From assembly GCA_041665625.1 (NCBI GenBank), contig JBAYIK010000004.1:26503-90502 (forward strand): a DNA stretch of 64,000 nucleotides, given 5' to 3'. Both the position numbers and the translations under genes were made by a program. The stretch comes from Minisyncoccota bacterium. GTDB taxonomy: Bacteria > Patescibacteriota > Minisyncoccia > Phycocordibacterales > XYD1-FULL-46-19. The notes under the pieces are model-generated. The model was not told the DNA's origin and made no database searches. It was given only the letters and a program-made list of their open reading frames with translations. Of this stretch, positions 1-64,000 are shown in pieces (positions within the stretch are counted from its first letter, which is position 1; the number at the start of each line of letters is the position of its first letter).

Positions 1-768
1 CCAGTTGTAAGATTCAGGGAGTAACTTGATCCAGGGTAATCAAAAGAAGCCTTGTTGGTTATTGTGAGGATATTATCTTTAGGCCAAGCAATTGACCACT
101 CAGTTAAGGGTGATGACCAGACTTTCTTAGAACTTTTTATAGACCAGTCGCTTGTATAGAGGTTTGCACTGCCATCTTTTTGTTGTTCTAGATAAGCAAC
201 CTTACTACTACCTGGAGAGACAGCGAGAGATAAGGGGTTGATCCAATTTGTTGTTTTTAGCTCAGAAGGCTCAGTGCTTGAGGCCGAATTCATCTTTAGT
301 TGACCAAGATAGGTAGAAATTTGGCCATTTTTTTCTTGTTTTAAGATAGAGCGCCAACCGCTGGTGTCACTCCCTAGATAAGCCTCACCTATCCCAGGGA
401 GGGTGGTATTGCTTAACCTAGCCATATTGTTCTGATTATCAAGAGAATATAGATTACCGGTTCCTTTCTCGACAAAAATAGTTATTAAATTCTTTCCCAC
501 TACTACAGTACCTATATTGGCAATGCTCATTTGGCTTAGTTCTGGGCGGTTTGGTACCCCCATCGCCGAACTTGGTCCCCCACTAATTGTGGTCGACCCT
601 GTGTTTATTATTTCCCCACCCGTTGTTGAAGCAATAGGGAAAAGTGGTGAGGGGGTGGTCATGGTTGTTGGGGGGAGAGTTGTTTTATTCTGATTGTAGA
701 CAAAGTACCCAATGATTCCCAGTGAGACGATAATAGCAATAACTAAAATTGTAATGATTATTTTTTTC
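1..768 (-). CDS. Partial CDS with its 5' end in the window, running off the left edge. Thr/Ser-rich protein with an N-terminal membrane anchor, or secreted. Unknown function.
   Basis: The reverse complement of 766-768 is ATG, followed by MKKIIITILVIAIIVSLGIIGYFVY. The frame stays open to position 1. It is absent from the ORF track because there is no stop in the window. Confidence 0.5.
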
Positions 769-770
769 AT

Positions 771-1145
771 TTAATTTAAGAAAGGAATATTTACTAGTAG
801 TTTAGTCGCTAAATCTGGGTTTATTTGGTCTAGAATTAACCAGGAAACGAGAGCGATCCCAACCCCCCAGGCAACCTTAATTATTCGTTCCTTAGCGTTG
901 ATCTTAAGAGAATAGACGTTAGAGAACATGTATTGGGCACCATAGATAACCAAAGCAATAACAGCAGCGAGCATGACGGCAATAAACAAAATAACATAAA
1001 CACTTTGAATATATTCAGTCAGGGTAGTTGGTGTCCCTGAGGCCTTGTTTATTCCCGCTGGCACAGTAACAGATTGCTCTAAAAGAACATAACCTTTGGC
1101 TGGGTCTGCGGCTTGGGCTAAAATAGGATTTTGGTTAGATGGCAT
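771..1145 (-). CDS. Small membrane protein with two hydrophobic segments. Candidate VirB2/TrbC-like pilin of the adjacent T4SS-like locus.
   Basis: 124 aa with two hydrophobic segments (VYVILFIAVMLAAVIALVIYGA and VAWGVGIALVSWLIL). Sits at the head of a co-directional T4SS gene set. The assignment rests on architecture only. Confidence 0.35.
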   Translation of the reverse strand: MPSNQNPILAQAADPAKGYVLLEQSVTVPAGINKASGTPTTLTEYIQSVYVILFIAVMLAAVIALVIYGAQYMFSNVYSLKINAKERIIKVAWGVGIALVSWLILDQINPDLATKLLVNIPFLN

Positions 1146-2151
1146 TGTAAGTTTTTAATAAATTATTACCGAACTTAATGTTAAAACGGTTATTGATGGA
1201 GTTGTTGGTGCTTACCCCACTACTTATTTGTAAGTTGATTTCATTTATTCCTGTTCCCCCACTAGGTTGGCGAACAGTTAGGATATTTGGGGTCTCTGTT
1301 TTTGGAGAGCTGAGGCTGTTAACGCGCCAGGCATAGTTGGCGTTGTCTAAGGAATCTAGTGGCCAGAAAAAAGGAATAGCGATAAAGCGAGCTTCTTCCC
1401 CATATAGTTCATAAGTGTCAACAATTTCCTTTTTATAATTAGTTCCTTCTAGTGGCACCTGCTCGTAGAAGGCAATTTCTGGTTTACTGAGATAAATAAC
1501 AAGACTTTTACTGGCGCGGCTCTTCCCATCGGCGCTTGATATTTTAAGGCTGATCTTGATTTGGCTATCTTTTGGTCCAGTGGAAATAGAGACGATATTC
1601 TTCCCCTTCCCTGAGATTTCCTTATTAAGCGTCTCATCAATATACCAACTATAGATAAGATCGTTGGTTTTTAAGACTTGTCCTAGTTGATTTGTTAGAA
1701 AAGGGGTAGCCAAAACTTTGAGTGAGGCTCCGGCACTGGCGCGAGCCTTACCTTGGTAGAAGGGCGGGGTTAAGGTATTAGCTTGCCAGGAAAAACTAAT
1801 ATCTGACGGTTCAAAATAGAAACTTTTATCAGCCAGATGTCTTTGGTTATAGAAAACAGAGACTTTAATGCGTGTTGGTTTACCTAATTGCCCTAATTGA
1901 AAAGAGTATTTTTTATTACCAATTGAGGAGATCTTAAGGATTCCGTCTTGGTACCAATCATAGCGAGCATTTTCATTATCAAAACCAAATCCAGTTAAAG
2001 AGATAGAGACCATCCCCCCTGGGGCGGGCTCTTGAGGAATAACTTCGGCGACAATATTAGTCCCTGTCCCGGTCTCGGTGACGGCCCAAGCCAATAAGGG
2101 TAGGCAAAGAACCAGGATTAGTAAGTAGAAAGCTTTTTTAAATTGTCTCAT
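1135..2151 (-). CDS. Secreted protein of unknown function with an N-terminal signal peptide.
   Basis: MRQFKKAFYLLILVLCLPLLAWA signal-like N-terminus. Co-directional with the T4SS genes. Confidence 0.5.
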   Translation of the reverse strand: MRQFKKAFYLLILVLCLPLLAWAVTETGTGTNIVAEVIPQEPAPGGMVSISLTGFGFDNENARYDWYQDGILKISSIGNKKYSFQLGQLGKPTRIKVSVFYNQRHLADKSFYFEPSDISFSWQANTLTPPFYQGKARASAGASLKVLATPFLTNQLGQVLKTNDLIYSWYIDETLNKEISGKGKNIVSISTGPKDSQIKISLKISSADGKSRASKSLVIYLSKPEIAFYEQVPLEGTNYKKEIVDTYELYGEEARFIAIPFFWPLDSLDNANYAWRVNSLSSPKTETPNILTVRQPSGGTGINEINLQISSGVSTNNSINNRFNIKFGNNLLKTYNAI

Positions 2152-2169
2152 TTCCTCTAATTATAATAC

Positions 2170-3063
2170 TTAAATGGCGATTGGCCAATCATCCGGTTTC
2201 TCCTCTTCTTTTTCGGCTGGGACCAACCCCCCGGTTTTTTGGTCGAATTCAACATAGGCGTCATTAGGGGTTGAGACTTTATATTCTTTTGCCTCTGGCT
2301 CCCTGAGTGACTTTAGATATTCATCACTTAGTTTTTTTGTCCCATCGGGATTTGTCTCTTCTGAAGCCTTCGCTATTTGTCGAGTTCGCCTAAAGCTCTC
2401 AGCTCTCTTCACTCCGTCATTGATAGCAGCTTTTTTGGTGGGTCGGTCTTGGTTATCACTCTCCCTGATGATCTTCTTGGCTTCACTAATTATTTTTTCT
2501 GAACGAATGTTTAAAGTCCCTTTACTTGAATATGCCCCTTCTCCTTCCTCGTCTATTAAGTCTATATTGTTGTTTAGGGCCTCCATTTCTTCATAAGTTA
2601 GCTGCCCCAATATAGCAAGCTTCTTTTCGGCTTTCCTCATTCTTCTTTTTGTTAGGTACCAGGCGTAGAAGATTGTAGAAATGTTGCCTGGGACGAGAAC
2701 GATATCAACATAAGGAATAAAAGCAATTAATCCGTTTAATACCCAAAAGGTGATCTTCATTTTTTTATTAAAGAGTAAGCCCTTTTTGGTAAACATAAAA
2801 ATATAGATTCCCCCACTTACAACAAGGGCAATAGCATCCCCAAAGATGGGGATGAGGCCAATTAAATCCTTGGCTAACGTTAAGGTTATGATGGCAGAGA
2901 AGGCAACATTCGCATGTCCAGCCGAAACCAGGCCATTTAACTTTTTAGCTAATTTCTCGGAGGACTCTTTTACATTAATCTTTATTCTGATATTAGACTC
3001 CTTCCCGCCGCTAGGAGACTCATCTCCAACGAGCTCATTTGCTAGGTCTCCAAATGTTGACAT
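2170..3063 (-). CDS. Membrane protein of unknown function.
   Basis: Internal hydrophobic helices followed by a charged C-terminal half. Lies in the T4SS-like operon. Confidence 0.5.
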   Translation of the reverse strand: MSTFGDLANELVGDESPSGGKESNIRIKINVKESSEKLAKKLNGLVSAGHANVAFSAIITLTLAKDLIGLIPIFGDAIALVVSGGIYIFMFTKKGLLFNKKMKITFWVLNGLIAFIPYVDIVLVPGNISTIFYAWYLTKRRMRKAEKKLAILGQLTYEEMEALNNNIDLIDEEGEGAYSSKGTLNIRSEKIISEAKKIIRESDNQDRPTKKAAINDGVKRAESFRRTRQIAKASEETNPDGTKKLSDEYLKSLREPEAKEYKVSTPNDAYVEFDQKTGGLVPAEKEEEKPDDWPIAI

Positions 3064-3076
3064 CTTTCTTTATTTT

Positions 3077-4900
3077 TTAGGCTTGTTCCCCCTGCTTTGC
3101 TGCCTGGAATTCGGCCTTAGCCTTCTTGATGGCTAAAATTTGCGATGGGTCAGAAGTGATAATTTGTTCCTCAGTATAAGAAGCTTCAATCCTAATCTCG
3201 ACACGCTTAAGGCCGGCAATAAAGATGCCATTACCAATTGGTGATTCTAGTAAGAAATACTTTTCTTCGTCGGTCAGGTTGAAGATTTGCTGAACTTGGT
3301 CAATAGAGGCTGGAGATTGTTTAAGTAGGATCTGAATTGAGGAGTTGGTGATGATAGGCATGCCGTATTGGGACTTAATGAAGTCGCCAACGTCTTGGGT
3401 GATGGTTGCAACGCCGAGATAATACTTACGACCTCTTTTAACAAGAGCATAGAGGAAGGAGGCGGTATCATCAGCCTTCATCATCCACCAGGCCTCATCG
3501 ACGACGAGGAGTCTCTTTTTAAGATTACGACGAACCGCATTCCAGATGTGGTGCATGACAATATACATAGCTACAGGTTTGAGTTCATCTTCCATGTCGC
3601 GGATAGAGAAAACAACGAATTTCTTGTTGATATCAACGTTGGTGGGTTTATTGAGAAATCCGGCCCAGGTGCCTTGGGTATATTTGAGCAATCTCTGAGC
3701 CAGGGACTCCCCTCCTTCCATTCCGGCTAAGACTAGTTCGAGGTCAGATAAAAGTGGCGCAGGCTTGTTGGTGAAGTCGGTGTCGGGGGTGATATCTTTA
3801 AGAGCATAAGTCTCAGAGATGGCGTTATCAAGGATAGAATCTTCCTCTGGGCTAAGGCCCCCAAGCATGATACGGAAGAGCCCAACCAGGTTGATGATGT
3901 TAGAACGTAAAACATCTGAAGGAGACTCGTCTTCTCGAGCAAAGGGTAAGTCAAAGGGGTTAATATGGTGCTCAGAGGTTAAAGAAATATTAAAATAACG
4001 TCCGCCGACTGCTTCGGCCAAGAATTCATACTCTCGTTCTGGGTCGATGACAATAACATCAATATCAAACATGAGGCTCCGCAGAATCTCTAGTTTAGTA
4101 GCAAAAGATTTTCCTGATCCGGATTTAGCAAAGATGACTGAGTTGTAGTTCTCTAGAGAAAAACGGTCAAAGATGACCAAGGAAGAGTTGTGCATGTTGC
4201 GGCCATAGAGAATCCCTTTATTTGAGGTGAGGTCAAAGGAGACAAAGGGGAAGATACTAGAGAGCGGAGTAGAGTTAATTCGGGTATTCACTTCTAATAG
4301 ATCGGTGGCAAAAGGAATAACGCTCTTGAAACCCTCAGCTTGTTGGAAAAGTGCCGTCTTAAGGTAAATCAATTTAGCATCTAAGATCGATCGGATATCA
4401 CCCTCGGTTTTCTCAAGTTCCTCCTCGGTATTACCATATAGAGTAACATAGAGGCCAACGCTAAACATTTTTTCTGTTGCTTGCATTAATTGGTCACGTA
4501 GATTCTCGATGTCGGCTTGAGCAGTATCAAGCATTGGATCACGAACCATCCCCTTCTCTTCCCTTGTTATTATCTGACTCTCAACCTCGGCAATTTTTTT
4601 CTGTAAGGTACGAAGAGTGACCGTTGTGTCTAAAGGGTGAACAAAAATAGAAATATCAAAGACGCTATCAAGGTTAATAATCGGAGAAAACCATTCCTCA
4701 CTTAAGAATCGGGGGTAAGAAATAACAAAGAGTGTTCGGGCTATTTTTTCACCCAGGTCAAGACTCTTCGGTGTTATACGTAGAGCGGATGGTGAAATAA
4801 TATCACGCAACTCAAGGACCCCTACTTGATAAATATCCTGGGGGAGAAGAGGAATCAGGTTCTCTTTCTTCTTGTTGCTGCTAAAAAAGGGTATATCCAT
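3077..4900 (-). CDS. virB4: VirB4/TrbE/CagE-family type IV secretion ATPase.
   Basis: Walker A motif FAKSGSGKSF and Walker B motif LLVVDEAWWM. Size and context match the VirB4 family. Confidence 0.85.
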   Translation of the reverse strand: MDIPFFSSNKKKENLIPLLPQDIYQVGVLELRDIISPSALRITPKSLDLGEKIARTLFVISYPRFLSEEWFSPIINLDSVFDISIFVHPLDTTVTLRTLQKKIAEVESQIITREEKGMVRDPMLDTAQADIENLRDQLMQATEKMFSVGLYVTLYGNTEEELEKTEGDIRSILDAKLIYLKTALFQQAEGFKSVIPFATDLLEVNTRINSTPLSSIFPFVSFDLTSNKGILYGRNMHNSSLVIFDRFSLENYNSVIFAKSGSGKSFATKLEILRSLMFDIDVIVIDPEREYEFLAEAVGGRYFNISLTSEHHINPFDLPFAREDESPSDVLRSNIINLVGLFRIMLGGLSPEEDSILDNAISETYALKDITPDTDFTNKPAPLLSDLELVLAGMEGGESLAQRLLKYTQGTWAGFLNKPTNVDINKKFVVFSIRDMEDELKPVAMYIVMHHIWNAVRRNLKKRLLVVDEAWWMMKADDTASFLYALVKRGRKYYLGVATITQDVGDFIKSQYGMPIITNSSIQILLKQSPASIDQVQQIFNLTDEEKYFLLESPIGNGIFIAGLKRVEIRIEASYTEEQIITSDPSQILAIKKAKAEFQAAKQGEQA

Positions 4901-4901
4901 A

Positions 4902-5615
4902 TTATTTATTTAAATCTTCTTTGGCGCTATCAATAGTTGGTGTCTCGTTTTCCCCTGGGTTAAAAATCTTGAAATAGATTTCGATCAATTCCTCTGTGCC
5001 AAGGATCTCGCTTCGGAGCCCAACACGATTTAGTCCACTTTTGACAACATTAATGCGTTGATTTAATTGCTCTAGATTCTCCTCAAAGCTACTCATGGCT
5101 TGTGTTTTATTGCCTTTAGCCTTTTTTTGACCCAAGAGGCCACTAAGGAACCCTCCTCCCCCACCTTGGATGAAGGCCGGCTCATAAGGGACGACAACAA
5201 AGAAGCTTTTGGTCATGACGTTATGGCTCTCAGTGAAAAATTTTATGTACTCGATATACTCTTTAATCTGTATCTTGAGTAGTTCATTGGTTTGCTCATT
5301 CATTCTTTCGGCGAGGGTCGCGAGGTATGGTTTGATATCAAGACGACGGGACTGGATAAAAATTTGAAAGGTGAAATCCACAGAGTTAAGGAAATTTTGG
5401 AAAGCCCCAATAATAGCTGTTTTCTCGTCAATAGATTTGAGGCCAAAGTTGACGGAAGAGACCATAATTATCGCCCGCAAGGATCCATCCTTGAGAACGA
5501 CGGTCCCATTCTTAATCTCCTTGATAGGGACGAAGTCTTGAGAGGCGCTACTTTGTTTGGTTAAGTCATTAAGATTCATATTCTTCTTTGTTTTCTGGGT
5601 TTCCTTGGACATCAA
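4902..5615 (-). CDS. Hypothetical soluble protein in the T4SS locus. It could be an accessory protein or a split-off domain associated with VirB4 (inference).
   Basis: 237 aa with no transmembrane segment. Immediately upstream of virB4 and translationally adjacent to it. Confidence 0.4.
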   Translation of the reverse strand: MMSKETQKTKKNMNLNDLTKQSSASQDFVPIKEIKNGTVVLKDGSLRAIIMVSSVNFGLKSIDEKTAIIGAFQNFLNSVDFTFQIFIQSRRLDIKPYLATLAERMNEQTNELLKIQIKEYIEYIKFFTESHNVMTKSFFVVVPYEPAFIQGGGGGFLSGLLGQKKAKGNKTQAMSSFEENLEQLNQRINVVKSGLNRVGLRSEILGTEELIEIYFKIFNPGENETPTIDSAKEDLNK

Positions 5616-6003
5616 GACTCCAAGAAAGATCTTTTAATTTACTCGCTGAGAGTCTTGGTAGATTTGCTCCCTCTGGTCCAGCCATCACCTTACTAACAAC
5701 CTCAGTTTTCTTAATATCTGTGCCCGCACCCTGTTTCCATAAATATAATTTCTTGGTGAAGACATATTTGATGAAGGATTCGAGGATGAAGATAAAGCTA
5801 CGGCCGTTATATTTATAGAAAGCGAGAGAGACTACCAGGCCCCCGGTTCCAAGGATGAGAAAGATAGAGATAAAAAAGGGCAGATAAACATACCAAATGA
5901 AGCAAAGACCTGCTCCCCCGGCTAAGTAAAGGAATTGTTTGAAAGTGAGAGGACCAAAAATGGTATCCTCCATCTCAATAAATTGTGGGACCTGAAATTG
6001 CAT
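5569..6003 (-). CDS. PrgI/VirB3-like small membrane protein.
   Basis: N-terminus MQFQVPQFIEMEDTIFGPLTFKQFLYLAGG followed by two transmembrane helices. This resembles the PrgI-family signature and its position beside VirB4. Confidence 0.45.
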   Translation of the reverse strand: MQFQVPQFIEMEDTIFGPLTFKQFLYLAGGAGLCFIWYVYLPFFISIFLILGTGGLVVSLAFYKYNGRSFIFILESFIKYVFTKKLYLWKQGAGTDIKKTEVVSKVMAGPEGANLPRLSASKLKDLSWSLDVQGNPENKEEYES

Positions 6004-6023
6004 TGCTAGTTTTAGCTTGGGGA

Positions 6024-6485
6024 CTAGACGATGGGTTCACGATAAGGATCACGTGCCGGTTTACCGCTCGTTTCCTTGTTCTCATTATCCCCTGTTTGCG
6101 TCTTAACTTCAACTTCTTGTTTGGGGACATTCACTACTCCGCCCATCTTTTGGTCGAAAATCTGCTGAGGTGAGCTCATTTTTTCAATTTCACCTCTGAT
6201 TTTAGAAAAAATTTCTTGGTTGAGGTCATAAGTAATGAGGTTGGCGATGTCTTCAGAAAGACCAAGATACTTACGGAGGTTATAGTTAAAGTTAGTGTTT
6301 CTTTCTAGTCCATGGAGGACAAGTGATACCTCTTCATTAAGAATACTAAGTTGGTCAATATGGAGGTTGTATTTCTTACCAATATCAAGGATTTTATCAA
6401 TTGTTTCTTCGGACCCCATAAAATCCTGAACAACTTTGGGTAGTTGTTGATATTGAGCGCGCATTTGTTCTTTGGTGTATCTCAT
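6024..6485 (-). CDS. Hypothetical protein in the T4SS locus.
   Basis: 153-aa ORF co-directional with and packed tightly against its neighbours. Confidence 0.4.
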   Translation of the reverse strand: MRYTKEQMRAQYQQLPKVVQDFMGSEETIDKILDIGKKYNLHIDQLSILNEEVSLVLHGLERNTNFNYNLRKYLGLSEDIANLITYDLNQEIFSKIRGEIEKMSSPQQIFDQKMGGVVNVPKQEVEVKTQTGDNENKETSGKPARDPYREPIV

Positions 6486-6501
6486 TTGTTTTATTTTTTA
6501 G

Positions 6502-9102
6502 TTAGAAGCCAGAGCCATTACCCTCGAAGTAGGCTTTTAGTCTTTGTAATTCCTTAGGTAGCGTCCCTGTTGAGCTACTGATGGCTCTCTCGATTTTCTC
6601 TCTTATTGCATCCTTCTCTGACTGCTGGAAGGAGGCAGAACCACGTATTGCTTGTAATTGTTCTGTTGTTAGTTTGGTTGCAATATTTTGATAGGCCAAG
6701 CTGCCTGGGTCAAGGTCCGTGATGTGCTCAGGGCGTATATTTCTTATGTCACTATCACTAATACTTGCCCCTTGGCCATCCTTGAACATTTGTTGGACCT
6801 TGGCCAAAGCGGCTTCAGACTGAGCAGTTCTTGTTTGTTTAGACTCCTCTCTCTTTGTTTCCTCTTTGTCTCTTCCAACTAAGGCCTCTTTTATTGTCTT
6901 CACCCTAAGCTTAAGGGTTGCATCGCCGGCAATATCTTTTTCTAGCTCTATCCTCTCGGCTGGGGTGAGTTTTTTGTACACAGCACTTAGGTCCCCATCA
7001 GAGAGAGAGGAGAGAGCGAGAGCTTTGTCTCCTCCCTTGCTACTCTTTACCATCTCAGCGGCGATATCTTGAGCCTTCTTTCCTGATAGCTTTCCTCTGT
7101 TCTGGGCCATACGATCAGCAACCATTTGAGCCCCCTTCTTAGCGCCGGCAGTAGCATTTGGATCAGCCAAGATTTTACGGGCAGCCAGTTCAACCTTCAC
7201 ACTCTCATTACCCATGTTGTTGTAAATATAATCGAACTCCTCCTTACCTCTGAAGCCGGCAAGACCTTCGACGAAGCGGGATTTTTGCTCGTCGGTCTCA
7301 AGGTTCTTGACATCACTTAAGATACTCTTAGCTCTTTCGTCAACACTAAATGGCTGGACCCCAAGGGCCGAAGTGAGAGGGTTCCTGATGGCCTGGCCGG
7401 CACGTTTGCCATATTCACTCTCTCGAGCCGTTCTTAAGACTCCAGTATCCCAGCTACGGCGAACAAGGCGAAGCCCACCTTCATTCCAACTCTTAGCGGC
7501 AGCTTTTCCAACAGATGAACCAGCAATTCCTGCTCCCACTCGGTTGGCCAGACGTCCCCCGTAACGACTAAGAGGGCGGCTGAGCATCTGCCTTGCTTTA
7601 GAGGCAAAACCGGGAGTGGCTTCGGCCCCGACTTCACTGACCTTTTGGGCGATGAAGATACAAGAAACAATTAGGCCAAGAATAATAATATTGACGACAA
7701 CGAGTGTCCCTGACCCTCCTCCCGCAATTGCCCAACCAGATGTCCCAGAGGTTCCCCCGACATCGGATATCCCCCCTTTTCCTAAGAGCATAAAGACAAG
7801 GTAAAGTGGGATGAGAAAGGCGGGGGCGAAGAATGACTGTTTAACAAGCTCGTTCATCCAGGACTTGAAATAATTAAATTTAGTCCCAGGGATTATTTGA
7901 GACATAAAGGCAAATGGAGAAACTATATATATGAATAATAAAACAACTGTTCTTATTATGAATAGAAAAGCAGCAATAAGAAGAACTATCGCTGTCGCCA
8001 GGAAGATAAAAATATTGCCAAAAGTTTGTCCAATAATACTCAAGAAACTAAGGCGATTTATTTTGGGCTCAATAATGACAGAAGAATCAATATTTCCGTC
8101 GCCAGTAGCGTTGGTTACATAAAGCTTGTCGAGCATTAATTTTTTCACGAGCTCTGTCCCAATAGTTTTGAACTCCATACCTGCACCACCCATCGATTGA
8201 TAGAATTCATAGGCGATAATATTTGATGTGTCGACAACAACCCTAACGAAGAAACCACTAAAATTGACCAGAAGGGCAACAATGACCACATTTGTGATCA
8301 TCTTTTTAGGATCACTAATACCCTTAAGGTCAAAAATTGTTCCGATGGCTATATAAAGAAGGATAAAGACAAAAAAGAGGTTAGAAAAATCACGGACGAG
8401 TTTCCAGGCAGAACTTACGGCATCTGCTTGGAACCAGGTTGTGACCATGGTTATAGACATGTAGACAGAGACATCAAAAATTTTACTGGCTAACCATAAA
8501 ACTAAAACAAAGAGCCAGGAGACAAGATTCCCTGTCCAACCCACCGTTCTCATTAGGCAGTTACCTATATTAATTCCGCCACTAACAGTAAAACAAGAAG
8601 CGTTGTCTATGGCTCCCTCTAGTTTTGTCTCGTTTAACATTTTAACGAGGTTGGCTTTACGATCTTTAACAATCTGGTCATATCTTGCTTGAGCAGCCTT
8701 CTTCTCGGCTGGGGTCTTGGCGTTTTGCAGCATAACACTCTGCAATTGTTGTTCCCCACTGTTTATAATTTCTTTAGCCCTTTTAATGGCCGAGTTGTTT
8801 TTTGTAATGCTGTTCTCCGCTTCTTTTATGCTGTTTCTTATTGAATCGTCTATTATCCACCAATGATTCTGTTTCTGAAGATCTTCAATCGTCTTTCTTT
8901 GTCCAACGTTAGCTGCCTCCATGTTATCAATAATTTGTTGCTGTCTTGGTATCTCGGTATTCAGATAAGTAATCCACTGCTCCTCAGTAACAGCCGCCCT
9001 CATTGTTGTTGGTAGAGCCCCAAATAAGACAAATATAAAGGCTAAAGCAGTAAAAATTGCTTTTCTAAAAAATACTTTATTATCTACTAAGGAAGAAAAC
9101 AT
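6502..9102 (-). CDS. Large polytopic membrane protein, VirB6/TrbL-like, with a long hydrophilic C-terminal tail.
   Basis: Signal/transmembrane N-terminus, a coiled-coil region, then many transmembrane helices with Gly-rich loops. This is the typical position of a VirB6 analogue in conjugation modules. Confidence 0.5.
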   Translation of the reverse strand: MFSSLVDNKVFFRKAIFTALAFIFVLFGALPTTMRAAVTEEQWITYLNTEIPRQQQIIDNMEAANVGQRKTIEDLQKQNHWWIIDDSIRNSIKEAENSITKNNSAIKRAKEIINSGEQQLQSVMLQNAKTPAEKKAAQARYDQIVKDRKANLVKMLNETKLEGAIDNASCFTVSGGINIGNCLMRTVGWTGNLVSWLFVLVLWLASKIFDVSVYMSITMVTTWFQADAVSSAWKLVRDFSNLFFVFILLYIAIGTIFDLKGISDPKKMITNVVIVALLVNFSGFFVRVVVDTSNIIAYEFYQSMGGAGMEFKTIGTELVKKLMLDKLYVTNATGDGNIDSSVIIEPKINRLSFLSIIGQTFGNIFIFLATAIVLLIAAFLFIIRTVVLLFIYIVSPFAFMSQIIPGTKFNYFKSWMNELVKQSFFAPAFLIPLYLVFMLLGKGGISDVGGTSGTSGWAIAGGGSGTLVVVNIIILGLIVSCIFIAQKVSEVGAEATPGFASKARQMLSRPLSRYGGRLANRVGAGIAGSSVGKAAAKSWNEGGLRLVRRSWDTGVLRTARESEYGKRAGQAIRNPLTSALGVQPFSVDERAKSILSDVKNLETDEQKSRFVEGLAGFRGKEEFDYIYNNMGNESVKVELAARKILADPNATAGAKKGAQMVADRMAQNRGKLSGKKAQDIAAEMVKSSKGGDKALALSSLSDGDLSAVYKKLTPAERIELEKDIAGDATLKLRVKTIKEALVGRDKEETKREESKQTRTAQSEAALAKVQQMFKDGQGASISDSDIRNIRPEHITDLDPGSLAYQNIATKLTTEQLQAIRGSASFQQSEKDAIREKIERAISSSTGTLPKELQRLKAYFEGNGSGF

Positions 9103-9107
9103 TTTAA

Positions 9108-11732
9108 TTATCTTGATACTTTCAAATCTCTAGTACTCCCACCTTTATTATTATTACATTTTATTTTGTATTCTACTGATTGACCTGACGTGATGGTTAT
9201 ATCAATACTCCCCGATCTCTCAAGACTGGCGCCAACTTCCTTAAGGACAGTTGTTCCGTCGCCGGCAACCCATTTATTATTACTGAGACAATTGTCAGCA
9301 TTTGGTGAATACCAGTAAACGCGGGAGACACCCTCACCCATATCTTTTGCCTTGAAGACGACCCAAGGCTTAAGGCTATCTAAGAGGTCACCAAGAGCTC
9401 CTAGAATTAATTGAATGGCCCCATTGCTTTCTGGGTCAGCTCCTCCGTCTTCGCTAAAGAGTCCTTCAACTAATCCTGTCAGGTCTCCCCAACCGGCACC
9501 TCCTTGGCCATAGTCACCTTCGTCTCCTCCATCGCCACCGGAGCTTCCTCCTCCAGGGTTTGTATTTGGGTCACTCCTAGTGTTGGCCCCCTCATCGGCA
9601 ATATTCTCTAGCGGGGTTATCCCTGGGCCAATTGCTCCCCCTCCGCGGGTCGACGGTTTATTAGTGAGGACCTCGGCAATGTCGGGCCCGTTCTCTGGAG
9701 CAACGTCTGGTTTTGATGTGGCGCCTTTATACTGGTCAAGTCGAGAATTAACGGTTGCCCCATGAACTTCTTTTATGATGCTTCCTGGCTGGATAATTTT
9801 CCACTCAGCGCACTCTTTCCCATCAGCTGATTTTACTACGCAAGTTCTGGTTCCGAGAAACCCCTGCCCTTGAAGAGCCTCATCTCTAGCCGATTGAACG
9901 GCTGTATTTTTGCTGATCTCTACTTGGTCAGCAGCAATAAGGTAACTCCCAAAACGGTTGTTCTTGGGCTCAGCGAGCTTCTTGAAGCTGTTCCAAAATT
10001 CATCGGACTTTGCGAGGTCAGATTTGGCAGGTTCTTCTCCGACAGCAAAAACGTTTCTGCCTGTGAGAAATGCCAGAGGTTTGTTGATGTAACTTAATAA
10101 AGTAGAAATAATAGGAATACGGTTATTTGCTAATAACCCGCGGCCCTCCTTCGTAACTGAATCGGTAGAAGCGACAACCGTACTTGATATTGCCGCCGAA
10201 TCTTCTGGGGTCAGATCGGAGTTTATGGATAGGCTATTGTCATTTTTAAGGTTTTCCATTACAACACTCATGTTTGGGTTGGAGCTACTAGCCAGAGTGG
10301 CGTAGACAACCTTCTCGGCTTCTCGGCTTTGTTCCCCCCAGAAGGCCCGGTTATTTTGCACAAAGAGAGGGCTGTCTGTCACCTCTTTCCCTTCTCCGTC
10401 GATCCTTGACCCTCCTTTTTTTATTGCTCCATTTTCTCCATATTCTGCTTCGGCGTACTTCGCAATTTCTGCAGACTTGGTTCGAGAAACAATGGCATCT
10501 TCCACCATCTTTTTTTCAAATCCTTGCTGAATACGTTTGATCGCGCGGAGGTGGGTACAAATTTGAATAGACAAATTCTTAGTTTGCTCTGTGTAGGTCT
10601 CAATCTTCTTAGTCTGCTTTTTAATGGCTTCAGTTTTGTCCATTAGATCGCCTGCTTGCTCTTGTACCGGGACATAAGTCTGGGCAAAGGCGTTGTTGGC
10701 CTTGAATAGCATGGCAAAAATACTAAAAGGTTTTTGCCAATTGAAGGCAACTGGCCCACAAAGCGCTTGGGCGTCGGGATCAGAAGCAATCTTCCCGTCA
10801 ATAATTGAGCCATCGCTATTTCGCATTACGTCAGCATTGTTCTCTGCTCTGCCTCTAACTTGGGTAGCGTACTCACTATTCATTATTTCATCACCGGCGG
10901 CATCCCAACTGGCTTGATCTCCTGTGCGTTGGGCCTCTCGCATATTGCTATACATATCATCAAACCCATCGACACCTTGTCCTCCGGAAGCTCCCATATT
11001 GAAGCTCATGTCAGTGAGAGTCGTTTGTCTCTCGGGGGTTAGATCATCCCAATTTACCCCATGTCTCTCGGCTGAAGCTTGGGCATTGGTGCGGGCGGTG
11101 GCGTAATCGGCATCAAATAATTGATTGGCTTGTTCTCTTGTCACACCATCAGCGACAGGGAAAGGCTCGTTGCCTGTAATTTGGTGGCCATAGCCCACTG
11201 TTTGGTGCCCTCTGTCGTTGTAAGGATCAGCGGAGAATCCTTCGTTCGCGACAGTGTAGGCTGGGCCATTACCATTTTCACCAGAACAGGCCGGAGGAGG
11301 AGGGTCAGGGATACCGTCTCCATCAGAATCTACTGGAGGTTTATCAGGGTCATAGGCGTCATCTTGCCTAGGTTTTGACCCCCCAGCACCAGTGCCTCCC
11401 ACTTCAGTATTCACAGATTCTTCACCTTTTTTGCAGACCTTGATATCTTCTTCCTCTTGGGCCTTCTTTAATCTCTCGGCTTCAAGCTTCGTCTGAGCAT
11501 CATCCTTCTTTTGTCTCTCAGCGACGGGATCGGTTTGTTCGCCGTCAGTTGGAGCGCCTGTCCCGTCAAGAGGAAAAGCCTCAGGGAAGGCATCTTCCAC
11601 TGGGTTCGTGTCTAGCGGGAGATCTAGAAGTTGAGCCGAAGCACCTCCAGGGAGAAAGGAAAATGGCAAAATCAGCAAAAAAGCGAGCGAGAGTATGCTT
11701 AAAAGTTTTTTTGCTGTGAGTTGGTCTTTCAT
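9108..11732 (-). CDS. Large secreted protein carrying a GH24 (T4-lysozyme-like) peptidoglycan hydrolase domain. It is the VirB1-like cell-wall hydrolase of the T4SS module.
   Basis: Signal peptide. The motif EGFSADPYNDRGHQTVGYGHQITG...TREQANQLFDADY matches the lysozyme catalytic region E..D..TIGYGH. Gly-rich C-terminal region. Confidence 0.7.
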   Translation of the reverse strand: MKDQLTAKKLLSILSLAFLLILPFSFLPGGASAQLLDLPLDTNPVEDAFPEAFPLDGTGAPTDGEQTDPVAERQKKDDAQTKLEAERLKKAQEEEDIKVCKKGEESVNTEVGGTGAGGSKPRQDDAYDPDKPPVDSDGDGIPDPPPPACSGENGNGPAYTVANEGFSADPYNDRGHQTVGYGHQITGNEPFPVADGVTREQANQLFDADYATARTNAQASAERHGVNWDDLTPERQTTLTDMSFNMGASGGQGVDGFDDMYSNMREAQRTGDQASWDAAGDEIMNSEYATQVRGRAENNADVMRNSDGSIIDGKIASDPDAQALCGPVAFNWQKPFSIFAMLFKANNAFAQTYVPVQEQAGDLMDKTEAIKKQTKKIETYTEQTKNLSIQICTHLRAIKRIQQGFEKKMVEDAIVSRTKSAEIAKYAEAEYGENGAIKKGGSRIDGEGKEVTDSPLFVQNNRAFWGEQSREAEKVVYATLASSSNPNMSVVMENLKNDNSLSINSDLTPEDSAAISSTVVASTDSVTKEGRGLLANNRIPIISTLLSYINKPLAFLTGRNVFAVGEEPAKSDLAKSDEFWNSFKKLAEPKNNRFGSYLIAADQVEISKNTAVQSARDEALQGQGFLGTRTCVVKSADGKECAEWKIIQPGSIIKEVHGATVNSRLDQYKGATSKPDVAPENGPDIAEVLTNKPSTRGGGAIGPGITPLENIADEGANTRSDPNTNPGGGSSGGDGGDEGDYGQGGAGWGDLTGLVEGLFSEDGGADPESNGAIQLILGALGDLLDSLKPWVVFKAKDMGEGVSRVYWYSPNADNCLSNNKWVAGDGTTVLKEVGASLERSGSIDITITSGQSVEYKIKCNNNKGGSTRDLKVSR

Positions 11733-11733
11733 T

Positions 11734-12486
11734 TTACTGGGTATAACTAATGAAAACGTTTATTTGATCTTTAGGGTTCAATGTAAGGCCTTTGTCAGAA
11801 ATATATTGATTTAGGTCACCAAGAGATTTAAGGAATACCTCATAGGTAGTCATAAAAGATTTGCTGTTCACGAGGGCCGATTGTGGTTGGTCTGTCGCCG
11901 TCTCCATGTCACGGAGTATGCTAACTAGGAAATTGATGTCGCCAATGATCTTCTTGTGTTGGGCGGAAAGCTCCTTGGGGACAATAACTTGGGCAAGGTT
12001 TTTAGAAGCTGCTTGATGATAAATTCTTGATTCAACTACGGGGCGAAGTAAGGAAGCATCATTTTTATCTATGGCGAAAATTACGGCTTGGGGCTCATTT
12101 CCTCTCTTGATGTTTAGCGGTTTAAGGGCTGAGATGACGGCTAGATTATAAGCTTGAAGTTGGGCTGTCAGGGTGGCTGTTGAAGTTGAGATGATTAGGT
12201 TGGGCGTTTTTTCTATTAGAGTCTTCGTTTTCTCATCGTTCTGAAGTCCCTTTATAGCAACCGCTTCAATATTCTTTTGTTTAGCGAGAAACTCTTCGGT
12301 ATAGCGAGCTAATTTAGCTTCTTTTTCTTGACGTGCGCGATAGCCGGTATACCACAAAATACTAATGGTAATTACCACTAGGACAATTACTAGCCATATT
12401 ACTCTTTTGCTTGGTAGCTTACTCAATTGTGCTTTAATTATACTACTTAATCTTACTTTTATGCACGTTAAATAGTGGATAAACAA
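11734..12486 (-). CDS. Membrane-anchored protein of unknown function. It is the last gene of the T4SS-like operon or a neighbour of it.
   Basis: 250 aa with one N-terminal transmembrane helix ([16 protein letters not shown]). Confidence 0.45.
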
Positions 12487-12521
12487 CTGATTTTGGTTTA
12501 TTATTAATTTGGTTTTACTTT

Positions 12522-13310
12522 ATGTTTAAAAAATACTCTAAATTAAATTTTTCTCTTGCTGTTTTGGTCATAATTTTAGGATCACTTCCCTTGTCTGTCC
12601 GTGCTGCTGGAACAACTAAAGTCTTGAATATTGGATCTCAGGGGGCAGTGGTCCAAACTCTTCAAGTCGTCTTAAATCTTGATCCAGCAACCAAGGTAAG
12701 TTTGGTTGGGGCGGGGGCTCCTGGCCAAGAGACAAGCTATTTTGGGGAAAAAACCCGTTCGGCTGTTATTAAATTCCAGAAGAAATACCATATTACTGGG
12801 GAAAATGGCCAAATTGGCCCCAAAACTCTTCAGCTAATCAATTATTTGGGCCCCAAAATGGTTCTGGCCAAAAAGAAGAAGATTGAGCTTGTCCCCACTG
12901 ATTGGCCAGAGCCTGGTATTACCGATACGGCTATTCCTGCCACAAAAAGTCACACTTCCCAGCCATCCACGGCTAAAAAGGCTGTTGCCGTAAAGAAAAT
13001 TGCTCCTAAATTATTGTCTCTCTCGCCTCAAACTGTGATTAGCGGTAGCAATGTGACCCTTCGAGGTGAAGGTTTTACTAAGACAGGCAACACTGTTGTG
13101 ACCAAGTTCGAGTCGGTAGCGAATGTCCCCTCAACTGACGGCCAGACTTTAAGTTTCCGTTTTTCTATCCCTCTGAGTGATAAAGTTTTGAATATTATAA
13201 ACTCCCTCCCCCAGGCGGCAGTGCCCTCTCTCTCTGTTCCTATATCTGTTTATGTCACAAATGCTAATGGAAAGAGTGGAGAACTTACTTTTAACTATCA
13301 AATAAGATAA
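12522..13310 (+). CDS. Secreted protein with a peptidoglycan-binding (PG_binding_1-like) domain.
   Basis: Signal peptide. The motif [27 protein letters not shown] matches the PG-binding domain. The same domain type recurs at the C-terminus of the ORF at 59495-62827. Confidence 0.55.
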
Positions 13311-13314
13311 AGAA

Positions 13315-14262
13315 ATGAAGCTTCTCACCCAGATAACTGTTTTATTACTTATTATAAGTTCTTTTTCGTTTCTACCTATGAAAGAAGCTCAGGCGACGGC
13401 CGGCCAGACTCCTTTTGGTGGCTTTTCTCTCTTTGTTGTTGTCTGTACCGCTTCGGGGGGAAATCTATTGGTTATTCATAGTGCCGTGGCGGGCCCTCCG
13501 GACGTTATTTTTAATTATGCATCAAGCCGGCTCTATCCCTATGGCAATATAAGAAATTCGGGGAATTGGCTCCTTGGTAATTTATCGGGGGAACAAGAGT
13601 GTGCCATTTGGGTTGGCCCTTATCGGGTTAGTCTTGGAACTCATCCCCTTATTTCTCTTGTCGGGACATCTGATCCTGGTCATGTTGCTAGGTCTGGTTC
13701 TTCTGGTGAAGGTGATGAGGGGGATGAGCCTGCTCCTCCTGATGACCAAGAACTTCCTCCCGAGGAAGAGGTACCTCCTCCGACAACTCCCGCTGGGGCC
13801 TGCGGTGAAACTCCGGCCGAGAACGGACAAACCGAGGACGAAACACGGTCAGACTTGGCTGCCAGTGGGGTCCAGGTTGATCCAGCTCTTTCTAAAACTT
13901 TGTCTCCCGTTGGCAAGCTCCCCAATAATGCCATCTCTGGCATGAAGGACCTGAAGCAAGATTGTGGACCTAATTGTAAAGTTCTTGTAACGAGTGGTGC
14001 CAGACAACCAGGAAACCCTACTCCCCCAGGAGCTCATGGTACGGGTAAGCCAGTTTTTGATCTGAATAAGGATAAAGGGGCTGGTGGTTTAGATGAATAT
14101 ATTAAGAACAACTCATCGCGTAATTATTATGATAATTTAGGTACTCACTATGTGATGCCTAATGGCGATGAATATCTAGATGAGAATTATGGTGCTACCG
14201 GGGGGACCGGTGCCCACTGGCATGTTCGTATCAATGCTAATCATTGTCCCCCTACCGCTTAA
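13315..14262 (+). CDS. Secreted protein of unknown function with a Pro/Glu-rich linker.
   Basis: Signal peptide MKLLTQITVLLLIISSFSFLP. Low-complexity acidic/Pro linker. Confidence 0.45.
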   Translation: MKLLTQITVLLLIISSFSFLPMKEAQATAGQTPFGGFSLFVVVCTASGGNLLVIHSAVAGPPDVIFNYASSRLYPYGNIRNSGNWLLGNLSGEQECAIWVGPYRVSLGTHPLISLVGTSDPGHVARSGSSGEGDEGDEPAPPDDQELPPEEEVPPPTTPAGACGETPAENGQTEDETRSDLAASGVQVDPALSKTLSPVGKLPNNAISGMKDLKQDCGPNCKVLVTSGARQPGNPTPPGAHGTGKPVFDLNKDKGAGGLDEYIKNNSSRNYYDNLGTHYVMPNGDEYLDENYGATGGTGAHWHVRINANHCPPTA

Positions 14263-14678
14263 ATTATTCCCGTGTTGACTTCCAGCGCATAACTAGTGCT
14301 CGTTGGAGAATAAAAAACTTGAGGGTAAGAACTTGGCGAAAGATTCTTGGTCACACCAAGAATCTTTTTGTTTTTATCTAACCAAATGATGTCGATAGGG
14401 AAATTCATTTCTTTCATCCAGAAACTATAGACCCCGGGTTTGTCAAAAACAAAGAGAAGGCCAGTGCTGGTGGCCAAACTCGCTCTTCCGGAGAGACCCT
14501 TATCCATTTTCTCCTTGGTGTCGGCGATCTCGAGATCAAATGCTTTGTTATTTATAGTTATTTTTTCCTCAGGAATTTTTTCTTGGAAAAGATTATAAAT
14601 CCGATCGCTATTGATAACGATCAAAATCAAAATAATTATTAAAACTAAAGTTAGTTTTTTATTTTTTGACTGAGGCAT
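14259..14678 (-). CDS. DUF192-family protein (COG1430-like).
   Basis: The motif LLFVFDKPGVYSFWMKEMNFPIDIIWLD matches DUF192. The start was placed at the internal Met (MPQSKNKK) to avoid overlap with rsmA. Confidence 0.55.
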   Translation of the reverse strand: MPQSKNKKLTLVLIIILILIVINSDRIYNLFQEKIPEEKITINNKAFDLEIADTKEKMDKGLSGRASLATSTGLLFVFDKPGVYSFWMKEMNFPIDIIWLDKNKKILGVTKNLSPSSYPQVFYSPTSTSYALEVNTGII

Positions 14679-15457
14679 TGCCAGTTTTCTAGATTTAGGT
14701 CCTCGGCACGAGCTTTGGGTGTGAGCTGACAAGAAATTAAAACTTCCTCCCCTACTCCCAGATTACCCCGTAAGAGCTTTCTCTTTTGGGAAAAACCTTT
14801 TTTAAGCAGTTCAAAAAAATCTTCTTCTTTTATTTTTTCTTCAGCCTCTTTTTTGGGTAAAAAGAAATCACGAGAGATATTTTTTATTTGTAAGATTGCT
14901 GAGTCAACATTTGGTTTAGGTTCGAAGGCTCCGGCCGGCACGGTCTTAATATATTTTGGTTCGCCATAAACCTTGACTGAGATAGAAAGAATGCTTTCCT
15001 TTTTGTCACTGGCGACAATTCTTCTCGCTACCTCCTTTTGCACCATTAAGACCATCAGACTTGGTTGGAGCTCTTCTTCGCTTAAAAATTTTCTGATAAC
15101 TTGCCCGGTAATGTAATAAGGAATATTGGCGATGAGCTTATAAGGGGCGCCAATGACTTTCCAAGTTTCAGAAAAATTAAGTTTGAGAACATCGTCGTGA
15201 ATTAAAGTTAGGGATCCGTCATTGATTTGATCGATAAATTTTTCTTGCAAGAATTCAATCAGGCGGTCATCTTTCTCTATGGCCATAACTTTGCAGCCTC
15301 CGATTAGCAATTCTTTAGTTAAGGCTCCTTGTCCAGGGCCAATCTCTAAGACCCAGTCTCCTGGTTGGAGCTCTCCTGCTCTTATAATGTCTAAGAGGGC
15401 GCTCTTGGACTTGAGCCAATTTTGGCCCAGTGACTTTTTTGCCTTGATGTTATCCAT
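14651..15457 (-). CDS. rsmA: 16S rRNA (adenine1518/1519-N6)-dimethyltransferase RsmA/KsgA.
   Basis: SLGQNWL...LEIGPGQGALT SAM-binding signature, collinear with KsgA. Confidence 0.9.
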   Translation of the reverse strand: MDNIKAKKSLGQNWLKSKSALLDIIRAGELQPGDWVLEIGPGQGALTKELLIGGCKVMAIEKDDRLIEFLQEKFIDQINDGSLTLIHDDVLKLNFSETWKVIGAPYKLIANIPYYITGQVIRKFLSEEELQPSLMVLMVQKEVARRIVASDKKESILSISVKVYGEPKYIKTVPAGAFEPKPNVDSAILQIKNISRDFFLPKKEAEEKIKEEDFFELLKKGFSQKRKLLRGNLGVGEEVLISCQLTPKARAEDLNLENWQCLSQKIKN

Positions 15458-15496
15458 GCCTTTAATTATGCCTTAAATCAAGGGTTTTTGGCACCT

Positions 15497-15525
15497 TGAC
15501 AAGATTGGATAAAAGGTGTATAATA
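15497..15525 (+). promoter_or_regulatory. Consensus sigma70-like promoter, TTGACA-17 nt-TATAAT.
   Basis: Exact TTGACA at 15497-15502, a 17-nt spacer, then exact TATAAT at 15520-15525. Confidence 0.5.
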
Positions 15526-15592
15526 GAATTAGAAGAGTTGTAGAGGGTTGTCAATCGAATCACCGAACTGCGCTTTGCGCGGGAGAAGAATC

Positions 15593-15721
15593 ATGAAGAC
15601 GAAAAAGAAAGGCTTTTCATTCGCATTTGAGTACCTTGTGATGGGGGGAGCCATCCTCTTCATCGGCGCCGTCCTCTTTGGGGCGGCTTTCATCGGCTTC
15701 TGCTTCCTTCCCCCGTCGTGA
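15593..15721 (+). CDS. Small hydrophobic peptide of 42 aa, a single-transmembrane micro-protein.
   Basis: GGGAG ribosome-binding site 8 nt upstream of the ATG. Translation is MKTKKKGFSFAFEYLVMGGAILFIGAVLFGAAFIGFCFLPPS. A consensus promoter lies upstream and an intrinsic terminator downstream. Absent from the ORF track because it is shorter than 60 aa. Confidence 0.35.
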   Translation: MKTKKKGFSFAFEYLVMGGAILFIGAVLFGAAFIGFCFLPPS

Positions 15722-15736
15722 CCCCGTTCTCGTTGC

Positions 15737-15798
15737 CACCCGGCGACACAAACACTCGGCTATCGAGGTTTAGTCGTCGGGTGTTTTGTTTGTGTTTT
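15737..15798 (+). terminator. Intrinsic terminator: an 11-bp stem with one G-U pair, followed by a U-rich tract.
   Basis: CACCCGGCGAC pairs with GTCGTCGGGTG, followed by TTTTGTTTGTGTTTT. Confidence 0.5.
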
Positions 15799-15829
15799 GC
15801 GAAATCCAATTTCGCAAAATAAGGGTATT

Positions 15830-17719
15830 TTAGATAATCGTCCAGAGACCGGACTCGGTCTCAATGAGATTCTCATCAATGTCGAAGATGAACTCAGAGG
15901 GCATATTAACGCGACGTTGGCCGAAGACTTGGCGGGTTTGGGCATAAGATAAGTAGAGTTTATGACGAGCGCGGGTAACGGCAACATAGAAAAGACGCCT
16001 CTCTTCCTCGGTGTCACGTTTGCCATCTCCCATCCCCGCATGAGGGAAGAGGTCTTGCTCGAGACCCGTAATAAAAACATAATCAAACTCCAGCCCTTTG
16101 GCGGCGTGCACTGTCATTAATTTAATTCCGGACTTAGGCTGATCAAGTTCGTCTTGATCGCTGGCGAGTGCAATCTCCGTCATCATGGCCTCTATTGCCT
16201 CTTCTGGTGGTAGAGCGTCATATTTGGTGGCGACGTTAACTAATTCTTTTATGTTCTCAAGTCTTTCTTGCCCATCTTCACCATCTTCTTTAAGACTTTT
16301 TTCTAGGCCTGTTTTATCAAGAATGAATTTTATTAATTCAGATGGTTTATTTTGAATCGCAAAATCACTAACTTCGCCTAAAATTTTTTTGAATTGCGAA
16401 ATCTTTAGCTTCATCCCCGCTGGGAGTTCTTCGAACTGTCCGGCGGCCAATTTCATTAAGGTTGTTTTGCCGATCCCTCTTGGGGGAACATTAATGACAC
16501 GCTTCATATTTTCCCAATCCTCTGGATTAAGCGCCGCGCGAACGAAGGCGACTATGTCTTTAATTTCCTTACGGTCGAAGAATCGAGTGCCCAGAACTTG
16601 ATAGGGCACGTCGACTTGAAGGCAGGCCTCTTCGAGAACACGAGATTGAAAATTCGCGCGGTAAAGAACGGCGATCTCGTTGGGGGTGACACCGCTATTT
16701 ATTAATTCCTTAGCTTTTTGGGCCATGAAGCTCGCTTCATCTCCTTCTTCCATACCAGTATAGAGACCAATCTGTGCACCCTCTTTGTTCTTGGTAAAGA
16801 GCTTTTTCTCGTGACGCTGTTTATTTTTCTCAATTACTTGGTTGGCAGCGCTAAGGATTGTCTGAGTGGAACGATAATTCTCCTCTAAGAGTACCATTTT
16901 GGATCCTTTATAATCTTTTTCGAAGCGCATTAAGTTGGTAAAGTCGGCACCCCGCCAGCCATAGATGGATTGATCCATATCGCCCACGACGCAGATATTC
17001 TTATATTTCTCAGCCAGTAGGTTAGTTAATTCATATTGTACAACATTGGTATCCTGATATTCGTCGATATGAATATACTTGAAGCGGTCTTGGTAAGAAG
17101 CGAGAATGTCAGGGTTCGTTTTGAATAGCTCAACTGTTTTTAAGAGTAAGTCATCGAAGTCAAGAGCTTTATTTGTTTTGAGTAGCTCATCATATCTTGT
17201 CCAAATTTGGCTAATTATTTTGCCATAGATGTTGGTTGATTGAGTAGCCGCAAATTCTTTGGCATTAACATTGTCCCCTTTTTGCTTAGAGATGGCATTC
17301 AAGACTTTCTTAGGCTCGAAACGCTTCTCGTCGATGCTCATGGCCCGCATGGCTTCTTTAACTTTTGCCACGGATTCGTCACGGTCAAAGATTGAGAAGT
17401 GAGGAGAAAGACCAAGTCTGGCTCCACTGTGGCGCAAGACATAGACACCAAAAGAGTGGAAGGTGGTGAGCATTGGTGCCCCCTTCTTGTCCCCGTCTAA
17501 TAATTTTTCCACTCTTTCGCGCATTTCCCGAGCGGCCTTATTGGTAAAGGTGATCGCCAAGATATTCTCAGGGGCAATGCCTGATTTTATGAGGTGCAAG
17601 ATGCGGTAAGCGATGGTTCTGGTCTTCCCTGCTCCGGCCCCAGCAATCACTAATAAGGGCCCTTCTTGGTATTCCACCGCTTCTCTTTGTGGGGCGTTTA
17701 ATTGATTTAGATAATTCAT
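15830..17719 (-). CDS. pcrA: UvrD/PcrA-family ATP-dependent DNA helicase.
   Basis: N-terminus LNAPQREAV...GAGAGKTRT Walker A motif and the UvrD motif set. Confidence 0.9.
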   Translation of the reverse strand: MNYLNQLNAPQREAVEYQEGPLLVIAGAGAGKTRTIAYRILHLIKSGIAPENILAITFTNKAAREMRERVEKLLDGDKKGAPMLTTFHSFGVYVLRHSGARLGLSPHFSIFDRDESVAKVKEAMRAMSIDEKRFEPKKVLNAISKQKGDNVNAKEFAATQSTNIYGKIISQIWTRYDELLKTNKALDFDDLLLKTVELFKTNPDILASYQDRFKYIHIDEYQDTNVVQYELTNLLAEKYKNICVVGDMDQSIYGWRGADFTNLMRFEKDYKGSKMVLLEENYRSTQTILSAANQVIEKNKQRHEKKLFTKNKEGAQIGLYTGMEEGDEASFMAQKAKELINSGVTPNEIAVLYRANFQSRVLEEACLQVDVPYQVLGTRFFDRKEIKDIVAFVRAALNPEDWENMKRVINVPPRGIGKTTLMKLAAGQFEELPAGMKLKISQFKKILGEVSDFAIQNKPSELIKFILDKTGLEKSLKEDGEDGQERLENIKELVNVATKYDALPPEEAIEAMMTEIALASDQDELDQPKSGIKLMTVHAAKGLEFDYVFITGLEQDLFPHAGMGDGKRDTEEERRLFYVAVTRARHKLYLSYAQTRQVFGQRRVNMPSEFIFDIDENLIETESGLWTII

Positions 17720-17781
17720 ATTTTTTATAGACTGTTAAACTATAACATACTATAATTGAGGATATAAATAATAACTTTAAT

Positions 17782-18201
17782 ATGAATAATCTTGAACTAG
17801 AAATTGCTCAATTGCAGCAGAAGATCGAAGAGAAAAAGAACCAACTCGAACAGCAGGGTGGCATTGTCGAAGAGAAGGAACTCGTGGGAAGTGCTTTGCG
17901 TGAGATTTTTACTGGTGCTAGCGCTCCAAGTGGGGCTAGTTTGCCAGCTACTTCGGCGGCCGTTACTGCTAAAGCGAGCACTGTAACCGACGATAAGAGC
18001 ATTAGTTACCTTGATAATATTGATGACCAGACAGCTGAGACTATCAGTCTTATTATCCAGAAGCTCCCCGAGACCGGCATTGCTAAAGCGGTCTCTGAAG
18101 CTGAATTGGCTGGGCCATTTCTCGTTGATGTCCTCCATGATGCTCTCGTTGATCGTATGTATGACGAATTAGTTCAAAGAGGTTTTATTAAAACAAAATA
18201 A
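17782..18201 (+). CDS. Hypothetical protein with an N-terminal coiled coil, translationally coupled to the downstream ATPase.
   Basis: Its stop overlaps the ATG at 18201. Confidence 0.4.
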   Translation: MNNLELEIAQLQQKIEEKKNQLEQQGGIVEEKELVGSALREIFTGASAPSGASLPATSAAVTAKASTVTDDKSISYLDNIDDQTAETISLIIQKLPETGIAKAVSEAELAGPFLVDVLHDALVDRMYDELVQRGFIKTK

Positions 18202-20546
18202 TGTCTAATTACATTCTTTATCTTTTGGTTTTTCTAGCCGCGCTTATTGTCTTGGGTCTTGTCTGGCGCCAAACGAGAAAACGACACTGGAAGAGCCTTA
18301 ATTTAAGAATATTGCAGATCCGCATTCCACGTACTGGCAACGAAGACAAGGGCGACCCGCTCAAGGAAATTAATCTCTCTGAGCAACTCTTCTCCTCCCT
18401 CTCCTCTATGAATGAGCCATTTGTTTTCGAGGTGGCGGTTAAGAATGTCGGAGAAGAAATTGGTTTCTACTTGGCGGTGCCTCGGAATCAGCTTGATTTT
18501 GCTAAGAGGGTCATCCAGGGTCTCTTCTTGGACGCTCGGGTGGAGGAGACAACAGATTACACTATTTTCCAACCTCATGGGATGGCGGTGGCCGGTTATC
18601 TTGCGATGGACAAGAGCTATTTGATGCCGATTAATACTTATGCCGAGGTTCAGGCTGATGTCTTTGGCCCGATTGTAAGTACCCTGTCTCGAGTGCGAGA
18701 CACTGACGAGGGCGTGGCCCTTCAGATTGTCGTTAAGCCCGCTGACAGTGGAATTAAAAAGAAAATTTCTTCTGGCCTAGAGCAGCTTAAAAAAGGTGTT
18801 AAGTTTTCTAAGCTTGGTTCGGGTGAAAGTTTTAGTCCAAAAGAGATTTATAAAATTCTTTCGGATAATCCTGGCAAAGATGAAAAGAAGGACGTCCAGA
18901 TGGATGAAGAGATGATTAAGGCTGTTGGCTTAAAATTAGCCAAACCTCTTTTCTTGGTTAATGCCCGTGTCGTCACTTCATCTATTGATCAGAACCGAGC
19001 GGAGGACCTCTTCTTATCCATTGCGGGGGCTCTCACTAAGTTCTCCTCCCCTATTCGCAATAGTTTGAAGATGATCAAACCTAAGAAAGTCCGTTCCCTT
19101 ATTTTTAATTACGTCTTCCGCGAGTTTGATGACAAACAGGCAATGATTCTAAATACTGAAGAAATTGCCAGTATCTTCCACTTACCGACGGCCACTTCGG
19201 ATGTCCCCAATGTTAGCTGGCTTAAGTCTAAAGAGGCTCCCCCACCAGATGAGATCCCTACTGAAGGTCTCAAAATTGGCCAGAGCATCTTCCGTGGTTC
19301 CACTAAGGATATTCGTATTACTGATGACGATCGCCGTCGCCACCTCTACATCATTGGCCAGACTGGTACCGGTAAGTCTGTTATGCTTCAGAATCTCGCG
19401 ATGCAGGACATGAGCGCTGGTAAGGGTTTTTGCGTCATTGATCCCCATGGCGACCTGGTGGATAAGATTTTGAAATTTGTGCCCAAAGAAAGGATTGATG
19501 ATGTCATTATCTTTGATCCTGGGGACCGTGAGCGTCCGCTTGGTCTTAATATGCTCGAATATGATTTTACTAAGCCAGAGGAGAAGACTTTCATTATCAA
19601 CGAGTTTCTGGCCATCTTTAATCAGCTCTTTGATAAAGCGTCGCTCGGTCCAATGTTTGAGCGTTATATGCGTGGCGCTTTGAATCTCTTAATGGATGAC
19701 ATGGTCAATGAGCCCGCTACCATTGTTGATATTCCTCGTGTCTTCACTGATGAAGAATTCCGTAAGCGCAAACTTGCTCGTTCCAAGAACCAACAGGTTA
19801 TCGATTTCTGGACTAAGGAAGTTACTAAGACTACTGGTGACCAGAGTTTAGGTAACTTTGCTCCTTATATCGCTTCTAAATTTGATGGCTTTAGTTCTAA
19901 CGATTATATCCGACCTATCATTGGTCAACCTAAATCTTCTTTTGATTTTAGAAAAGCGATGGATGAGGGCAAAATTATTTTGGTTAATCTCTCTAAGGGT
20001 AAGATTGGGGATATTAGCTCATCCCTCTTGGGTATGGTTATCGTCGGTAAGATCTTAAAAGCGGCTTTGTCTCGCGTTGATATTGAAGAAAAAGAGAGAA
20101 AAGACTTTTATCTCTATATCGATGAGTTCCAGAATTACACCACTGACTCAATTGCTGTCATTTTATCTGAGGCACGTAAGTATCGCTTGGACTTGATTGT
20201 GGCCCACCAATTCATTGCTCAGCTCAAAGATAATATCCGTGATGCCGTCTTTGGTAACGTCGGAAACATTGTCTCCTTCCGGGTTGGGGTGGATGACGCT
20301 GAATATTTGGTCAAACACTTCTCACCAGTTTTTAATGAAAAGGATTTGATAGGGGTAGAGAACCTTAATGCTTACGTTAAGATTTTAGTAAAAGGTATTC
20401 CGAGCACTCCCTTTAACATTAACTTTACTTGGGCCTCGGGAGGTTCAGACGAGGTCCGAGAGGGTCTCAAGGAACTCTCGCGTCTACGTTATGGCCAAGA
20501 TTTAGCCAAAGTTGAGGAGGATATTCAGACTCGCCTCCGAAATTAG
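18201..20546 (+). CDS. Membrane-anchored P-loop ATPase, VirD4/TraG coupling-protein-like or HerA/FtsK-like.
   Basis: N-terminal transmembrane helix. Walker A motif IIGQTGTGKSV and Walker B motif LYIDEFQNY. 781 aa. Confidence 0.6.
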   Translation: MSNYILYLLVFLAALIVLGLVWRQTRKRHWKSLNLRILQIRIPRTGNEDKGDPLKEINLSEQLFSSLSSMNEPFVFEVAVKNVGEEIGFYLAVPRNQLDFAKRVIQGLFLDARVEETTDYTIFQPHGMAVAGYLAMDKSYLMPINTYAEVQADVFGPIVSTLSRVRDTDEGVALQIVVKPADSGIKKKISSGLEQLKKGVKFSKLGSGESFSPKEIYKILSDNPGKDEKKDVQMDEEMIKAVGLKLAKPLFLVNARVVTSSIDQNRAEDLFLSIAGALTKFSSPIRNSLKMIKPKKVRSLIFNYVFREFDDKQAMILNTEEIASIFHLPTATSDVPNVSWLKSKEAPPPDEIPTEGLKIGQSIFRGSTKDIRITDDDRRRHLYIIGQTGTGKSVMLQNLAMQDMSAGKGFCVIDPHGDLVDKILKFVPKERIDDVIIFDPGDRERPLGLNMLEYDFTKPEEKTFIINEFLAIFNQLFDKASLGPMFERYMRGALNLLMDDMVNEPATIVDIPRVFTDEEFRKRKLARSKNQQVIDFWTKEVTKTTGDQSLGNFAPYIASKFDGFSSNDYIRPIIGQPKSSFDFRKAMDEGKIILVNLSKGKIGDISSSLLGMVIVGKILKAALSRVDIEEKERKDFYLYIDEFQNYTTDSIAVILSEARKYRLDLIVAHQFIAQLKDNIRDAVFGNVGNIVSFRVGVDDAEYLVKHFSPVFNEKDLIGVENLNAYVKILVKGIPSTPFNINFTWASGGSDEVREGLKELSRLRYGQDLAKVEEDIQTRLRN

Positions 20547-20628
20547 GGGGGCTTACCCTGCGTAGCTTCACGCGAAGCAGGGGGATAACTGCGTTGAAAA
20601 AGGGCCTATTTTGGGCTAAACTACTGGG

Positions 20629-21666
20629 GTGAAAAAGATTTGGCTGGCCCCAGTTTTATTGTTGTTTTTACTCATTGCTCAGACTGCCGAGGGTAGTGTT
20701 TTGTCTACGCTTTTTGGTTTTTTGACCAGCTCGGTCGGGCAAGTAAGCGCCCTAGTTAAAAAGGAGGAAGAGATCAAGACCGAGACTAATTCTCAGAACC
20801 TCGACTTACCAGAACCAACCATGAGTATCGCCACTAGCTCTCCTAAGGCCGAACTTGATCAAGCTATCACAGGAGGAAGTGCAATTGCCCCTGAGACTGG
20901 TCCCCTTGGCACCTCGGCGGATCTCAAGGATAACCAGGCTCCATCTGACCTGATTAGCGTCTATACAATACACGAGGGGGACACCATTGGTATTGTCGCG
21001 AAGATGTTTAACGTCTCCCCCAACACGGTACTCTGGGCTAATGACCTAAAGAAAGGGTCTGCTTTGAAGCCGGGTGAAACTTTGGTTATCCTCCCTATTA
21101 CTGGTGTTCAGCATATTGTGAAGAAGGGCGACACGGTTAAGAGTATCGCGAAGAAATACGGTGGAGATGTTGAAGAAATCGCTGTTTATAATGATCTTGA
21201 TCTAAGTAAAGACCTTATCGTTGGCAGCACAGTCATTGTCCCTAATGGTGAAGAAAGCACTATTATTTCTGGGCCGAAGGCTGGCCAAAAAGCCCCAGCA
21301 AAATATAAGGGTCCAAGTTATAGTGGTTACTACATGAGACCAATTAGTGGCGGTATGCGCACTCAAGGTATCCATGGTAATAATGCGGTTGACCTTGCTT
21401 CTAAGATTGGTACACCAATTTATGCTGCTGCCCAAGGCCGAGTAATTATTGCTAAGACTGGCGGTTGGAATGGAGGCTATGGTAATTATGTTGTCATCGC
21501 CCACCCTAACGGCACTCAGACTCTCTATGGTCACATGAATAAGGTAATGACCTCTGTCGGCGCGCGTGTTGATAAGGGCGATCAAATTGGCCAACTTGGC
21601 TCCACCGGCCACTCGACCGGTCCGCATGTCCACTTCGAACTCCGCGGGGCTTCGAATCCATTCTGA
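20629..21666 (+). CDS. Secreted M23-family metallopeptidase with two LysM domains.
   Basis: Signal peptide. Two LysM-like repeats (YTIHEGDTIGIVAKMF.. and HIVKKGDTVKSIAKKY..). M23 motifs HGNNAVDL...GSTGHSTGPHVHFE. Confidence 0.85.
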   Translation: MKKIWLAPVLLLFLLIAQTAEGSVLSTLFGFLTSSVGQVSALVKKEEEIKTETNSQNLDLPEPTMSIATSSPKAELDQAITGGSAIAPETGPLGTSADLKDNQAPSDLISVYTIHEGDTIGIVAKMFNVSPNTVLWANDLKKGSALKPGETLVILPITGVQHIVKKGDTVKSIAKKYGGDVEEIAVYNDLDLSKDLIVGSTVIVPNGEESTIISGPKAGQKAPAKYKGPSYSGYYMRPISGGMRTQGIHGNNAVDLASKIGTPIYAAAQGRVIIAKTGGWNGGYGNYVVIAHPNGTQTLYGHMNKVMTSVGARVDKGDQIGQLGSTGHSTGPHVHFELRGASNPF

Positions 21667-22811
21667 TGACAAAAGAAACTGAAACAATAATTATCGGTGG
21701 GGGTATGTCCGGGATTGGCTGTGCTAGGACTCTCGCCAAGGAAGGGAAAGATTTTTTACTAATTAGTAAGGATATTGGTGGCCGGGTTGTCACTTCAGCT
21801 GATGGCCAGGTTAATTATGGCGCCTTCTACATAAGGAGCGATTATCACAACGTCTTACCCTTTGTTAAATTGGGGAGGCGAATTGCTTCGCGGTCTCTTG
21901 GTTGGGAGAAGATCAAGGGCCGACTGACTTTTTGGAATAAAATTTTCAATTACCCTGTTTCCATGATAAAGATTGCCGCCCATCTTCTCATCTTTAATTT
22001 TCATTATCAACGATTTAAGAAAAATTGTGAGAAGTTCTCGCAGGTTGAGGTCTTGGAGAAAGACCCCTATCTAAAAAAGATGCACGAGATGCCTGCCAAT
22101 GATTTTATTAAGAATCATCAGCTCGAGATTCTTCTCCCTCTTTTTGATCCAATCGTAAATAGCACGACTTTCTTGTCTATAAGAGAAGCTCCCTTGTCGG
22201 CGGCGGGGATGCTCCTGATGCTTATGATTGGTCTTTATCCGACAAACGAATTTATTATGGATAAGGATTTATTAGTTGAGGGCATTTCGGGTCAAGTTAT
22301 TTCGGACGAAGTCGTCTCCCTGTTGAGGGAAGATGATCGTTGGCTTATTAAAACTAATTCTGGTCAAGAATATCTTTCTAAAAACCTAGTAATGGCTACA
22401 CCGATTGATATTACTAAGAGACTCCTAAACCTTGATTTCCCGACTAATCAGCCAATCTCTGTTTATATGACACATCTCCGTGGTGAGCTTGTGGCTGAAT
22501 ATGAAGTTCCAGGGAATTTTATTTTATTCTCTCCCGATAAGACCGAAGATATCGTTATTGCTAAGGAGCCCAACGGGACGCTGCTTTTCTATTCCCATGA
22601 CTCAGCCTACAGTTTAGAAAAATATTTTAAGAATTATGAAATAATTGCCGAGAAGTTTTGGTCCCCCGCTTTCTTCGTCGGCCATAGTTTTATACCCTGT
22701 CTGTTCCCCGATAGTTTATTTATCATCGGTGATCACAATATTGTCGGGATGGAAGACGCTTATATTACCGGCATTTATGCCGGCAATAAAATCTCTGGCA
22801 AGACGGTTTAG
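21666..22811 (+). CDS. FAD/NAD(P)-binding oxidoreductase, amine-oxidase-like or desaturase-like.
   Basis: N-terminal IIIGGGMSGIGCAR dinucleotide-binding motif. The start overlaps the stop of the upstream gene. Confidence 0.55.
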   Translation: MTKETETIIIGGGMSGIGCARTLAKEGKDFLLISKDIGGRVVTSADGQVNYGAFYIRSDYHNVLPFVKLGRRIASRSLGWEKIKGRLTFWNKIFNYPVSMIKIAAHLLIFNFHYQRFKKNCEKFSQVEVLEKDPYLKKMHEMPANDFIKNHQLEILLPLFDPIVNSTTFLSIREAPLSAAGMLLMLMIGLYPTNEFIMDKDLLVEGISGQVISDEVVSLLREDDRWLIKTNSGQEYLSKNLVMATPIDITKRLLNLDFPTNQPISVYMTHLRGELVAEYEVPGNFILFSPDKTEDIVIAKEPNGTLLFYSHDSAYSLEKYFKNYEIIAEKFWSPAFFVGHSFIPCLFPDSLFIIGDHNIVGMEDAYITGIYAGNKISGKTV

Positions 22812-22813
22812 TC

Positions 22814-24382
22814 TTACTCAAAAATATTTTTTGGCCTATATTGCAACGCTTCGAGGAGGTGTTGATCTTGGATATCGTTGGAATTATCGAGATCGGCAAT
22901 GGTACGGGCGAGTTTAATAATACGATGGTAGGCGCGGGCTGAGAGATTAAGTCTTTTTGCCGAATCATTCAGAAGTTTTGTCGAAGAGTCTGTGAGGGGA
23001 GCGTATTTTTTAAGCTCTTTGGCCCCCATCTCTCCGTTAGTATTTATATTTTTTATATCTTCAAATCTTTTTGTTTGCTTGGCACGGGCTGATAGGACGC
23101 GAGAACGAATTTTATCAGAGCTCTCCCCCGCTGGTGCCTGGCTCGATAATTCTTCATGCTTGATTTGTGGCACATCAAGCCAGATATCGATGCGGTCAAT
23201 GATTGGCCCAGAGACCTTGCGACTGTATTTTTGGATTTGGCTTTGGGTGCAGGTGCACTCTTTAATTCTTGAACCTTTGAAGCCACAAGGGCAAGGATTA
23301 AGAGCCGCGACGAGTAAGAAACTAGCGGGGAAATTCATCGAACTCCTTGCCCGGGCAACACTAATGACCCTGTCTTCTAGAGGTTGGCGCAAGGCCTCAA
23401 TAACTTTTTTATCAAACTCGGGGAACTCATCTAAGAAGAGGACCCCGCGGTGGGCCAAAGTAATCTCACCAGGCTTAGGCCAAGCCCCACCACCGACGAG
23501 TGAGACATAAGACGAGGTATGATGGGGTGAGCGGAAGGGCGGTTCGGTTATTAGCTCATTATCCAAAGATCCAGTGGCCGAGTGAATCCCCGTGACTTCG
23601 ATAATCTGATCAATATTGAGCGGTGGCATAATGCCAGTGAAGGCCCGTGCGAGCATGGTCTTGCCTGTCCCTGGTGGCCCATACATGGCGACATTGTGAC
23701 CACCAGCGGCGGCGATTTCTAGTCCCCTCTTGGCGGTTTGTTGGCTACGGATTTCTGAGAAATCGGTAATGTTCTCATTTTTATTAAAAATTATTTTTGT
23801 TTTTGGAGCTGATTCAATTCTAGACGAGAGAACGGACTGTCCTTCCCCATCGTCGCCGTCCCCGATCTTTGGGGATAGGTGATTTGTCACCTGTTCAAGT
23901 GAATAACAAGGGTAGATAGTGATATCGTGAATTAGGGCCGCTTCGTTGGCATTCTCCTCTGGCAAATAAACTTCCGCGAAGCCTTTTTCTTTAGCTTTCT
24001 GAACAATAAGGAGAGCCCCATTGATGGGTCTTAATTTCCCATCGAGAGCGAGTTCTCCGATAAAGAGTTTGCCCTTGGGTTGAAATTTCATCTCGCCGGC
24101 AGCGAATAAATAGCCGAGAGCAATCGCCAGATCAAAGGACGATCCTTCTTTACGGATATTGGCCGGAGCCAGAGAGACAATAACTTTTTTGTTGCCCTTT
24201 TGTGGAGCGCGAAAGCCCGAATTCTTTATTGCTGAATTGATACGGTCCTTGGCTTCAGCGACCGCCTTATCAGGGAGGCCAACAATAGAAAAAGATTGAA
24301 GTCCTTTGTTGATATCGACTTCGACTTCAATAATATCGGTCTTGAGGCCGATGATTTGCGCTGAATTTATCTTAGCGACCAT
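22814..24382 (-). CDS. comM: YifB/ComM-family Mg-chelatase-like AAA ATPase.
   Basis: N-terminal Lon-like region, Walker A motif GPPGTGKTM, and a conserved C-terminus typical of ComM. Confidence 0.9.
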   Translation of the reverse strand: MVAKINSAQIIGLKTDIIEVEVDINKGLQSFSIVGLPDKAVAEAKDRINSAIKNSGFRAPQKGNKKVIVSLAPANIRKEGSSFDLAIALGYLFAAGEMKFQPKGKLFIGELALDGKLRPINGALLIVQKAKEKGFAEVYLPEENANEAALIHDITIYPCYSLEQVTNHLSPKIGDGDDGEGQSVLSSRIESAPKTKIIFNKNENITDFSEIRSQQTAKRGLEIAAAGGHNVAMYGPPGTGKTMLARAFTGIMPPLNIDQIIEVTGIHSATGSLDNELITEPPFRSPHHTSSYVSLVGGGAWPKPGEITLAHRGVLFLDEFPEFDKKVIEALRQPLEDRVISVARARSSMNFPASFLLVAALNPCPCGFKGSRIKECTCTQSQIQKYSRKVSGPIIDRIDIWLDVPQIKHEELSSQAPAGESSDKIRSRVLSARAKQTKRFEDIKNINTNGEMGAKELKKYAPLTDSSTKLLNDSAKRLNLSARAYHRIIKLARTIADLDNSNDIQDQHLLEALQYRPKNIFE

Positions 24383-24416
24383 GCGCTAATAGTTATTAGA
24401 TAATAAATAGTAGAAA

Positions 24417-24776
24417 CTATATTTCTACAGTATCCTCTTCGTCACGATGTTCTTTGCAAGTTAGTGAGGCTGGATCAGCGTCGAGACGGTCACGCTCAAT
24501 TGGTTTACGACAGACAGCGCAGACAAAACCATTAGCCAGGGCCCAGTGGAGGGCTCGCTCGTTCTCAAGGATTAGACCCTCAGTGTTCGCAATTTCTTGT
24601 TCAAGTCTCTCTCGGTCATCGCGCTGGCTTCCGACATCATCTCCCGACATTGGCTTGTCATCTTGTATCTCTTTAAGTCTTAGCTCGTCTTCTTTTTTCC
24701 CTTTGGTGAGTTCGGCAATATTTTCCTTAAGAAGGTCTAGATAGTGTTGGTCATTTTTTTCTATTTTGTTGGTCAT
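24417..24776 (-). CDS. DksA/TraR-family C4 zinc-finger protein.
   Basis: C-terminus CAVCRKPI...CKEH is a four-cysteine zinc-finger pattern, preceded by a coiled coil. Confidence 0.55.
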   Translation of the reverse strand: MTNKIEKNDQHYLDLLKENIAELTKGKKEDELRLKEIQDDKPMSGDDVGSQRDDRERLEQEIANTEGLILENERALHWALANGFVCAVCRKPIERDRLDADPASLTCKEHRDEEDTVEI

Positions 24777-24862
24777 TTTGTTTTTCCTCGCATAACGAGA
24801 GTTAATTATTGATTACATCGTAACAAACGGGTTCTTTTTGTCAATAAAACCTTTTAGAGTGT

Positions 24863-26098
24863 TTACCGAGGGGAAGAATAGGAGCTGATGACCTTGGCCA
24901 AGGTCCCCTCATTTATTGTCACGACGAGGGTTTCTTTATCAATCCAAGAATAGACGGCTATAATGGTGTTCGTTTCGTCAACAACTAATCTCGTATCATA
25001 ATTTTTTATCATCTTGTCTTGGAGCGGGGTGTTTAGTATTTTTTCGGTACTCGAGGCGTCTTCAAAGGGGGCCAACAGTTCAGAAATAATAATGTTCTCG
25101 TTGCTTAATATAGCACTAGCAACATTTTTATAGTTTTTTGTTTTTAAAATATAGAAGGGCGAAGTTTGTTCTCCGTAGTAAAAGCCGAGCATTAATTTAG
25201 GCTCAAGAGAGCGCAAGAAGTCGTCTGGCAACTTGAGTTCTAGTTTGCCGGCAATCGCTGTCGGGTCAGCCTCAACCATTTTCATCACTAATCCTGTTTG
25301 GGTTTGTTCCTTTATTTGATAAGTAAAATAAATTTCCTCAATACTTTCTTTCCCTGCCGGCGGGGTTAGACTTTTTTCTCTCAACTCCTCTCGTATTTGA
25401 GTCGCGGTCTCCTGGTCAAGATTGATCGCCTGTTGCTTGTCAGAAAAAATTAGACCTTGTCTTGTTACTTTTACAGTGGCCAGGCTTGTGGTTTGTCTTT
25501 GCCCAATGGCCCAGACTAAAGCAATTAACCCTCCAATTATTAATAGCACCCCAATACCCACTAGCCAGGAGCGGTTAGTTACGCTTTTTTCTTTTTTAGC
25601 TAAGTTCTCTTTGTCTGGCGTTTGAGTGACAATCTTGCTGACACTTAAGCCTTCTCTGCCGATGGTTTCTCCTATGTCACGGGTTAGGGTCTTGATGGCA
25701 GCCGGTCCAGCATTAGGACTCTTTTTTATTAAATTGATTTCTTCTTGAGATTTTAGAATTTCATTAATTTTAGCTACCCGGAGGGCTTCGGCCTCGGCAT
25801 CTTTGACGGTTTGCTCTTGGCCAATTTTATTTTTCTCCTCCTCCTCTTTTATTTTGCGGGCTGCTTCAAGGTCGGCCAGTTTCTTTTGGGCCTCAATTTT
25901 TCCCAGCCGAGCTTTCTCAGCGTCGTCCCAAGCCTTTTTTTGTTCGTCACTGGCCATGGCCTTTGCCGCTTCTTGTCGTCGCCTCTCAAAGTCCTCACTG
26001 GTTTTTTTCCAGCTCATTAGTTTTTCTTCACCAGACAAAACCAACTTAGCTTTAGCTAGTCTGTCTTGCTCATTGGTTTCTGAGGTCTCTTCTGCCAT
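24863..26098 (-). CDS. Hypothetical protein: charged coiled-coil N-terminus, one transmembrane helix, and a C-terminal domain.
   Basis: 411-aa ORF with transmembrane segment WLVGIGVLLIIGGLIALVWAI. Confidence 0.45.
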   Translation of the reverse strand: MAEETSETNEQDRLAKAKLVLSGEEKLMSWKKTSEDFERRRQEAAKAMASDEQKKAWDDAEKARLGKIEAQKKLADLEAARKIKEEEEKNKIGQEQTVKDAEAEALRVAKINEILKSQEEINLIKKSPNAGPAAIKTLTRDIGETIGREGLSVSKIVTQTPDKENLAKKEKSVTNRSWLVGIGVLLIIGGLIALVWAIGQRQTTSLATVKVTRQGLIFSDKQQAINLDQETATQIREELREKSLTPPAGKESIEEIYFTYQIKEQTQTGLVMKMVEADPTAIAGKLELKLPDDFLRSLEPKLMLGFYYGEQTSPFYILKTKNYKNVASAILSNENIIISELLAPFEDASSTEKILNTPLQDKMIKNYDTRLVVDETNTIIAVYSWIDKETLVVTINEGTLAKVISSYSSPR

Positions 26099-26105
26099 TA
26101 GTCGA

Positions 26106-27437
26106 TTAACTTAACCAGGGAAAAGTTTTTTTACTACTTTTGTTCACGTCAGCCGGGTCAATTTGCTGGTTCTTTAAGGCGTCGGCCATATCACTTTGAA
26201 GAGTCCGGAGGGGTCTAATCCCTGTACTTTCATCTTGTGAACTTTGAGAGGGCTCCCTTTTTTGATCAATTTTTTGTTGGCGGAGAGAATCAATCTCTTC
26301 GTTTTCTTGGCGGATTCTTTCAAGTTCGAGCATTCTGTTTGGTTCTGGTTTATTCGCCTCCTCCATCTTAGTCACTGGTTGGACGATGGGTTCTGTCGGT
26401 GGTGCGGGTTTGGTTTCTTGAATTGGTGCGGGGGCGGCAGTGCTCGCTTGTTTAACCTGGGCGGTTCTGTCCATCGCCTCAGAAAGCTTTTTCTTTAGTT
26501 CTTCGGCTCTGGCTTGATCCGCTTGCAAGCGCAAAGTTTCTTGTCTTTGTTTTTCCTCCTCAGCTCGACGCAAGGTCTCAATTGATTTGGCCGCACTTGA
26601 GGCAGCATTTTGCTGCTGCTTTTGAATCTCGAGGGCTTTGAGTTCCTCAGCTTTTTTTCTGTCTTCCTCCGCTTTCTTAATTTCTTCAGCTCGCCGTCGC
26701 TCAGCTTCAGCTCCTTGCCTCTCTTCTTCTACCTGTTTGAGAGCCGATTGTTGCCTCTTCTGTTCTTCTAACTCATGCTGCTGGCGCATCACTTCCTGTT
26801 GTAGAAGAATCTGTTCATCAATGGCTTGAATTTTACCTCTTATCTCTTCTTCTTGATTTAGAAGATTTTGGTATTTTTTCTTTACCTCACCAATTTGATC
26901 TTCAATCTTTGTGATCTTCTCTTCGACTAACCATTTTTCTTCTTCAATAGCTCTTCTTTTTTCTTGGGTCTGCCAACGCTTCTGCTCTACCTCATGCTTT
27001 TCTTTAGGGGTAACAGTGGTGTCTTCTTGCCCCTCTTCCTGGTTCTCCTCACTCTGGATGGCATCTTCTTGTAAGAGAATTGGCTCGAGGACTTTTTTCA
27101 GCCCGGTTCTCTTGTCATCCAAGTTTACCCAGGTGAGTTCGAGAAGTTCCTTTTCGTGATCAAGAGAAAGAAGTAAACGATTTAATTGTTGTTTTTCTTC
27201 ACTCGCCTCTTCTTCTTTTTCTGTTGCTTCACGACGGACAGTGCGATCAAGGCCCTCCATCGCAATCTTTGCTTTTCTGACCTTCTCTTCTCGGCTGACG
27301 AGAGGGGCAGCCGTTACTGTCGGGACTGTTGCTTGGGCTGTTGTTGCCGCACTATTAACCGGCGCCACCGTTACTTGCGGTGGTACTTGATTTTGATTAT
27401 CAGAATCAGACGTTGTCTGTTTTACAACATCAGGCAT
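26106..27437 (-). CDS. Highly charged low-complexity coiled-coil protein rich in E, K, Q and R.
   Basis: 443-aa ORF. Repetitive charged heptad-like sequence. Confidence 0.45.
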   Translation of the reverse strand: MPDVVKQTTSDSDNQNQVPPQVTVAPVNSAATTAQATVPTVTAAPLVSREEKVRKAKIAMEGLDRTVRREATEKEEEASEEKQQLNRLLLSLDHEKELLELTWVNLDDKRTGLKKVLEPILLQEDAIQSEENQEEGQEDTTVTPKEKHEVEQKRWQTQEKRRAIEEEKWLVEEKITKIEDQIGEVKKKYQNLLNQEEEIRGKIQAIDEQILLQQEVMRQQHELEEQKRQQSALKQVEEERQGAEAERRRAEEIKKAEEDRKKAEELKALEIQKQQQNAASSAAKSIETLRRAEEEKQRQETLRLQADQARAEELKKKLSEAMDRTAQVKQASTAAPAPIQETKPAPPTEPIVQPVTKMEEANKPEPNRMLELERIRQENEEIDSLRQQKIDQKREPSQSSQDESTGIRPLRTLQSDMADALKNQQIDPADVNKSSKKTFPWLS

Positions 27438-27465
27438 TACTCTTTTATTATAACCAATTTAGTTT

Positions 27466-29628
27466 TTAGTTTCTAGGGCGATAAGGGCTAGAAGGTGGAT
27501 TAACTGGATTTGTTGAAGGCTTCAAACCTTTTTTGTTAGCCCATTCAGGATCTGCTTGCTTGATTGAGAGATTGATACGATGTTTCTCATCAATTTCTTT
27601 AATCACAACTGGAACGATATCCCCAATTTTTAGAGCATCAGCAACTTTATCAATTCTGAAGTTGGCAATTTCGGAGACGTGCACTAGTCCATCAGCATCC
27701 TTGCCAATTTGGACAAAAGCGCCGAAGTCCATGAGTCTAACAACTTCACCTTCAAAACGTTCTCCAACTTTATAAACATGGCAAATGCCCTCAATCATTT
27801 CTTTGGCGGCATTGGCTTGGTCAGTCTTGCCGGTGATGTAGACAGTGCCGTCATCTTCAATCTCTACGACAGCGCCAGTATCAGCGGTAATTTGTTGGAT
27901 CATCTTGCCGCCGGGGCCGATAACAGCACCAATCTTGTCGGTAGGGATCATTATTTTAAGAATCTTTGGAGCTGAAGCATTAATCTCGGCACGTGGAGCT
28001 GGGATGGCCGCGACCATAACAGCAATAATTTTTTCACGAGCGACACGAGCATTATCAATCGCTTTCTCGAGAATGGCGACCGGGATGCCACCCATTTTAA
28101 TATCTAATTGGATGCCAGTGATGCCAACAGTGGTGCCGGCTACCTTAAAGTCCATATCACCATAGTGGTCTTCGACGCCTTGGATGTCAGTAATAAGTTC
28201 ATACTTATCATCATTCTCATACATTAAGCCGATAGAGATACCGGCGACTGGTCTTTTGATTGGTACTCCCCCATCCATAAGAGCGAGGGTACTAGCGCAG
28301 ACCGAAGCTTGAGAGCTTGAACCATTAGAAGCTAAGACTTCAGAGACGAGACGAATGGTATAAGGAAATTCTTCACGAGAAGGGATAACTCCACGTAGAG
28401 ATTTCTCAGCAAGAGCTCCATGGCCAATTGAACGGCGAGAGGTATTGCCAACACGCCCAGTTTCACCAACCGAATATGGAGGGAAATTATAATGATGGAA
28501 GAAGTACTTCATGCTGTCTACCTCCATCCCTTCAACAATGAGTGAGTCACGTGGTCCGCCAAGAGTTAGGGTCGTTAAGACGTGAGTGGCACCGCGATAG
28601 AAGAGGCCGTTACCATGAACAACTTTAGAAAAACCACCAGCTTGAGCAAAGAGAGGGCGCACTTCATCAAGAGCCCGGCCATCGGTGCGACGTTTTTTCT
28701 CAATCGCCTCCATGTGAACAACTTCATCAATCTGTTTTTCAAAATAATTTAACCAAGCGCCAAGGTTAGCCTCGGGCATTTTCTCGGTGCGGAGTTTAAG
28801 CCAATCCTCTTTGAGACTGTCTGAAGATTTTTTGCCAGTTCCTTCAAACATAACCCCTTCAATTTTTGGAGCAATATTTTCTTTGAACAAAGATTCGGCC
28901 TCGGCGGGAATAGTGGGGATATTAAGAACGAGTTTTGGCTTGGCCATCTCAGCAATAATTTGCTTCTGCCAGATTTGGATTTTCTCAATTTCTTCCTGAG
29001 CCTTTCTTAGGGCTTCTTTAACTTTAGCCTCAACAATTTCATTGCCAGCGGATTCGATCATACTGATCTTACCTTCACCACCACAAACTAAGAGATCAAA
29101 AATTCCAGTTGTTCGTTCCGTGAAAGTTGGGTTGATAACTAGGTTTTCATTTCCCTCCATTTGCCCCAGGCGCACCGAACTAACGGGCCCACCCCAAGGA
29201 AGTTCTGATGTCGCGAGCGCCAGCGATGCGCCAATAACAGCTGGGACGTCGGCATCATTGTCTTCGTCCATGGCGAGTACAGTAATAATTACTTGAATTT
29301 CGTTGCGAATAGCACTATCAAAAAGAGGACGAATAGTGCGGTCAACAATACGCCCCGTGAGGACGGCCTCTTCACTAGGTCTACCCTCTCTTTTGATGTA
29401 ACGAGCTCCACCAATCTTGCCGGCGGCATAATAACGCTCTTCGTATTCAACGGTGAGCGGGAAATAATCGCTGTCCTCCTTCGTATTAGGAGACATAACG
29501 ACGGTGGCGAGCAACATGGTCTCACCATACTTCAAAATAACTGAGCCAGTGGCTTGGTCGGCAATGTCAGTAAACATGGCCGTTAACGTGCGACCTCCGA
29601 CTTCTAACGAATATTCTTTTTTAGTCAT
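27466..29628 (-). CDS. pnp: Polynucleotide phosphorylase.
   Basis: Two RNase PH-like domains plus KH and S1 regions (GERFEGEVVRLMDFGAFV). 720 aa. Confidence 0.95.
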   Translation of the reverse strand: MTKKEYSLEVGGRTLTAMFTDIADQATGSVILKYGETMLLATVVMSPNTKEDSDYFPLTVEYEERYYAAGKIGGARYIKREGRPSEEAVLTGRIVDRTIRPLFDSAIRNEIQVIITVLAMDEDNDADVPAVIGASLALATSELPWGGPVSSVRLGQMEGNENLVINPTFTERTTGIFDLLVCGGEGKISMIESAGNEIVEAKVKEALRKAQEEIEKIQIWQKQIIAEMAKPKLVLNIPTIPAEAESLFKENIAPKIEGVMFEGTGKKSSDSLKEDWLKLRTEKMPEANLGAWLNYFEKQIDEVVHMEAIEKKRRTDGRALDEVRPLFAQAGGFSKVVHGNGLFYRGATHVLTTLTLGGPRDSLIVEGMEVDSMKYFFHHYNFPPYSVGETGRVGNTSRRSIGHGALAEKSLRGVIPSREEFPYTIRLVSEVLASNGSSSQASVCASTLALMDGGVPIKRPVAGISIGLMYENDDKYELITDIQGVEDHYGDMDFKVAGTTVGITGIQLDIKMGGIPVAILEKAIDNARVAREKIIAVMVAAIPAPRAEINASAPKILKIMIPTDKIGAVIGPGGKMIQQITADTGAVVEIEDDGTVYITGKTDQANAAKEMIEGICHVYKVGERFEGEVVRLMDFGAFVQIGKDADGLVHVSEIANFRIDKVADALKIGDIVPVVIKEIDEKHRINLSIKQADPEWANKKGLKPSTNPVNPPSSPYRPRN

Positions 29629-29730
29629 CTCTAAATTGGGAGTGTTAGCCAGATTTTAGATCTGGTTATTACCAAACCTACATATCCAGCCACCACTCAA
29701 CTTAAATTATTAATACCTAGACTTTACCAT

Positions 29731-29767
29731 AAAAAAACCCGGGCGACCACTTGTGGCGGTCGCCCGG
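29731..29767 (-). terminator. Intrinsic terminator on the minus strand: a 10-bp GC stem plus a U-run.
   Basis: CCGGGCGACC pairs with GGTCGCCCGG, followed on the minus strand by TTTTTTT. Confidence 0.55.
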
Positions 29768-29793
29768 AAACGGGGGGTTTGGGCATTGGGTTT

Positions 29794-29997
29794 TCATCGT
29801 GGGAGAGGGCGTTCTTTTGCCCCTCCTTCTTGCCGCGAGGAAACGACGGGTTCCCCTTCTTGACCATCATGGCTCTGGGACTGAAGCCTGAATTTGAGAT
29901 CTTCCCGGCGGTCGAGCTCCCGATACTCATCCTTTAGTTTTCTCGCAAACCAAAGAACAACGAGTGCAAAAAGAATATATCCCAGCAGAATCTTCAT
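29794..29997 (-). CDS. Small single-transmembrane protein of 67 aa. This is where the GC-rich block begins.
   Basis: AGGAGG ribosome-binding site upstream. MKILLGYILFALVVLWF transmembrane helix. Higher GC than pnp. Confidence 0.4.
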   Translation of the reverse strand: MKILLGYILFALVVLWFARKLKDEYRELDRREDLKFRLQSQSHDGQEGEPVVSSRQEGGAKERPLPR

Positions 29998-30075
29998 GTT
30001 TTAGACCTCCTATTTTTCTCGCCCATGCGAGAAGCCTAATTTCTACTTCTAATTATAACTAACTTTGTACATTTT

Positions 30076-30117
30076 GTCAAAAGCAAAAGGCAGGGGTGGA
30101 ACTGGTCCACCTCTGCC
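30076..30117 (-). terminator. Intrinsic terminator after the SPFH-like gene.
   Basis: An approximately 12-bp stem, GGCAGGGGTGGA pairing with TCCACCTCTGCC, followed on the minus strand by TTTTGCTTTTG. Confidence 0.5.
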
Positions 30118-30158
30118 TCGGGTTCGGTCACGAAATTACAAAGTTGTTTCCGCCGTCA

Positions 30159-31196
30159 TTATTTGGCGGCGGGAGCTGTTGGGGCCGGTGCGGGAGCAGG
30201 AGCCTCGGGTTTCGGAGCGAACTCCTCGGGGCTGAACTTTTCGAGGTCGATGACCTCTTTCGGGTGCACCTTCGCTTCTGCCTTCGCGCCCGCCCGGATG
30301 CCGTCTGGATGAAGCATCTGTGTAAGCTGGGAATTCCCCATCATCTGTTTCATGTCCTCTACGTTCGTCCCGTAGGGGTACATAATGAAACAATTGTTTG
30401 GACCTTGCGCCGCCGACGAGAGTGCCCGGATTTGCCACCAAACCAAGTATTCAGGGGAATCTTTCAGTTCCTCCTTCACGATGCGAATTCCGCCCGCGAC
30501 GCCCTCGGCTTTCTCTTTCTCCACAAGGGCCTGGGCTTTCTCCACTTCGACCTGGCCTTGAGCACGCTCGAGATCGGCTTTGACCTCGTTCTTGGCCGCC
30601 TGTTGAAGCAACTCGGTTGCGGCCAACTTTTCTTGGGCGGCGGTGATGCTTGCCGGCCAATCATAGTTGGAAATCTCCGAGTCGACAATTGCCAGGGGTG
30701 TTGCTGCCGAGGCTTCCATCAGTTGTTTCCTGACTTCCACCCCGAGCTTCATGCTGTTCGCGATGCAGGCGTTGATGTCCGGTTGGACCTCATAAACCTG
30801 ACGCGGAATGGCCTGGGCCTTCATCTTGATAAAGGTATCGTACATCTGTTTGACCGTAATCTTGTTCTCGGCATCAGCCAAAACAGATTCGAAAGCCTTC
30901 TGCATGGCCTGCTTGTCCTCGACATTGGCCCGCACACGGCAGGTGAAATCATATTTCAGATTCACCTTGCCGTTCACGAGGATATTGAGTGTCTCGTTGA
31001 ACGCTTGGTTGGTCGTTTCCAGCAGGTAGACTTTGTCCCGCGGATTGCTCCAGTGGTTGCCCACCGGCAGAATCTCGGTACCCCAGCCACTGGGCGTCCG
31101 CACGCGCCCGATATATCCGGGCGGTACTGTGACGGTGCAACCCGCCAGTATGAACACGGCCAACATCAGCATCAGAATCTTCGCGCTTGTTTTCAT
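30159..31196 (-). CDS. Lipoprotein with an SPFH/band-7-like domain and a C-terminal coiled coil plus an Ala/Pro tail.
   Basis: Lipobox ILAGC after the internal Met (MKTSAKILMLMLAVFILAGC). Coiled-coil region rich in A, E, K and Q. High-GC codon usage. Confidence 0.45.
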   Translation of the reverse strand: MKTSAKILMLMLAVFILAGCTVTVPPGYIGRVRTPSGWGTEILPVGNHWSNPRDKVYLLETTNQAFNETLNILVNGKVNLKYDFTCRVRANVEDKQAMQKAFESVLADAENKITVKQMYDTFIKMKAQAIPRQVYEVQPDINACIANSMKLGVEVRKQLMEASAATPLAIVDSEISNYDWPASITAAQEKLAATELLQQAAKNEVKADLERAQGQVEVEKAQALVEKEKAEGVAGGIRIVKEELKDSPEYLVWWQIRALSSAAQGPNNCFIMYPYGTNVEDMKQMMGNSQLTQMLHPDGIRAGAKAEAKVHPKEVIDLEKFSPEEFAPKPEAPAPAPAPTAPAAK

Positions 31197-31278
31197 GATC
31201 TCTTTCCTCTCATTCCATCTTTGTTTTTGTGTACCTGCCGGCATCAACCGGTATGGCACGTCACGTTGCTTGTGCCGG

Positions 31279-31788
31279 CTACTTGGCCGGCGATGCAGGG
31301 CTCGCCGTTCCAGTCCGTTGCTGGATATCAGCGTCGTGCTTCTTCATCGCCTTGTCGAAGTCGCTGAGGGCGTCTTCGTGCTTCTCAGTGTCGAGCTTCT
31401 TGGCATCGGCAGCAGTCTGCTCCATCTCGGCCTTGGTCGGCAGTTGCGAGTTTTTCACTGCTTCCAGTTCCTTGATCTCGGCTGGCGACTGGTAGTGCGA
31501 AGTGCTCGTCGTGAATGACTGCTTCACGTTCCAGGCGACGTTCACCGCGGAAATGAAGCCGACGACAACGATCACTGAAATGATCGCCGGCCCGATAATA
31601 CTGGGCATCAGCTCCGTCTTTTCCGCGTCAATTGCCGTCTTGCACTTCTTGAGGAAGCTCCGCCAAATCTTGTATAGCCAGTAAGCCAGGAGGATGCCAA
31701 CAATTAGGGCCCCTCCATAGAAAATCCAGCCATACGGGTTCGTCCCCATCATGTTCATCCTGTTCTCCTTTTCTCTCTTTGGTTTCAC
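31279..31788 (-). CDS. Membrane protein of unknown function, GC-rich.
   Basis: Two or three transmembrane helices followed by a charged tail. Confidence 0.45.
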   Translation of the reverse strand: MKPKREKENRMNMMGTNPYGWIFYGGALIVGILLAYWLYKIWRSFLKKCKTAIDAEKTELMPSIIGPAIISVIVVVGFISAVNVAWNVKQSFTTSTSHYQSPAEIKELEAVKNSQLPTKAEMEQTAADAKKLDTEKHEDALSDFDKAMKKHDADIQQRTGTASPASPAK

Positions 31789-31970
31789 ACCTGTTTTGCG
31801 CAGCTCTCACTTGGCTGCATCTCTGAAAATACTAATAGAAAAAGCATCCTCAAAGATGCAGCCAAAACAACTAAGTAATTTTTAAGGAACTATTGCTGGT
31901 GCGATGATAACATAAATCATATGGCCTGTCAACATCAATCTTGCCAAAACAGAGATGTTGTGTCAATCAC

Positions 31971-32013
31971 AAAAATAGCCCCAAGGCCATGAAGTCCTGG
32001 GGCTATTTTTTAA
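31971..32013. terminator. Bidirectional intrinsic terminator with an A-run and T-run on either side of the hairpin.
   Basis: AGCCCCAAGG-loop-CCTGGGGCT, followed by TTTTTT. Lies directly after the stop of the NYN gene. Confidence 0.5.
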
Positions 32014-32016
32014 GAT

Positions 32017-32568
32017 TTATATATGAACCTTAGGAACTGGTTTGCGGGGAGATCCACCGGGCATATTGATGAGATACTTGCGAGGATTCTCAGAGAGATC
32101 TAAGAAGTCGTCCGCAATTTCACGCAATTTCCCGGAGGAACTTTTGCCGAAGGCAATGACTTCTACTTGAGCGCCCATATTTTCTTTAAGATATTCAACT
32201 AACGGGACAAAGTCTCCGTCGCCGGAGCCGATGATGACAGTGTCTAACTTAGGGGCAAGCTTGATGGCATCTACGGCCAAGCCCACATCCCAGTCAGCTT
32301 TCTTGGAGCCATCGACGAAGATTTGGAGATCCTTGGTTTTGACTTCAATACCAATTTTACCAAGGGCTTCAATAAAATTCTTCTCGTCCCCGGCTTCGGT
32401 TGTGACCATATAGGCCATTGCCCGGATAAGTTGGCGACCACCTAAAGCATCTTTTAATACTTGGCCGAAGTTAACGCGAGCGCCACCATAGAGATTCTTG
32501 GCACTATGATAGAGGTTTTGGGTGTCGATAAAAATGCCGACACGCTGGTTCTTATGTTTGATACTCAT
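32017..32568 (-). CDS. NYN/LabA-like (PIN-fold) domain protein.
   Basis: Motifs VGIFIDTQNL, DWDVGLAVDAI and IGSGDGDFVPLV, typical of LabA/NYN. Confidence 0.7.
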   Translation of the reverse strand: MSIKHKNQRVGIFIDTQNLYHSAKNLYGGARVNFGQVLKDALGGRQLIRAMAYMVTTEAGDEKNFIEALGKIGIEVKTKDLQIFVDGSKKADWDVGLAVDAIKLAPKLDTVIIGSGDGDFVPLVEYLKENMGAQVEVIAFGKSSSGKLREIADDFLDLSENPRKYLINMPGGSPRKPVPKVHI

Positions 32569-32683
32569 AAAAAATTATTAATTAATGAAACTTATAAAAA
32601 TTGCTTACTCTAAGTAATCGAGTAAATAGAGAAAACTATCTTGATTTTAAACCAAGATCAATACAAAAGAAAGGAAGAAAAAA

Positions 32684-32932
32684 TTAAGCAGCCGCTTTGA
32701 GTTCAGCTTTACGCTTTTGGGCGTCAATATAGCGCTGATGAGAACGGCGATCAGAGACAAGTTTAAGTAGTCCACGACGAGAGTGGAAATCTTTTGGGTT
32801 TTTCTTAAGGTGGCTGGCGAGTTCCTCAATTCTTTCGGTAATCAAAGAAACTTGCACTTCGGCCGAGCCGGTGTCTTTGTCATGCTTCTGGACCTTTTTG
32901 ATAATGGTCTCTTTCTTTTTTGTTGAAATCAT
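32684..32932 (-). CDS. rpsO: 30S ribosomal protein S15.
   Basis: Motif DTGSAEVQV...HSRRGLLKLV. The start was set at the second Met (MISTKKK) because the -10 element lies inside the longer ORF. Confidence 0.85.
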   Translation of the reverse strand: MISTKKKETIIKKVQKHDKDTGSAEVQVSLITERIEELASHLKKNPKDFHSRRGLLKLVSDRRSHQRYIDAQKRKAELKAAA

Positions 32933-32941
32933 GGTGTCGTT

Positions 32942-32970
32942 AGTATAGCACACGCCCTAAAATAATGCAA
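32942..32970 (-). promoter_or_regulatory. Promoter for rpsO, TTGCAT-17-TATACT, giving a leaderless or very short leader.
   Basis: The minus strand reads TTGCAT, 17 nt, TATACT, then 9 nt before the ATG. Confidence 0.45.
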
Positions 32971-33037
32971 CCCCCACACCAACTTTTGCATTATTGGGTT
33001 TTGCGCTTTTATCGCGATGTAAAAGTTGGTGTGGGGG
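32971..33037. promoter_or_regulatory. Long hairpin of 21 bp with one G-U or mismatch and a 25-nt loop. It lies at the junction of the high-GC block and rpsO and is probably a terminator or insulator.
   Basis: CCCCCACACCAACTTTTGCAT pairs with ATGTAAAAGTTGGTGTGGGGG. Confidence 0.5.
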
Positions 33038-33137
33038 CATGCCCCCTTGTGTTGAGCATAAGAAAGGGGCCCATACTGCTGTCACGTGGTCGTGGCTAGC
33101 GCGTAGGGCCCCAGGGGGAAGAGAAACGAGAACGGTG

Positions 33138-34190
33138 TTACCACCAGAAGCTGAATCGTGCCTCAATCTTGACCGGGCTTTCCATCCCCAGGTCTTGTTT
33201 TGATGAGGCGATGGTTTTCACCGCGTCGAGGGTCAAGGTTGTTGTCCTCTTCTGGTCGAGCCAGAAGCGGAGTCCGGCGGTGGCATTGACCTCGTAACCA
33301 GTCGCACTCTGCAGGGTGACCCGGTCTATTGAGATCTCGCCTTTGTCTGACACACTGAACTGTGTTTCCTCCCAGCTTTTGGCTTGGAGGCTCCACCAAT
33401 CTATCATCCCATGAATTTCAACTCGCGGGAGGGGTTCCCAGGCGGCGAGCGTATAGCCCCCGACCAAGTCACTCGTCCTGGAGTCGTTCATGGCGAAGTA
33501 GATAGCACTCCTTAGGTACAAGTTTTCTGCCAGCGCCGCGTTGGCGTCAATGGCAAAACGTTTGTAATCCTCGGAGCACTGGAGTGTGCCGGCAAGCCAA
33601 CTTTTGCCGAAGTTCTTCTGGAGTCGGGCTGAAACTTCCAACCCTCTCCAGTTCTCTTCGCTATCGAAGGGCACTACCGAGCGCCCACCGACGTCGGCCA
33701 TGATCAGCCAGCCGTCCTCGTCTTTTGACGAATACTCAACTTGTGCACCCCAGATGAAACTTCCCGTGGGGTCACAATTCGGGTACGAGACGGTCTCGTT
33801 CAATGCAGCGATGGGGGTGGTGAAACCTCCAGCGGCAAAGAATCTCCCGACTCGGAGCTTCCAGTTCTCATCGACTTTGTACCAGGCGTTGGCCAGCATC
33901 AAATAATTTTTGCTGGTTTCTTCCTGGAACTGGGCGAAGTTGATCAGGAGCTCTGTCCCCCACCGGCCGGACTTCCCGGTTAGGTTGGAGGAAAGACGGA
34001 AGTTTGTCAGCGAGAGGTCTCGCTGTCCGTCTGTTGAGTACCCATAGGCCTGGACCAGTCCGCGCAGCTTGAGCTTTGCGAACCCCAGGTCCATTGAGTG
34101 GACGAGGCCGGGTTCGTTCTCTTGCCCCATTGCGCTAGCCACAATTGCCAGCAGACAAAACACAAACGCCAAGATCATAGACTTCTTCAT
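33138..34190 (-). CDS. Signal-peptide protein with an aromatic C-terminus (..RFSFWW). It looks like an outer-membrane beta-barrel (porin-like) protein.
   Basis: Signal peptide with cleavage site ASA-MGQ. Alternating beta-strand-like pattern. Terminal aromatic residues. High GC. Confidence 0.4.
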   Translation of the reverse strand: MKKSMILAFVFCLLAIVASAMGQENEPGLVHSMDLGFAKLKLRGLVQAYGYSTDGQRDLSLTNFRLSSNLTGKSGRWGTELLINFAQFQEETSKNYLMLANAWYKVDENWKLRVGRFFAAGGFTTPIAALNETVSYPNCDPTGSFIWGAQVEYSSKDEDGWLIMADVGGRSVVPFDSEENWRGLEVSARLQKNFGKSWLAGTLQCSEDYKRFAIDANAALAENLYLRSAIYFAMNDSRTSDLVGGYTLAAWEPLPRVEIHGMIDWWSLQAKSWEETQFSVSDKGEISIDRVTLQSATGYEVNATAGLRFWLDQKRTTTLTLDAVKTIASSKQDLGMESPVKIEARFSFWW

Positions 34191-34194
34191 GGTT

Positions 34195-35538
34195 CTATCC
34201 TTCCGTAACTGTTGCCAGTCCGGAAAGACAAAGCGTTGTGCTTGTCTGATTTTTCCGAACTAGCGCACTAATCGGCGGACCACGCGGTTTCACCGCGTTC
34301 CAGCTGAAACGCTGGAGCGGTTGCGTGATCTCTCGGAATTCTCCCTCTTCACTTTCCACATCCCCAGTCTCTTCGACCGGAGCCGTAAGGATTGCAAAGA
34401 CTTTGAACTCCTTATGAAGTGGCACCCACCTTGCGGTGCTTGCCACTTTTTCTTCGTCAGTTATCTTGTTGACGAGAGGAGCTTCGGCGACACAGGCGAC
34501 AATAGTGGGCTGCAGGGTGTCGGCGTTTCCTCTGATGTGGAACCCGAACAAAATCCCCATTACCCAAACCATGGCACAAACCGCGACCGATTGCTTCAAG
34601 ACTTGACCAGAGGCTAGGAAGGACTCCAATGCTTCATTGAAAGCAAGTAGCGGTTCTTCGACCTGACGCAGGATTGCTTGTCTCTCTGCTTCGTTCAACC
34701 TGTAGCCGAACTCTTTCCCTGACAAGTATTCTCGCTCCAATTTCTTGAAGCGGTAGGCCTTGCCAGTAGCGTTGTCCATGACGATGAACCCGATCGGGCC
34801 ACAGAGCGTGGCCTTGAGGAAGACCATTGGGCGGAGCATGAGCTCTTCCCTTAGTTTCTTCCCCGCGTACCTGATGTCCAAGAGAACAATCAGTAGAAAT
34901 GGCAAGGTCATTAACCAATACCACTTCATGCTTGTCCTGACTGCCCACCAGAATGCTCGGCCAAGGGAGCCATCGTCGTAGGCCTTACCTAGGGCCCCGT
35001 TTTCCCCGTCTCTTTCGGCGACGGCTTCACGGCACTCGTCTTCGAAGGCTTGCATCGCACAGATCTGTCTCGCTGTTTCGGTCCTTATTTCCCCTCGGAA
35101 ATCTGGGCCGGGTTGCCAACGTTCTATGTAGCTCTTTCTGATCAGGCTGTCCTTTCCCCAAACTGATTCATACGAGACCATGAAGCCCAGCTTGATCTTC
35201 AGCTGGTCGCTTCTCCAAGAAGCTTGAAGCATCTCTTTGACAGAGACACCCCCCTTCTCGATACCCTCCTGGATTCTTTGCTTGAGGACAAGGAACTCAT
35301 CTTCGGCTCTCTCTCGTTCGGGTGTTCCTTGGAGCAGGACGGGAGAATCCTCAAACTTGAGTTTCCCAATCCAGTCCCAGTTTCCGCCCAGCATGAGAGT
35401 TAGAACGATGAGCCCGGCGGAGATCAGCTTCTGCCCCCAGGGCATCTTACTGATCTTTGTTTCTAGCCGGCTCGGTTCGGTCGGTTGGTAGTTTCTACGT
35501 CGTCTGTACTCGAATTGTTCGTAGTACATTTCTTTCAC
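34195..35538 (-). CDS. Membrane protein of unknown function, GC-rich.
   Basis: 447 aa. Ribosome-binding site AGGAGGTG upstream and a TTGACA -35 element. Several transmembrane helices. Confidence 0.45.
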   Translation of the reverse strand: MKEMYYEQFEYRRRRNYQPTEPSRLETKISKMPWGQKLISAGLIVLTLMLGGNWDWIGKLKFEDSPVLLQGTPERERAEDEFLVLKQRIQEGIEKGGVSVKEMLQASWRSDQLKIKLGFMVSYESVWGKDSLIRKSYIERWQPGPDFRGEIRTETARQICAMQAFEDECREAVAERDGENGALGKAYDDGSLGRAFWWAVRTSMKWYWLMTLPFLLIVLLDIRYAGKKLREELMLRPMVFLKATLCGPIGFIVMDNATGKAYRFKKLEREYLSGKEFGYRLNEAERQAILRQVEEPLLAFNEALESFLASGQVLKQSVAVCAMVWVMGILFGFHIRGNADTLQPTIVACVAEAPLVNKITDEEKVASTARWVPLHKEFKVFAILTAPVEETGDVESEEGEFREITQPLQRFSWNAVKPRGPPISALVRKNQTSTTLCLSGLATVTEG

Positions 35539-35667
35539 CTCCTTTCGTTACGAATTTTCTCGTTTTTCTTGTCAAAGACCGAATCTCAACCGACAGGGTT
35601 GAGTTTGTGTACTCTGCATTTCTGGCATAAATTATGTAGTTTGTCAATATCAGAAAATTAAACTCAA

Positions 35668-35696
35668 GGGTCGCCGGCGACAGGCGCGGGCGACCC
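35668..35696 (-). terminator. GC hairpin (GGGTCGCC pairing with GGCGACCC) directly after a stop codon.
   Basis: An 8-bp stem. A moderate U-rich tract follows on the minus strand. Confidence 0.35.
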
Positions 35697-35697
35697 T

Positions 35698-36093
35698 TTA
35701 TCTGGCAAGTTTCCCCCTTTTTCTTTTGCTTTTCTTCCTCTTGAAATCAAGGAGAACCTTGCCGGACTCAATTGCCTTCTCTGGAGTGTACGGTCCGAAG
35801 CGAAGTGGAGAAATTGTCTCCCGGAGAAGGACTCTCCCATTCCTACCGATATACTCGATGGAACGCTTTTCCCCGTTGCATGGCCAGACGATCCAGAGTG
35901 GCTCTCCCCACCACTTCCTTATCTCGCTGAGCCCTTCTTCCCAGTCGTGTCTGTTGTTGGGGATAATGACGATCAAGTCACCCTTGATAAGGGCTAGACA
36001 ATTAAAAAGATCAGGAACGTGGTCGTCCATGTCAATTGGCCCTTTCCTAGGGGTTGTGTTATTTGAAATTGAGAACTTTCTGGTTATTAACAT
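35698..36093 (-). CDS. Hypothetical protein, GC-rich.
   Basis: 131-aa ORF with a basic C-terminal tail. Confidence 0.4.
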   Translation of the reverse strand: MLITRKFSISNNTTPRKGPIDMDDHVPDLFNCLALIKGDLIVIIPNNRHDWEEGLSEIRKWWGEPLWIVWPCNGEKRSIEYIGRNGRVLLRETISPLRFGPYTPEKAIESGKVLLDFKRKKSKRKRGKLAR

Positions 36094-36110
36094 GACATTT
36101 TTGCCTTGCT

Positions 36111-36140
36111 ACGTCAATAAAAAAGACCCGTGTCGTGGGT
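36111..36140 (-). terminator. Intrinsic terminator that closes the hammerhead-punctuated operon.
   Basis: The minus strand reads GACCC-ACGACAC-GGGUC followed by UUUUUUAUU. Confidence 0.45.
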
Positions 36141-36194
36141 CTTACGGCTCATTTATTATCCAGTCGAGCTTCTGGTTTCTGCCACAGCAGAGGG

Positions 36195-36605
36195 TTAGCG
36201 GAGGTCAAGGAGAAGCCACGCTTCAGCGATCATGTCTGGCTGGAATTCTTCGTGAATCCAGACAGCTTCCTCGCTGATGTGGCCGCCACCCATTCCTCCC
36301 GGGATGTGGTTTAGGTCTGTCGCCGGGTCGCAGTCGAATTCAGCGATCTGCTGGGTTATTGCACTCGGCGAGTAGATGTAGATGCTACTTCCCTCCCCCT
36401 CGTTGCAATCCCAGGCCACGTCATCGAGCTTGCGTGAGAGAGTGAGAATGCGGGCTCTCGGTCCGATCAGCGAGAGAGGAACGGTCAAGTAAATCTGACC
36501 ACCCCAATCACCTTCGAAGATGAGCCACCAATCAGTGAAGACGCTCTCTCGCGCCTGCTGGCAGAAACTGGTCAGCACAGCTTGCTCATGTGCGAGCGTC
36601 TTCAT
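36195..36605 (-). CDS. Hypothetical protein: cargo ORF d of the hammerhead array.
   Basis: 136 aa. AAAGGG ribosome-binding-site-like sequence about 30 nt downstream of HHR1. Confidence 0.45.
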   Translation of the reverse strand: MKTLAHEQAVLTSFCQQARESVFTDWWLIFEGDWGGQIYLTVPLSLIGPRARILTLSRKLDDVAWDCNEGEGSSIYIYSPSAITQQIAEFDCDPATDLNHIPGGMGGGHISEEAVWIHEEFQPDMIAEAWLLLDLR

Positions 36606-36637
36606 AGCGAACCCTTTCGGTTAGTTAAAGATCAATC

Positions 36638-36690
36638 CGTTTTCGCTCTTTTGAGCTCATCAGTCGAGACACACATCTCGAGAACGGGGC
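36638..36690 (-). ncRNA. Hammerhead ribozyme, type III (HHR1).
   Basis: The minus strand reads CCCCGUUC^UCGAGA-UGUGUG-UCUCGA CUGAUGAG CUC-AAAA-GAG C GAAA ACGG. The full catalytic core (CUGAUGA...GAAA) is present. Stems I and II are capped by loops, and stem III is open. Confidence 0.7.
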
Positions 36691-36742
36691 CCAATTTGAT
36701 ATCTGGTTGGGCTTCCAGGTTATAACGCTTCGGGTTTCTCAT

Positions 36743-37171
36743 TCACTCCTTCCACCGGAAGGTGGGCCTATCACTAGGCAGTTCGTATTCGGGGTGCAAT
36801 TCCTGAAATTCTTGGAATTGATAGATATAACACCCCGGAGCCATCCCGGGAATGTCATCGGGTCCAAAAGACCCTTTCTGTTTCGCCCCGGTTGTGGAGA
36901 ACTGGAGAACGAGCTTGGCGTGATCTTCTTGGAGTTCGATGTCCAAGAATTTCTCCCAGTTGACGTGGGAACAGTCGCAGGGAACAACGACACAATTATA
37001 CGTGTGCAGCTCCCGGCAATATTCCTCGCCCAAATGGTTTCCCCATTGCTCTCTCCAATTGTCCATTAGCAACAAATGGGAGTGCCCAGCCAAGCAGATC
37101 TCCACCATCTCCACGCCGCCGTTTGAACACGCGCCACTTCTGTCCCACTGCACGACTTGGGCCTTCATGAT
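36743..37171 (-). CDS. Hypothetical Cys/His-rich protein: cargo ORF c.
   Basis: The start was set at MKAQ, which has an AAAGGAG ribosome-binding site 7 nt upstream. An A9 tract lies just 5' of the ribosome-binding site. Confidence 0.45.
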   Translation of the reverse strand: MMKAQVVQWDRSGACSNGGVEMVEICLAGHSHLLLMDNWREQWGNHLGEEYCRELHTYNCVVVPCDCSHVNWEKFLDIELQEDHAKLVLQFSTTGAKQKGSFGPDDIPGMAPGCYIYQFQEFQELHPEYELPSDRPTFRWKE

Positions 37172-37584
37172 GTTTCTCCTTTTTTTTTGCGATATAAAGA
37201 ACAACTCCCCTGTGAAAGTACGACACATGTCGCGCTCTCAATAAGGGAGTCGATTTTTTTAGGATCGACTCAAAAACTTGCGATTGATTGCCCTACCTGA
37301 CGAGCAACCTGGCGTCCCTTGGGTGTCCCGCACTCTCCCGGACCCATGTTCTGGGAAGGAGTCCTTTCGGAGGAAACGTGCAACCATCTCTTTGTTTGTT
37401 ACGGGTTGTTGTGCTGCCGTATCAGAGGAGATTGGCTGTCCAGTCAGAGAGGGTGCTAGCAGCCCTCGTGGACAAGACGGCGGGGTTAAGGAATTAGCCA
37501 TTCACTTTATTATCGACAGCTTTTGTGGCATATCGACGCGGGTGACTTACCGTGACCTCACGTGCTATGGGGATCGCCTACTCC

Positions 37585-37629
37585 CTGCACCGATTTATTT
37601 TCCAAAACTGAAAGACAAATCGGTGCAGG
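37585..37629 (-). promoter_or_regulatory. Conserved 12-bp-stem hairpin accompanying HHR2.
   Basis: CTGCACCGATTT, a 21-nt loop, then AAATCGGTGCAG. Confidence 0.5.
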
Positions 37630-37654
37630 CAATCGCTTTAATTTAAAGAACAAT

Positions 37655-37709
37655 CCGTTTTCGTCATTTCTGACTCATCAGTCGAGACACACATCTCGAG
37701 AACGACGCC
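37655..37709 (-). ncRNA. Hammerhead ribozyme, type III (HHR2).
   Basis: The minus strand reads GGCGUCGUUC^UCGAGA-UGUGUG-UCUCGA CUGAUGAG UCA-GAAA-UGA C GAAA ACGG. Stem II covaries relative to HHR1. Confidence 0.75.
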
Positions 37710-37741
37710 AATTTTATCCAGATTGGCAAACTGGGCCACGG

Positions 37742-38134
37742 TTACCCGGTGCCGAACACTCGAACACTAATGCGCTCGCGTTCGGTCTCTGTTCCGTGGG
37801 CCACCCCAAGCAGGAAGACCTGCGTGAGAAGGCGTTCGAGGGCTGCACCAGCGCTTTCATCGTCAGCACTGGCGGTGCGGGCAACGGCGGCGACCAAGTC
37901 TTCGCCGGGGTTGTAATCCCTTTCCACTTTGCCGAACGCCGGCTCGTGGCACAGGATAACTTCCCCGTCGGTTTCCTTGGCGTACTCTTCACGGCTTACA
38001 CCGATCAAGTACAGGCCAACCTTGCTGTCGACCTGGGACGCAAGAACGTACAACATATCTCCCCCTTTCTTGGTGGTTTGTTGTGTCTGGCTTGCCCGAT
38101 TCATCGGCACGTCATTGTTCGGCAACATCCCCAT
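37742..38134 (-). CDS. Hypothetical protein: cargo ORF b.
   Basis: 130-aa ORF. Its stop lies about 40 nt upstream of the HHR2 cleavage site. Confidence 0.45.
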   Translation of the reverse strand: MGMLPNNDVPMNRASQTQQTTKKGGDMLYVLASQVDSKVGLYLIGVSREEYAKETDGEVILCHEPAFGKVERDYNPGEDLVAAVARTASADDESAGAALERLLTQVFLLGVAHGTETERERISVRVFGTG

Positions 38135-38640
38135 GACCTATCCCCCCCCTCTTTGTTTGTAAAGATCAAACTCCTCAGGAAACACGAGACTATCTCACAT
38201 TCCCATTAAGAGGGCCGAGTCAGGAGGACTCGGCCGAGATGAGAACCAACCATTATTTTTCTTCTGGGTTGGCCAGACTTTGTCGACAGTGTAGGCTATT
38301 CTCTTTTTACCTACCGTCCCAGGAGAGTCCTTGCCGAAGGGATAATGCATGGCCAACTCGTCGCCCTCTGATTTTTATTTCTCCCGATTATTAAATCAGA
38401 TGGGTTGTGCAGTGAGAGGTATCTCTCGGGCTCGTCAGACCCATTCAGCCCTCCTTGACGGAGAAGGGTTGTCCTTCCTGTTGGGTGCTCCCAACATTTT
38501 GGAAGTTAGAGTTTGGGGACTTACCGACACAGAGCGGATCGTGGCCTTTTGGCGACGATAAAACCGCTGGCGGACTTACTCCCTCCACCGGGTAGACCTC
38601 AGCCTACCCCAGAGTAGGTTGCTCGGGTACCTGCACGCAC

Positions 38641-38686
38641 CTGCAACGATTTATTTTTGATGTTAATCAAACGCAAATCGTTGCAG
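38641..38686 (-). promoter_or_regulatory. Conserved 12-bp-stem hairpin accompanying HHR3.
   Basis: CTGCAACGATTT, a 22-nt loop, then AAATCGTTGCAG. The C-to-A and G-to-T changes relative to the copy at 37585 preserve pairing. Confidence 0.5.
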
Positions 38687-38702
38687 GCGCAAATTCAAGG
38701 AT

Positions 38703-38757
38703 CAAACTGTTTCGTCCTTCCGGACTCATCAGGGAGAGAAGATACCCTCCGACAGTT
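38703..38757 (-). ncRNA. Hammerhead ribozyme, type III (HHR3).
   Basis: The minus strand reads AACUGUC^GGAGGG-UAUCUU-CUCUCC CUGAUGAG UCC-GGAA-GGA C GAAAC AGUU. This is a textbook minimal-plus-loops hammerhead. Confidence 0.8.
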
Positions 38758-38786
38758 ACCGGAAGGGGTTGAACCTTCCGGCTGGA

Positions 38787-38936
38787 CTACCTCGCGCTCC
38801 CTACTGGGTTGACGAGAATCCGTTTTTCGAACACCTGTTGGGATGGGTCAACAGAACCCTTGGGCCGGCCAGCCCAGGTAAATCCGGCCTTGCGCAACAT
38901 TTGGGTTGCGACTTTCTCCGCTTCCTTCTGGCTCAT
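38787..38936 (-). CDS. Small ORF a of 49 aa, the first gene of the hammerhead array.
   Basis: GGAG sequence 8 nt upstream of the ATG. Translation is MSQKEAEKVATQMLRKAGFTWAGRPKGSVDPSQQVFEKRILVNPVGSAR. Below the 60-aa threshold of the ORF track. Confidence 0.3.
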   Translation of the reverse strand: MSQKEAEKVATQMLRKAGFTWAGRPKGSVDPSQQVFEKRILVNPVGSAR

Positions 38937-39070
38937 GGATAATTCTCCTTTGGGCTGTGCCCGGTTTGGAATCCATTCCCTTCTGAGCCGCCAGACTGTA
39001 TTACTTGCTGGCTAGCTCGGAAGGAAACAGATTCACTTACCTTTCCCCTCTTTCAAGGTATCTGCTAGGC

Positions 39071-39098
39071 ATTATACTCAGAATCAGAAGTTTGTCAA
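39071..39098 (-). promoter_or_regulatory. Consensus sigma70-like promoter (TTGACA-16-TATAAT) driving the hammerhead-punctuated operon.
   Basis: The minus strand reads TTGACA (39098-39093), 16 nt, then TATAAT (39076-39071). Confidence 0.5.
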
Positions 39099-39370
39099 GT
39101 GCTTTTGACATAAAAACAAAAGTCATCACTTCGTACCCACAAAATATGGCTATAAATAAGAATATTTAGACATCATGATTTTGATAAAGTATAATGACAT
39201 TACTTAAAAACAAGTTTGTCAAAACAATTTTTATTTAAATTTTGTTTAAAATTTTTGACGCATGTCTTTTCTAAAAATATTTGAGAAGAACACAAAACTC
39301 TTATTTTTCAACAAATCTTTGCCAAAATAACAAAAATATGGCCTAAAATAAGCCATTTTGTTGAAACTAC

Positions 39371-39399
39371 TTGACAAACTCTTGCGGTCTGCTATACTT
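39371..39399 (+). promoter_or_regulatory. Consensus-like promoter TTGACA-17-TATACT.
   Basis: TTGACA at 39371-39376 and TATACT at 39394-39399. Confidence 0.5.
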
Positions 39400-39406
39400 A
39401 CACCGT

Positions 39407-39770
39407 ATGTTCTTTTGACTTTATCGTTCCCAACCAGAAGGAGGGTTTGCCATGACTGACTAGGTCGGCGCTTGAGCGTCGCCAGCTAGCCCTATCATGG
39501 CGGCTAGCTGGCGATGTTCTAGGCCCAAAGCTAGTCAAAACCTGAATTCCTGGGGCGTAACGTAAAGTGAGTCTGGAGAGTGTTTTTGCCCAAACCAAAG
39601 GAGGATCCTGAAATGGGCGACTAGGGCCGGACAGAGACCATGATTGGTCGAGATTGATCGAGGGTAACCTGGGGATACATTCCCCACGCTGCCAATTGGT
39701 AGCAGAAGAGCAAGCAAAAGGGGCCTAGCGCAGTCGTTACGACGACAAGCGGAGGCCCCAATCTTTTTTC
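39407..39770 (+). ncRNA. Candidate structured non-coding RNA of about 360 nt. Unassigned family.
   Basis: No plus-strand ORF. GC-rich relative to its flanks. A perfect 11-bp hairpin (GCCAGCTAGCC pairing with GGCTAGCTGGC) and several other stems. Ends with GGGGCCU...AGGCCCC followed by UCUUUUUU. Confidence 0.4.
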
Positions 39771-39775
39771 TCAAA

Positions 39776-40522
39776 TTATTTCTTTAGTTTATCAAAAGCT
39801 AAGCTAAAAAGGCTTCTCATCGTGTCAGCAAAGTCTTTGTTTGTTATAGAGATTGCCCCAATCTTCTTCCCCAGGATATTTATTTTTACTTTATTCTTGT
39901 AAATGGCAATGTCACAACTTAGGGGATATTTATCTTGTTCGATTTTTATTCTTTCACTTGTATTGTCACTTGGGCGGCTAGTTTTTTCTGAGGTATATAA
40001 GACTTTATTTTTTACATTTTTACCTAATCTTATTTCCCTTAGCTGGGTTAATTCTTTTTCTGTAAATGTTTCGTCAATGAGGTCTTTGGGATAAATTAAA
40101 TAAGAAATCCCCTCTTTGTCTTCAGAACTAAAGAAGTCCTGCATTGAGCTTATTATTCCTTCTCTTCCTTCAAAGTATTTTACTACCGGTCTCTCCCCGC
40201 TCTCGCGTTGGATGCTCTTGAGTTGAGGGATAATGTCAGTTAGACGTTTGGAATTCTCTTCTAAGACAACCTTCTGGCGCTCGATAAAAGATTCTAATCT
40301 CTCTGGCGGCTCGGCTTGGTAATGAGTTTTTTTATCGACTTGAATTTCACTCACTAAGCCCTTCTTGGCCAGTGTTTCTAACACTGGGTAAATGGTCGTG
40401 CGGTTTACCTTTGTTTTGTTGGCTAATTCAACGACTGAGGCGCTGTCATATTGCAAGAGAGCCACATAAACTTCGGCTTCTTTATTTGATAATCCAATTT
40501 GCTCTAAGTATTTTTCAAACAT
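39776..40522 (-). CDS. TrmB-family HTH transcriptional regulator.
   Basis: N-terminus LSNKEAEVYVALLQYDSASVVELANKTKVNRTTIYPVLETLAKKGLV, a winged-helix motif of the TrmB type. Confidence 0.7.
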   Translation of the reverse strand: MFEKYLEQIGLSNKEAEVYVALLQYDSASVVELANKTKVNRTTIYPVLETLAKKGLVSEIQVDKKTHYQAEPPERLESFIERQKVVLEENSKRLTDIIPQLKSIQRESGERPVVKYFEGREGIISSMQDFFSSEDKEGISYLIYPKDLIDETFTEKELTQLREIRLGKNVKNKVLYTSEKTSRPSDNTSERIKIEQDKYPLSCDIAIYKNKVKINILGKKIGAISITNKDFADTMRSLFSLAFDKLKK

Positions 40523-40642
40523 AGTTAGATTATATCACATCTGTCAATTTGTTTTAACAAACTTTTCCTTGCCAGACCCCAAGAGGTCCCGAGGTCCGGC
40601 GGATGTCGCAAAATATTTTGGGAATCTGATATAATTATATCG

Positions 40643-41623
40643 ATGGCCGATTTAAATAGACTTAAACAAGAATTCTTGGAGTATCTCGAGATTGAGAAGG
40701 GGCGCTCGCTTAAGACGGTAGAGAATTATGATCGCTATTTGATAAGATTTTTTACTCAATCTGAGGCCAAATCCCCTTCTGACATAACTGATGACGCTGT
40801 TCGGCAATATCGTTTATGGCTTAATCGGCAATCTTCTTTTAACCATACTTCTTCTAACAAAGACGGCCGAATTTCTCGTGCCGGGAGCAAGAATAGCAAT
40901 GATAATCTCAAGAAGAACACTCAGAACTATCACTTAATTGCTCTTAGGGTTTTTCTTAAATACCTTGCTCGTCGCTCTGTCCCCTCTTTGCCCCCAGAGA
41001 AGATAGAGCTCGCCAAGACGGCTGGTCGTGATCTCGACTTGATTACTGACATTGAACTCAAGAGGCTAATAGATATGCCCAATAAGGAGAAAATTGGCAC
41101 GGGCAAGAATGATCAGGTAAAAATATTGCGGGATAAGGCGATGCTTGAACTCTTTTTTTCTACTGGTTTGCGTGTCTCAGAACTTTGTTCTCTTGACCGC
41201 GATACTATAAATTTAGCCCGTGACGAGTTCTCTATCAGGGGTAAAGGAGAGAAAGTTCGTTTAGTCTTCCTCTCCGACAAAGCCCGTGATGCGATCAAAG
41301 AGTATTTAGCTAAGCGCAAAGATATGGATGAGGCTTTGTTTACAAGTCTGTCCGAAATTAATAAAACCAAGGGAAGTGACAGGCTCACTTCGAGGAGTGT
41401 CGAGAGAATAATTAAGAAATACGCTATTAAGGCGGGTATTACCAAGAAGGTAACTCCCCACACTCTTCGTCACTCCTTTGCCACTGATCTCTTGCAGAAT
41501 GGGGCAGATATTCGCTCTGTCCAGATGATGTTGGGGCACTCAAGCGTCTCGACGACCCAGATCTATACTCACGTGACAGATAAACATCTTAGAGATATAC
41601 ATAAGAAATTTCATACTAATTAG
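40643..41623 (+). CDS. xerC: XerC/XerD-family tyrosine site-specific recombinase.
   Basis: C-terminal HTLRHSFAT...LGHSSVSTTQIYTHV (R-H-R-Y catalytic motif region). Spacing matches XerC, with no IntI-specific insert. Confidence 0.85.
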   Translation: MADLNRLKQEFLEYLEIEKGRSLKTVENYDRYLIRFFTQSEAKSPSDITDDAVRQYRLWLNRQSSFNHTSSNKDGRISRAGSKNSNDNLKKNTQNYHLIALRVFLKYLARRSVPSLPPEKIELAKTAGRDLDLITDIELKRLIDMPNKEKIGTGKNDQVKILRDKAMLELFFSTGLRVSELCSLDRDTINLARDEFSIRGKGEKVRLVFLSDKARDAIKEYLAKRKDMDEALFTSLSEINKTKGSDRLTSRSVERIIKKYAIKAGITKKVTPHTLRHSFATDLLQNGADIRSVQMMLGHSSVSTTQIYTHVTDKHLRDIHKKFHTN

Positions 41624-42037
41624 TTATGGCCATAAAATAAAATAGGTTATCCACAGTTTTATGTCCTTTAGTCCTTGTTGCTATTGTCCGATAGTTTTAT
41701 ACTTATATCGGACGTGATTTGTTCATTGATAGGTTCAGTCCCCTCTTCTCCTTTTTATCGGTCATCCTCTTAAGGATTTGGCCCGTTAAGTTATTTTGAG
41801 AAGTGGTGTCAAGTAGAGTTTCTCGGCACAAAGTAAAGGCGTTTTAGTTTGGAGGTGCAAACTCACTTTTAGATTAGGTTAATGGTTGGGACTGTGAAGT
41901 TCCCAATGTGCAAGTTCTCCAGAGTCTTCATAAAACCTGGAATCATCTGTGGTGTAGAAATAATCTTGCCGCATAACTCATTATTTTAAGGCCGCTGACC
42001 CCGCGAGGGGCAGTGGTTCTTAGTTTGTCTAATGAAT

Positions 42038-43522
42038 TTATTTAACGCGGTACTTAGCTCTAATTTTCTTAAGCTCTTCTTGCTCTACTTCTTCTTTTTT
42101 ATCCTTTCCTTTCTCGGCGAGCTCTTTTAGCTCAATTTCAGACAATTTTACCAGTTCTTTAACCCGTTTCACGAGAAACTCTTCATTGTTTATGTCGGGG
42201 TTTTCTAGGGCTTCTTCTAATAAAGCGTTCAAAATATAGCCAATTTTAGGTCCCGGCGTTTCATGTGTAACAGCCATAACCTGTTTCCCATCAATCTTAA
42301 GCATCCCGACAGAGGTTGGAGCTCGGAGAGCCTCTTCAATCATAGACTCATATTTTCTCAGTCTATAAGGTTCTTCTTTGGGGCGGCCCATTCCAATACG
42401 GTCACAAATACGGAGATTCATGAGATCCCAGATATGTTCTGGTCCAACATTGACGATGACTCGCCTAACGGCCGAGAGGGTTATTTTATCGGGGTCAGCA
42501 AAGAACATGTGGTTTCTCACCATATTTACCACCAGATCGGCCAATTTGTTGGGAAATTTGAGCCTAGCCATAATGGTTATGACCATTCTCTCCCCTACCA
42601 CCTCATGCCCGTAGAATGTGTACTCCTTACCCTTGAGGCCTTTGCGCCTTGTTTTAGGTTTGCCAATATCGTGGAACAGGGCGGCCAGTTTCACATGTAA
42701 CGGGTAGCCCTTATCAGCGGCATGCTGTAAGGCTCTTATTGTATGGTCCCAAACGTCATAAATATGCTCCCCTTTCTGCTCTACTCCAATCCCCGCCTCT
42801 ATTTCTGGCAAGATGTGATGAAGTAGTCCTACTTGATGGCAAATGGTCAGGCCGGCCATCGGTTCTGGAGAATCAATAACCTTCACCAATTCATCTCTAA
42901 TCCTCTCCGCTGAGATTTCTTTAATAAGGGCATTATTCTTCGAAATGCTGTCCAAAAGCTCCTTGTTACATGTGAAACGGAGCTCGGAGGCCAGCCTAAT
43001 GGCCCGGAGCATGCGTAGGGCGTCCTCAGAGAAGCGAATGTCGGCTTCCCCTACCGTTCGTATGAGATGAGCATCTATGTCCTTTATACCGCCATATAGG
43101 TCAATTAACTCCCCTGCCTCTGGGTCATAGGCCAGAGCATTGATAGTGAAGTCACGGCGAGAAAGGTCGTCTTCAAGTTTGTCGCTAAACTTTACTTCGT
43201 CGGGGTGACGTCGGTCAGAATAATTGGCTTCTGTGCGGAAAGGGGTGATCTCGACATTCCTGAGCTTCTCATTCTCTGTATCTTCGTTTACAACCGTAAC
43301 TGTACCAAACTTGTTCTCGTAGATGGTTTTGGTAAATAAGGGGATAATCTCTTCAGGTTTGGCGTTGGTTGTGATATCCCAATCCTTTGGCTCTCGGCCA
43401 ATGAGGCTGTCTCTCACGCATCCCCCGACTAAATATGCCAAGAAACCCTTATTTTGTAAGGTTTTGGTGATTTCGAGGATTTCACGTGGAACATTCAATT
43501 GTATCTTGACGGCATTAGTCAT
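42038..43522 (-). CDS. cca: CCA-adding tRNA nucleotidyltransferase with an HD domain.
   Basis: GGCVRDSLIGREPKDWDITT polymerase-beta motif, plus HD-domain histidines. Confidence 0.85.
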   Translation of the reverse strand: MTNAVKIQLNVPREILEITKTLQNKGFLAYLVGGCVRDSLIGREPKDWDITTNAKPEEIIPLFTKTIYENKFGTVTVVNEDTENEKLRNVEITPFRTEANYSDRRHPDEVKFSDKLEDDLSRRDFTINALAYDPEAGELIDLYGGIKDIDAHLIRTVGEADIRFSEDALRMLRAIRLASELRFTCNKELLDSISKNNALIKEISAERIRDELVKVIDSPEPMAGLTICHQVGLLHHILPEIEAGIGVEQKGEHIYDVWDHTIRALQHAADKGYPLHVKLAALFHDIGKPKTRRKGLKGKEYTFYGHEVVGERMVITIMARLKFPNKLADLVVNMVRNHMFFADPDKITLSAVRRVIVNVGPEHIWDLMNLRICDRIGMGRPKEEPYRLRKYESMIEEALRAPTSVGMLKIDGKQVMAVTHETPGPKIGYILNALLEEALENPDINNEEFLVKRVKELVKLSEIELKELAEKGKDKKEEVEQEELKKIRAKYRVK

Positions 43523-43585
43523 AGTGTTATTTTAGCTTAATTTTGCTAAATACTCAAAAAATAGGTAGAATTACTAAGTTCTTTT

Positions 43586-43658
43586 GCCCCGATAGTTCAA
43601 TGGATAGAACGACGGTCTTCGGAACCGTTGATGTGGGTTCGACTCCTGCTCGGGGCAC
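43586..43658 (+). tRNA. tRNA-Arg(UCG).
   Basis: Hand-folded cloverleaf. Acceptor stem GCCCCGA pairing with TCGGGGC. Anticodon loop CTTCGGA. The T-stem has two wobble pairs. Confidence 0.6.
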
Positions 43659-43668
43659 TAATCTTTGA

Positions 43669-43752
43669 GAGCATGTGGCGGAATTGGTATACGCGTACGC
43701 TTCAGAAGCGTATGGAGTGATCCTTGGGAGTTCGAGTCTCCCCATGCTCACC
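43669..43752 (+). tRNA. tRNA-Leu(CAG), with a long variable arm.
   Basis: Acceptor stem GAGCATG pairing with CATGCTC. The D-arm TGGCGGAATTGGTATACGC is Leu-like. Anticodon loop TTCAGAA. Confidence 0.7.
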
Positions 43753-43816
43753 TTCTGTGATTTGAACTTTTTGTATTTTTTTGTTATTATTCAAAAGCTA
43801 GTTAGAGGTGCTGCGA

Positions 43817-43849
43817 GCCACGTTAGAGGCTCTCAAGTCTCTAACGTGG
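43817..43849 (+). promoter_or_regulatory. Conserved 5' leader hairpin abutting tRNA-Gly(GCC).
   Basis: CCACGTTAGAG(GCT), a loop, then (AGT)CTCTAACGTGG. A paralogous copy lies upstream of tRNA-Gly(UCC) at 51059-51092. Confidence 0.5.
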
Positions 43850-43922
43850 CGAGTATGGTTTAGTGGTAGAACACGTCCTTGCCAAGGATGAGACGGGAGT
43901 CCGATTCTCCCTACTCGCACCC
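43849..43922 (+). tRNA. tRNA-Gly(GCC).
   Basis: Acceptor stem GCGAGTA pairing with TACTCGC. Anticodon loop TTGCCAA. T-loop TCCGATT. Confidence 0.75.
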
Positions 43923-43923
43923 A

Positions 43924-44077
43924 CGCCAATATTCTCATCGTCGCGAATGAATTCGCGACAGCTTTGCTGTAATGAGAATATTGGCGTGGGTGCTCGCACC
44001 CCTACCTATCCCCATCTCGACGAATATATTCATGACCTCTTTGCTGTAATGAGAATATTGGCGTGGGCGCTCGCACT
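43924..44077. repeat. Repeat cluster immediately 3' of tRNA-Gly. It contains a 13-bp perfect inverted repeat and a 38-bp direct repeat with one mismatch. The direct repeat contains a copy of the tRNA-Gly 3' end (CTCGCACCC).
   Basis: CCAATATTCTCAT pairs with ATGAGAATATTGG. The sequence CTTTGCTGTAATGAGAATATTGGCGTGGG(T/C)GCTCGCAC occurs at 43961 and at 44040. Confidence 0.6.
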
Positions 44078-44303
44078 TACGTATAGAACTTTCTTAAGAT
44101 TTTGCCTAAAACCCTACAAACTGTGGATAAGTCCGGGGTATAAGTGGATAAAAGACATCCCATAGACTAAGAGATATTCTTATAGAAAACAGGGCAAAAA
44201 GCAAGAATATCCTTATTTTACAACATATTTTAGCCAAAAGTCGTCTTTAAAAGTAGTTTTTTATAGAACTGACCAATAGTGTTTCTTAAGAAACAGGTTC
44301 CAC

Positions 44304-44732
44304 ATGGCACAGGTACCTAAAAATAAGACCCAAAAGCAGATTACGGGGCAAATAGGGGAGGATGAAGCGGCAAAATACCTTAAAAACAAGGGTTTTTCTG
44401 TCCTTGACCGTAATTATCGCAAACCTTGGGGCGAATTGGACATTGTTGCCAAGAAAGGGGAGTGGCTCTATTTTATGGAAGTCAAAACTGTGACCCGGGC
44501 GACCTCCGAGGCTAGCCCCCAAATTCCCCGAGGACTAGCCTCGGGAGACTCTTATGAGCCCGAAGACAATATCCACCCGTGGAAAATCAAGCGCTTATCT
44601 CGCGCTATCAATACTTATCTCTTAGAGAAAAAGATTGATGATGAGACCGACTGGCAAGTCGATTCTATTGCTGTTTACCTCAATAATAGGGGAGAGCTCC
44701 TCAAAATTGAACATTTGGAGGATATTTTCTGA
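44304..44732 (+). CDS. yraN: YraN/UPF0102-family predicted endonuclease.
   Basis: Motif GEDEAAKYL...LDRNYRKPWGELDIVAKKGEWLYFMEVKT. Confidence 0.7.
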   Translation: MAQVPKNKTQKQITGQIGEDEAAKYLKNKGFSVLDRNYRKPWGELDIVAKKGEWLYFMEVKTVTRATSEASPQIPRGLASGDSYEPEDNIHPWKIKRLSRAINTYLLEKKIDDETDWQVDSIAVYLNNRGELLKIEHLEDIF

Positions 44733-44867
44733 CTTTGGAGAAGTCAGCCCTGCTAAGCCTTGGCGAAGCGGGGGATTATATGCTAAGATATGACGGTAAC
44801 CTTAATCGCCTACGCGAAAACTCAGCGGGCTTTGCCACGCCGTAGATTCGCTCCGGCGAATCGAAGG

Positions 44868-44939
44868 CGGGGTGTAGTGCAACGGCTAGCACGAGTCCTT
44901 TGGGAGGATTTAATCCGAGTTCGAATCTCGGCACCCCGA
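44868..44939 (+). tRNA. tRNA-Pro(UGG).
   Basis: A C1-G72 acceptor pair, typical of bacterial tRNA-Pro. Anticodon loop TTTGGGA. T-arm CCGAG-TTCGAAT-CTCGG. Confidence 0.7.
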
Positions 44940-44940
44940 C

Positions 44941-44976
44941 AAAAACAAAAAAGCGAGAATTTTTCTCGCTTTTTTG
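44941..44976. terminator. Bidirectional intrinsic terminator.
   Basis: A-run, then AGCGAGAA-ttt-TTCTCGCT, then TTTTT. Confidence 0.6.
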
Positions 44977-45001
44977 TTTGGTACCGAGATTCGAACTGAA
45001 C

Positions 45002-46459
45002 TTAGGTTTTTTCTTCTGCGTCAATAATCTCTCTTGCTCTCTTCCTAATCTCACCTATTTTAGATATGGGGGCAATAAGGATCGCTTTTTCTTTGGGCCA
45101 CACTTCAATAGTAATACCATTCGTGCCGCTGGGGCCATAATTATCAATTTCCCAGGTTCTAGTGTCAGTATCCATATCATGGGAATAAAAATTTTTCTTG
45201 CCGGCCATTTCATTCATAATATCAGTCAATATTCTCGCTGTCGGGATCTGAGAAAAGTAGCTAAATTGGGCTGTTCCGTCTGTTTCAGACAGTTCTGTTA
45301 AGGCATCTTGGAGTTTGTTTGGGTCGAACTCACGAAAATTCCTAATGATTCCGTCTCTTCCAAAAACAACAACAAACCGCTTCTTCCCATCTGTCGCCAT
45401 CAATCTTCTTTCGTTGCGGCCCTTTTGGGCCATATCTTCGCTGAAGGAGAACGACTGGTCATTGATTTCTGCGAGGTAATGGCCCAGTACTTTTTCTATT
45501 GGGTCCCCAATTTCTATCTCTGCTCCATTTAGATCTATAATTGGCACTACCACTTGGCCTTGGGGATATCTTTCTGAGTTTGGCAAAGATACTATATTGT
45601 ATAAGCCCCTTGGAGTTATTATTGGATAAGTTCCTTGTGTTATCCCATGTTCTCCTTCAGTTTTTTCTTCTCTATTTGAAACGCCAAACCCTCTTTGGTG
45701 GCTTCTGTTTTCCCCCACAAGATCTATCTCAGCATCTCTAAATAATCTCTTTTTCCCCGAGTTGTTTATCCCATAAAAACTAATCGCTACTCTTTCCTTT
45801 GGTAATTTGCCCAATAAGGCTTCAACCCATTCTTTTTTGTCTGTTTCTCTTGATCTCGTGTGTGGCTGGTATCCAGCATAGAGCTCAGCGAGTTGGTAGA
45901 CGTCAAGGTAGGTCTTATCCTCATCTAAATAATCAGATGGTTCGGAGGCCCAGTATAAGATAGAAGTGTTCTTCTTAAGACTTTGGCCATAATTTTGGAA
46001 AATGCGCTCAAGCTGTTTATAAGAGATGTGTTCTCTTGCACCAGGAACGGCATCAAAGGCACAGAATGGGCATCCCTTAGAGCAACCAAAGGTCAATTGT
46101 ATAGCATGAAGATTTTCGAAAATAAGCTTCAATTGTTCTGGGGTAAACCTTTTTTCTAGTCCGAGAGGTAGTTCGTCGTCATCTTCTTGGGTTTCTCTGT
46201 AGATCTCTCTCTTTTGGGCAATTATGTTATCTAACAACTTTCTTTCCTCCTGTGCTAACCATTTCTCCCAATAGCTGAATTGGGCCACGAGCTCTGGATT
46301 CTCCAAGGCTTCGTCAAGGTAAGTCTCTAGACGACCCTCTCTTGTTAGCTCGGCAAAATAATCAGCCAATTGGCCAGGATTTAGGAGAATAATCTCTTCT
46401 TTATTAAGAAAGGGTTTTGGTGATTTGGCCTGATCATTTTCTAGGGGGCTATATTCCAT
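45002..46459 (-). CDS. Hypothetical protein with a CxxxCxxC cluster. It may be radical-SAM-like.
   Basis: GCSKGCPFCAF motif at about residue 120. No other family signature was recognised. Confidence 0.35.
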   Translation of the reverse strand: MEYSPLENDQAKSPKPFLNKEEIILLNPGQLADYFAELTREGRLETYLDEALENPELVAQFSYWEKWLAQEERKLLDNIIAQKREIYRETQEDDDELPLGLEKRFTPEQLKLIFENLHAIQLTFGCSKGCPFCAFDAVPGAREHISYKQLERIFQNYGQSLKKNTSILYWASEPSDYLDEDKTYLDVYQLAELYAGYQPHTRSRETDKKEWVEALLGKLPKERVAISFYGINNSGKKRLFRDAEIDLVGENRSHQRGFGVSNREEKTEGEHGITQGTYPIITPRGLYNIVSLPNSERYPQGQVVVPIIDLNGAEIEIGDPIEKVLGHYLAEINDQSFSFSEDMAQKGRNERRLMATDGKKRFVVVFGRDGIIRNFREFDPNKLQDALTELSETDGTAQFSYFSQIPTARILTDIMNEMAGKKNFYSHDMDTDTRTWEIDNYGPSGTNGITIEVWPKEKAILIAPISKIGEIRKRAREIIDAEEKT

Positions 46460-46658
46460 TTTCTTTTTCTTTTATCTTGGCTTCTAAAACGGCCTTTTTG
46501 TAGTCGTCTAAAGTGGCAAGCTCATCTTGTAGTTTGGAAATTGATTCTGCCAAACGTAAGATGTCAGATTTTTGTTCACCTGTTTTTTGTTGAGTGTTCA
46601 TGACTAATATTTTAATGCTTCTTTCCCTTATTGTCACTAACCTTGACTTATAAACCAA
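46449..46658 (-). CDS. Small coiled-coil protein of 69 aa.
   Basis: Its ORF overlaps the downstream gene start by 11 nt. Uncertain. Confidence 0.3.
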   Translation of the reverse strand: MVYKSRLVTIRERSIKILVMNTQQKTGEQKSDILRLAESISKLQDELATLDDYKKAVLEAKIKEKENGI

Positions 46659-46851
46659 TATTTGCTATAATTGAAGCATCGATTAACTGTTCTAGGAAGG
46701 TTGAATTAAAACTCACACAATTCTCAAGGGCTGTTTCGAAAAATGCGTTACAGCCCTTTTCTGTATTCGCGAATCCTGCTCCGTATAAAACGGTGGCCAG
46801 GCTAGTTTTATTCGTATTAATTCCTGTTAAACGGGATAAAAATAAATAATA

Positions 46852-48126
46852 ATGTATAACTTTAATAACAATAAGCGTTTTGGTGCTAAAAAACCCCTCT
46901 CAAGTAGGGGAGCTCCTTCGCGTCTCGGTTCTCGAGTCATGGGGCGTTCTTCTAGTGCTTCACGACCTTCTCGTTTCTCAAGTTCTTCCCGCCCAACTTT
47001 TAAGAAAAAGATGCGTGGTGAATATATCGATATTGCCCGCTTTGTTAAGAAGGCGGTTGTTGGTGTTGTTAGCGAGCCGGTTGTGATTGAGCACGTCTTT
47101 GCCGATTTTGGCTTCACGCCTCAATTGCAGAAGAATCTCGAAACGAGAAATTACCTTAACCCAACCCCAATCCAAGATCAATCCATAATGCACACCATGG
47201 CCGGCAAGGATATGATTGGTCTGGCCAATACCGGTACTGGTAAAACCGCCGCCTTTCTTCTCCCCATGATTAACAAATGTTTCCTTGATAAACAGCAGGG
47301 TGTCTTGATTGTGGCTCCAACCCGCGAGCTCGCTATTCAGATCGATGATGAGTTCAAGAAATTTACTGGGGGCTTAGGCCTCTTCTCGGCTGTTTGCGTT
47401 GGTGGTGCACCTATATATAGACAAATTGCCGACCTTCGTCGCAATCCAAACTTTGTGATTGGTACCCCTGGGCGTCTTAAGGATCTTAAGGATAGGGGAG
47501 TAATTCATTTTGCTGACTATCAAAATATTGTCTTGGATGAGATTGATCGCATGCTCGATATGGGCTTCGTCGAAGAAATTCGCCGTATCTTAGCTGAGAT
47601 GCCTAAAGAGAGACAATCTCTCTTCTTCTCAGCGACTTTGCCTCCTAAGATTAGAGACTTGTCTCAAGCCTTCTTGACCGACCCGGTTGTTGTTAAGGTG
47701 ACGACTGGTGAGACTTCAGAGAATGTTGATCAAGACATTGTTAAACATAATAAAGAAAATAAATTCGAGAAATTGCGCGACCTGCTCGGAACGAAGGCTT
47801 TAGAAAAAGTTCTTATCTTCTCCGAGACCAAGAGGGAAGTAGATCGTCTTACTGTGAGCCTGTCTAAAGAGGGCTTCAAGGCGGAGTCTATCCATGGCGA
47901 CAAGCGTCAGAGCCAACGCGAGAAAGCTTTGTGGAAGTTTAAGGAGAACCATGTGCAGATCCTTGTTGCCACCGACGTGGCCGCTCGTGGTCTGGATATT
48001 AAGAATATCACTCACGTGATCAATTATTCTCTACCTCAAACTTATACCGACTATGTTCACCGTATTGGCCGTACTGGCCGTGGTGACATGAAGGGTTGTG
48101 CTCTAACCTTCGTGGAGGTAAAATAA
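46852..48126 (+). CDS. DEAD-box ATP-dependent RNA helicase with an Arg/Ser-rich N-terminal extension.
   Basis: Q-motif region, Walker A motif ANTGTGKTAAF, then DEID, SAT and HRIGRTGRG motifs. Confidence 0.9.
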   Translation: MYNFNNNKRFGAKKPLSSRGAPSRLGSRVMGRSSSASRPSRFSSSSRPTFKKKMRGEYIDIARFVKKAVVGVVSEPVVIEHVFADFGFTPQLQKNLETRNYLNPTPIQDQSIMHTMAGKDMIGLANTGTGKTAAFLLPMINKCFLDKQQGVLIVAPTRELAIQIDDEFKKFTGGLGLFSAVCVGGAPIYRQIADLRRNPNFVIGTPGRLKDLKDRGVIHFADYQNIVLDEIDRMLDMGFVEEIRRILAEMPKERQSLFFSATLPPKIRDLSQAFLTDPVVVKVTTGETSENVDQDIVKHNKENKFEKLRDLLGTKALEKVLIFSETKREVDRLTVSLSKEGFKAESIHGDKRQSQREKALWKFKENHVQILVATDVAARGLDIKNITHVINYSLPQTYTDYVHRIGRTGRGDMKGCALTFVEVK

Positions 48127-48135
48127 TTTTGTTTG

Positions 48136-48207
48136 TCGGAGTGCAGGGATTTGAACCCTGAGTCCCACGAACCCGAATCGTGGATGTTACCGTTACACTA
48201 CACTCCG
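48136..48207 (-). tRNA. tRNA-Pro(CGG).
   Basis: Minus-strand acceptor stem CGGAGTG pairing with CACTCCG (C1-G72). Anticodon loop TTCGGGT. T-loop TTCAAAT. Confidence 0.7.
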
Positions 48208-48241
48208 AATATTTCGTTTTTATATTAACACAGAAAAGACA

Positions 48242-48274
48242 AAGGCGCCCGCGACGAGTGGTCGCTTGCGCCTT
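48242..48274. terminator. GC hairpin with a nested inner hairpin, flanked by an A-tract and a T-tract.
   Basis: AAGGCGC-CCGCGACgagtgGTCGCTT-GCGCCTT. Confidence 0.35.
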
Positions 48275-48280
48275 TAGTTG

Positions 48281-48601
48281 TCAGGCAGGGCAAGTTTCAT
48301 TGTAGGCAAGACTTTGCCAGTATTCTTTGTAGTGCTCCCAGCCTTCGGGCGGAGTTGCAGGGTGACCAACCTTCAAACCAGTGTAATAAAGATTGAGCTC
48401 CTTTTGCCCTTCTTCCCAAGCGATTGAGAACATGTGGGCGAAGCCTATCTGGACGTACCAGACGAAGACTTCGGTGTCGGTCAGGGCTCTCCCCTCCATG
48501 AGGACTGCGGTGTCGCGGTAGCGCATCGCATCTTGGTATTGAGTGAGGTTTCTCAGGCGCATCTCCTCTTCCTTGCGAAGAGTTTCATCTGTGACTTCCA
48601 C
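48281..48601 (-). CDS. Hypothetical protein.
   Basis: 106-aa ORF with no recognisable motif. Confidence 0.35.
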   Translation of the reverse strand: MEVTDETLRKEEEMRLRNLTQYQDAMRYRDTAVLMEGRALTDTEVFVWYVQIGFAHMFSIAWEEGQKELNLYYTGLKVGHPATPPEGWEHYKEYWQSLAYNETCPA

Positions 48602-48697
48602 GATGACGACTCCTTTCTTAGAATTGTAGATGAAGACAAAATCTGCCCATAGTGTAGCACTAAGGGCAGATTTGACAACTAAATAAAAATCTATTAA

Positions 48698-48958
48698 TTA
48701 TTTTTTACCCCACTTCTTCTTGTAGATGAAGAAGTAGTAGAGGATATCCAAGAGGCCAACGGTGTTGACGAGCAAGAGCACGACAAACCAGACCTTGGCA
48801 CCACTTCGGGCGGCCCGCCATAGGGCGAGACCTTTCCAGACGAGGGTCCAGATAATTACGATAGCTATTAATGTGGTCATGCCGATAATCGACAAGACCG
48901 AAGCGACACCCCAAACTTGTGGAGGTAATTCTCCAGCTCTACTTATAATATTATCCAT
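48698..48958 (-). CDS. Small protein with two transmembrane helices.
   Basis: Hydrophobic segments VASVLSIIGMTTLIAIVIIWTLV and VWFVVLLLVNTVGLL. Confidence 0.4.
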   Translation of the reverse strand: MDNIISRAGELPPQVWGVASVLSIIGMTTLIAIVIIWTLVWKGLALWRAARSGAKVWFVVLLLVNTVGLLDILYYFFIYKKKWGKK

Positions 48959-49023
48959 GTCTAAAATTATACCATGGTGGTCTAAAGTTTGACGATACTT
49001 TTATCCACAGTTATCATCAAGCT

Positions 49024-49797
49024 ATGTTAATTCAAATTCAAAAAGAATTAAGAAAAGTGGCAAGCAAAGAGAAGGCTAAAATTTTGGCGCGGTTTTTTAA
49101 AACCGGGAAAGGGGAATATGGTGAAGGTGACAAATTCTTGGGGGTAGTGGTGCCGGAGCAAAGACGGATTGCAAAAAATGTTCTTGCCCAAGAAAGTCCT
49201 TTGGCTTCGATCTTGCTCAATCTGCAAAAACTTCTACAAAGTGAATTTCATGAAGAAAGATTAATACCACTTTTAATTTTGGTGGAGTTGTATAAAAAAG
49301 GTGACCCCTCGACAAGCTCAGGGCGGTCAAGCCGGAAAAAGATTTTTGATTTTTATTTAAAAAACTTAAACAGAATTAATAATTGGGATCTTGTTGATTT
49401 GAGTTCCCCGAATATTATTGGTGACTATATTCTAAATTATTTTACTAAACTTCAGGCAAGAAATTTTTTATTAAAATTGGCCCACTCTAAGAATCTTTGG
49501 TCGCGGCGAGTCGCAGTTTTGGCGGCTTTTCCTTTTATCAGAAATAGTCAGTTCGAAGAAATTTTGGACTTAACCAGATTCTTAATTTTAGATCAAAAAG
49601 AAAAACATGATCTAATGTACAAAGCTCTTGGTTGGATGTTGCGCGAAGTGGGCAAGCGAGACGTCGTTGTTCTACATAAATTCTTGAGACAATATTCTAA
49701 CCAACTCCCCCGTGTGACGTTGCGTTATGCCATCGAGAGAATGAGCGATGTTGAGAGAAAAAGTTATTTGTCTAAGCCCAAATCGCTTGCTAGTTAA
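49024..49797 (+). CDS. DNA alkylation repair protein, AlkD-like with HEAT-like repeats.
   Basis: N-terminus IQKELRKVASKEKAKILARFFKTGKGEYGEGDKFLGV matches the DNA_alkylation family signature. Confidence 0.65.
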   Translation: MLIQIQKELRKVASKEKAKILARFFKTGKGEYGEGDKFLGVVVPEQRRIAKNVLAQESPLASILLNLQKLLQSEFHEERLIPLLILVELYKKGDPSTSSGRSSRKKIFDFYLKNLNRINNWDLVDLSSPNIIGDYILNYFTKLQARNFLLKLAHSKNLWSRRVAVLAAFPFIRNSQFEEILDLTRFLILDQKEKHDLMYKALGWMLREVGKRDVVVLHKFLRQYSNQLPRVTLRYAIERMSDVERKSYLSKPKSLAS

Positions 49798-49906
49798 GGG
49801 TTACACGGTTATGGCCAAAAGTTCTTATTATTTTTAGTAAAACCTGAATCGGTGTTTCACAAGCTTTTTTCTTGGCGAACATCATTAAAAGAGTATAATT
49901 ATTGGT

Positions 49907-50782
49907 ATGATAAAATTAATTAATCTTACCGACCTAGCAAAGAAGACTTGGGCCCTCTATGTGGCCAAGTTCAACATCTTGGTTGGCCTAATGGCTCTGC
50001 CATTTGTTCTTTTCATTATTAGTCCGCTCTTGGCTCAGACTGAAGACTTTTTGTATCTACCATTCTCCCTCTTGTTGATGGTTGTCGCTTTTGTTGCAAT
50101 GTTGTGGGGCGGGACGGCGACGGTCATTGTCTTGGATCGACGTGAAGAAAATTTAACAATTAAAGAGGCTCTGACATTGAGTCAGGGTAAACTCTGGCCT
50201 GTCGTCTGGGTGGCCATAATTGTTTGCTTTATCGTTGGAGGAGCTTCGATGCTTTTTATTATTCCCGGATTGATTTTGGCCTTTTATTTTCTGTTTGCCA
50301 AAATTATTGTCATTACCGAAGAAGAGACTGGTATGAAAGCTTTAGTAAAAAGTCGCGAATATCTGCGTGGCTACTTCTGGCCGATTGTCGGACGCTACTT
50401 AGCAATTGTTATTATCTCCACTCTTATTCTAGCAATCTTTAATTCTGTGGCTTCTGTTGTTACCCAGTCGACATCTTCCTTTTTGAATAGTGTAGGAAGA
50501 GAAGCCTTGCTTCTTGTCTTGCAAACTTTTATTAATATCGTCATTTTCCCGTTGATGATTATCCCGGCCTATCTTCTTTATGATAATGTCCGGGAAGTTA
50601 AGAGTGATCTTAACTTCGTTCCTTCAACTGGCCTAACTTATCTCTGGATAGGGCTCGCTGGTTGGGTCTTCTTGGGGGTCTTGATCGTTTTGGCTATTGT
50701 TGTTTTTACCACCGCGATTGGAGGCTTCTTGCTGGGGGCTTTTGCTACAGATATTTTTAACAGTCAAGCTCTCTTAAAATAA
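49907..50782 (+). CDS. Polytopic membrane protein of unknown function.
   Basis: At least six transmembrane helices. Confidence 0.5.
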   Translation: MIKLINLTDLAKKTWALYVAKFNILVGLMALPFVLFIISPLLAQTEDFLYLPFSLLLMVVAFVAMLWGGTATVIVLDRREENLTIKEALTLSQGKLWPVVWVAIIVCFIVGGASMLFIIPGLILAFYFLFAKIIVITEEETGMKALVKSREYLRGYFWPIVGRYLAIVIISTLILAIFNSVASVVTQSTSSFLNSVGREALLLVLQTFINIVIFPLMIIPAYLLYDNVREVKSDLNFVPSTGLTYLWIGLAGWVFLGVLIVLAIVVFTTAIGGFLLGAFATDIFNSQALLK

Positions 50783-50785
50783 AAA

Positions 50786-51004
50786 ATGTATTACGGCTTT
50801 ATTATTATCTTGGCTGCTTGGATCTGGCAGTGGCAGAAGTTTAACCAAGGGCACCGCTCGATGGACCCGTGGTTCTTGCGTCTCTTTGCTTTGGGAATGT
50901 TGGTGCTGGTTCTCGACACTTTCAAAATTTCTAATCTTCTATCTTGGGCTAATGTTGCGACCCTTATCATCACCGTTTTCTTCATTTGGAAATATCGTCG
51001 CTAA
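50786..51004 (+). CDS. Small protein with two transmembrane helices.
   Basis: 72 aa with two hydrophobic segments. Confidence 0.35.
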   Translation: MYYGFIIILAAWIWQWQKFNQGHRSMDPWFLRLFALGMLVLVLDTFKISNLLSWANVATLIITVFFIWKYRR

Positions 51005-51058
51005 CTTTTGCTAGGGCTTAAATTTTTTGCTAAGATACTAAAGCTAGTTAGAAGGCGG

Positions 51059-51092
51059 GCCCCGTTAGAGGCTCGGAAGCCTCTAACGGGGC
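51059..51092 (+). promoter_or_regulatory. Conserved 5' leader hairpin abutting tRNA-Gly(UCC).
   Basis: GCCCCGTTAGAGGCT-cgga-AGCCTCTAACGGGGC, a perfect 15-bp stem. It overlaps the tRNA 5' end by 2 nt. Confidence 0.5.
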
Positions 51093-51161
51093 GGGATTAG
51101 TTTAGCGGTAAAATATCAGTTTTCCAAACTGAGGTCGGGAGTTCGACTCTCCCATCCCGCA
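51091..51161 (+). tRNA. tRNA-Gly(UCC).
   Basis: Acceptor stem GCGGGAT pairing with ATCCCGC. Anticodon loop TTTCCAA. T-loop TTCGACT. Confidence 0.75.
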
Positions 51162-51164
51162 CAG

Positions 51165-51193
51165 AAAAAGAGCCTCCGAAAGGAGGCTCTTTT
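51165..51193. terminator. Intrinsic terminator.
   Basis: GAGCCTCC-gaaa-GGAGGCTC followed by TTTT. Confidence 0.6.
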
Positions 51194-51364
51194 GCGGGAT
51201 AAGCAAGCCAACTGCTTGGCTTGCGTGGAGAGTTGAACAGCGGAGCGATGTTTTTGTACCAACAAAAACTAGCGAGCTGGTGCCCAGACCAAGGTGAGCG
51301 ACGGCGAGCCTTGAGTCGCGGGCGACTCTCACGTTTTTTTGCTCAACGAGCTTAATTTTAGTTT

Positions 51365-52168
51365 CTAGACAGTTCTAAGAAAAGAGTCAGTATATTTGGG
51401 CTCGGCTTTTATCGGCTTTGACGATTTCCAGATTTGTTCGAATTGCGCTTTTATTAGGTCCGAGAAATCACGGCTATGGATAACGAAACCAAATCCCTCT
51501 TTTCTTGAAGAAATGAAGGCTACTTTGTCAGCATAAAGCCAGTAGCTCATGTTCCAAGTCATACCTTTTGGAGCTAGGCGCAGTTCTCGCATATGACCTT
51601 TCCCAATACCCAGATATGGATGGCTCTTGAGATCAACAGCCTTATCTCTTGGCCAGATTCCTTTGATTGAGATGTTCTGTTTGATTCGTCGACGGTTCAA
51701 ATCTTCAAGATATTCTTTGCCAAGAATTTCCACCATCTCGTTTATGGGCCACATGGTTAAGGTTTCAATGTTTTCGTACCAAAGCATATCCTTTAATACC
51801 TGCCTTATTCCTTTGGCTCCGGGATAGAACTTAATCTTGGGGTCTAAGGCCTTGAGATTAAGGTTAAGGTTGGGGAGAACCTCGGAGATTAGTCGGTCTT
51901 CTTTCTTCAGCTTCTCAATTTTCCCGCGGATAAGATGCTGTAGATTTTTAACATCATCAGCTTCAAATAATTTTTTGTTCTCTTCTTCTTTTTCTATCAC
52001 TAATCCGCTGTCTATAAGTAGCCTCAAATTATCGTATACCGTCGTCCGGGGCAGTCCGAGATTCTCGGCTAATTGGCGGGCTGAAGAACAGCCATTTTCT
52101 AAAAGCTGAGTATAAACTCTAATACTATTGTCGGAGAAGCCAATTTCTTTTAACGATTCATTTATCAT
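51365..52168 (-). CDS. TrmB-family HTH transcriptional regulator, second paralog.
   Basis: N-terminus FSDNSIRVYTQLLENGCSSARQLAENLGLPRTTVYDNLRLLIDSGLV. Confidence 0.7.
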   Translation of the reverse strand: MINESLKEIGFSDNSIRVYTQLLENGCSSARQLAENLGLPRTTVYDNLRLLIDSGLVIEKEEENKKLFEADDVKNLQHLIRGKIEKLKKEDRLISEVLPNLNLNLKALDPKIKFYPGAKGIRQVLKDMLWYENIETLTMWPINEMVEILGKEYLEDLNRRRIKQNISIKGIWPRDKAVDLKSHPYLGIGKGHMRELRLAPKGMTWNMSYWLYADKVAFISSRKEGFGFVIHSRDFSDLIKAQFEQIWKSSKPIKAEPKYTDSFLRTV

Positions 52169-52307
52169 AATATTTTAGTCATTTCGTCGCTTGTCGACGA
52201 CGACTGGACAATATGACTTTAATCCTCTAAGTTAACATTGTCAAGGAAACATGAGGGATTGTTTCCTCTGTGCTCTTTGAAAACCTGTCAAAAAGGAGCG
52301 AAAAATT

Positions 52308-52601
52308 ATGACCAGGATTATCCTTGGGACGATAGCCTCATTGGCAGTCGTCACTTTCTCCACGGTGGTGCTGATTCTTTCGGCAAGTTTCTTTATCTAC
52401 CCTATGACTGCCGAAGAGGGTGTGAAGTATTTTGTAGTGGTCTGGATCTTTAACGGGTCGCTACTCCTGTTCCAGTTTATAGATGGGCACCAGAAGGCTC
52501 TCGAGGAAATTGATATCCGCTTTAGGGAACAAGGAAAAGTCTTGGCGGATTTGCGAGAGAGTGTCAAAAAACTTGAACAAAGAAAGGAGAAGACGTCATG
52601 A
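52308..52601 (+). CDS. Small membrane protein of 97 aa.
   Basis: AAAGGAG ribosome-binding site. Two transmembrane helices. The stop overlaps a possible downstream 39-aa hydrophobic ORF at 52598-52717. Confidence 0.4.
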   Translation: MTRIILGTIASLAVVTFSTVVLILSASFFIYPMTAEEGVKYFVVVWIFNGSLLLFQFIDGHQKALEEIDIRFREQGKVLADLRESVKKLEQRKEKTS

Positions 52602-52986
52602 GGACCCAAGAAGAAAGAGGTATCTTTGTTCGGCTTGTTCTTGCCCTGAGTGGGATATTTGCTTTCCTTACTTGCGGCATTGTGGTGGGGCCCTCATCTT
52701 CTTTTCTGACGATTTGAGAATCGTTGTCCTGTGCCTTTCTGTGTTTTTTTGCTCGAGCCCCATCTTCTTCTTGGTAGGTTGGGCTTACGATGAAGAAAAG
52801 GCAGAGGCAAAACAGAGAGGGGAGATCAAATAGTGTGTTCTTTGGCCCCAAAAAACCCAGCCCCGTGCGCGAGCCTCGCTCTGCCGGGGCTTTCGCATCT
52901 ATATTATGGTGAGAATGTGGGTGCCCACACTTTCGCCTATCTATCAGGAAAATTGAGTATTTTCAATTTTTTGCTATGATACCAAA

Positions 52987-54129
52987 ATGGTTAACAAAAA
53001 GACTCTTCGGACTTGGGTAGAAATCGACAAGAAGGCCTTGGCACATAACTATAAGATGTGGCGATGCTTTATCGGCCCCAAGAAGAAACTCCTTTCGGTT
53101 ATTAAATCTAATGCTTATGGCCATGGCCTTGTTGATTGCGCTAGGATTTTCTCCAAGCTTGGCACTGATTGGTTAGGAGTAGATGCCATAGAAGAAGCTC
53201 TCGTCTTGAGGCAAGCGGGGATCGAGAAACCGATCTTGGTCTTGGGCTATACTTGCCCAGCTAATTTTGCCCTAGCGGTTAAAGATAATATTACTATCAC
53301 CATCTCCTCTCCCGAATCTCTTAAGGAACTTCTCTCTTTTGATAAAAAACTCTCTAGTCGGCAGGCTCTCAACTTCCAACTCAAGGTAAATACCGGCATG
53401 AATCGCCAAGGCTTCTCTGTCTCTGTTTTGTCTCGAGTCCTTGAAGTTGTCTCTCGTTTAAAGAAAAGTAACTTAGTTGGTATGTATAGTCATCTGGCTA
53501 GTCCTTGTAGTAAGGAAAATGAAGAGAGAACTAAGAACCAAGTCAAATTGTTCAAACAAGCGGTAGAAATTATCGACAATGCTGGCTATGGCAAGATAAT
53601 TAAACATCTTTGTGCCACGGGGGCTACCACCTTTTTCCTAAACGACTCTTTTGACATGGTGCGAGTGGGTCTCGGCTCTTATGGTCTCTGGCCTGACGAG
53701 TCGGCTAAGAAATATCTCGCTAAGAAAGCTAAGCGGTTCTCTCTTAAACCGGCTCTTACTTGGAAGGCGGTGGTGAGCGAGATTCACGGAGCTAAGAAAG
53801 GGGAAGCGGTCGGTTATGATTTTACCCATGTTTTCAAAAAAGATTCTAAGCTAGCGATCTGTGCCGTGGGTTATTGGCACGGCTATAATCGCATTCTCTC
53901 TAACCGAGGTTATGTGATGATAAAGGGTAAAAAGGCCCCGCTGGTTGGTCGCGTCTCAATGGATATGATTATTGTTGATGTGACCAATATCCCCCAGGCT
54001 AAAGTTGGAGATGAGGTTGTGATTATGGGCCCTGGTATTAGCGCCTATGATTTTGCCAAACTCTCCAATACTTCGCCTTATGAAGTTATCACTCGCATTA
54101 ATCCTGATATCCCGAGACTTTATATTTAA
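52987..54129 (+). CDS. alr: Alanine racemase.
   Basis: PLP-lysine motif VIKSNAYGHG. Length matches Alr. Confidence 0.9.
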   Translation: MVNKKTLRTWVEIDKKALAHNYKMWRCFIGPKKKLLSVIKSNAYGHGLVDCARIFSKLGTDWLGVDAIEEALVLRQAGIEKPILVLGYTCPANFALAVKDNITITISSPESLKELLSFDKKLSSRQALNFQLKVNTGMNRQGFSVSVLSRVLEVVSRLKKSNLVGMYSHLASPCSKENEERTKNQVKLFKQAVEIIDNAGYGKIIKHLCATGATTFFLNDSFDMVRVGLGSYGLWPDESAKKYLAKKAKRFSLKPALTWKAVVSEIHGAKKGEAVGYDFTHVFKKDSKLAICAVGYWHGYNRILSNRGYVMIKGKKAPLVGRVSMDMIIVDVTNIPQAKVGDEVVIMGPGISAYDFAKLSNTSPYEVITRINPDIPRLYI

Positions 54130-54140
54130 AATTACCAATC

Positions 54141-54172
54141 AAAAAACCAGCCGGTGTAGGGACTGGTTTTTT
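54141..54172. terminator. Intrinsic terminator between alr and hup.
   Basis: A-run, a short stem ACCAG pairing with CTGGT, then TTTTTT. Confidence 0.45.
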
Positions 54173-54203
54173 GATTGAGCTTTTTGAGCTCGAGGAGGAA
54201 AGA

Positions 54204-54476
54204 CTATTTAACAGCGTCCTTCAAGGCCTTAGCAGGCTTGAATTTTGGCACATTCATAGCAGGAACATGCACGGCCTCACCGGTGCGAGGATTACGAGCC
54301 TCACGAGCCTTGCGGGCCTTAACAGCGAAGATACCGAGACCGGCGATAGAGACGTCATTACCTTTCTTAAGGCTTGAGATGATCGCATCGATCATTACGT
54401 CGACGGCTTTCTCAGCGCTGGCTTTGGTGCCACCGAGAGCTTCGGCCACGACTTCGACAATTCCTTGCTTGTTCAT
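54204..54476 (-). CDS. hup: HU-family DNA-binding protein.
   Basis: MNKQGIVEVVAE...RNPRTGE matches the HU signature. Confidence 0.9.
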   Translation of the reverse strand: MNKQGIVEVVAEALGGTKASAEKAVDVMIDAIISSLKKGNDVSIAGLGIFAVKARKAREARNPRTGEAVHVPAMNVPKFKPAKALKDAVK

Positions 54477-54589
54477 AGTGTTGTTATTTAGTTAAATTTG
54501 AAACAACTTATAATGAGGCCATTATAATATAAGGCTATTTTAGGGGCAAGCTCTCAAAGTGATTATCTTTACCCTTGACACAACCTCAA

Positions 54590-56581
54590 TTACATCATTG
54601 AGATCAAGAACGGGATGATGAGAAGGGCGACAATGTTCAAGATTTTGATCATCGGGTTGATGGCCGGGCCAGCGGTATCCTTGTAAGGATCACCAACGGT
54701 GTCACCAGTAACGGCGGCCTTGTGAGCATCGCTACCTTTACCCCCATGATTACCTAACTCAATATATTTCTTAGCATTATCCCAAGCACCACCACCGGAG
54801 GTCATGGAGATAGCAACGAAGAGACCTGTCACAATACTTCCTACTAAGAGACCACCCAAGGCAACTGGGCCTAAGATGAAGCCGACGAGGACAGGAGCGA
54901 GTACCGGGATAAGAGCGGGGAGTATCATTTGCTTAAGAGCGGCGGAGGTTACGATGTCAACGGCTTTGGCATAATCAGGCTTAGCGGTGCCAGCCATAAT
55001 GCCAGGGATCTCACGGAATTGGCGACGAACTTCGGTGACAACTTCACCCGCAGCTTTACCAACAGCTTCCATACAAAGGGCAGCAAAGTAATAAGGGAGT
55101 AAGCCTCCAATAAAGAGACCAACAATAACTTTAGGATCAGACAAAGAGAAAACTAAGTTACCAGCTTCTTGGGTATAAGAAGCGAAGAGAACGAGAGCGG
55201 CCAGGCCAGCGGAACCAATGGCATAACCCTTGGTGACAGCTTTGGTCGTATTACCGACAGCATCGAGAGGGTCAGTGACATCACGAACAGATTCTGGGAG
55301 CTCGGCCATCTCGGCGATACCTCCAGCGTTGTCAGTGATAGGACCATAGGCATCAATGGCGACAATAATACCAGCCATCGAGAGCATGCTCATGGCGGCA
55401 ATAGCGATACCATAGAGACCAGCGAGGTCATAAGCGGCTAAGATACCAATGACGATAGAGATAAGGGGAAGAGCTGTCGACTTCATCGACATGGCGAGAC
55501 CTTGGATGATGTTGGTGCCATGACCAGAGACGGAGGCCTCGGCAATGGACTTAACAGGATAATATTTGGTTGAAGTATAGTATTCAGTAATGATAACTAG
55601 AGCACCAGTAACCAAGAGGCCAACGATAGCAGAACCAAAGAGGGCTCCAACTGAATAGAGGCCATTCTCGGCCATCATCATGTTGGTGATGAAGTAGAAA
55701 GCGACAGCGGAGATAAGGCCAGAAGCAATAAGCCCCTTATAGAGGGCGCCCATAATATTCTGAGATTTTCCCATCTTTACAAACCATGTTCCGATAATGG
55801 AGGAAATAACGGCGGCGCCACCTAAGACTAGGGGATAGATAATGGCTGGGCTCCCCGCTTTGAAGAGGGAAAGACCAATAATCATACAGGCAATAGTAGT
55901 AACGGCATAAGTCTCGAAGAGGTCCGCGGCCATACCAGCACAGTCTCCAACATTGTCTCCAACATTGTCGGCAATAACGCCAGGGTTCCTAGGATCATCC
56001 TCGGGAATACCTGCTTCAACTTTACCAACTAAGTCGGTACCAACGTCAGCCGCTTTGGTAAAGATACCTCCACCAAGACGAGCAAAGATGGAGATTAAAG
56101 AAGCCCCAAAACCAAGACCGATAAGGGAGGCGACATCCTTGGTGATAGCGTAGAAACCAGCGACACCCAAGAGGGCGAGACCAACAACCAAGAGGCCGGT
56201 GACCGAACCCCCACGGAAGGCTAGGGTAAGAGCGGAGTCTAGGCCATCACGGGCCGCCTCGGTGGTGCGCACATTGGTGCGGACAGAGACGTTCATCCCG
56301 ATATAGCCAGTGGCGGCGGATAAAATCGCGCCCACCAAGAAGCCAATAGCTAGGGTGAGATTAAGGGCAATCCAGAGGATGAAGAAAAGGATAATGGCGA
56401 TAATCGCAATAGTCTTATACTGACGATTGAGATAAGCGCTCGCACCTTGCTGAATAGCGAGGGCAATTTCTTGCATGCGGGCATTACCAGCCGGCTTCTT
56501 CATGATCAAAGTAGCCAAGAAGAGACCATAAACGATAGCCAAAATGGCGGTTACGAGAGCAAAAATAATGTATGGATCCAT
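54590..56581 (-). CDS. hppA: Membrane-bound proton-translocating or sodium-translocating pyrophosphatase.
   Basis: Motif [24 protein letters not shown]. 663 aa, polytopic. Confidence 0.9.
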
Positions 56582-56707
56582 AAAATTAATAAATTACGGT
56601 TAATAATAATTGCTAAATAATCCCTGTATACTAACATATTTTGGCAATTTGGCCAGAGAAAAGAAAGCCCCCGTTTCGCCAAGGCGAAACGGGGGCTTTC
56701 TCGTTTT

Positions 56708-58237
56708 TTATCTCGCGTAATCGATAACTCTCGTTTCTCTGATAACGGTAATCTTGATTTCTCCTGGATATTTGAGCTCTTGCTCAATGCGGAGAGCGAT
56801 ATCACGGGCAATTTTGCGAGCCTCGAGGTCATTAACCTCTTCGGGTCGGATGAAGACACGGATTTCTCGACCAGCGGCAATGGCATAGGTCTTCTCAATG
56901 CCCGAGAAGGAATTGGCAATGTCTTCGAGATCCTTTAAGCGCTTGAGATAATTCTCTAAGCTATCGCGACGAGCACCAGGGCGGGAGGATGAGATAGCAT
57001 CGGCCACTTTCACAATCACCGCTTCTAAGGTCTCGTAAGGATATTCTTCATGGTGACTCTTCATCGCCGTAATGACGGCCTCTGGAGCACCAAACTTCTC
57101 TAAGATACGCTTGCCAATCTCTACGTGAGTACCGGGGATCTCATGATCAACAGCTTTGCCCAGGTCGTGTAAGAGGGCACCAGCTTTGGCCACTTGTGGG
57201 TCACCACCAAGCTCTTCGGCCAACATTCCTGCCAAGTGTGCTACTTCAATTGAGTGCTGAAGAACATTCTGGCCATAAGAGGTGCGGAAATGGAGACGAC
57301 CAAGGATAATGAGGACACGGGGATCAAGGTTCAAGACGCCAACTTCATAAGCGGCGGCTTCACCCTTCTCCTTAATGATTTTAGAAATTTCTTCGCGCGC
57401 TTTCTCGACAGTCTCCTCAATCTTAGCGGGTTGGATACGGCCATCGGCGATCAGGTTCTGAAGAGCGATGCGAGCAATCTGACGACGAACAGGGTCGAAG
57501 GAAGAGAGGACAATGGAGCCAGGGGTATCATCAATAATGACTTCAACCCCAGTCGCTTTCTCAAAGGCGCGGATATTGCGCCCCTCTTTACCGATAATCT
57601 TACCCTTAAGATCGTCAGAGGCAATATCAATAATGGTGGACATTACTTCGGTAACCGTGGAGGTGGAGAGGCGTTGTAGGACAGTACTCATAACCTCTTT
57701 GGCTTTATTCTCTAGCCGATCTGTACCCTCAGCTTCCATCTTCTTAAGGCGAGAGAGAATATCATCTTCACTGCCACGCTCTACTGTCTTAATTAATTCA
57801 GCTTTGGCTTCGTCAACTGAGAGACGACTCACACGCTCAAGCTCCTTGTTCTTAATCTCTTCGGCTTGAGAGATACGCTCTTTAATTTCTTTTACTTCCT
57901 CGATCTTCTTCTTGATCTCGTCGGCGTCACGGTCAATGTCGCCCTGTCTCTTGTCCAAGAGTTCGTCCTTGTTTAGGAGACGGTCCTCCATTTTTTTAAG
58001 TTGGGCCTCTTTTTCCTCGGCTTTAACTTTAACTTCATTAGTAATTTTGTTGGCCTCTTCTTCGGCCTCAGCGACAATTTTCTGGGCCTTGTCTTTAGCC
58101 TCGAGGAAACCTTGCTTGACCTGTAACTCCATCGAGCCCTTCTGGGCGGAGAGAATGAGGTAACGCAAAAGGTACCCTACAGCAATACCAAAGGCTCCGG
58201 TTGCTCCGGCGAGGAGGAATGCAATTTTTAAACTCAT
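56708..58237 (-). CDS. rny: Ribonuclease Y.
   Basis: N-terminal transmembrane helix, coiled coil, KH region, and HD motif LHDLGKAVDHE. Confidence 0.9.
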   Translation of the reverse strand: MSLKIAFLLAGATGAFGIAVGYLLRYLILSAQKGSMELQVKQGFLEAKDKAQKIVAEAEEEANKITNEVKVKAEEKEAQLKKMEDRLLNKDELLDKRQGDIDRDADEIKKKIEEVKEIKERISQAEEIKNKELERVSRLSVDEAKAELIKTVERGSEDDILSRLKKMEAEGTDRLENKAKEVMSTVLQRLSTSTVTEVMSTIIDIASDDLKGKIIGKEGRNIRAFEKATGVEVIIDDTPGSIVLSSFDPVRRQIARIALQNLIADGRIQPAKIEETVEKAREEISKIIKEKGEAAAYEVGVLNLDPRVLIILGRLHFRTSYGQNVLQHSIEVAHLAGMLAEELGGDPQVAKAGALLHDLGKAVDHEIPGTHVEIGKRILEKFGAPEAVITAMKSHHEEYPYETLEAVIVKVADAISSSRPGARRDSLENYLKRLKDLEDIANSFSGIEKTYAIAAGREIRVFIRPEEVNDLEARKIARDIALRIEQELKYPGEIKITVIRETRVIDYAR

Positions 58238-58469
58238 AAGCGTGCTGCCGCTCGGTATTTTTACACGGTATTTTTAGACAACGAAGGAGAAATCAAGGTT
58301 TTTTGCCTTAACTTTAAGGGGATTTGAGGTGGTAATTGATTTCTTAATCATGACCGGCTAGAGACCAAACGGACTTAAAATGTTAATGTTTCTAATAAAT
58401 TTACAACCAATTTGATTTAATATCGAATGTTTTAATGATACCAGACGAACGGCCGGCGGTCAAACTGTT

Positions 58470-58514
58470 AAAAACCAGCCACTTGGAGGTGAAACCTCCA
58501 AGTGGCTGGTTTTT
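58470..58514. terminator. Bidirectional terminator with a perfect 15-bp stem.
   Basis: A-run, then CCAGCCACTTGGAGG-tgaaa-CCTCCAAGTGGCTGG, then TTTTT. Confidence 0.65.
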
Positions 58515-58528
58515 AATTACAACATACC

Positions 58529-58582
58529 AAAAATGTTCAACATCCGATGTTGAACATTTTTCCGCTAGGCATTGCCTAGCGG
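58529..58582. promoter_or_regulatory. Two further perfect palindromes, candidate operators or terminators.
   Basis: ATGTTCAACAT-ccg-ATGTTGAACAT flanked by A and T runs, then CCGCTAGGCA-t-TGCCTAGCGG. Confidence 0.4.
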
Positions 58583-58637
58583 AAATTTTCTCCACTTCTT
58601 TTAATTACCCCAAGTTGCTATAATTTGAGGTAATTAT

Positions 58638-59480
58638 ATGGTTAAAATTACCACTCAAATTGCCCTATTCAAAGGCAAGCAAATCAGAAAGATTATTCAT
58701 AATAACGAGTGGTGGTTTTCGGTTGTGGATATTGTCGAAGCGCTAACAGATAGTTTGAAACCCCGCGTTTATTGGAACGCGATGAAAACAAGGGTTAAGA
58801 GTACTGATGGATTTCAGTTGTCTACAATTTGTCGACAACTGAAATTAGAGTCTTCTGATGGCAAAAAGTATGAGACTGATTGTGCTAACACTGAAGGTGT
58901 CTTCCGTATCATTCAGTCCATTCCATCGCCTAAGGCCGAACCTTTCAAACGTTGGCTGGCGAAAGTCGGTTATGAACGAGTCCAAGAAATCGAAGATCCG
59001 GAGTTGGCCGCCCAAAGGGCTCGGACGATTTATCGAGCCAAGGGTTATCCAGAAGCGTGGATCGAAAAAAGAATGAGGGGTATTGAAGTTAGGGAAACTT
59101 TGACCACCGAATGGAAAAATAGAGGCGCCAAAGAAAAAATTGAATTTGCGATACTAACTAATGAAATTTTGAAAGAAACTTTTGACCTGACGGCGGATGG
59201 TTATAAAAAAGTCAAAGGCCTTAAGCGAGAAAATCTTCGCGATCATATGGATGACATTGAATTAATTTTAACGATGCTAGGGGAAGCTACCACTACTCGT
59301 CTCCATCAAGACCGAGACTCAAAAGGACTTCCTTTATTAAAAAGAGATGCCAAAGACGGCGGCAAAGTAGCTGGCCGAACGAGAAAGGATATTGAGCAAA
59401 AATCCGGTAAGTCAGTAATTTCCAAAAATAATTTTAAAAAGTTAAGCCCTACTTCTCACAAATCTAAAAAATTGCTATAA
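58638..59480 (+). CDS. Bro-N domain protein, antirepressor-like or DinD-like.
   Basis: N-terminus ALFKGKQIRKIIHNNEWWFSVVDIVEALT resembles Bro-N. The C-terminal half is basic. Confidence 0.55.
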   Translation: MVKITTQIALFKGKQIRKIIHNNEWWFSVVDIVEALTDSLKPRVYWNAMKTRVKSTDGFQLSTICRQLKLESSDGKKYETDCANTEGVFRIIQSIPSPKAEPFKRWLAKVGYERVQEIEDPELAAQRARTIYRAKGYPEAWIEKRMRGIEVRETLTTEWKNRGAKEKIEFAILTNEILKETFDLTADGYKKVKGLKRENLRDHMDDIELILTMLGEATTTRLHQDRDSKGLPLLKRDAKDGGKVAGRTRKDIEQKSGKSVISKNNFKKLSPTSHKSKKLL

Positions 59481-59494
59481 TCTGAGGTAATTAT

Positions 59495-62400
59495 ATGAAA
59501 TATGAAAAATCCACTTTTTACTCCCGCCAGAGGCGGGCAAGCTCTCTCTCTCTCTCTCTCGTAATCGCCCTGGGAATTCTTTTTAGTTTCCCGTCCTTGG
59601 CGAGTGCGGCTGTTGATTGCACAAACACTGGCGTTACTGGTGTTCCTCAAATTGAATGTGAAGCATTGATGGCTTTATATAATGGCACAACAGGGTCAGG
59701 TTGGACTACTAAGACAAATTGGGATACCGCCTCTGCTATTAGTACCTGGTCTGGAGTGACCGTTTCAAGTGGTCACGTAACTGTTATAAATATTAGTAAT
59801 TATCATCTCGTTGGTTCACTTCCTGCTGAACTTGGCAATTTGACTTCTCTTATTTCTCTAACAATAAAAAGTAATTCCACTGGGCTGACAGGCTCTATCC
59901 CATCTTCTATAGGTAATCTTACTAATTTATTAGCCACAAATTTATCAGCAAACGCACTTTCTGGTAGTATTCCAACCACGATTGGTAATTTAACTAAACT
60001 CACATCTTTAAATTTATTTGGCAATCAGTTAACCGGAGCAATTCCCACTGAAATTGGTAATTTAACGAATTTGACAACATTATACTTACGTTCTAATCAA
60101 TTATCCGGAAGCATCCCTACAGAATTGACTAATTTAACAAAACTTACTTCTCTTTATCTTGATACTAACCAATTGTCAGGTTCAATCCCATCGGGTCTTT
60201 CTAGTAAATTAGTAACCCTTTGGTTAAATTCTAATCAGTTGTCGGGGGCTTTGCCTCACGATATTGCTAGCATGCCTCTTACTGGTTTCAAAATAGATAC
60301 AAATAATTTTGTGTTTAGTGACTTCGAGTCAGATTTTAGTAGCTATTGCACTAGTTCTCCTTCTTCTTTTGTGTATACGCCCCAGGCTACTGTCGACACA
60401 GTAAGATCTTTAGTTTTTAATAATGGAGATACTCTGACCATTACCTCATCTATAACATCTGGATCCTATGATTTATATCAATGGTATAAGGATGACACAA
60501 TAATTCCTGGAGCAACTTCAAGAGTTTTTACAAAAACAGCGGATGAGAGAACGGACAGTGGTGTTTATTCTTATCGAGTGACAAACAGTGTCGCCACAGC
60601 CTTAACTCTACAGTCAAATAATATAACAGTCAGCATTGCACCTAATCCTCCTGTTTCGGATAACATTTATTATATTGTCGTGAATAATGGTGTTTGGGTT
60701 AGAGGTTCTGTCTCTCCTGATAAGGACATCTCTCAATACTATGATCTTGATGCAACAGATAATCATAATGTTAATTATGGCCCCAATTACATCATAAGTA
60801 GTACCACCCCAAACAATGTCAATAGTTATGATAGCGGTACGCTTATTGGTGGCTATGATGATAGTGTTGCTCCACTCCAAACAGAAAATGTTGGTTATAT
60901 TATGACTAATCATGGATTGATTGTTCCGGTCGTTACTAGCGTTGGACATAATAAAACTAGCGCTGACATTGGCAGTCGTTGGAGTGATGGTTCGCATCAG
61001 TTTATTCTCGTTGAAATTTTAGGCAACGCTTTGACTTTTTATTCCATACCATATGGTTCCCCTTGGGCCATGTCTTATACTGTTGCTGGGGCCCTTACCC
61101 ATGTTTCTGGGGCAACTAATACTGGTAATATTACAGTTACCTCTCAGGTAGCAACTCAAATGTATCCCGTTTTGAAAAATTTAACGCATAATATTCTCGT
61201 TAATGGGGTTTCAGAAGCGACAAGTAGCGACAGCACTTATGCCGGTTATGCTGATTACATTGATATCGTAGAGGAATTTGATTTAATTGATCCATCAACT
61301 CTTGTCACCACAAATAATCCGTTTGTTTGGAACGATGCCACAAGTACTTGGATACACGTCGAAAACACCTTCAAGGTTTCCGCAGGAAAAACCATATTCC
61401 ATGCCGTCTATGAAGTTATGCGACCAATTAATTTTAATTATTTTGGGATAATTCAAACAAAACCACTTTCCTCGACTGAGCATGACAATTTGTACTATTA
61501 TGTGCCAAAAACTAAACCTATCGGAGGATATGATTTTAAAAATACGCAGTTGTTAAATTCGGCTCCAACAACAACTATTGCCTTCACCTCGCCATATATT
61601 GACGACCTTAACAGCCCCCCTGATCGTCAGACGATGTTTTTGAAGAAGAATGCTGAAAGTAATTATGATATTGGTCTTGCTTTTGGCTATAGTCCCTTAT
61701 CGTCATCTACTAGAGATTGTTTGGATTATGGTCAGGGTTGCTGGTGGATTTATACATCAAAGAAAGTATACCCCGTTTATGTTGGGGGCACAGGGGTGAC
61801 TAATAGCGGAACTTATGATGTCTATGCCTATCGTCAATGGATTGATCCTAAAATGTATAATATTAATAAAAGTGCTTATTGGAATAACCAAGACGGGCAT
61901 GACTATGTTTATGTCGATTATCATGAAAGTGTGACGGATGACATAACGGCATTACCTACATCATATGTGGGTAAAGCAATTCGGGTCGTAGAGTCAGAAA
62001 ATATTTCTCTTGCTCAGACAAACGTACCAGTCACGGGATTATCGTTATCTACGACAGGGGTAAATACCTATGGTTATGTGGTCTTGGAGCTTTATGATGA
62101 TAATGTTGCTCCCGCTGTTTCTATCTCCGCTCCCACTGAGAACTCGGTTGTCTCTGGTAACTCTGTCACTCTAACCACTAACGCTTCAGATGATATTGGG
62201 TTAGCTTCTATTCAATTCAAAATTGATGGCGTGAGCTATGGCCCCACTTCAGCCGTTAGCCCCTATTCTCTCACCTGGGACTCCACCACCGTCTCTGATG
62301 GCCCCCATAGCTTGGTGGCTGTCGCTCTTGATACCTCTGGCAACTACGCCACCTCTTCCGCTGTCACTTTCACTGTCCACAATATCCCCACCCCCTCTCA

Positions 62401-62827
62401 TTCTGGCGGTACCGTCCAAAGCCAAATCACTAACCTCCTGGCCATGGGCAACACTGAACTCGCTTCTGAACTCCAAGCCAAGTATTTCCCCGCCTCTTCC
62501 ACCGACCTCACCACCCTTAAAGCCAAACTCGCTCTTCTCCTAGCCCAAATCAAAGCTCTTCAAGACACTACTCCCACCCCCACTTTTACTTTCACCCAAG
62601 ATCTTAAACTCGGCACCAAACATCAAGAAGTTAAACTCTTACAACAATTCTTAAATACCCATGGCTTCTTAGTGGATACTACAGGGGCTGGTTCTCCTGG
62701 TCAGGAGACAACCCTCTTTGGCAAACTAACTCAACAAGCTCTTATCAAGTTCCAGCAAGCCAACAAGATTAAGCCAGCCAAGGGGTACTTCGGGCCGATT
62801 ACGCGCAAGGTGGTGGAGAAGTTTTAA
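59495..62827 (+). CDS. Large secreted surface protein of 1110 aa. It has plant-like leucine-rich repeats, Ig-like and beta-rich domains, and a C-terminal PG_binding_1-like domain.
   Basis: Signal peptide. LRR units such as LxxLxxLxLxxNxLSGSIP repeated at least 7 times. C-terminus GAGSPGQETTLFGKLTQQALIKFQ. Confidence 0.7.
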   Translation: MKYEKSTFYSRQRRASSLSLSLVIALGILFSFPSLASAAVDCTNTGVTGVPQIECEALMALYNGTTGSGWTTKTNWDTASAISTWSGVTVSSGHVTVINISNYHLVGSLPAELGNLTSLISLTIKSNSTGLTGSIPSSIGNLTNLLATNLSANALSGSIPTTIGNLTKLTSLNLFGNQLTGAIPTEIGNLTNLTTLYLRSNQLSGSIPTELTNLTKLTSLYLDTNQLSGSIPSGLSSKLVTLWLNSNQLSGALPHDIASMPLTGFKIDTNNFVFSDFESDFSSYCTSSPSSFVYTPQATVDTVRSLVFNNGDTLTITSSITSGSYDLYQWYKDDTIIPGATSRVFTKTADERTDSGVYSYRVTNSVATALTLQSNNITVSIAPNPPVSDNIYYIVVNNGVWVRGSVSPDKDISQYYDLDATDNHNVNYGPNYIISSTTPNNVNSYDSGTLIGGYDDSVAPLQTENVGYIMTNHGLIVPVVTSVGHNKTSADIGSRWSDGSHQFILVEILGNALTFYSIPYGSPWAMSYTVAGALTHVSGATNTGNITVTSQVATQMYPVLKNLTHNILVNGVSEATSSDSTYAGYADYIDIVEEFDLIDPSTLVTTNNPFVWNDATSTWIHVENTFKVSAGKTIFHAVYEVMRPINFNYFGIIQTKPLSSTEHDNLYYYVPKTKPIGGYDFKNTQLLNSAPTTTIAFTSPYIDDLNSPPDRQTMFLKKNAESNYDIGLAFGYSPLSSSTRDCLDYGQGCWWIYTSKKVYPVYVGGTGVTNSGTYDVYAYRQWIDPKMYNINKSAYWNNQDGHDYVYVDYHESVTDDITALPTSYVGKAIRVVESENISLAQTNVPVTGLSLSTTGVNTYGYVVLELYDDNVAPAVSISAPTENSVVSGNSVTLTTNASDDIGLASIQFKIDGVSYGPTSAVSPYSLTWDSTTVSDGPHSLVAVALDTSGNYATSSAVTFTVHNIPTPSHSGGTVQSQITNLLAMGNTELASELQAKYFPASSTDLTTLKAKLALLLAQIKALQDTTPTPTFTFTQDLKLGTKHQEVKLLQQFLNTHGFLVDTTGAGSPGQETTLFGKLTQQALIKFQQANKIKPAKGYFGPITRKVVEKF
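59542..59560 (+). repeat. Dinucleotide (TC)9 simple-sequence repeat inside the signal-peptide coding region.
   Basis: ctctctctctctctctctc encodes SLSLSL. Confidence 0.8.
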
Positions 62828-62840
62828 TTAAACAAAATCA

Positions 62841-62878
62841 AAAAAAAGGGGGGAAAGCTTAGCCACCCCCTTTTTTTT
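62841..62878. terminator. Bidirectional intrinsic terminator.
   Basis: AAAAAAA-GGGGGG-loop-CCCCC-TTTTTTTT. Confidence 0.6.
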
Positions 62879-62905
62879 GATTTTGCTGATGATGATGTTA
62901 AAATT

Positions 62906-63436
62906 ATGAGAATGAAAAAAGAAAATAATATTGCTTTTGTCGATGGACAAAATTTGCACCTGGGCACAATGCTAAATAATTGGCGGGTCGATTTATGGAA
63001 ATTTAAAGTTTACCTTAAAGATAAGTATCATGTCACTGAGGCTTATTATTTTTTGGGCTATGTTTCTGACGATGAAAAAGATCTATATGATAACTTGCAG
63101 AAATCAGGCTTCACTCTTTGTTTTAAAGAACATCTTTCTCTTTTGAAAGGATCAAAAAAGGGAAATGTTGATACCGACATTGTCTTTGAGATTATGAAAA
63201 ATCTGATGGACAATAAAGATTTTGATAAAATTGTTTTAGTTTCTGGTGATGGAGATTATAAAAAAGTCGTTGATTATTTAATAAAGAAAGATAAGTTTAG
63301 AAAAGTACTCTTTCCTAACAGGAAATTTGCTTCGTCTTTGTATAAAACTCTAGATTTATCCTTTTACGATAACCTAGACAACCCTGACATTAAGGCGAAA
63401 ATTGAATATTTACAGAAAAAGAAAAGGGCTCCTTAG
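62906..63436 (+). CDS. NYN/LabA-like (PIN-fold) domain protein, second paralog.
   Basis: Motifs IAFVDGQNLHLG and VLVSGDGDYKKVV. Confidence 0.65.
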   Translation: MRMKKENNIAFVDGQNLHLGTMLNNWRVDLWKFKVYLKDKYHVTEAYYFLGYVSDDEKDLYDNLQKSGFTLCFKEHLSLLKGSKKGNVDTDIVFEIMKNLMDNKDFDKIVLVSGDGDYKKVVDYLIKKDKFRKVLFPNRKFASSLYKTLDLSFYDNLDNPDIKAKIEYLQKKKRAP

Positions 63437-63510
63437 GCACTCACACCTTTTGGATCCCTTCTCGTATGGATATGTTGTTATTATAACAAAGTGAAAATAT
63501 AAGTCAAGTT

Positions 63511-64000
63511 TTATTTGCCCTTACTCTTAATTATCTCATCGATAATGCCGTATTTTTTGCTTTCTTCGGCCGAGAGGTAGAAGTCGCGGTCGAGATCTTT
63601 CTCAATCTTCTCTTCGGTCTGACCCGTGTTCTTAGCCATGATCTTGGTGAGGTTCTTCTTAGTTTTAATGATATGTTCGGCCGTTATCGCAATGTCAGAG
63701 GCCTGCCCTTCAGTTCCACCGAGAGGTTGGTGAATCATAATCTCGGCATTTGGGAGAGCAAGTCTCTTACCTTTAGCTCCAGAAGAGAGAACCCAAGCCC
63801 CACCTGAGGCGGCCATACCGACACAGACAGTCGAGACATCGGGTTTGATATAATTCATCGTATCAATAATGGCGAGGGTTGAAGTAACAGAGCCACCAGG
63901 AGAGTTTACATAAAGTGTAATATCCTTAGATCCATCTTCGGCGGCTAAGAAGAGGAGTTGGGCGATAATGATATTGGCAAGGTTGTCGTCGATGCCACCA
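63511..64000 (-). CDS. clpP: ATP-dependent Clp protease proteolytic subunit. Partial: the N-terminus lies beyond the right edge.
   Basis: Active-site region [15 protein letters not shown] and HQPLGG. The frame continues open to 64000 (..[26 protein letters not shown]). Confidence 0.9.

What the first reader, a model, noticed from the sequence alone, without database searches (positions are those of the whole stretch)
39371..39775. Unassigned structured-RNA candidate of about 360 nt with its own consensus promoter and intrinsic terminator
A TTGACA-17-TATACT promoter at 39371-39399 is followed by about 360 nt that lacks any plus-strand ORF longer than 12 codons. The segment is clearly GC-richer than the AT-rich flank. 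It contains a perfect 11-bp hairpin (GCCAGCTAGCC pairing with GGCTAGCTGGC at about 39494-39525) and several further stems. It ends in a GC hairpin (GGGGCCU...AGGCCCC) plus UCUUUUUU at about 39716-39775. It lies tail-to-tail with a TrmB-family regulator and about 300 nt from the divergent promoter of the hammerhead operon. The size is compatible with RNase P RNA, tmRNA or a novel sRNA. The canonical RNase P P4 motifs and the tmRNA ends could not be recognised by eye.
Basis: seen in the sequence. Interest (0 to 1): 0.6.

Follow-up and report, generated by a model that had tools for sequence, protein, structure and literature searches.

The report
Small RNA carrying two three-codon genes
This is a real, conserved small RNA gene of Parcubacteria (tiny uncultured bacteria) whose only conserved sequence is a pair of ribosome-binding sites, each followed by a three-codon Met-X-Asp mini-gene and a stable hairpin, so it most resembles the CRISPR-linked "CreT" RNA toxins that jam translation, except that here it sits beside a protein repressor rather than CRISPR.

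Summary
Window 39404-39769 (+) is a stand-alone, highly structured RNA gene of about 366 nt. It has a near-consensus promoter and an intrinsic terminator. It matches no Rfam family and is not RNase P RNA or tmRNA.

Homologues lie beside the same TrmB-like regulator gene in about 25-30 Parcubacteria loci. The gene is convergent with the regulator in most loci and lies upstream on the same strand in some.

Across these loci the helices change sequence completely. What persists is one or, usually, two units of Shine-Dalgarno + AUG + a 3-5-codon mini-ORF, with a stable hairpin after the first unit.
- In the window's clade the mini-ORF is Met-X-Asp-stop.
- Both Asp codons and all three stop codons are used, and codon 2 varies freely.
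- The two mini-ORFs of one RNA usually end in the same residue (D/D, G/G, R/R, S/S, P/P).

A palindrome, TTGTCA-N7-TTGACA, overlaps the -35 box of the RNA promoter. It recurs at the promoter of the regulator gene and at the promoter of the neighbouring hammerhead-ribozyme operon.

Best reading (about 0.5): a repressor-gated RNA that acts on the translation machinery through its mini-ORFs, like CreT RNA toxins but outside any CRISPR context. No expression or toxicity data exist.

The parts
39358..39376 (.). Palindromic operator-like site TTGTTGAAACTACTTGACA. It differs by 2 mismatches from TTGTCA-N7-TTGACA. Its right half is the -35 box of the RNA promoter.
   Evidence: The same palindrome overlaps the -35 of the RNA promoter in most homologous loci and is perfect in L010, L024 and L037-39.
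39371..39398 (+). Promoter of the RNA: TTGACA, 16-nt spacer, TGcTATACT (extended -10).
   Evidence: (11/12 match, TG present). The promoter is conserved in 16 of 17 loci checked. The transcription start near 39404-39406 is inferred.
39404..39437 (+). 5' leader. Positions 39418-39431 can pair with 39552-39568 to form the basal helix of the 5' domain.
   Evidence: MFE prediction. The segment CGTTCCCAACC is conserved in L003 and L005. The pairing is predicted and was not tested by covariation.
39438..39444 (+). Shine-Dalgarno 1 (AAGGAGG), 7 nt upstream of the AUG.
   Evidence: A strong SD lies upstream of mini-ORF1 in all 25 loci tabulated. L015 and L016, which were not tabulated there, lack it.
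39452..39463 (+). Mini-ORF 1: ATG ACT GAC TAG (Met-Thr-Asp-stop).
   Evidence: The Met-X-Asp-stop pattern is conserved with free variation at codon 2, both GAC and GAT for Asp, and all of TAG, TAA and TGA as stops.
39443..39448 (+). 5' strand of helix P1a (GGGTTT, the end of the SD plus spacer). It pairs with AAAACC at 39537-39542.
   Evidence: helix 2: 6 pairs, 2 with compensatory changes, 91.7% of cells paired.
39457..39463 (+). 5' strand of helix P1b (TGACTAG, the Asp and stop codons). It pairs with CTAGTCA at 39531-39537.
   Evidence: helix 3: 7 pairs, 3 with compensatory changes, for example L006 CUGAA/UUCAG where the stop codon is UGA.
39471..39522 (+). Apical hairpin P2, with 21-nt arms and a perfect 11-bp core at 39481-39491/39502-39512. 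It starts 8 nt after the stop codon of mini-ORF 1.
   Evidence: I2., helix 5: 16 pairs, 5 compensatory; a hairpin of 12-31 bp follows mini-ORF1 in most homologues, and its sequence is unrelated between clades.
39531..39568 (+). 3' strands of P1b, P1a and the basal helix. This segment pairs with the stop and Asp codons and with the end of SD1 and its spacer.
39598..39604 (+). Shine-Dalgarno 2 (AAGGAGG), 8 nt upstream of the AUG.
39613..39624 (+). Mini-ORF 2: ATG GGC GAC TAG (Met-Gly-Asp-stop).
   Evidence: A second mini-ORF is present in most homologues and usually ends in the same residue as the first.
39625..39719 (+). 3' domain of several short hairpins. Its sequence is poorly conserved.
   Evidence: fold; not alignable to L003, L005 or L006 by blastn.
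39720..39769 (+). Intrinsic terminator: GGGGCCU...AGGCCCC followed by AAUCUUUUUU. Read on the opposite strand, the same hairpin is followed by TTTTGCTT, so it probably also terminates the convergent trmB-like gene.
   Evidence: (-25.6 kcal/mol). Homologues all end in a comparable terminator. The bidirectional role is inferred from the sequence.
39776..40522 (-). TrmB-family winged-helix regulator gene (248 aa), the conserved partner of the RNA.
   Evidence: Pfam PF01978, E = 1.2e-16. It lies next to the RNA in two different arrangements.
40541..40560 (.). Third copy of the palindrome (TTGTTAAAACAAATTGACA on the minus strand, 1 mismatch). It sits just upstream of the trmB-like start and overlaps that gene's promoter, TGATATAAT.
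   Evidence: The same position is occupied in L003, L004 and L006.
39071..39110 (-). Perfect promoter (TTGACA-16-TATAAT, 39098..39071) of the divergent hammerhead-ribozyme operon. A perfect palindrome, TTGTCAAGTGCTTTTGACA (39092-39110), lies over its -35 box.

Best explanation
Window 39404-39769 (+) encodes a small RNA of about 366 nt. Its working parts are two translation-initiation modules: a strong Shine-Dalgarno, an AUG and a three-codon Met-X-Asp ORF. The first module is followed by a very stable hairpin.

**Proposed mechanism.** The RNA acts through ribosomes that load on these mini-ORFs. Repeated or stalled translation of the tiny ORFs ties up components of the translation machinery. 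The candidates are ribosomes or their anti-SD end, or tRNA-Asp held as short peptidyl-tRNA. The result is a brake on protein synthesis, as shown experimentally for CreT small RNA toxins and for phage lambda-type toxic minigenes.

**Proposed control.** Transcription is gated by the adjacent TrmB-like winged-helix protein. It would bind the palindrome TTGTCA-N7-TTGACA over the -35 box of the RNA promoter. The same palindrome occurs at the protein's own promoter and at the promoter of the neighbouring hammerhead-ribozyme operon. Helix P1 pairs the end of SD1 and the Asp and stop codons with a downstream segment, which would further limit ribosome loading on the finished transcript.

**Shown:** the gene anatomy, its conservation, codon-level conservation of the mini-ORFs, covariation in P1 and P2, the operator-like palindromes and the gene linkage.

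**Inferred:** that the mini-ORFs are translated, that the TrmB-like protein binds the palindromes, and that the outcome is inhibition of translation.
For: 1. **Real, structured RNA.** z = -7.9 on the + strand. Homologues give z = -4.3 to -11.4. In the four-sequence alignment, 35 pairs are 92% paired. Thirteen pairs carry compensatory changes, against 5.3 +/- 1.8 in shuffles and 1-4 in slid controls.

2. **The SD + mini-ORF motif is specific.** GGAG-N5-12-ATG-NNN-GAC-TAR occurs twice in the 64-kb window, both times in this RNA, against 0.04 expected.

3. **Codon-level conservation in homologues**.
 - ATG is invariant and codon 2 is free (T, G, Q, P, S, N, I, F, W, A, E, D).
 - The Asp codon is GAC or GAT, and the stop is TAG, TAA or TGA.
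 - SD-to-AUG spacing is in the functional range.
 - L015, L016 and mini-ORF2 of L004 keep the mini-ORF without an SD.

4. **Matching end residues.** The two mini-ORFs of one RNA usually end in the same residue:
 - D/D in 12 loci;
 - G/G in L031, L045 and L074;
 - R/R in L037-39;
 - S/S in L009 (MFDS, MTDS);
 - P/P in L014 (MEDP, MNDP).

 Synonymous codons are used (UCC/UCG, CCU/CCG).

5. **Only SD + mini-ORF aligns across clades.** The hairpin that follows is kept as structure only.

6. **Experimental precedent for this architecture.** SD, an efficient start codon, a mini-ORF and a downstream stable hairpin are each required for CreT RNA toxicity (PMC8501985; bioRxiv 10.64898/2026.06.02.729485; PMC10097628). 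The P. aeruginosa CreT uses non-rare Pro codons and arrests translation in vitro. CreT genes are kept silent by a DNA-bound repressor at their promoter.

7. **Operator.** The palindrome with <=1 mismatch gives 32 hits in 125 kb of loci, where roughly one is expected (my estimate). All but one have the 7-nt spacing. Those whose position I checked lie at the RNA promoter, the operon promoter or just upstream of trmB. The composite of operator, -10 box and SD-mini-ORF was recovered automatically in 20 of 82 loci; one of these, L008, was a false mini-ORF call, although that locus has a real one.

8. **Linkage to the trmB-like gene.** It survives a change of arrangement: convergent in L003-L019, tandem upstream in L022-L026.

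9. **Host genes almost lack SDs.** None of 28 host genes has a GGAG-type SD. The two AAGGAGG-AUG modules are therefore exceptional ribosome-recruiting sites in this genome.
Against: - There is no expression, ribosome-binding or toxicity evidence of any kind.
- Each mini-ORF has one conserved Asp codon. It does not have the two consecutive same-amino-acid codons that are required in the three codon-dependent CreT toxins read here.
- Asp is common (5.4% of codons) and GAC is not rare (304 GAC against 432 GAT in host ORFs). The rare-tRNA logic of the archaeal CreT therefore does not apply.
- The anti-SD motif was detected in only 48% of Parcubacteria 16S rRNAs (PMC9297842), and this organism's genes lack SDs. 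Whether AAGGAGG can act as an SD here is unverified, because no 16S rRNA gene lies in the window.
- The module sits in conserved synteny across trmB-like genes that have diverged to about 35% identity. No relative of the regulator was found in IMG/VR. This looks like a vertically inherited regulator rather than a mobile toxin-antitoxin pair.
- The operator at the RNA promoter in this window has 2 mismatches.
- The clade L023/L025/L026 has only one mini-ORF, and L007 has an extended second ORF.
Confidence: 0.5

Rival explanations
1. Ribosome-occupancy sensor, in the manner of a leader peptide. Ribosomes pausing on the Asp codon or at the stop report Asp-tRNA supply or translation capacity. A paused ribosome holds helix P1 open and so changes the RNA's conformation. 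The output would be read-through of the terminator, giving antisense to trmB in the convergent layout and sense in the tandem layout, or exposure of a trans-acting segment.
For: - The Asp and stop codons of mini-ORF1 and part of SD1 lie in helix P1, which shows covariation. Translation and folding are therefore mutually exclusive.
- The shared last residue of the two mini-ORFs would fit sensing of a single amino acid.
- In L022-L026 the RNA lies directly upstream of trmB on the same strand.
Against: - In the window and in most loci the strong terminator is followed by a convergent gene, so no cis-regulated gene lies downstream.
- Read-through would have opposite effects on trmB in the two layouts.
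- In the tandem loci trmB keeps its own -10 box after the terminator.
- I found no antiterminator pairing conserved between the window, L003 and L005. That comparison was made by eye on the sequences.
- A single regulatory codon per ORF is unlike known attenuators.
Confidence: 0.15
2. A base-pairing or protein-sponging small RNA. In this reading the SD and mini-ORF units only protect the transcript from 5'-end-dependent decay, in the manner of STAB-SD or 5'-stabiliser elements. The regulatory activity would lie elsewhere in the RNA.
For: - Strong SDs, and ribosomes bound at a mini-ORF near the 5' end, stabilise transcripts in Gram-positive bacteria and in E. coli (review PMC3997798).
- The hairpin of P. 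aeruginosa CreT mainly maintains RNA levels.
Against: - Outside the SD + mini-ORF units, no sequence is conserved across clades that could serve as a seed or binding site.
- The RNA has no perfect complementarity of >=12 nt to anything else in the 64-kb window.
- A stabiliser role does not explain the conserved Asp codon, the in-frame stop at codon 4-5, or the matching last residues of the two mini-ORFs.
Confidence: 0.15
3. The products matter. The formyl-Met-X-Asp tripeptides, or their lineage-specific equivalents, would be made in quantity and serve as ligands for the effector domain of the adjacent TrmB-like regulator. This would be a ribosome-made signal paired with its receptor gene.
For: - Conservation is at amino-acid level. 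Synonymous Asp, Ser and Pro codons are used, and the two mini-ORFs of one RNA share their end residue.
- Tight linkage to a regulator with a C-terminal domain of about 140 residues and unknown function.
- From general knowledge, peptide and receptor genes are typically adjacent in RRNPP-type systems.
Against: - The middle residue is unconstrained and differs between the two ORFs of one RNA.
- I know of no precedent for unprocessed tripeptide signals.
- No export or processing functions are evident.
- In CreT systems the mini-ORF peptides were shown not to be the active agent.
Confidence: 0.07
4. A divergent housekeeping RNA (RNase P RNA, tmRNA or 6S RNA) that standard models fail to recognise in this phylum.
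For: - The size of about 366 nt, the high degree of structure and the strong promoter fit such RNAs.
Against: - No Rfam match even at E<=10, and none in 27 homologous loci.
- ARAGORN finds no tmRNA.
- The helices are not conserved in sequence between clades, unlike the catalytic cores of RNase P.
- The only conserved elements are translation signals.
Confidence: 0.02

Closest known systems
CreT small RNA toxins of CreTA modules: Haloarcula hispanica (Arg AGA AGA), Halobacterium hubeiense (Ile AUA AUA), Pseudomonas aeruginosa 'proline-codon toxin', and the Acinetobacter CreT
   Same: Both are short transcripts from a strong promoter. They carry a strong SD, an efficient AUG, a mini-ORF of a few codons and a stable GC-rich hairpin just downstream. 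In CreT all of these are needed for toxicity. In both, the promoter is overlapped by a repressor target site, homologues show very low sequence conservation outside the mini-ORF, and the amino acid used differs by lineage.
   Different: - There is no CRISPR array in the window and no CreA-like guide. The presumed repressor is a TrmB-like protein.
- This RNA usually has two tandem SD-mini-ORF units instead of one.
- Each unit has one conserved codon (Asp) rather than two consecutive identical-amino-acid codons.
- The Asp codon is not rare.
- The RNA is 4-8 times longer, with an extra 3' domain.
- SD1 and mini-ORF1 are partly sequestered in a conserved helix.
- The module looks vertically inherited in Parcubacteria.
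- Toxicity is untested.
Toxic minigenes: phage lambda bar regions, synthetic 2-8-codon minigenes, and the axe-txe minigene
   Same: Both combine a strong SD with an ORF of two to a few codons. In minigenes the effect depends on the last sense codon, whose tRNA is trapped as peptidyl-tRNA after drop-off (abstract listings of PMC2490762 and PMC8708949, plus general knowledge of this literature). That dependence would explain why both mini-ORFs of one RNA share their last residue.
   Different: The lambda bar minigenes are incidental features of other transcripts, and they are toxic mainly when peptidyl-tRNA hydrolase is limiting. Here the mini-ORFs are the conserved core of a dedicated, separately regulated RNA gene.
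Leader-peptide attenuators and arrest peptides (trpL, ermCL, cat-86 leader, TnaC)
   Same: Both have a short translated ORF whose ribosome occupancy competes with an RNA helix that contains the end of the ORF.
   Different: In most layouts no downstream gene lies in cis. These ORFs have only 3-5 codons, too short to act in the exit tunnel. The RNA ends in a strong terminator that faces a convergent gene.
STAB-SD and 5'-stabiliser elements (cryIIIA, ermC leader)
   Same: Both place a strong SD near the 5' end of a transcript, in organisms with Gram-positive-type RNA decay.
   Different: A stabiliser role does not require a start codon, a conserved Asp codon, an in-frame stop or a second copy 160 nt downstream.

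Membership tests
CreT-type mini-ORF RNA toxin | Strong Shine-Dalgarno motif or equivalent strong initiation signal | tested here: met
   AAGGAGG lies 7 nt and 8 nt upstream of the two AUGs and is conserved in most homologues. Whether this organism's 16S rRNA carries an anti-SD could not be checked.
CreT-type mini-ORF RNA toxin | Efficient start codon opening a mini-ORF of a few codons | tested here: met
   ATG plus 2 sense codons plus a stop, present twice. Homologues have 3-5 codons, all starting with ATG except one GTG.
CreT-type mini-ORF RNA toxin | Two consecutive codons for the same (rare, or Pro) amino acid inside the mini-ORF | tested here: not met
   The window has a single Asp codon per mini-ORF (MTD, MGD). 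Asp is not rare. Consecutive identical codons occur only in a few relatives: L015 MDD, L016 MDD..., L031 and L074 MGG.
CreT-type mini-ORF RNA toxin | Stable stem-loop downstream of the mini-ORF, conserved as structure rather than sequence | tested here: met
   P2 at 39471-39522 starts 8 nt after the stop. It shows compensatory changes, and homologues carry hairpins of unrelated sequence.
CreT-type mini-ORF RNA toxin | Promoter repressed by a Cascade-CreA complex, with the gene located inside a CRISPR-Cas locus | tested here: not met
   TRF finds no repeat array in the 64-kb window. The neighbours are a TrmB-like regulator, a XerC-like recombinase and the ribozyme operon. A protein-type palindromic operator overlaps the -35 box instead. 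The remaining ORFs of the window were not scanned against Cas models.
CreT-type mini-ORF RNA toxin | Growth arrest on expression, relieved by mutating the SD, AUG, codons or hairpin, or by supplying the tRNA | not testable with these tools
   This needs expression experiments.
Bacterial RNase P RNA | Match to the RNase P covariance models, including the conserved P4 and CR-I to CR-V core | tested here: not met
   No hit at gathering score or at E<=10. No hit in homologous loci either.
tmRNA | tRNA-like domain plus a tag reading frame that lacks an SD and AUG | tested here: not met
   ARAGORN finds only six tRNAs in the window and no tmRNA. There is no Rfam tmRNA hit. The short ORFs here have an SD and an AUG.
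Leader-peptide transcription attenuator | Regulated gene immediately downstream on the same strand, with alternative terminator and antiterminator helices | tested here: not met
   The terminator at 39720-39769 is followed by the 3' end of a convergent gene. I saw no conserved antiterminator pairing when comparing the window, L003 and L005 by eye.
Trans-acting base-pairing sRNA | A conserved single-stranded seed complementary to target mRNAs | tested here: inconclusive
   No conserved sequence outside the SD + mini-ORF units. No perfect complement of >=12 nt in the window. Targets elsewhere in the genome could not be searched.

The most novel reading that the evidence does not exclude
Parcubacteria carry an ancient, vertically inherited 'translation brake' RNA with CreT-like architecture (SD, mini-ORF, hairpin). 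It would be gated by a signal-sensing TrmB-like repressor instead of CRISPR-Cas, making it the first RNA of this architecture found outside CRISPR control. Host genes in this genome are essentially SD-less or leaderless. The two perfect SD-AUG modules could therefore specifically capture SD-competent ribosomes or tRNA-Asp. That would shift the balance between leaderless host translation and SD-led translation of the co-regulated hammerhead-ribozyme operon.
Probability: 0.3. Interest if true: 0.85.

Novelty: new variant of a known kind. Interest (0 to 1): 0.72.

Why it matters
- **Scope of the mechanism.** Small RNAs that act by being translated at a tiny ORF are so far described only as CRISPR-guarded toxins. 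A conserved family in the Candidate Phyla Radiation, paired with an ordinary transcription factor, would show that the principle is more general and older. It could be a growth- or dormancy-control device in bacteria with minimal regulatory repertoires.
- **Testable predictions.** The finding gives concrete handles for organisms that cannot be cultured: three operator sites, a candidate regulon that includes a ribozyme-punctuated operon, and defined point mutations at the AUG, SD, Asp codon and hairpin. All can be tested in cell-free systems.
- **Annotation.** ORFs of three codons are invisible to gene callers and to 'non-coding' RNA screens alike, so elements of this type are easily missed.

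Tried and rejected
- **Rfam.** Searched the whole window at gathering thresholds and 39000-40000 at E<=10. Only chance-level miRNA, snoRNA and lncRNA matches appeared.
- **ARAGORN.** No tmRNA.
- **Phage genomes.** BLASTN of the RNA in distant mode gave no match.
- **Exact-protein look-up of TrmB.** It returned only identical copies of the locus.
- **Covariance model R1.** Built from the four closest sequences, it reaches only L007 (40 bits) and, weakly, L008 and L011, even with filters off. A hit in L005 at 3496-3612 lies inside a small membrane-protein ORF and is spurious.
- **MAFFT + RNAalifold on L010, L011, L013 and L019.** This failed because only the SD + mini-ORF aligns. Family-wide covariation statistics could therefore not be computed. 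Structure conservation beyond the closest clade rests on per-sequence folds.
- **Opposite-strand coding.** The minus-strand ORFs of 66 and 79 aa overlapping the RNA are not convincingly conserved: 15 of 35 identities with a gap, within the palindromic P2 region.
- **Target search.** RNAduplex against translation-initiation regions gave only long, unspecific duplexes. There are no perfect complements of >=12 nt.
- **Antiterminator idea.** CUAGGCCC at 39517-39524 against the terminator arm was rejected because it is not conserved in L003 or L005.
- **T4 gene-60-type bypassing.** Hopping from GAC UAG plus the hairpin to the second GAC UAG was considered. It was dropped because landing there meets a stop codon again.
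- **CsrA-type sponge.** Considered and dropped because it does not explain the AUG, the Asp codon or the stop codon.
- **Operon proteins.** Pfam, PHROGs and PADLOC gave nothing for them.
- **IMG/VR.** No relative of the regulator was found there.
Full report
**1. The observation**

- The promoter is TTGACA (39371-39376), a 16-nt spacer, then TGcTATACT (39390-39398). It scored 11/12 with an extended -10.
- The terminator is GGGGCCU (39720-39726) ... AGGCCCC (39753-39759) followed by AAUCUUUUUU ending at 39769. Its hairpin is -25.6 kcal/mol.
- GC content is 0.54, against about 0.28-0.33 in the flanks.
It is the core of 21-nt arms.
- The RNA folds far better than shuffled controls. The MFE is -162.8 kcal/mol against -118.6 +/- 5.6, z = -7.9; the opposite strand gives z = -3.75.
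- The statement about ORFs needs a small correction. ORFs of 22 and 24 codons exist, but they lack an SD, and the ATG one is not conserved in L003.

**2. What it is not**

Rfam 15 gives nothing. At gathering thresholds the whole window yields only six tRNAs. At E<=10 over 39000-40000 there are only chance-level eukaryotic miRNA, snoRNA and lncRNA matches. ARAGORN finds no tmRNA. None of 27 homologous loci has an Rfam hit on the RNA. RNase P RNA, tmRNA and the other curated families are therefore excluded as far as these tools can tell.

**3. Relatives**

The window comes from a Parcubacterium. The nearest GTDB genome is a Candidatus Vogelbacteria MAG (L003), whose TrmB-like protein is 72% identical. 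A metagenome scan with an alignment of the TrmB-like protein returned 80 loci.

In L003-L011 and L013-L019 an RNA gene of the same build lies downstream of the trmB-like gene and convergent with it, as in the window. In L022-L026 it lies upstream on the same strand, with its own promoter and terminator. More distant loci also carry it (L031, L037-39, L041, L042, L045, L074). No relative of the regulator was found in IMG/VR viral contigs.

The RNA evolves quickly in sequence. Only 171 of its 366 nt align to L003, at 76% identity, and nothing aligns to L006 by blastn. The flanking trmB gene aligns at 77% and the promoter-bearing intergenic region at 87.5%. All 18 extracted RNAs, the window's included, remain highly structured, with z = -4.3 to -11.4.

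**4. What is conserved**

Across clades MAFFT can align only one thing: a Shine-Dalgarno, 6-11 nt of spacer, ATG, one free codon, an Asp codon and a stop.

In the window this occurs twice:
- AAGGAGG-N7-ATG ACT GAC TAG (39438-39463);
- AAGGAGG-N8-ATG GGC GAC TAG (39598-39624).

These are the only two matches to the motif in 64 kb, against 0.04 expected. They are also the only two ATG-NNN-GAY-TAR in the window.

Mini-ORF peptides in relatives:

| Locus | Mini-ORF 1 | Mini-ORF 2 |
|---|---|---|
| window | MTD | MGD |
| L003 | MTD | MQD |
| L004 | MPD | MND |
| L005 | MSD | MND |
| L006 | MPD | MID |
| L010 | MSD | MGD |
| L011 | MND | MWD |
| L013 | MAD | MQD |
| L015 | MDD | MND |
| L019, L024 | MND | MSD |
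| L022 | MGSD | MPGD |
| L009 | MFDS | MTDS |
| L014 | MEDP | MNDP |
| L008 | MGGGD | MGDP |

Farther out the pairs are MGR/MNR (L037-39), MGG/MDG (L031, L074), MNG/MHG (L045), MNG/MGE (L041) and MNG/MGA (L042).

Both Asp codons and all three stop codons are used. In L009 and L014 the shared extra residue is written with different synonymous codons (UCC/UCG, CCU/CCG). L015, L016 and the second unit of L004 keep the mini-ORF without an SD. This pattern is the signature of selection on a reading frame, not only on an RNA helix.

By my count, the two mini-ORFs of one RNA end in the same residue in 18 of 23 RNAs that have two units. At least five different shared residues occur (D, G, R, S, P). 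These RNAs are phylogenetically related, so the number of independent events is smaller than 18.

**5. Structure**

In the four alignable sequences (window, L003, L005, L006) RNAalifold predicts a long irregular hairpin. It has three parts:
- Helix P1a pairs the end of SD1 and its spacer (39443-39448) with 39537-39542.
- Helix P1b pairs the Asp and stop codons (39457-39463) with 39531-39537.
- Helix P2 (39471-39522) is the apical hairpin.

Of 35 pairs, 92% of cells are paired. Thirteen pairs carry compensatory changes, against 5.3 +/- 1.8 in shuffles (0 of 500 reach the observed value) and 1-4 when the partners are slid. For example, where the stop is UGA in L006, the partner strand changes to match.

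In other clades a hairpin follows mini-ORF1 within about 0-30 nt, but its sequence is unrelated. Mini-ORF1 is thus subject to two overlapping constraints, coding and pairing, and its initiation region is partly sequestered in the finished transcript.

**6. Regulation**

A palindrome, TTGTCA-N7-TTGACA, occurs three times around the locus:
- perfectly over the -35 box of the divergent operon promoter (39092-39110);
- with 2 mismatches over the -35 box of the RNA promoter (39358-39376);
- with 1 mismatch just upstream of the trmB-like gene (40541-40560), overlapping its extended -10 box.

In 26 loci (125 kb) there are 32 sites with <=1 mismatch, where I estimate roughly one by chance. All but one have the 7-nt spacing. 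The sites whose position I checked lie at these same three kinds of promoter. A composite search for palindrome, -10 box and SD-mini-ORF recovers the module automatically in 20 of 82 loci; one of these, L008, was a false mini-ORF call, although that locus has a real one.

The adjacent winged-helix protein (Pfam TrmB, E = 1.2e-16) is the obvious candidate binder. That assignment is an inference from linkage.

**7. Context**

The divergent operon (39070 down to about 30000, minus strand) is GC-rich. It contains three type III hammerhead ribozymes between small ORFs that have no Pfam, PHROGs or PADLOC match. Hammerheads recur in the corresponding operon of L003, L004, L006, L007, L010, L013, L014 and L016. 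They were not seen in the available flanks of the distant clades. The invariant pair is therefore the regulator plus the RNA.

Host genes in the window almost never have an SD. None of 28 has a GGAG-type SD at any candidate start, and 7 of 28 have a -10-like box 3-16 nt upstream of the ATG, which suggests leaderless mRNAs. The two perfect SD-AUG modules of the RNA stand out against this background. The same fact is a caveat, because the anti-SD motif was detected in only 48% of Parcubacteria 16S rRNAs (PMC9297842), and no 16S rRNA gene lies in the window.

**8. Mechanism**

The combination of strong SD, AUG, a mini-ORF of a few codons and a stable hairpin has been shown experimentally to be necessary and sufficient for the activity of CreT small RNA toxins.
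- The haloarchaeal CreTs sequester a rare tRNA through two consecutive AGA or AUA codons (PMC8501985).
- The P. aeruginosa CreT uses two ordinary Pro codons and arrests translation in vitro. Its hairpin is needed as structure only (bioRxiv 10.64898/2026.06.02.729485).
- The Acinetobacter CreT depends on its SD, its start codon and a hairpin (PMC10097628).

All are silenced at their promoter by a DNA-bound complex. In the searchable literature, mini-ORF RNA toxins are described only in that CRISPR context.

The present RNA shares the SD, AUG, mini-ORF and hairpin architecture and the repressor-site-over-promoter logic. I therefore favour (about 0.5) the reading that it acts on the translation machinery through ribosomes loaded on its mini-ORFs, under control of the TrmB-like protein. 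The shared last residue of the two units fits the minigene rule that the tRNA of the last sense codon is the one trapped.

It fails two defining CreT features:
- It has no two consecutive same-amino-acid codons, and Asp is not rare.
- It has no CRISPR or CreA link.

It should therefore not be filed as a CreT. It is a variant that works on what looks like the same principle. Its wide, syntenic conservation suggests a regulated brake rather than an addiction toxin.

**9. Rivals**

- A ribosome-occupancy sensor of the leader-peptide type (0.15).
- An sRNA whose SD units merely stabilise it (0.15).
- Tripeptide signals for the regulator (0.07).
- A divergent housekeeping RNA (0.02).

The evidence for and against each is given in the Rival explanations section.

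**10. Verdict**

It is not an anonymous structured RNA. It is a conserved Parcubacteria RNA family, absent from Rfam, whose core is a pair of three-codon genes. All functional statements are inferences from sequence, and the decisive experiments are listed separately.

Noticed in passing
window 38704-38758, 37653-37707, 36635-36689 (minus strand): Three type III hammerhead ribozymes lie between small ORFs of the divergent operon. They score 46.8, 32.0 and 34.7 bits, just below Rfam's gathering score of 48.5, with E = 6e-8 to 9e-4. Equivalent hammerheads occur in the corresponding operon of L003, L004, L006, L007, L010, L013, L014 and L016. L004 has a second cluster at 1160-2880 with three hammerheads and a twister-P1 match (1461-1529, 51.5 bits).
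   Followed up: partly
window about 30000-39100: This block has 50-58% GC, against about 40-44% for the rest of the window. Its ORFs include a weak porin-like match (E=0.05, below Pfam's cut-off), an SPFH protein and several small proteins with no Pfam, PHROGs or PADLOC match. The block is 86% identical in DNA to L003, higher than the 77% of the flanking trmB gene. Four of the seven island ORFs checked have SD-like motifs, unlike host genes. Its origin, whether horizontal transfer or strong constraint, is unexplained.
   Followed up: partly
window, 28 host ORFs (e.g. 39776-40522, 40643-41623, 49907-50782): Host genes essentially lack Shine-Dalgarno motifs: none of 28 has a GGAG-type SD and two have TGAGGT. 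Seven of 28 have a TATAAT-like box 3-16 nt upstream of the ATG, which suggests leaderless mRNAs. TAA is the stop in 23 of 28, and TAG, the stop used by both mini-ORFs, in only 4.
   Followed up: partly
window 39071-39403: The AT-rich intergenic region is more conserved than the genes around it (87.5% identity to L003). It contains a second promoter-like site on the + strand (39167-39195, TAGACA-17-TATAAT). It also has a repeated element AAAATATGGCYWWAAATAAG (39141-39160 and 39333-39352) that recurs in many loci, and a terminator-like hairpin on the minus strand (39356..39338). There may be a further small transcript or further protein-binding sites here.
   Followed up: no
L017 3924-3935 (minus strand): The first mini-ORF reads ATG TGA GAC TAA. 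It is either a start-stop variant, a decayed copy, or a hint that TGA is read as a sense codon in that lineage. The genetic code of that contig was not checked.
   Followed up: no
L007 (second unit) and L003 6895-6903 (minus strand): Some second units have lost their stop. In L007, ATG TTC GAA... runs for 13 codons and begins like its first unit, ATG TTC GAT TAA. L003 has an extra ATG GGC GAC without a stop, 9 nt after its second mini-ORF. These look like traces of duplication and decay of the units.
   Followed up: no
window 32017-32568 (minus strand): An NYN-domain (LabA-like) nuclease gene (Pfam E = 7e-34; PADLOC NYN E = 1.6e-14) sits in a low-GC patch inside the GC-rich block.
   Followed up: no
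window 43586-44940, 48135-48207, 51091-51162: There are six tRNA genes: Arg-TCG, Leu-CAG, Gly-GCC, Pro-TGG, Pro-CGG and Gly-TCC. A XerC-like recombinase gene (40643-41623) lies beside the trmB-like gene, and the same order is seen in L001 and L002. No tRNA-Asp gene lies in the window.
   Followed up: no

Follow-up and report, generated by a model that had tools for sequence, protein, structure and literature searches.

A CT-repeat tract in signal-peptide codons as a probable three-register phase-variation switch of a predicted surface protein in Paceibacteria

A tract of nine CT units in the 5' coding region of a 1110-aa protein probably serves as a slipped-strand translational phase-variation switch of a secreted LRR/Ig-like/peptidoglycan-binding protein in Paceibacteria, within the Candidate Phyla Radiation (CPR). 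Slipped-strand mispairing in replication would add or remove 2-nt units and so move the downstream ORF among three registers. Two ATG codons in different frames upstream of the tract would make two of these registers productive, and the third, in which the number of units n equals 1 modulo 3, would yield no product with a signal peptide. Switching of this kind is expected to be frequent and reversible. Its benefit could be bet-hedging over a surface protein that is used for cell contact or serves as a phage target. We analyzed the locus in a 64-kb stretch of DNA (the window) and compared it with other assemblies of the same species (species A) and with homologues in related genomes. The features of the locus are collected in Table 1.

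Table 1 Positions of the features of the LRR gene and its leader, in window coordinates
Feature	Position	Strand	Remarks
Promoter-like site: TTCTCA, 17-nt spacer, TG-extended TATAAT	59453..59481	+	10/12 consensus matches
Shine-Dalgarno-like GAGGT	59485..59489	+	5 nt before ATG1, 12 nt before ATG2
ATG1	59495..59497	+	In the ORF frame at 6, 9 or 12 units (9 is the window state)
1110-aa ORF	59495..62827	+	LRR ~aa 106-260; Ig-like ~304-379; Big_7 873-941; PG_binding_1 1043-1105
Signal-peptide-like coding region, 38 codons	59495..59608	+	Predicted cleavage between ASA and AV; heuristics
ATG2	59502..59504	+	7 nt 3' of ATG1, +1 frame; in the ORF frame at 5, 8 or 11 units
21-nt insertion, species A only	59523..59543	+	Gap in the alignment with species B; between starts and tract
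(CT)9C dinucleotide tract, proposed slippage site	59542..59560	+	Codons 17-22, S17-L22

The tract, CTCTCTCTCTCTCTCTCTC at 59542-59560, can be read as (CT)9 at 59542-59559 followed by C, or as C followed by (TC)9 at 59543-59560. Its codons (tct ctc tct ctc tct ctc) encode SLSLSL. The original prediction, of a (TC)9 repeat at 59542-59560 that encodes SLSLSL in the signal-peptide codons of a 1110-aa protein, agrees with both the sequence and the ORF. The tract is by far the longest dinucleotide repeat of the window, the runner-up having 5 units, and a first-order Markov model gives an expectation of 1.5e-5 runs of at least nine units of any dinucleotide per 64 kb. It lies in a signal-peptide-like N-terminus, MKYEKSTFYSRQRRASSLSLSLVIALGILFSFPSLASA, where the charged n-region gives way to the hydrophobic core; past the predicted cleavage site the protein continues with AVDC. 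By the signal-peptide heuristic, the net charge of the n-region is +4 from ATG1 and +2 from ATG2, the hydrophobic core is LSLSLVIALGIL, and an AxA site follows. The residues past the predicted cleavage site (A-[VT]-D-C) are conserved among the homologues.

The LRR, Ig-like and peptidoglycan-binding domains that had been read from the translation are recovered by the Pfam scan of the 1110-aa protein (LRR_1/LRR_14/LRR_8/LRR_4, Ig_2/Ig_3 with weak scores, and PG_binding_1), with Big_7 in addition. On the strength of the signal-peptide-like N-terminus and these domains, the product is predicted to be a secreted or surface protein. The central domain (~480 aa) gave no sequence match in Pfam or the PDB. 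A PDB profile search matched the Ig-like part alone, to Ig domains of phage tail and decoration proteins, and AlphaFold on an alignment of the Ig and central domains (7 sequences) returned a poor model with a pLDDT of 47. The database record of the window protein, MFA6476396.1, is named 'MAG: Ig-like domain-containing protein [Candidatus Paceibacterota bacterium]', as fits the CPR-type organism supposed earlier.

We infer that the promoter-like site acts for the LRR gene, because species B (L003-L006) keeps the block that starts with the -35 hexamer next to a different upstream gene: a PemK toxin with a small ORF in species B, Bro-N in the window. The Shine-Dalgarno-like GAGGT is invariant in species B, and similar motifs precede 8 of the 39 long ORFs of the window, mostly at spacings of 5-8 nt. 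Were transcription to start about 7 nt past the -10 hexamer, GAGGT would sit at or before the 5' end of the mRNA.

Upstream of the tract, the third frame holds TAA at 59488 and TGA at 59503, and it has no ATG, GTG or TTG before the tract. The same arrangement, with start codons confined to two frames that are each open as far as the repeat, is found in species B, C and D, and species B and C also keep the ATGAAnTATGAA start-codon pair itself. Dinucleotide-preserving shuffles produced a second open out-of-frame ATG in 9-28% of cases per locus. For this reason the dual ATG was rejected as strong stand-alone evidence, and the statistical support for a dual-start design is modest. The 21-nt insertion of species A keeps both frames and holds the hairpin CCCGCC-AGA-GGCGGG (59523-59537), a motif unique within the window. 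The idea that the leader RNA forms a regulatory structure or stimulates frameshifting was considered and dropped, as the folding energy is ordinary (z = -0.74).

We computed the reading frames for tract lengths of 4-14 units, and applied the model to species A, B, C and D. By frame arithmetic, when n is a multiple of three, as with the 9 units of the window, ATG1 at 59495 reads a 1110-aa precursor. When n equals 2 modulo 3, as with the 8 units of an assembly at ENA, ATG2 at 59502 reads a 1107-aa precursor that has a different and less charged n-region and shares the hydrophobic core, cleavage site and mature protein of the 1110-aa form. With 7 or 10 units (n equal to 1 modulo 3) the frames of ATG1 and ATG2 both stop within at most 31 codons, and the gene is OFF. 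The original prediction held that a change of one unit switches the protein off. This stands for a gain (9 to 10 units) and does not stand for a loss (9 to 8), after which the gene is still ON through the second ATG. Expression in the ATG2 register would differ and would probably be lower, since ATG2 is less well spaced from the GAGG motif and has to compete with ATG1.

Variation of the tract is seen within species A. The three assemblies carry 9 units (window), 9 units (JGI contig, L001) and 8 units (ENA contig L002, k141_905378). Over 7,499 aligned nt, L002 and the window differ by no mismatch and by one 2-nt gap, which lies in the tract. The 8-unit allele was called as an intact 1107-aa protein (P0001), starting MKNPLFTPARGGQALSLSLVIALG. 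A look-up through the neighboring Bro-N protein, which is unbiased by the state of the tract, returned the same three assemblies of species A and no others. Both alleles seen in this species are therefore ON, the 9-unit allele through ATG1 and the 8-unit allele through ATG2, and the OFF register is seen in relatives only. The direct evidence of instability is this one 8/9 difference among three assemblies, and it concerns assemblies compared with each other rather than reads. A single sample may have yielded both the source contig of the window (90,948 nt) and the 90,970-nt contig at ENA. Two further searches for other tract lengths added nothing: a scan of metagenome contigs for the conserved leader GGTAATTATATGAANTATGAAAAA gave no match, the collection evidently being without the JGI samples that carry it, and short N-terminal protein queries returned no useful fragments, as the word index seems insensitive.

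The most serious alternative is that the tract is passive, low-complexity sequence encoding a tolerated SLSLSL, and that the 8-versus-9 difference is an error of assembly or sequencing or a rare, isolated mutation. Constraint on signal-peptide sequences is loose, the difference is a single one among three assemblies, and tract length is fixed over the assemblies of every other species. An assembly error is, however, hard to reconcile with the tract itself, as its 19 nt are far below the assembly k-mer (the contig names read k141) and the sole difference in 7.5 kb sits exactly within it. In addition, the ENA assemblies of the ERZ272xxxxx series, whose accessions are close to that of L002 and which possibly went through the same assembly pipeline, give the (GA)9 tract of species C unchanged in the two contigs read of the three recorded. 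The 8/9 difference is therefore probably no general assembly artefact. The same explanation has also to meet the evidence from relatives.

In species B, at 63% protein identity, the promoter-like block, both ATGs and (CT)9C are kept exactly, and the surrounding coding DNA has diverged. In species C (53% identity), ATGAACTATGAAC is followed by (GA)9 and then by GTAAT as in species A and B. The repeat is in the same position and encodes RERERE in place of SLSLSL. Since position is kept while CT/SLSLSL has given way to GA/RERERE, it is the DNA repeat, not the peptide, that is conserved, and a charged RERERE is no conservative substitute for SLSLSL, as a merely tolerated stretch would lead one to expect. 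Species D, a Moraniibacteriota (L007/L056), has two ATGs in two frames and then (AG)10 ahead of a 1583-aa homologue. Other homologues carry homopolymers at the 5' end. In L047/L101 (two assemblies), G7 lies within the signal-peptide codons and the gene is frameshifted and OFF, with 1147 codons open downstream in L047. G9 in L055 and C8 in L060 were counted as 5'-end SSRs and not as coding-region tracts, as downstream GTG/ATG starts are possible, which would place them in the 5' UTR or promoter. The Nomurabacteria homologue (L010), in which a frameshift separates the signal peptide from the mature part, was left out as an SSR case, as it has no repeat at the shift and its MAG contains runs of N.

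Over 139.7 kb from 13 distinct family loci, seven of eight strong SSRs lie within -100 to +120 of the gene start, an interval that makes up 2.06% of the sequence. The binomial estimate for this enrichment is ~1e-11, or ~5e-10 with species A and B counted once. About half of the surveyed family members have no strong SSR (L048, L049, L051, L053, L058, L059). The gathering of strong SSRs of several kinds at the 5' gene end, together with the shared position of the repeat in species A, B and C, suggests that the repeat is maintained by selection, and speaks further against a passive tract, which we regard as unlikely. The proposal of a slipped-strand contingency locus, as first made, thus gains support from the 8- and 9-unit alleles, whose assemblies show no other difference in 7.5 kb, and from the kept position with a changed unit, the OFF-register relatives and the 5'-end clustering.

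A comparison of tract length among strains had been proposed as a check. Length is not invariant in species A (9, 9, 8) and is fixed within species B, C and D. Species B has 9 units in all four contigs read, with an identical protein in six and the same N-terminus in a seventh, although the look-up by exact protein biases this comparison of tract lengths. In species C each of the five contigs read, of six recorded, has 9 units, and in species D both have 10. Many of these contigs are probably one population that was re-sampled or re-assembled.

Natural ON and OFF registers occur, in each case with the remaining ORF intact: ON in species A, OFF in species C and in L047/L101. In species C, (GA)9 leaves both ATGs out of frame, with 1219 codons open downstream. 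These OFF genes bear on a second alternative, according to which the repeat mainly tunes the amount of protein or its export efficiency and the OFF register is a rare by-product. Steps of three units would resize the signal-peptide core, and the choice between ATG1 and ATG2 would alter n-region charge and initiation efficiency. Such tuning would agree with both species A alleles being ON and their n-regions carrying charges of +4 and +2, with the differing distance to GAGG (5 nt for ATG1, 12 nt for ATG2) and with licA, which is likewise productive in two of three registers. Against it, single-unit slippage, the commonest event, leads to OFF from either ON state, and the intact ORFs of the OFF-register relatives (five contigs read of six for species C; G7 in L047/L101) argue that OFF is a state that populations actually occupy. 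We give tuning as the main function a slim chance.

Could the out-of-frame relatives instead be decaying pseudogenes, whose repeats are merely sites of inactivating mutations, with no reversible switching? All assemblies of species C are out of frame, and the homologue in L010 is frameshifted without any SSR. Decay is nevertheless difficult to square with 1219 (species C) and 1147 (L047) downstream codons free of further stops or frameshifts, with a repeat, two ATGs and signal-peptide codons that are all undamaged and need a single slippage step to reach ON, and with a window species that is ON in both alleles; we hold it to be very improbable. Frame correction at the RNA level, whether through slippage in transcription or through programmed ribosomal frameshifting, so that every DNA length yields some protein, is hardly credible: repeat tracts can promote polymerase slippage, which is best documented for long A/T runs and to our knowledge is not established for dinucleotide tracts, but the leader has no evident frameshift-stimulating structure (fold z = -0.74) and the length difference is actually present in the DNA.

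Among known systems, the mechanisms that appear closest to the proposed phase-variation switch are the CT repeats of Helicobacter pylori oipA and the multi-start switch of Haemophilus influenzae licA. In oipA, CT repeats lie within the signal-peptide codons (PMC10564699). According to PMC10564699 and PMC2715451, slipped-strand changes in unit number shift the frame of oipA and give 'On' and 'Off' alleles, 5-11 CT units occur naturally, and the product of the CT-repeat gene is an adhesin. The window gene resembles oipA, and also sabA and babA, in carrying its CT tract in the 5' signal-peptide coding region. It differs in belonging to an environmental CPR bacterium, not a pathogen, and in its two out-of-frame ATGs, which make two of three registers productive. 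Switching has been demonstrated in H. pylori, whereas for the window gene it is deduced from comparison of sequences. The Pfam scan of the window protein contains no Hop/OMP domain and thus gives no sign of a sequence relation to the H. pylori Hop genes.

In licA, at the lic1 locus, the CAAT repeats are preceded by initiation codons in two of the three frames, and the third register is off (PMC2212159). The measured switching rate of licA is ~1e-2 to 1e-3 per generation. Both genes have a repeat unit that is not a multiple of three just past starts in two frames. The licA repeat, in contrast, is a tetranucleotide, and the licA product, a cytoplasmic choline kinase active in LPS modification, is not secreted.

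The opa genes of Neisseria offer a further parallel, with pyrimidine-rich CTCTT repeats in the leader-peptide codons of surface adhesins and frame-dependent expression; their unit is a pentanucleotide, they form a multi-copy family in each genome and the protein fold is unrelated. In protein architecture, the Listeria internalins show a similar order of signal peptide, LRR, Ig-like domain and C-terminal wall-binding module. We know of no SSR control of internalins, and no internalin-specific Pfam family is among the matches of the window protein at E <= 0.01. The window protein also departs from internalins in its ~480-aa central domain and Big_7, and in a predicted wall attachment through PG_binding_1, not LPXTG or GW. 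Within the CPR, the hypervariable repeat gene of Gracilibacterium is a different case, as its in-frame 9-mer repeats encoding PTD vary the protein sequence and form no frame-shifting switch.

A full-text literature search on Patescibacteria and the Candidate Phyla Radiation found no description of slipped-strand or phase-variable switching. We put at about even the chance that this family of large secreted LRR/central-domain proteins carries a conserved three-state cassette and is the first contingency-locus system described in the CPR. On that reading the cassette would consist of two out-of-frame ATGs, a purine or pyrimidine dinucleotide tract and the signal-peptide core, would be present in Paceibacteria, a Moraniibacteriota MAG and others, and would have been kept across more than 40% protein divergence while its unit turned over from CT to GA or to G/C homopolymers.

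SSR phase variation is characteristic of host-adapted pathogens and is read as a sign of a fluctuating, antagonistic relation with host or phage. If it operates here, ultra-small and presumably host-dependent cells would hedge stochastically between showing and hiding a major contact protein, and the use of an SSR switch by CPR bacteria on the largest of their surface proteins would mark this uncultured family as a likely cell-contact determinant or phage receptor. Tract length in existing metagenomic reads would then be a cheap marker of population-level bet-hedging. The OFF-register homologues P0003 and P0006 were truncated by gene callers at internal TTG codons, so that the annotation of such genes in MAGs is systematically wrong.

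The LRR-protein gene of the window carries a CT tract at codons 17-22 of its ORF, and we consider this tract probably to be a slippage-driven translational switch. The sequence bears out the original prediction of nine TC units encoding SLSLSL in the signal peptide of a 1110-aa LRR protein; the signal peptide itself is heuristic only, with a charged n-region MKYEKSTFYSRQRRAS, a hydrophobic core LSLSLVIALGILFSF and a predicted cleavage between PSLASA and AVDC. The second-longest dinucleotide repeat across the 64 kb has 5 units, and under a first-order Markov model 1.5e-5 runs of 9 or more units would be expected. The organism was correctly guessed to be of the CPR type, as the record of the protein (MFA6476396.1) reads [quoted passage not shown].

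Features of the window around the CT tract and elsewhere
Feature	Position	Strand	Remark
Type IV secretion or conjugation-like genes	3077-4900, 6502-11732, 18201-20546		include TraG/VirB4-like P-loop ATPase and TrwB-like coupling protein
T9 homopolymer	37180-37188
G8 run (AGAGGGGGGGGA)	38142-38149	-	8 nt upstream of ATG (38134) of 130-aa minus-strand ORF
Bro-N domain gene	58638-59480		upstream neighbour; ends 15 nt before ATG1
GAGG motif (GAGGT)	59485-59489		Shine-Dalgarno-like; 5 nt to ATG1 vs 12 nt to ATG2
ATG1	59495		candidate start
ATG2	59502		candidate start; +1 frame, 7 nt past ATG1
LRR-protein ORF, 1110 aa	59495-62827	+	contains tract
21-nt insertion	59523-59543		absent from species B
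Perfect GC-rich hairpin (CCCGCC-AGA-GGCGGG)	59523-59537		directly 5' of tract, within the insertion; only copy in window
CT tract, CTCTCTCTCTCTCTCTCTC	59542-59560	+	(CT)9 plus C, equivalently C then (TC)9
Ig-like domain	60404-60631		aa about 304-379
A8 and T8	62840-62847, 62871-62878		short intergenic region, LRR gene to NYN gene
NYN-domain gene	62906-63436		downstream flank of LRR gene

Tract length differs among near-identical genomes of the window's species (species A), as the comparison of strains proposed in the original prediction brought out. Only three assemblies are in the collection, by a look-up through the neighboring Bro-N protein that is unbiased as to the tract. Over an alignment of 7,499 nt, the ENA contig L002 (ERZ27249449 k141_905378) shows 0 mismatches to the window and a single 2-nt gap, which falls in the tract and leaves 8 units against 9. 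The third assembly, L001 (JGI 3300037810), has 9 units and 3 SNPs. The closest database match to the LRR protein, P0001 (ENA; 1107 aa, 99% identical), begins with MKNPLFTPARGGQALSLSLVIALG where the window protein has MKYEKSTFYSRQRRASSLSLSLVIALG; this altered N-terminus is translation from ATG2; the ORF is open in both alleles. The difference is unlikely to be a generic artefact of assembly, as ENA assemblies exactly reproduce the (GA)9 of species C (two contigs read of three recorded) and the 19-nt tract is far shorter than the k-mer (k141) of the ENA assembly. These control assemblies may come from the same pipeline as L002, since their accessions (ERZ272xxxxx) are close to its own. The NCBI (90,948 nt) and ENA (90,970 nt) contigs are nearly equal in size and so may derive from one sample; if they share one read set, disagreement at the tract alone would itself suggest a mixed population.

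The switch has three states, as two of the three registers read the full ORF and the third stops early. When the locus was rebuilt in silico with 4 to 14 units, ATG1 read the full ORF at n = 0 mod 3 (6, 9, 12 units) and ATG2 at n = 2 mod 3 (5, 8, 11), while at n = 1 mod 3 (7, 10, 13) both ran into a stop in no more than 31 codons. The third frame is closed by TAA at 59488 and TGA at 59503, with no start codon found ahead of the tract, and the heuristic found no signal-peptide features at M58, the first in-frame internal Met. Loss of one unit would move ATG2 into frame with the ORF. The expectation that a one-unit change turns the protein off thus holds for a gain and fails for a loss. The phase-variation reading has support at its core (a length difference between near-identical genomes, a module present in relatives), and its simple on/off logic is corrected. 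The hydrophobic core and cleavage site are common to both ON precursors, so either would give the same mature protein. Their n-regions carry a charge of +4 (ATG1) and +2 (ATG2); expression level may differ between the two registers.

The module recurs in relatives. Species B (P0002, 63% identity; L003-L006 read, four of the six contigs with identical protein) has a promoter-like block (TTCTCt, 17 nt, TGcTATAAT) and a leader with GAGGTAATTAT, ATGAATTATGAAAAA, (CT)9C and GTAATCG, and the coding DNA around its tract has many substitutions relative to species A. The insertion in species A lies between ATGs and tract and keeps both frames. A PemK toxin and a small ORF lie upstream in species B, where species A has Bro-N. 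A Logan variant of species B, P0122, equals P0002 plus 47 aa at the C-terminus (…RKVISKLQLRQKKGEL…), which implies a stop codon apparently lost or bypassed in that assembly. Species C (P0003, 53% identity; contigs of 329 kb and 366 kb) has the leader ATGAACTATGAAC, (GA)9 and GTAAT. Its repeat is at the same position, yet RERERE in the n-region replaces SLSLSL, so the DNA repeat, not the peptide, is on this comparison what is conserved at the site. All species C contigs are identical (five read of six recorded). At their 9 units translation from the two ATGs ends after 17 and 19 codons, with 1219 open codons downstream of the tract; by computation, ATG1 would yield a precursor of 1227 aa at 8 units, and ATG2 a precursor at 7 or 10. 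The gene caller began this protein at an internal TTG (LIFSKPVFA...), without a signal peptide. The same holds for both OFF-register homologues, P0003 (L045 1501) and P0006 (L047 912); phase-OFF genes in MAGs are silently truncated by callers rather than flagged. For an uncultured lineage the comparative pattern is unusually clear: the repeat unit turns over while its position stays fixed, two registers are productive, and OFF alleles occur in genes that are intact.

Species D (Moraniibacteriota MAG L007 and JGI L056) has two ATGs in two frames and then (AG)10 ahead of a homologue of 1583 aa in which the central domain of the window protein is also present. Its ATGs join the ORF, by computation, at 9/12 or 8/11 units; the effect of the repeat may be different here, since a third ATG, located after the tract, stays in frame whatever the register. 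Locus L047 has a frameshifted G7 within signal-peptide codons (ON at G6 or G9), seen again in a Logan assembly. Other homopolymers are G9 (L055) and C8 (L060), both at the 5' end, and A8 (L053) and T8 (L048); no strong repeat was found in L049, L051, L058 and L059. In a Nomurabacteria MAG (JAPLXP010000014.1; L010 3470-3540), signal-peptide codons (MKFKHLVILFVMFGVF) are out of frame with the mature LRR part; the junction carries no repeat, and the cause may be either an error in sequencing or a genuine frameshift. L009, from the same MAG, contains N runs.

Across 13 distinct family loci (139.7 kb), seven of eight strong SSRs (dinucleotide repeats with 6 or more units, or G/C runs of 7 or more, CT not recounted as CTCT) fall between -100 and +120 relative to the predicted start of the gene, an interval that makes up 2.06% of the sequence. 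This gives a binomial estimate of about 1e-11 (about 5e-10 when species A and B count as one origin). The one strong SSR outside this interval is the C8/G8 run, the only strong SSR of the window apart from the CT tract; it could serve as an SD-like element or represent a further variable tract, and the ORF downstream has no Pfam match. The pair of ATGs carries less weight as evidence, as a second open ATG in another frame occurs in 9-28% of dinucleotide-preserving shuffles per leader.

Slipped-strand mispairing of CT repeats in the signal-peptide-encoding 5' region controls H. pylori oipA, with sabA and babA under the same control; On and Off alleles with 5-11 units have been recorded in nature (PMC10564699, PMC2715451). 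For H. influenzae licA, PMC2212159 reports CAAT repeats after initiation codons in two of three frames, two registers being on and one off. The window locus unites the two designs, CT repeat in signal-peptide codons and starts in two frames, although by Pfam scan its protein is homologous to neither product. The hypervariable 9-mer repeats of a Gracilibacterium (PMC6851277) are in-frame and differ from the frame-shifting tract here. In the full-text literature searched on Candidate Phyla Radiation/Patescibacteria, beyond which publications may exist, no phase-variable or slipped-strand locus was found. Patescibacteria with phase variation gave a single, unrelated match, and Saccharibacteria matches, by their titles and abstracts, concerned the host bacterium or other mechanisms. 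A slippage-type switch thus appears undescribed so far in the CPR group; the mechanism is what phase-variation specialists expect, and the setting is new.

Pfam matches in the window protein are LRR families, weak Ig_2/Ig_3, Big_7 and a C-terminal PG_binding_1. The named domains and their order (signal peptide, LRR, Ig-like, central domain, Big_7, PG_binding_1) point to a binding protein anchored to the wall. The central domain of ~480 aa has no match by sequence in Pfam or PDB, and its structure model was too poor for use. Among GTDB species representatives, full-length relatives with this domain turned up only in CPR MAGs (Moraniibacteriota, Saccharibacteria, Nomurabacteria). Homologues (L003, L045, L047, L048) have different surroundings from one related species to the next: GyrB/PemK...ThrRS, S1...Lactamase_B/GyrA and RF-1...S2/EF-Ts. 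The LRR gene is not syntenic between related species, yet it takes its promoter and leader along. Beside the conjugation-like genes of the window, two adjacent ORFs (866 and 874 aa) have no Pfam match whatever. The solved structures closest by profile to the Ig-like domain are phage tail/decoration proteins (9c2d_S, 9ncf_S, 5lxk_A, 8zvi_a).
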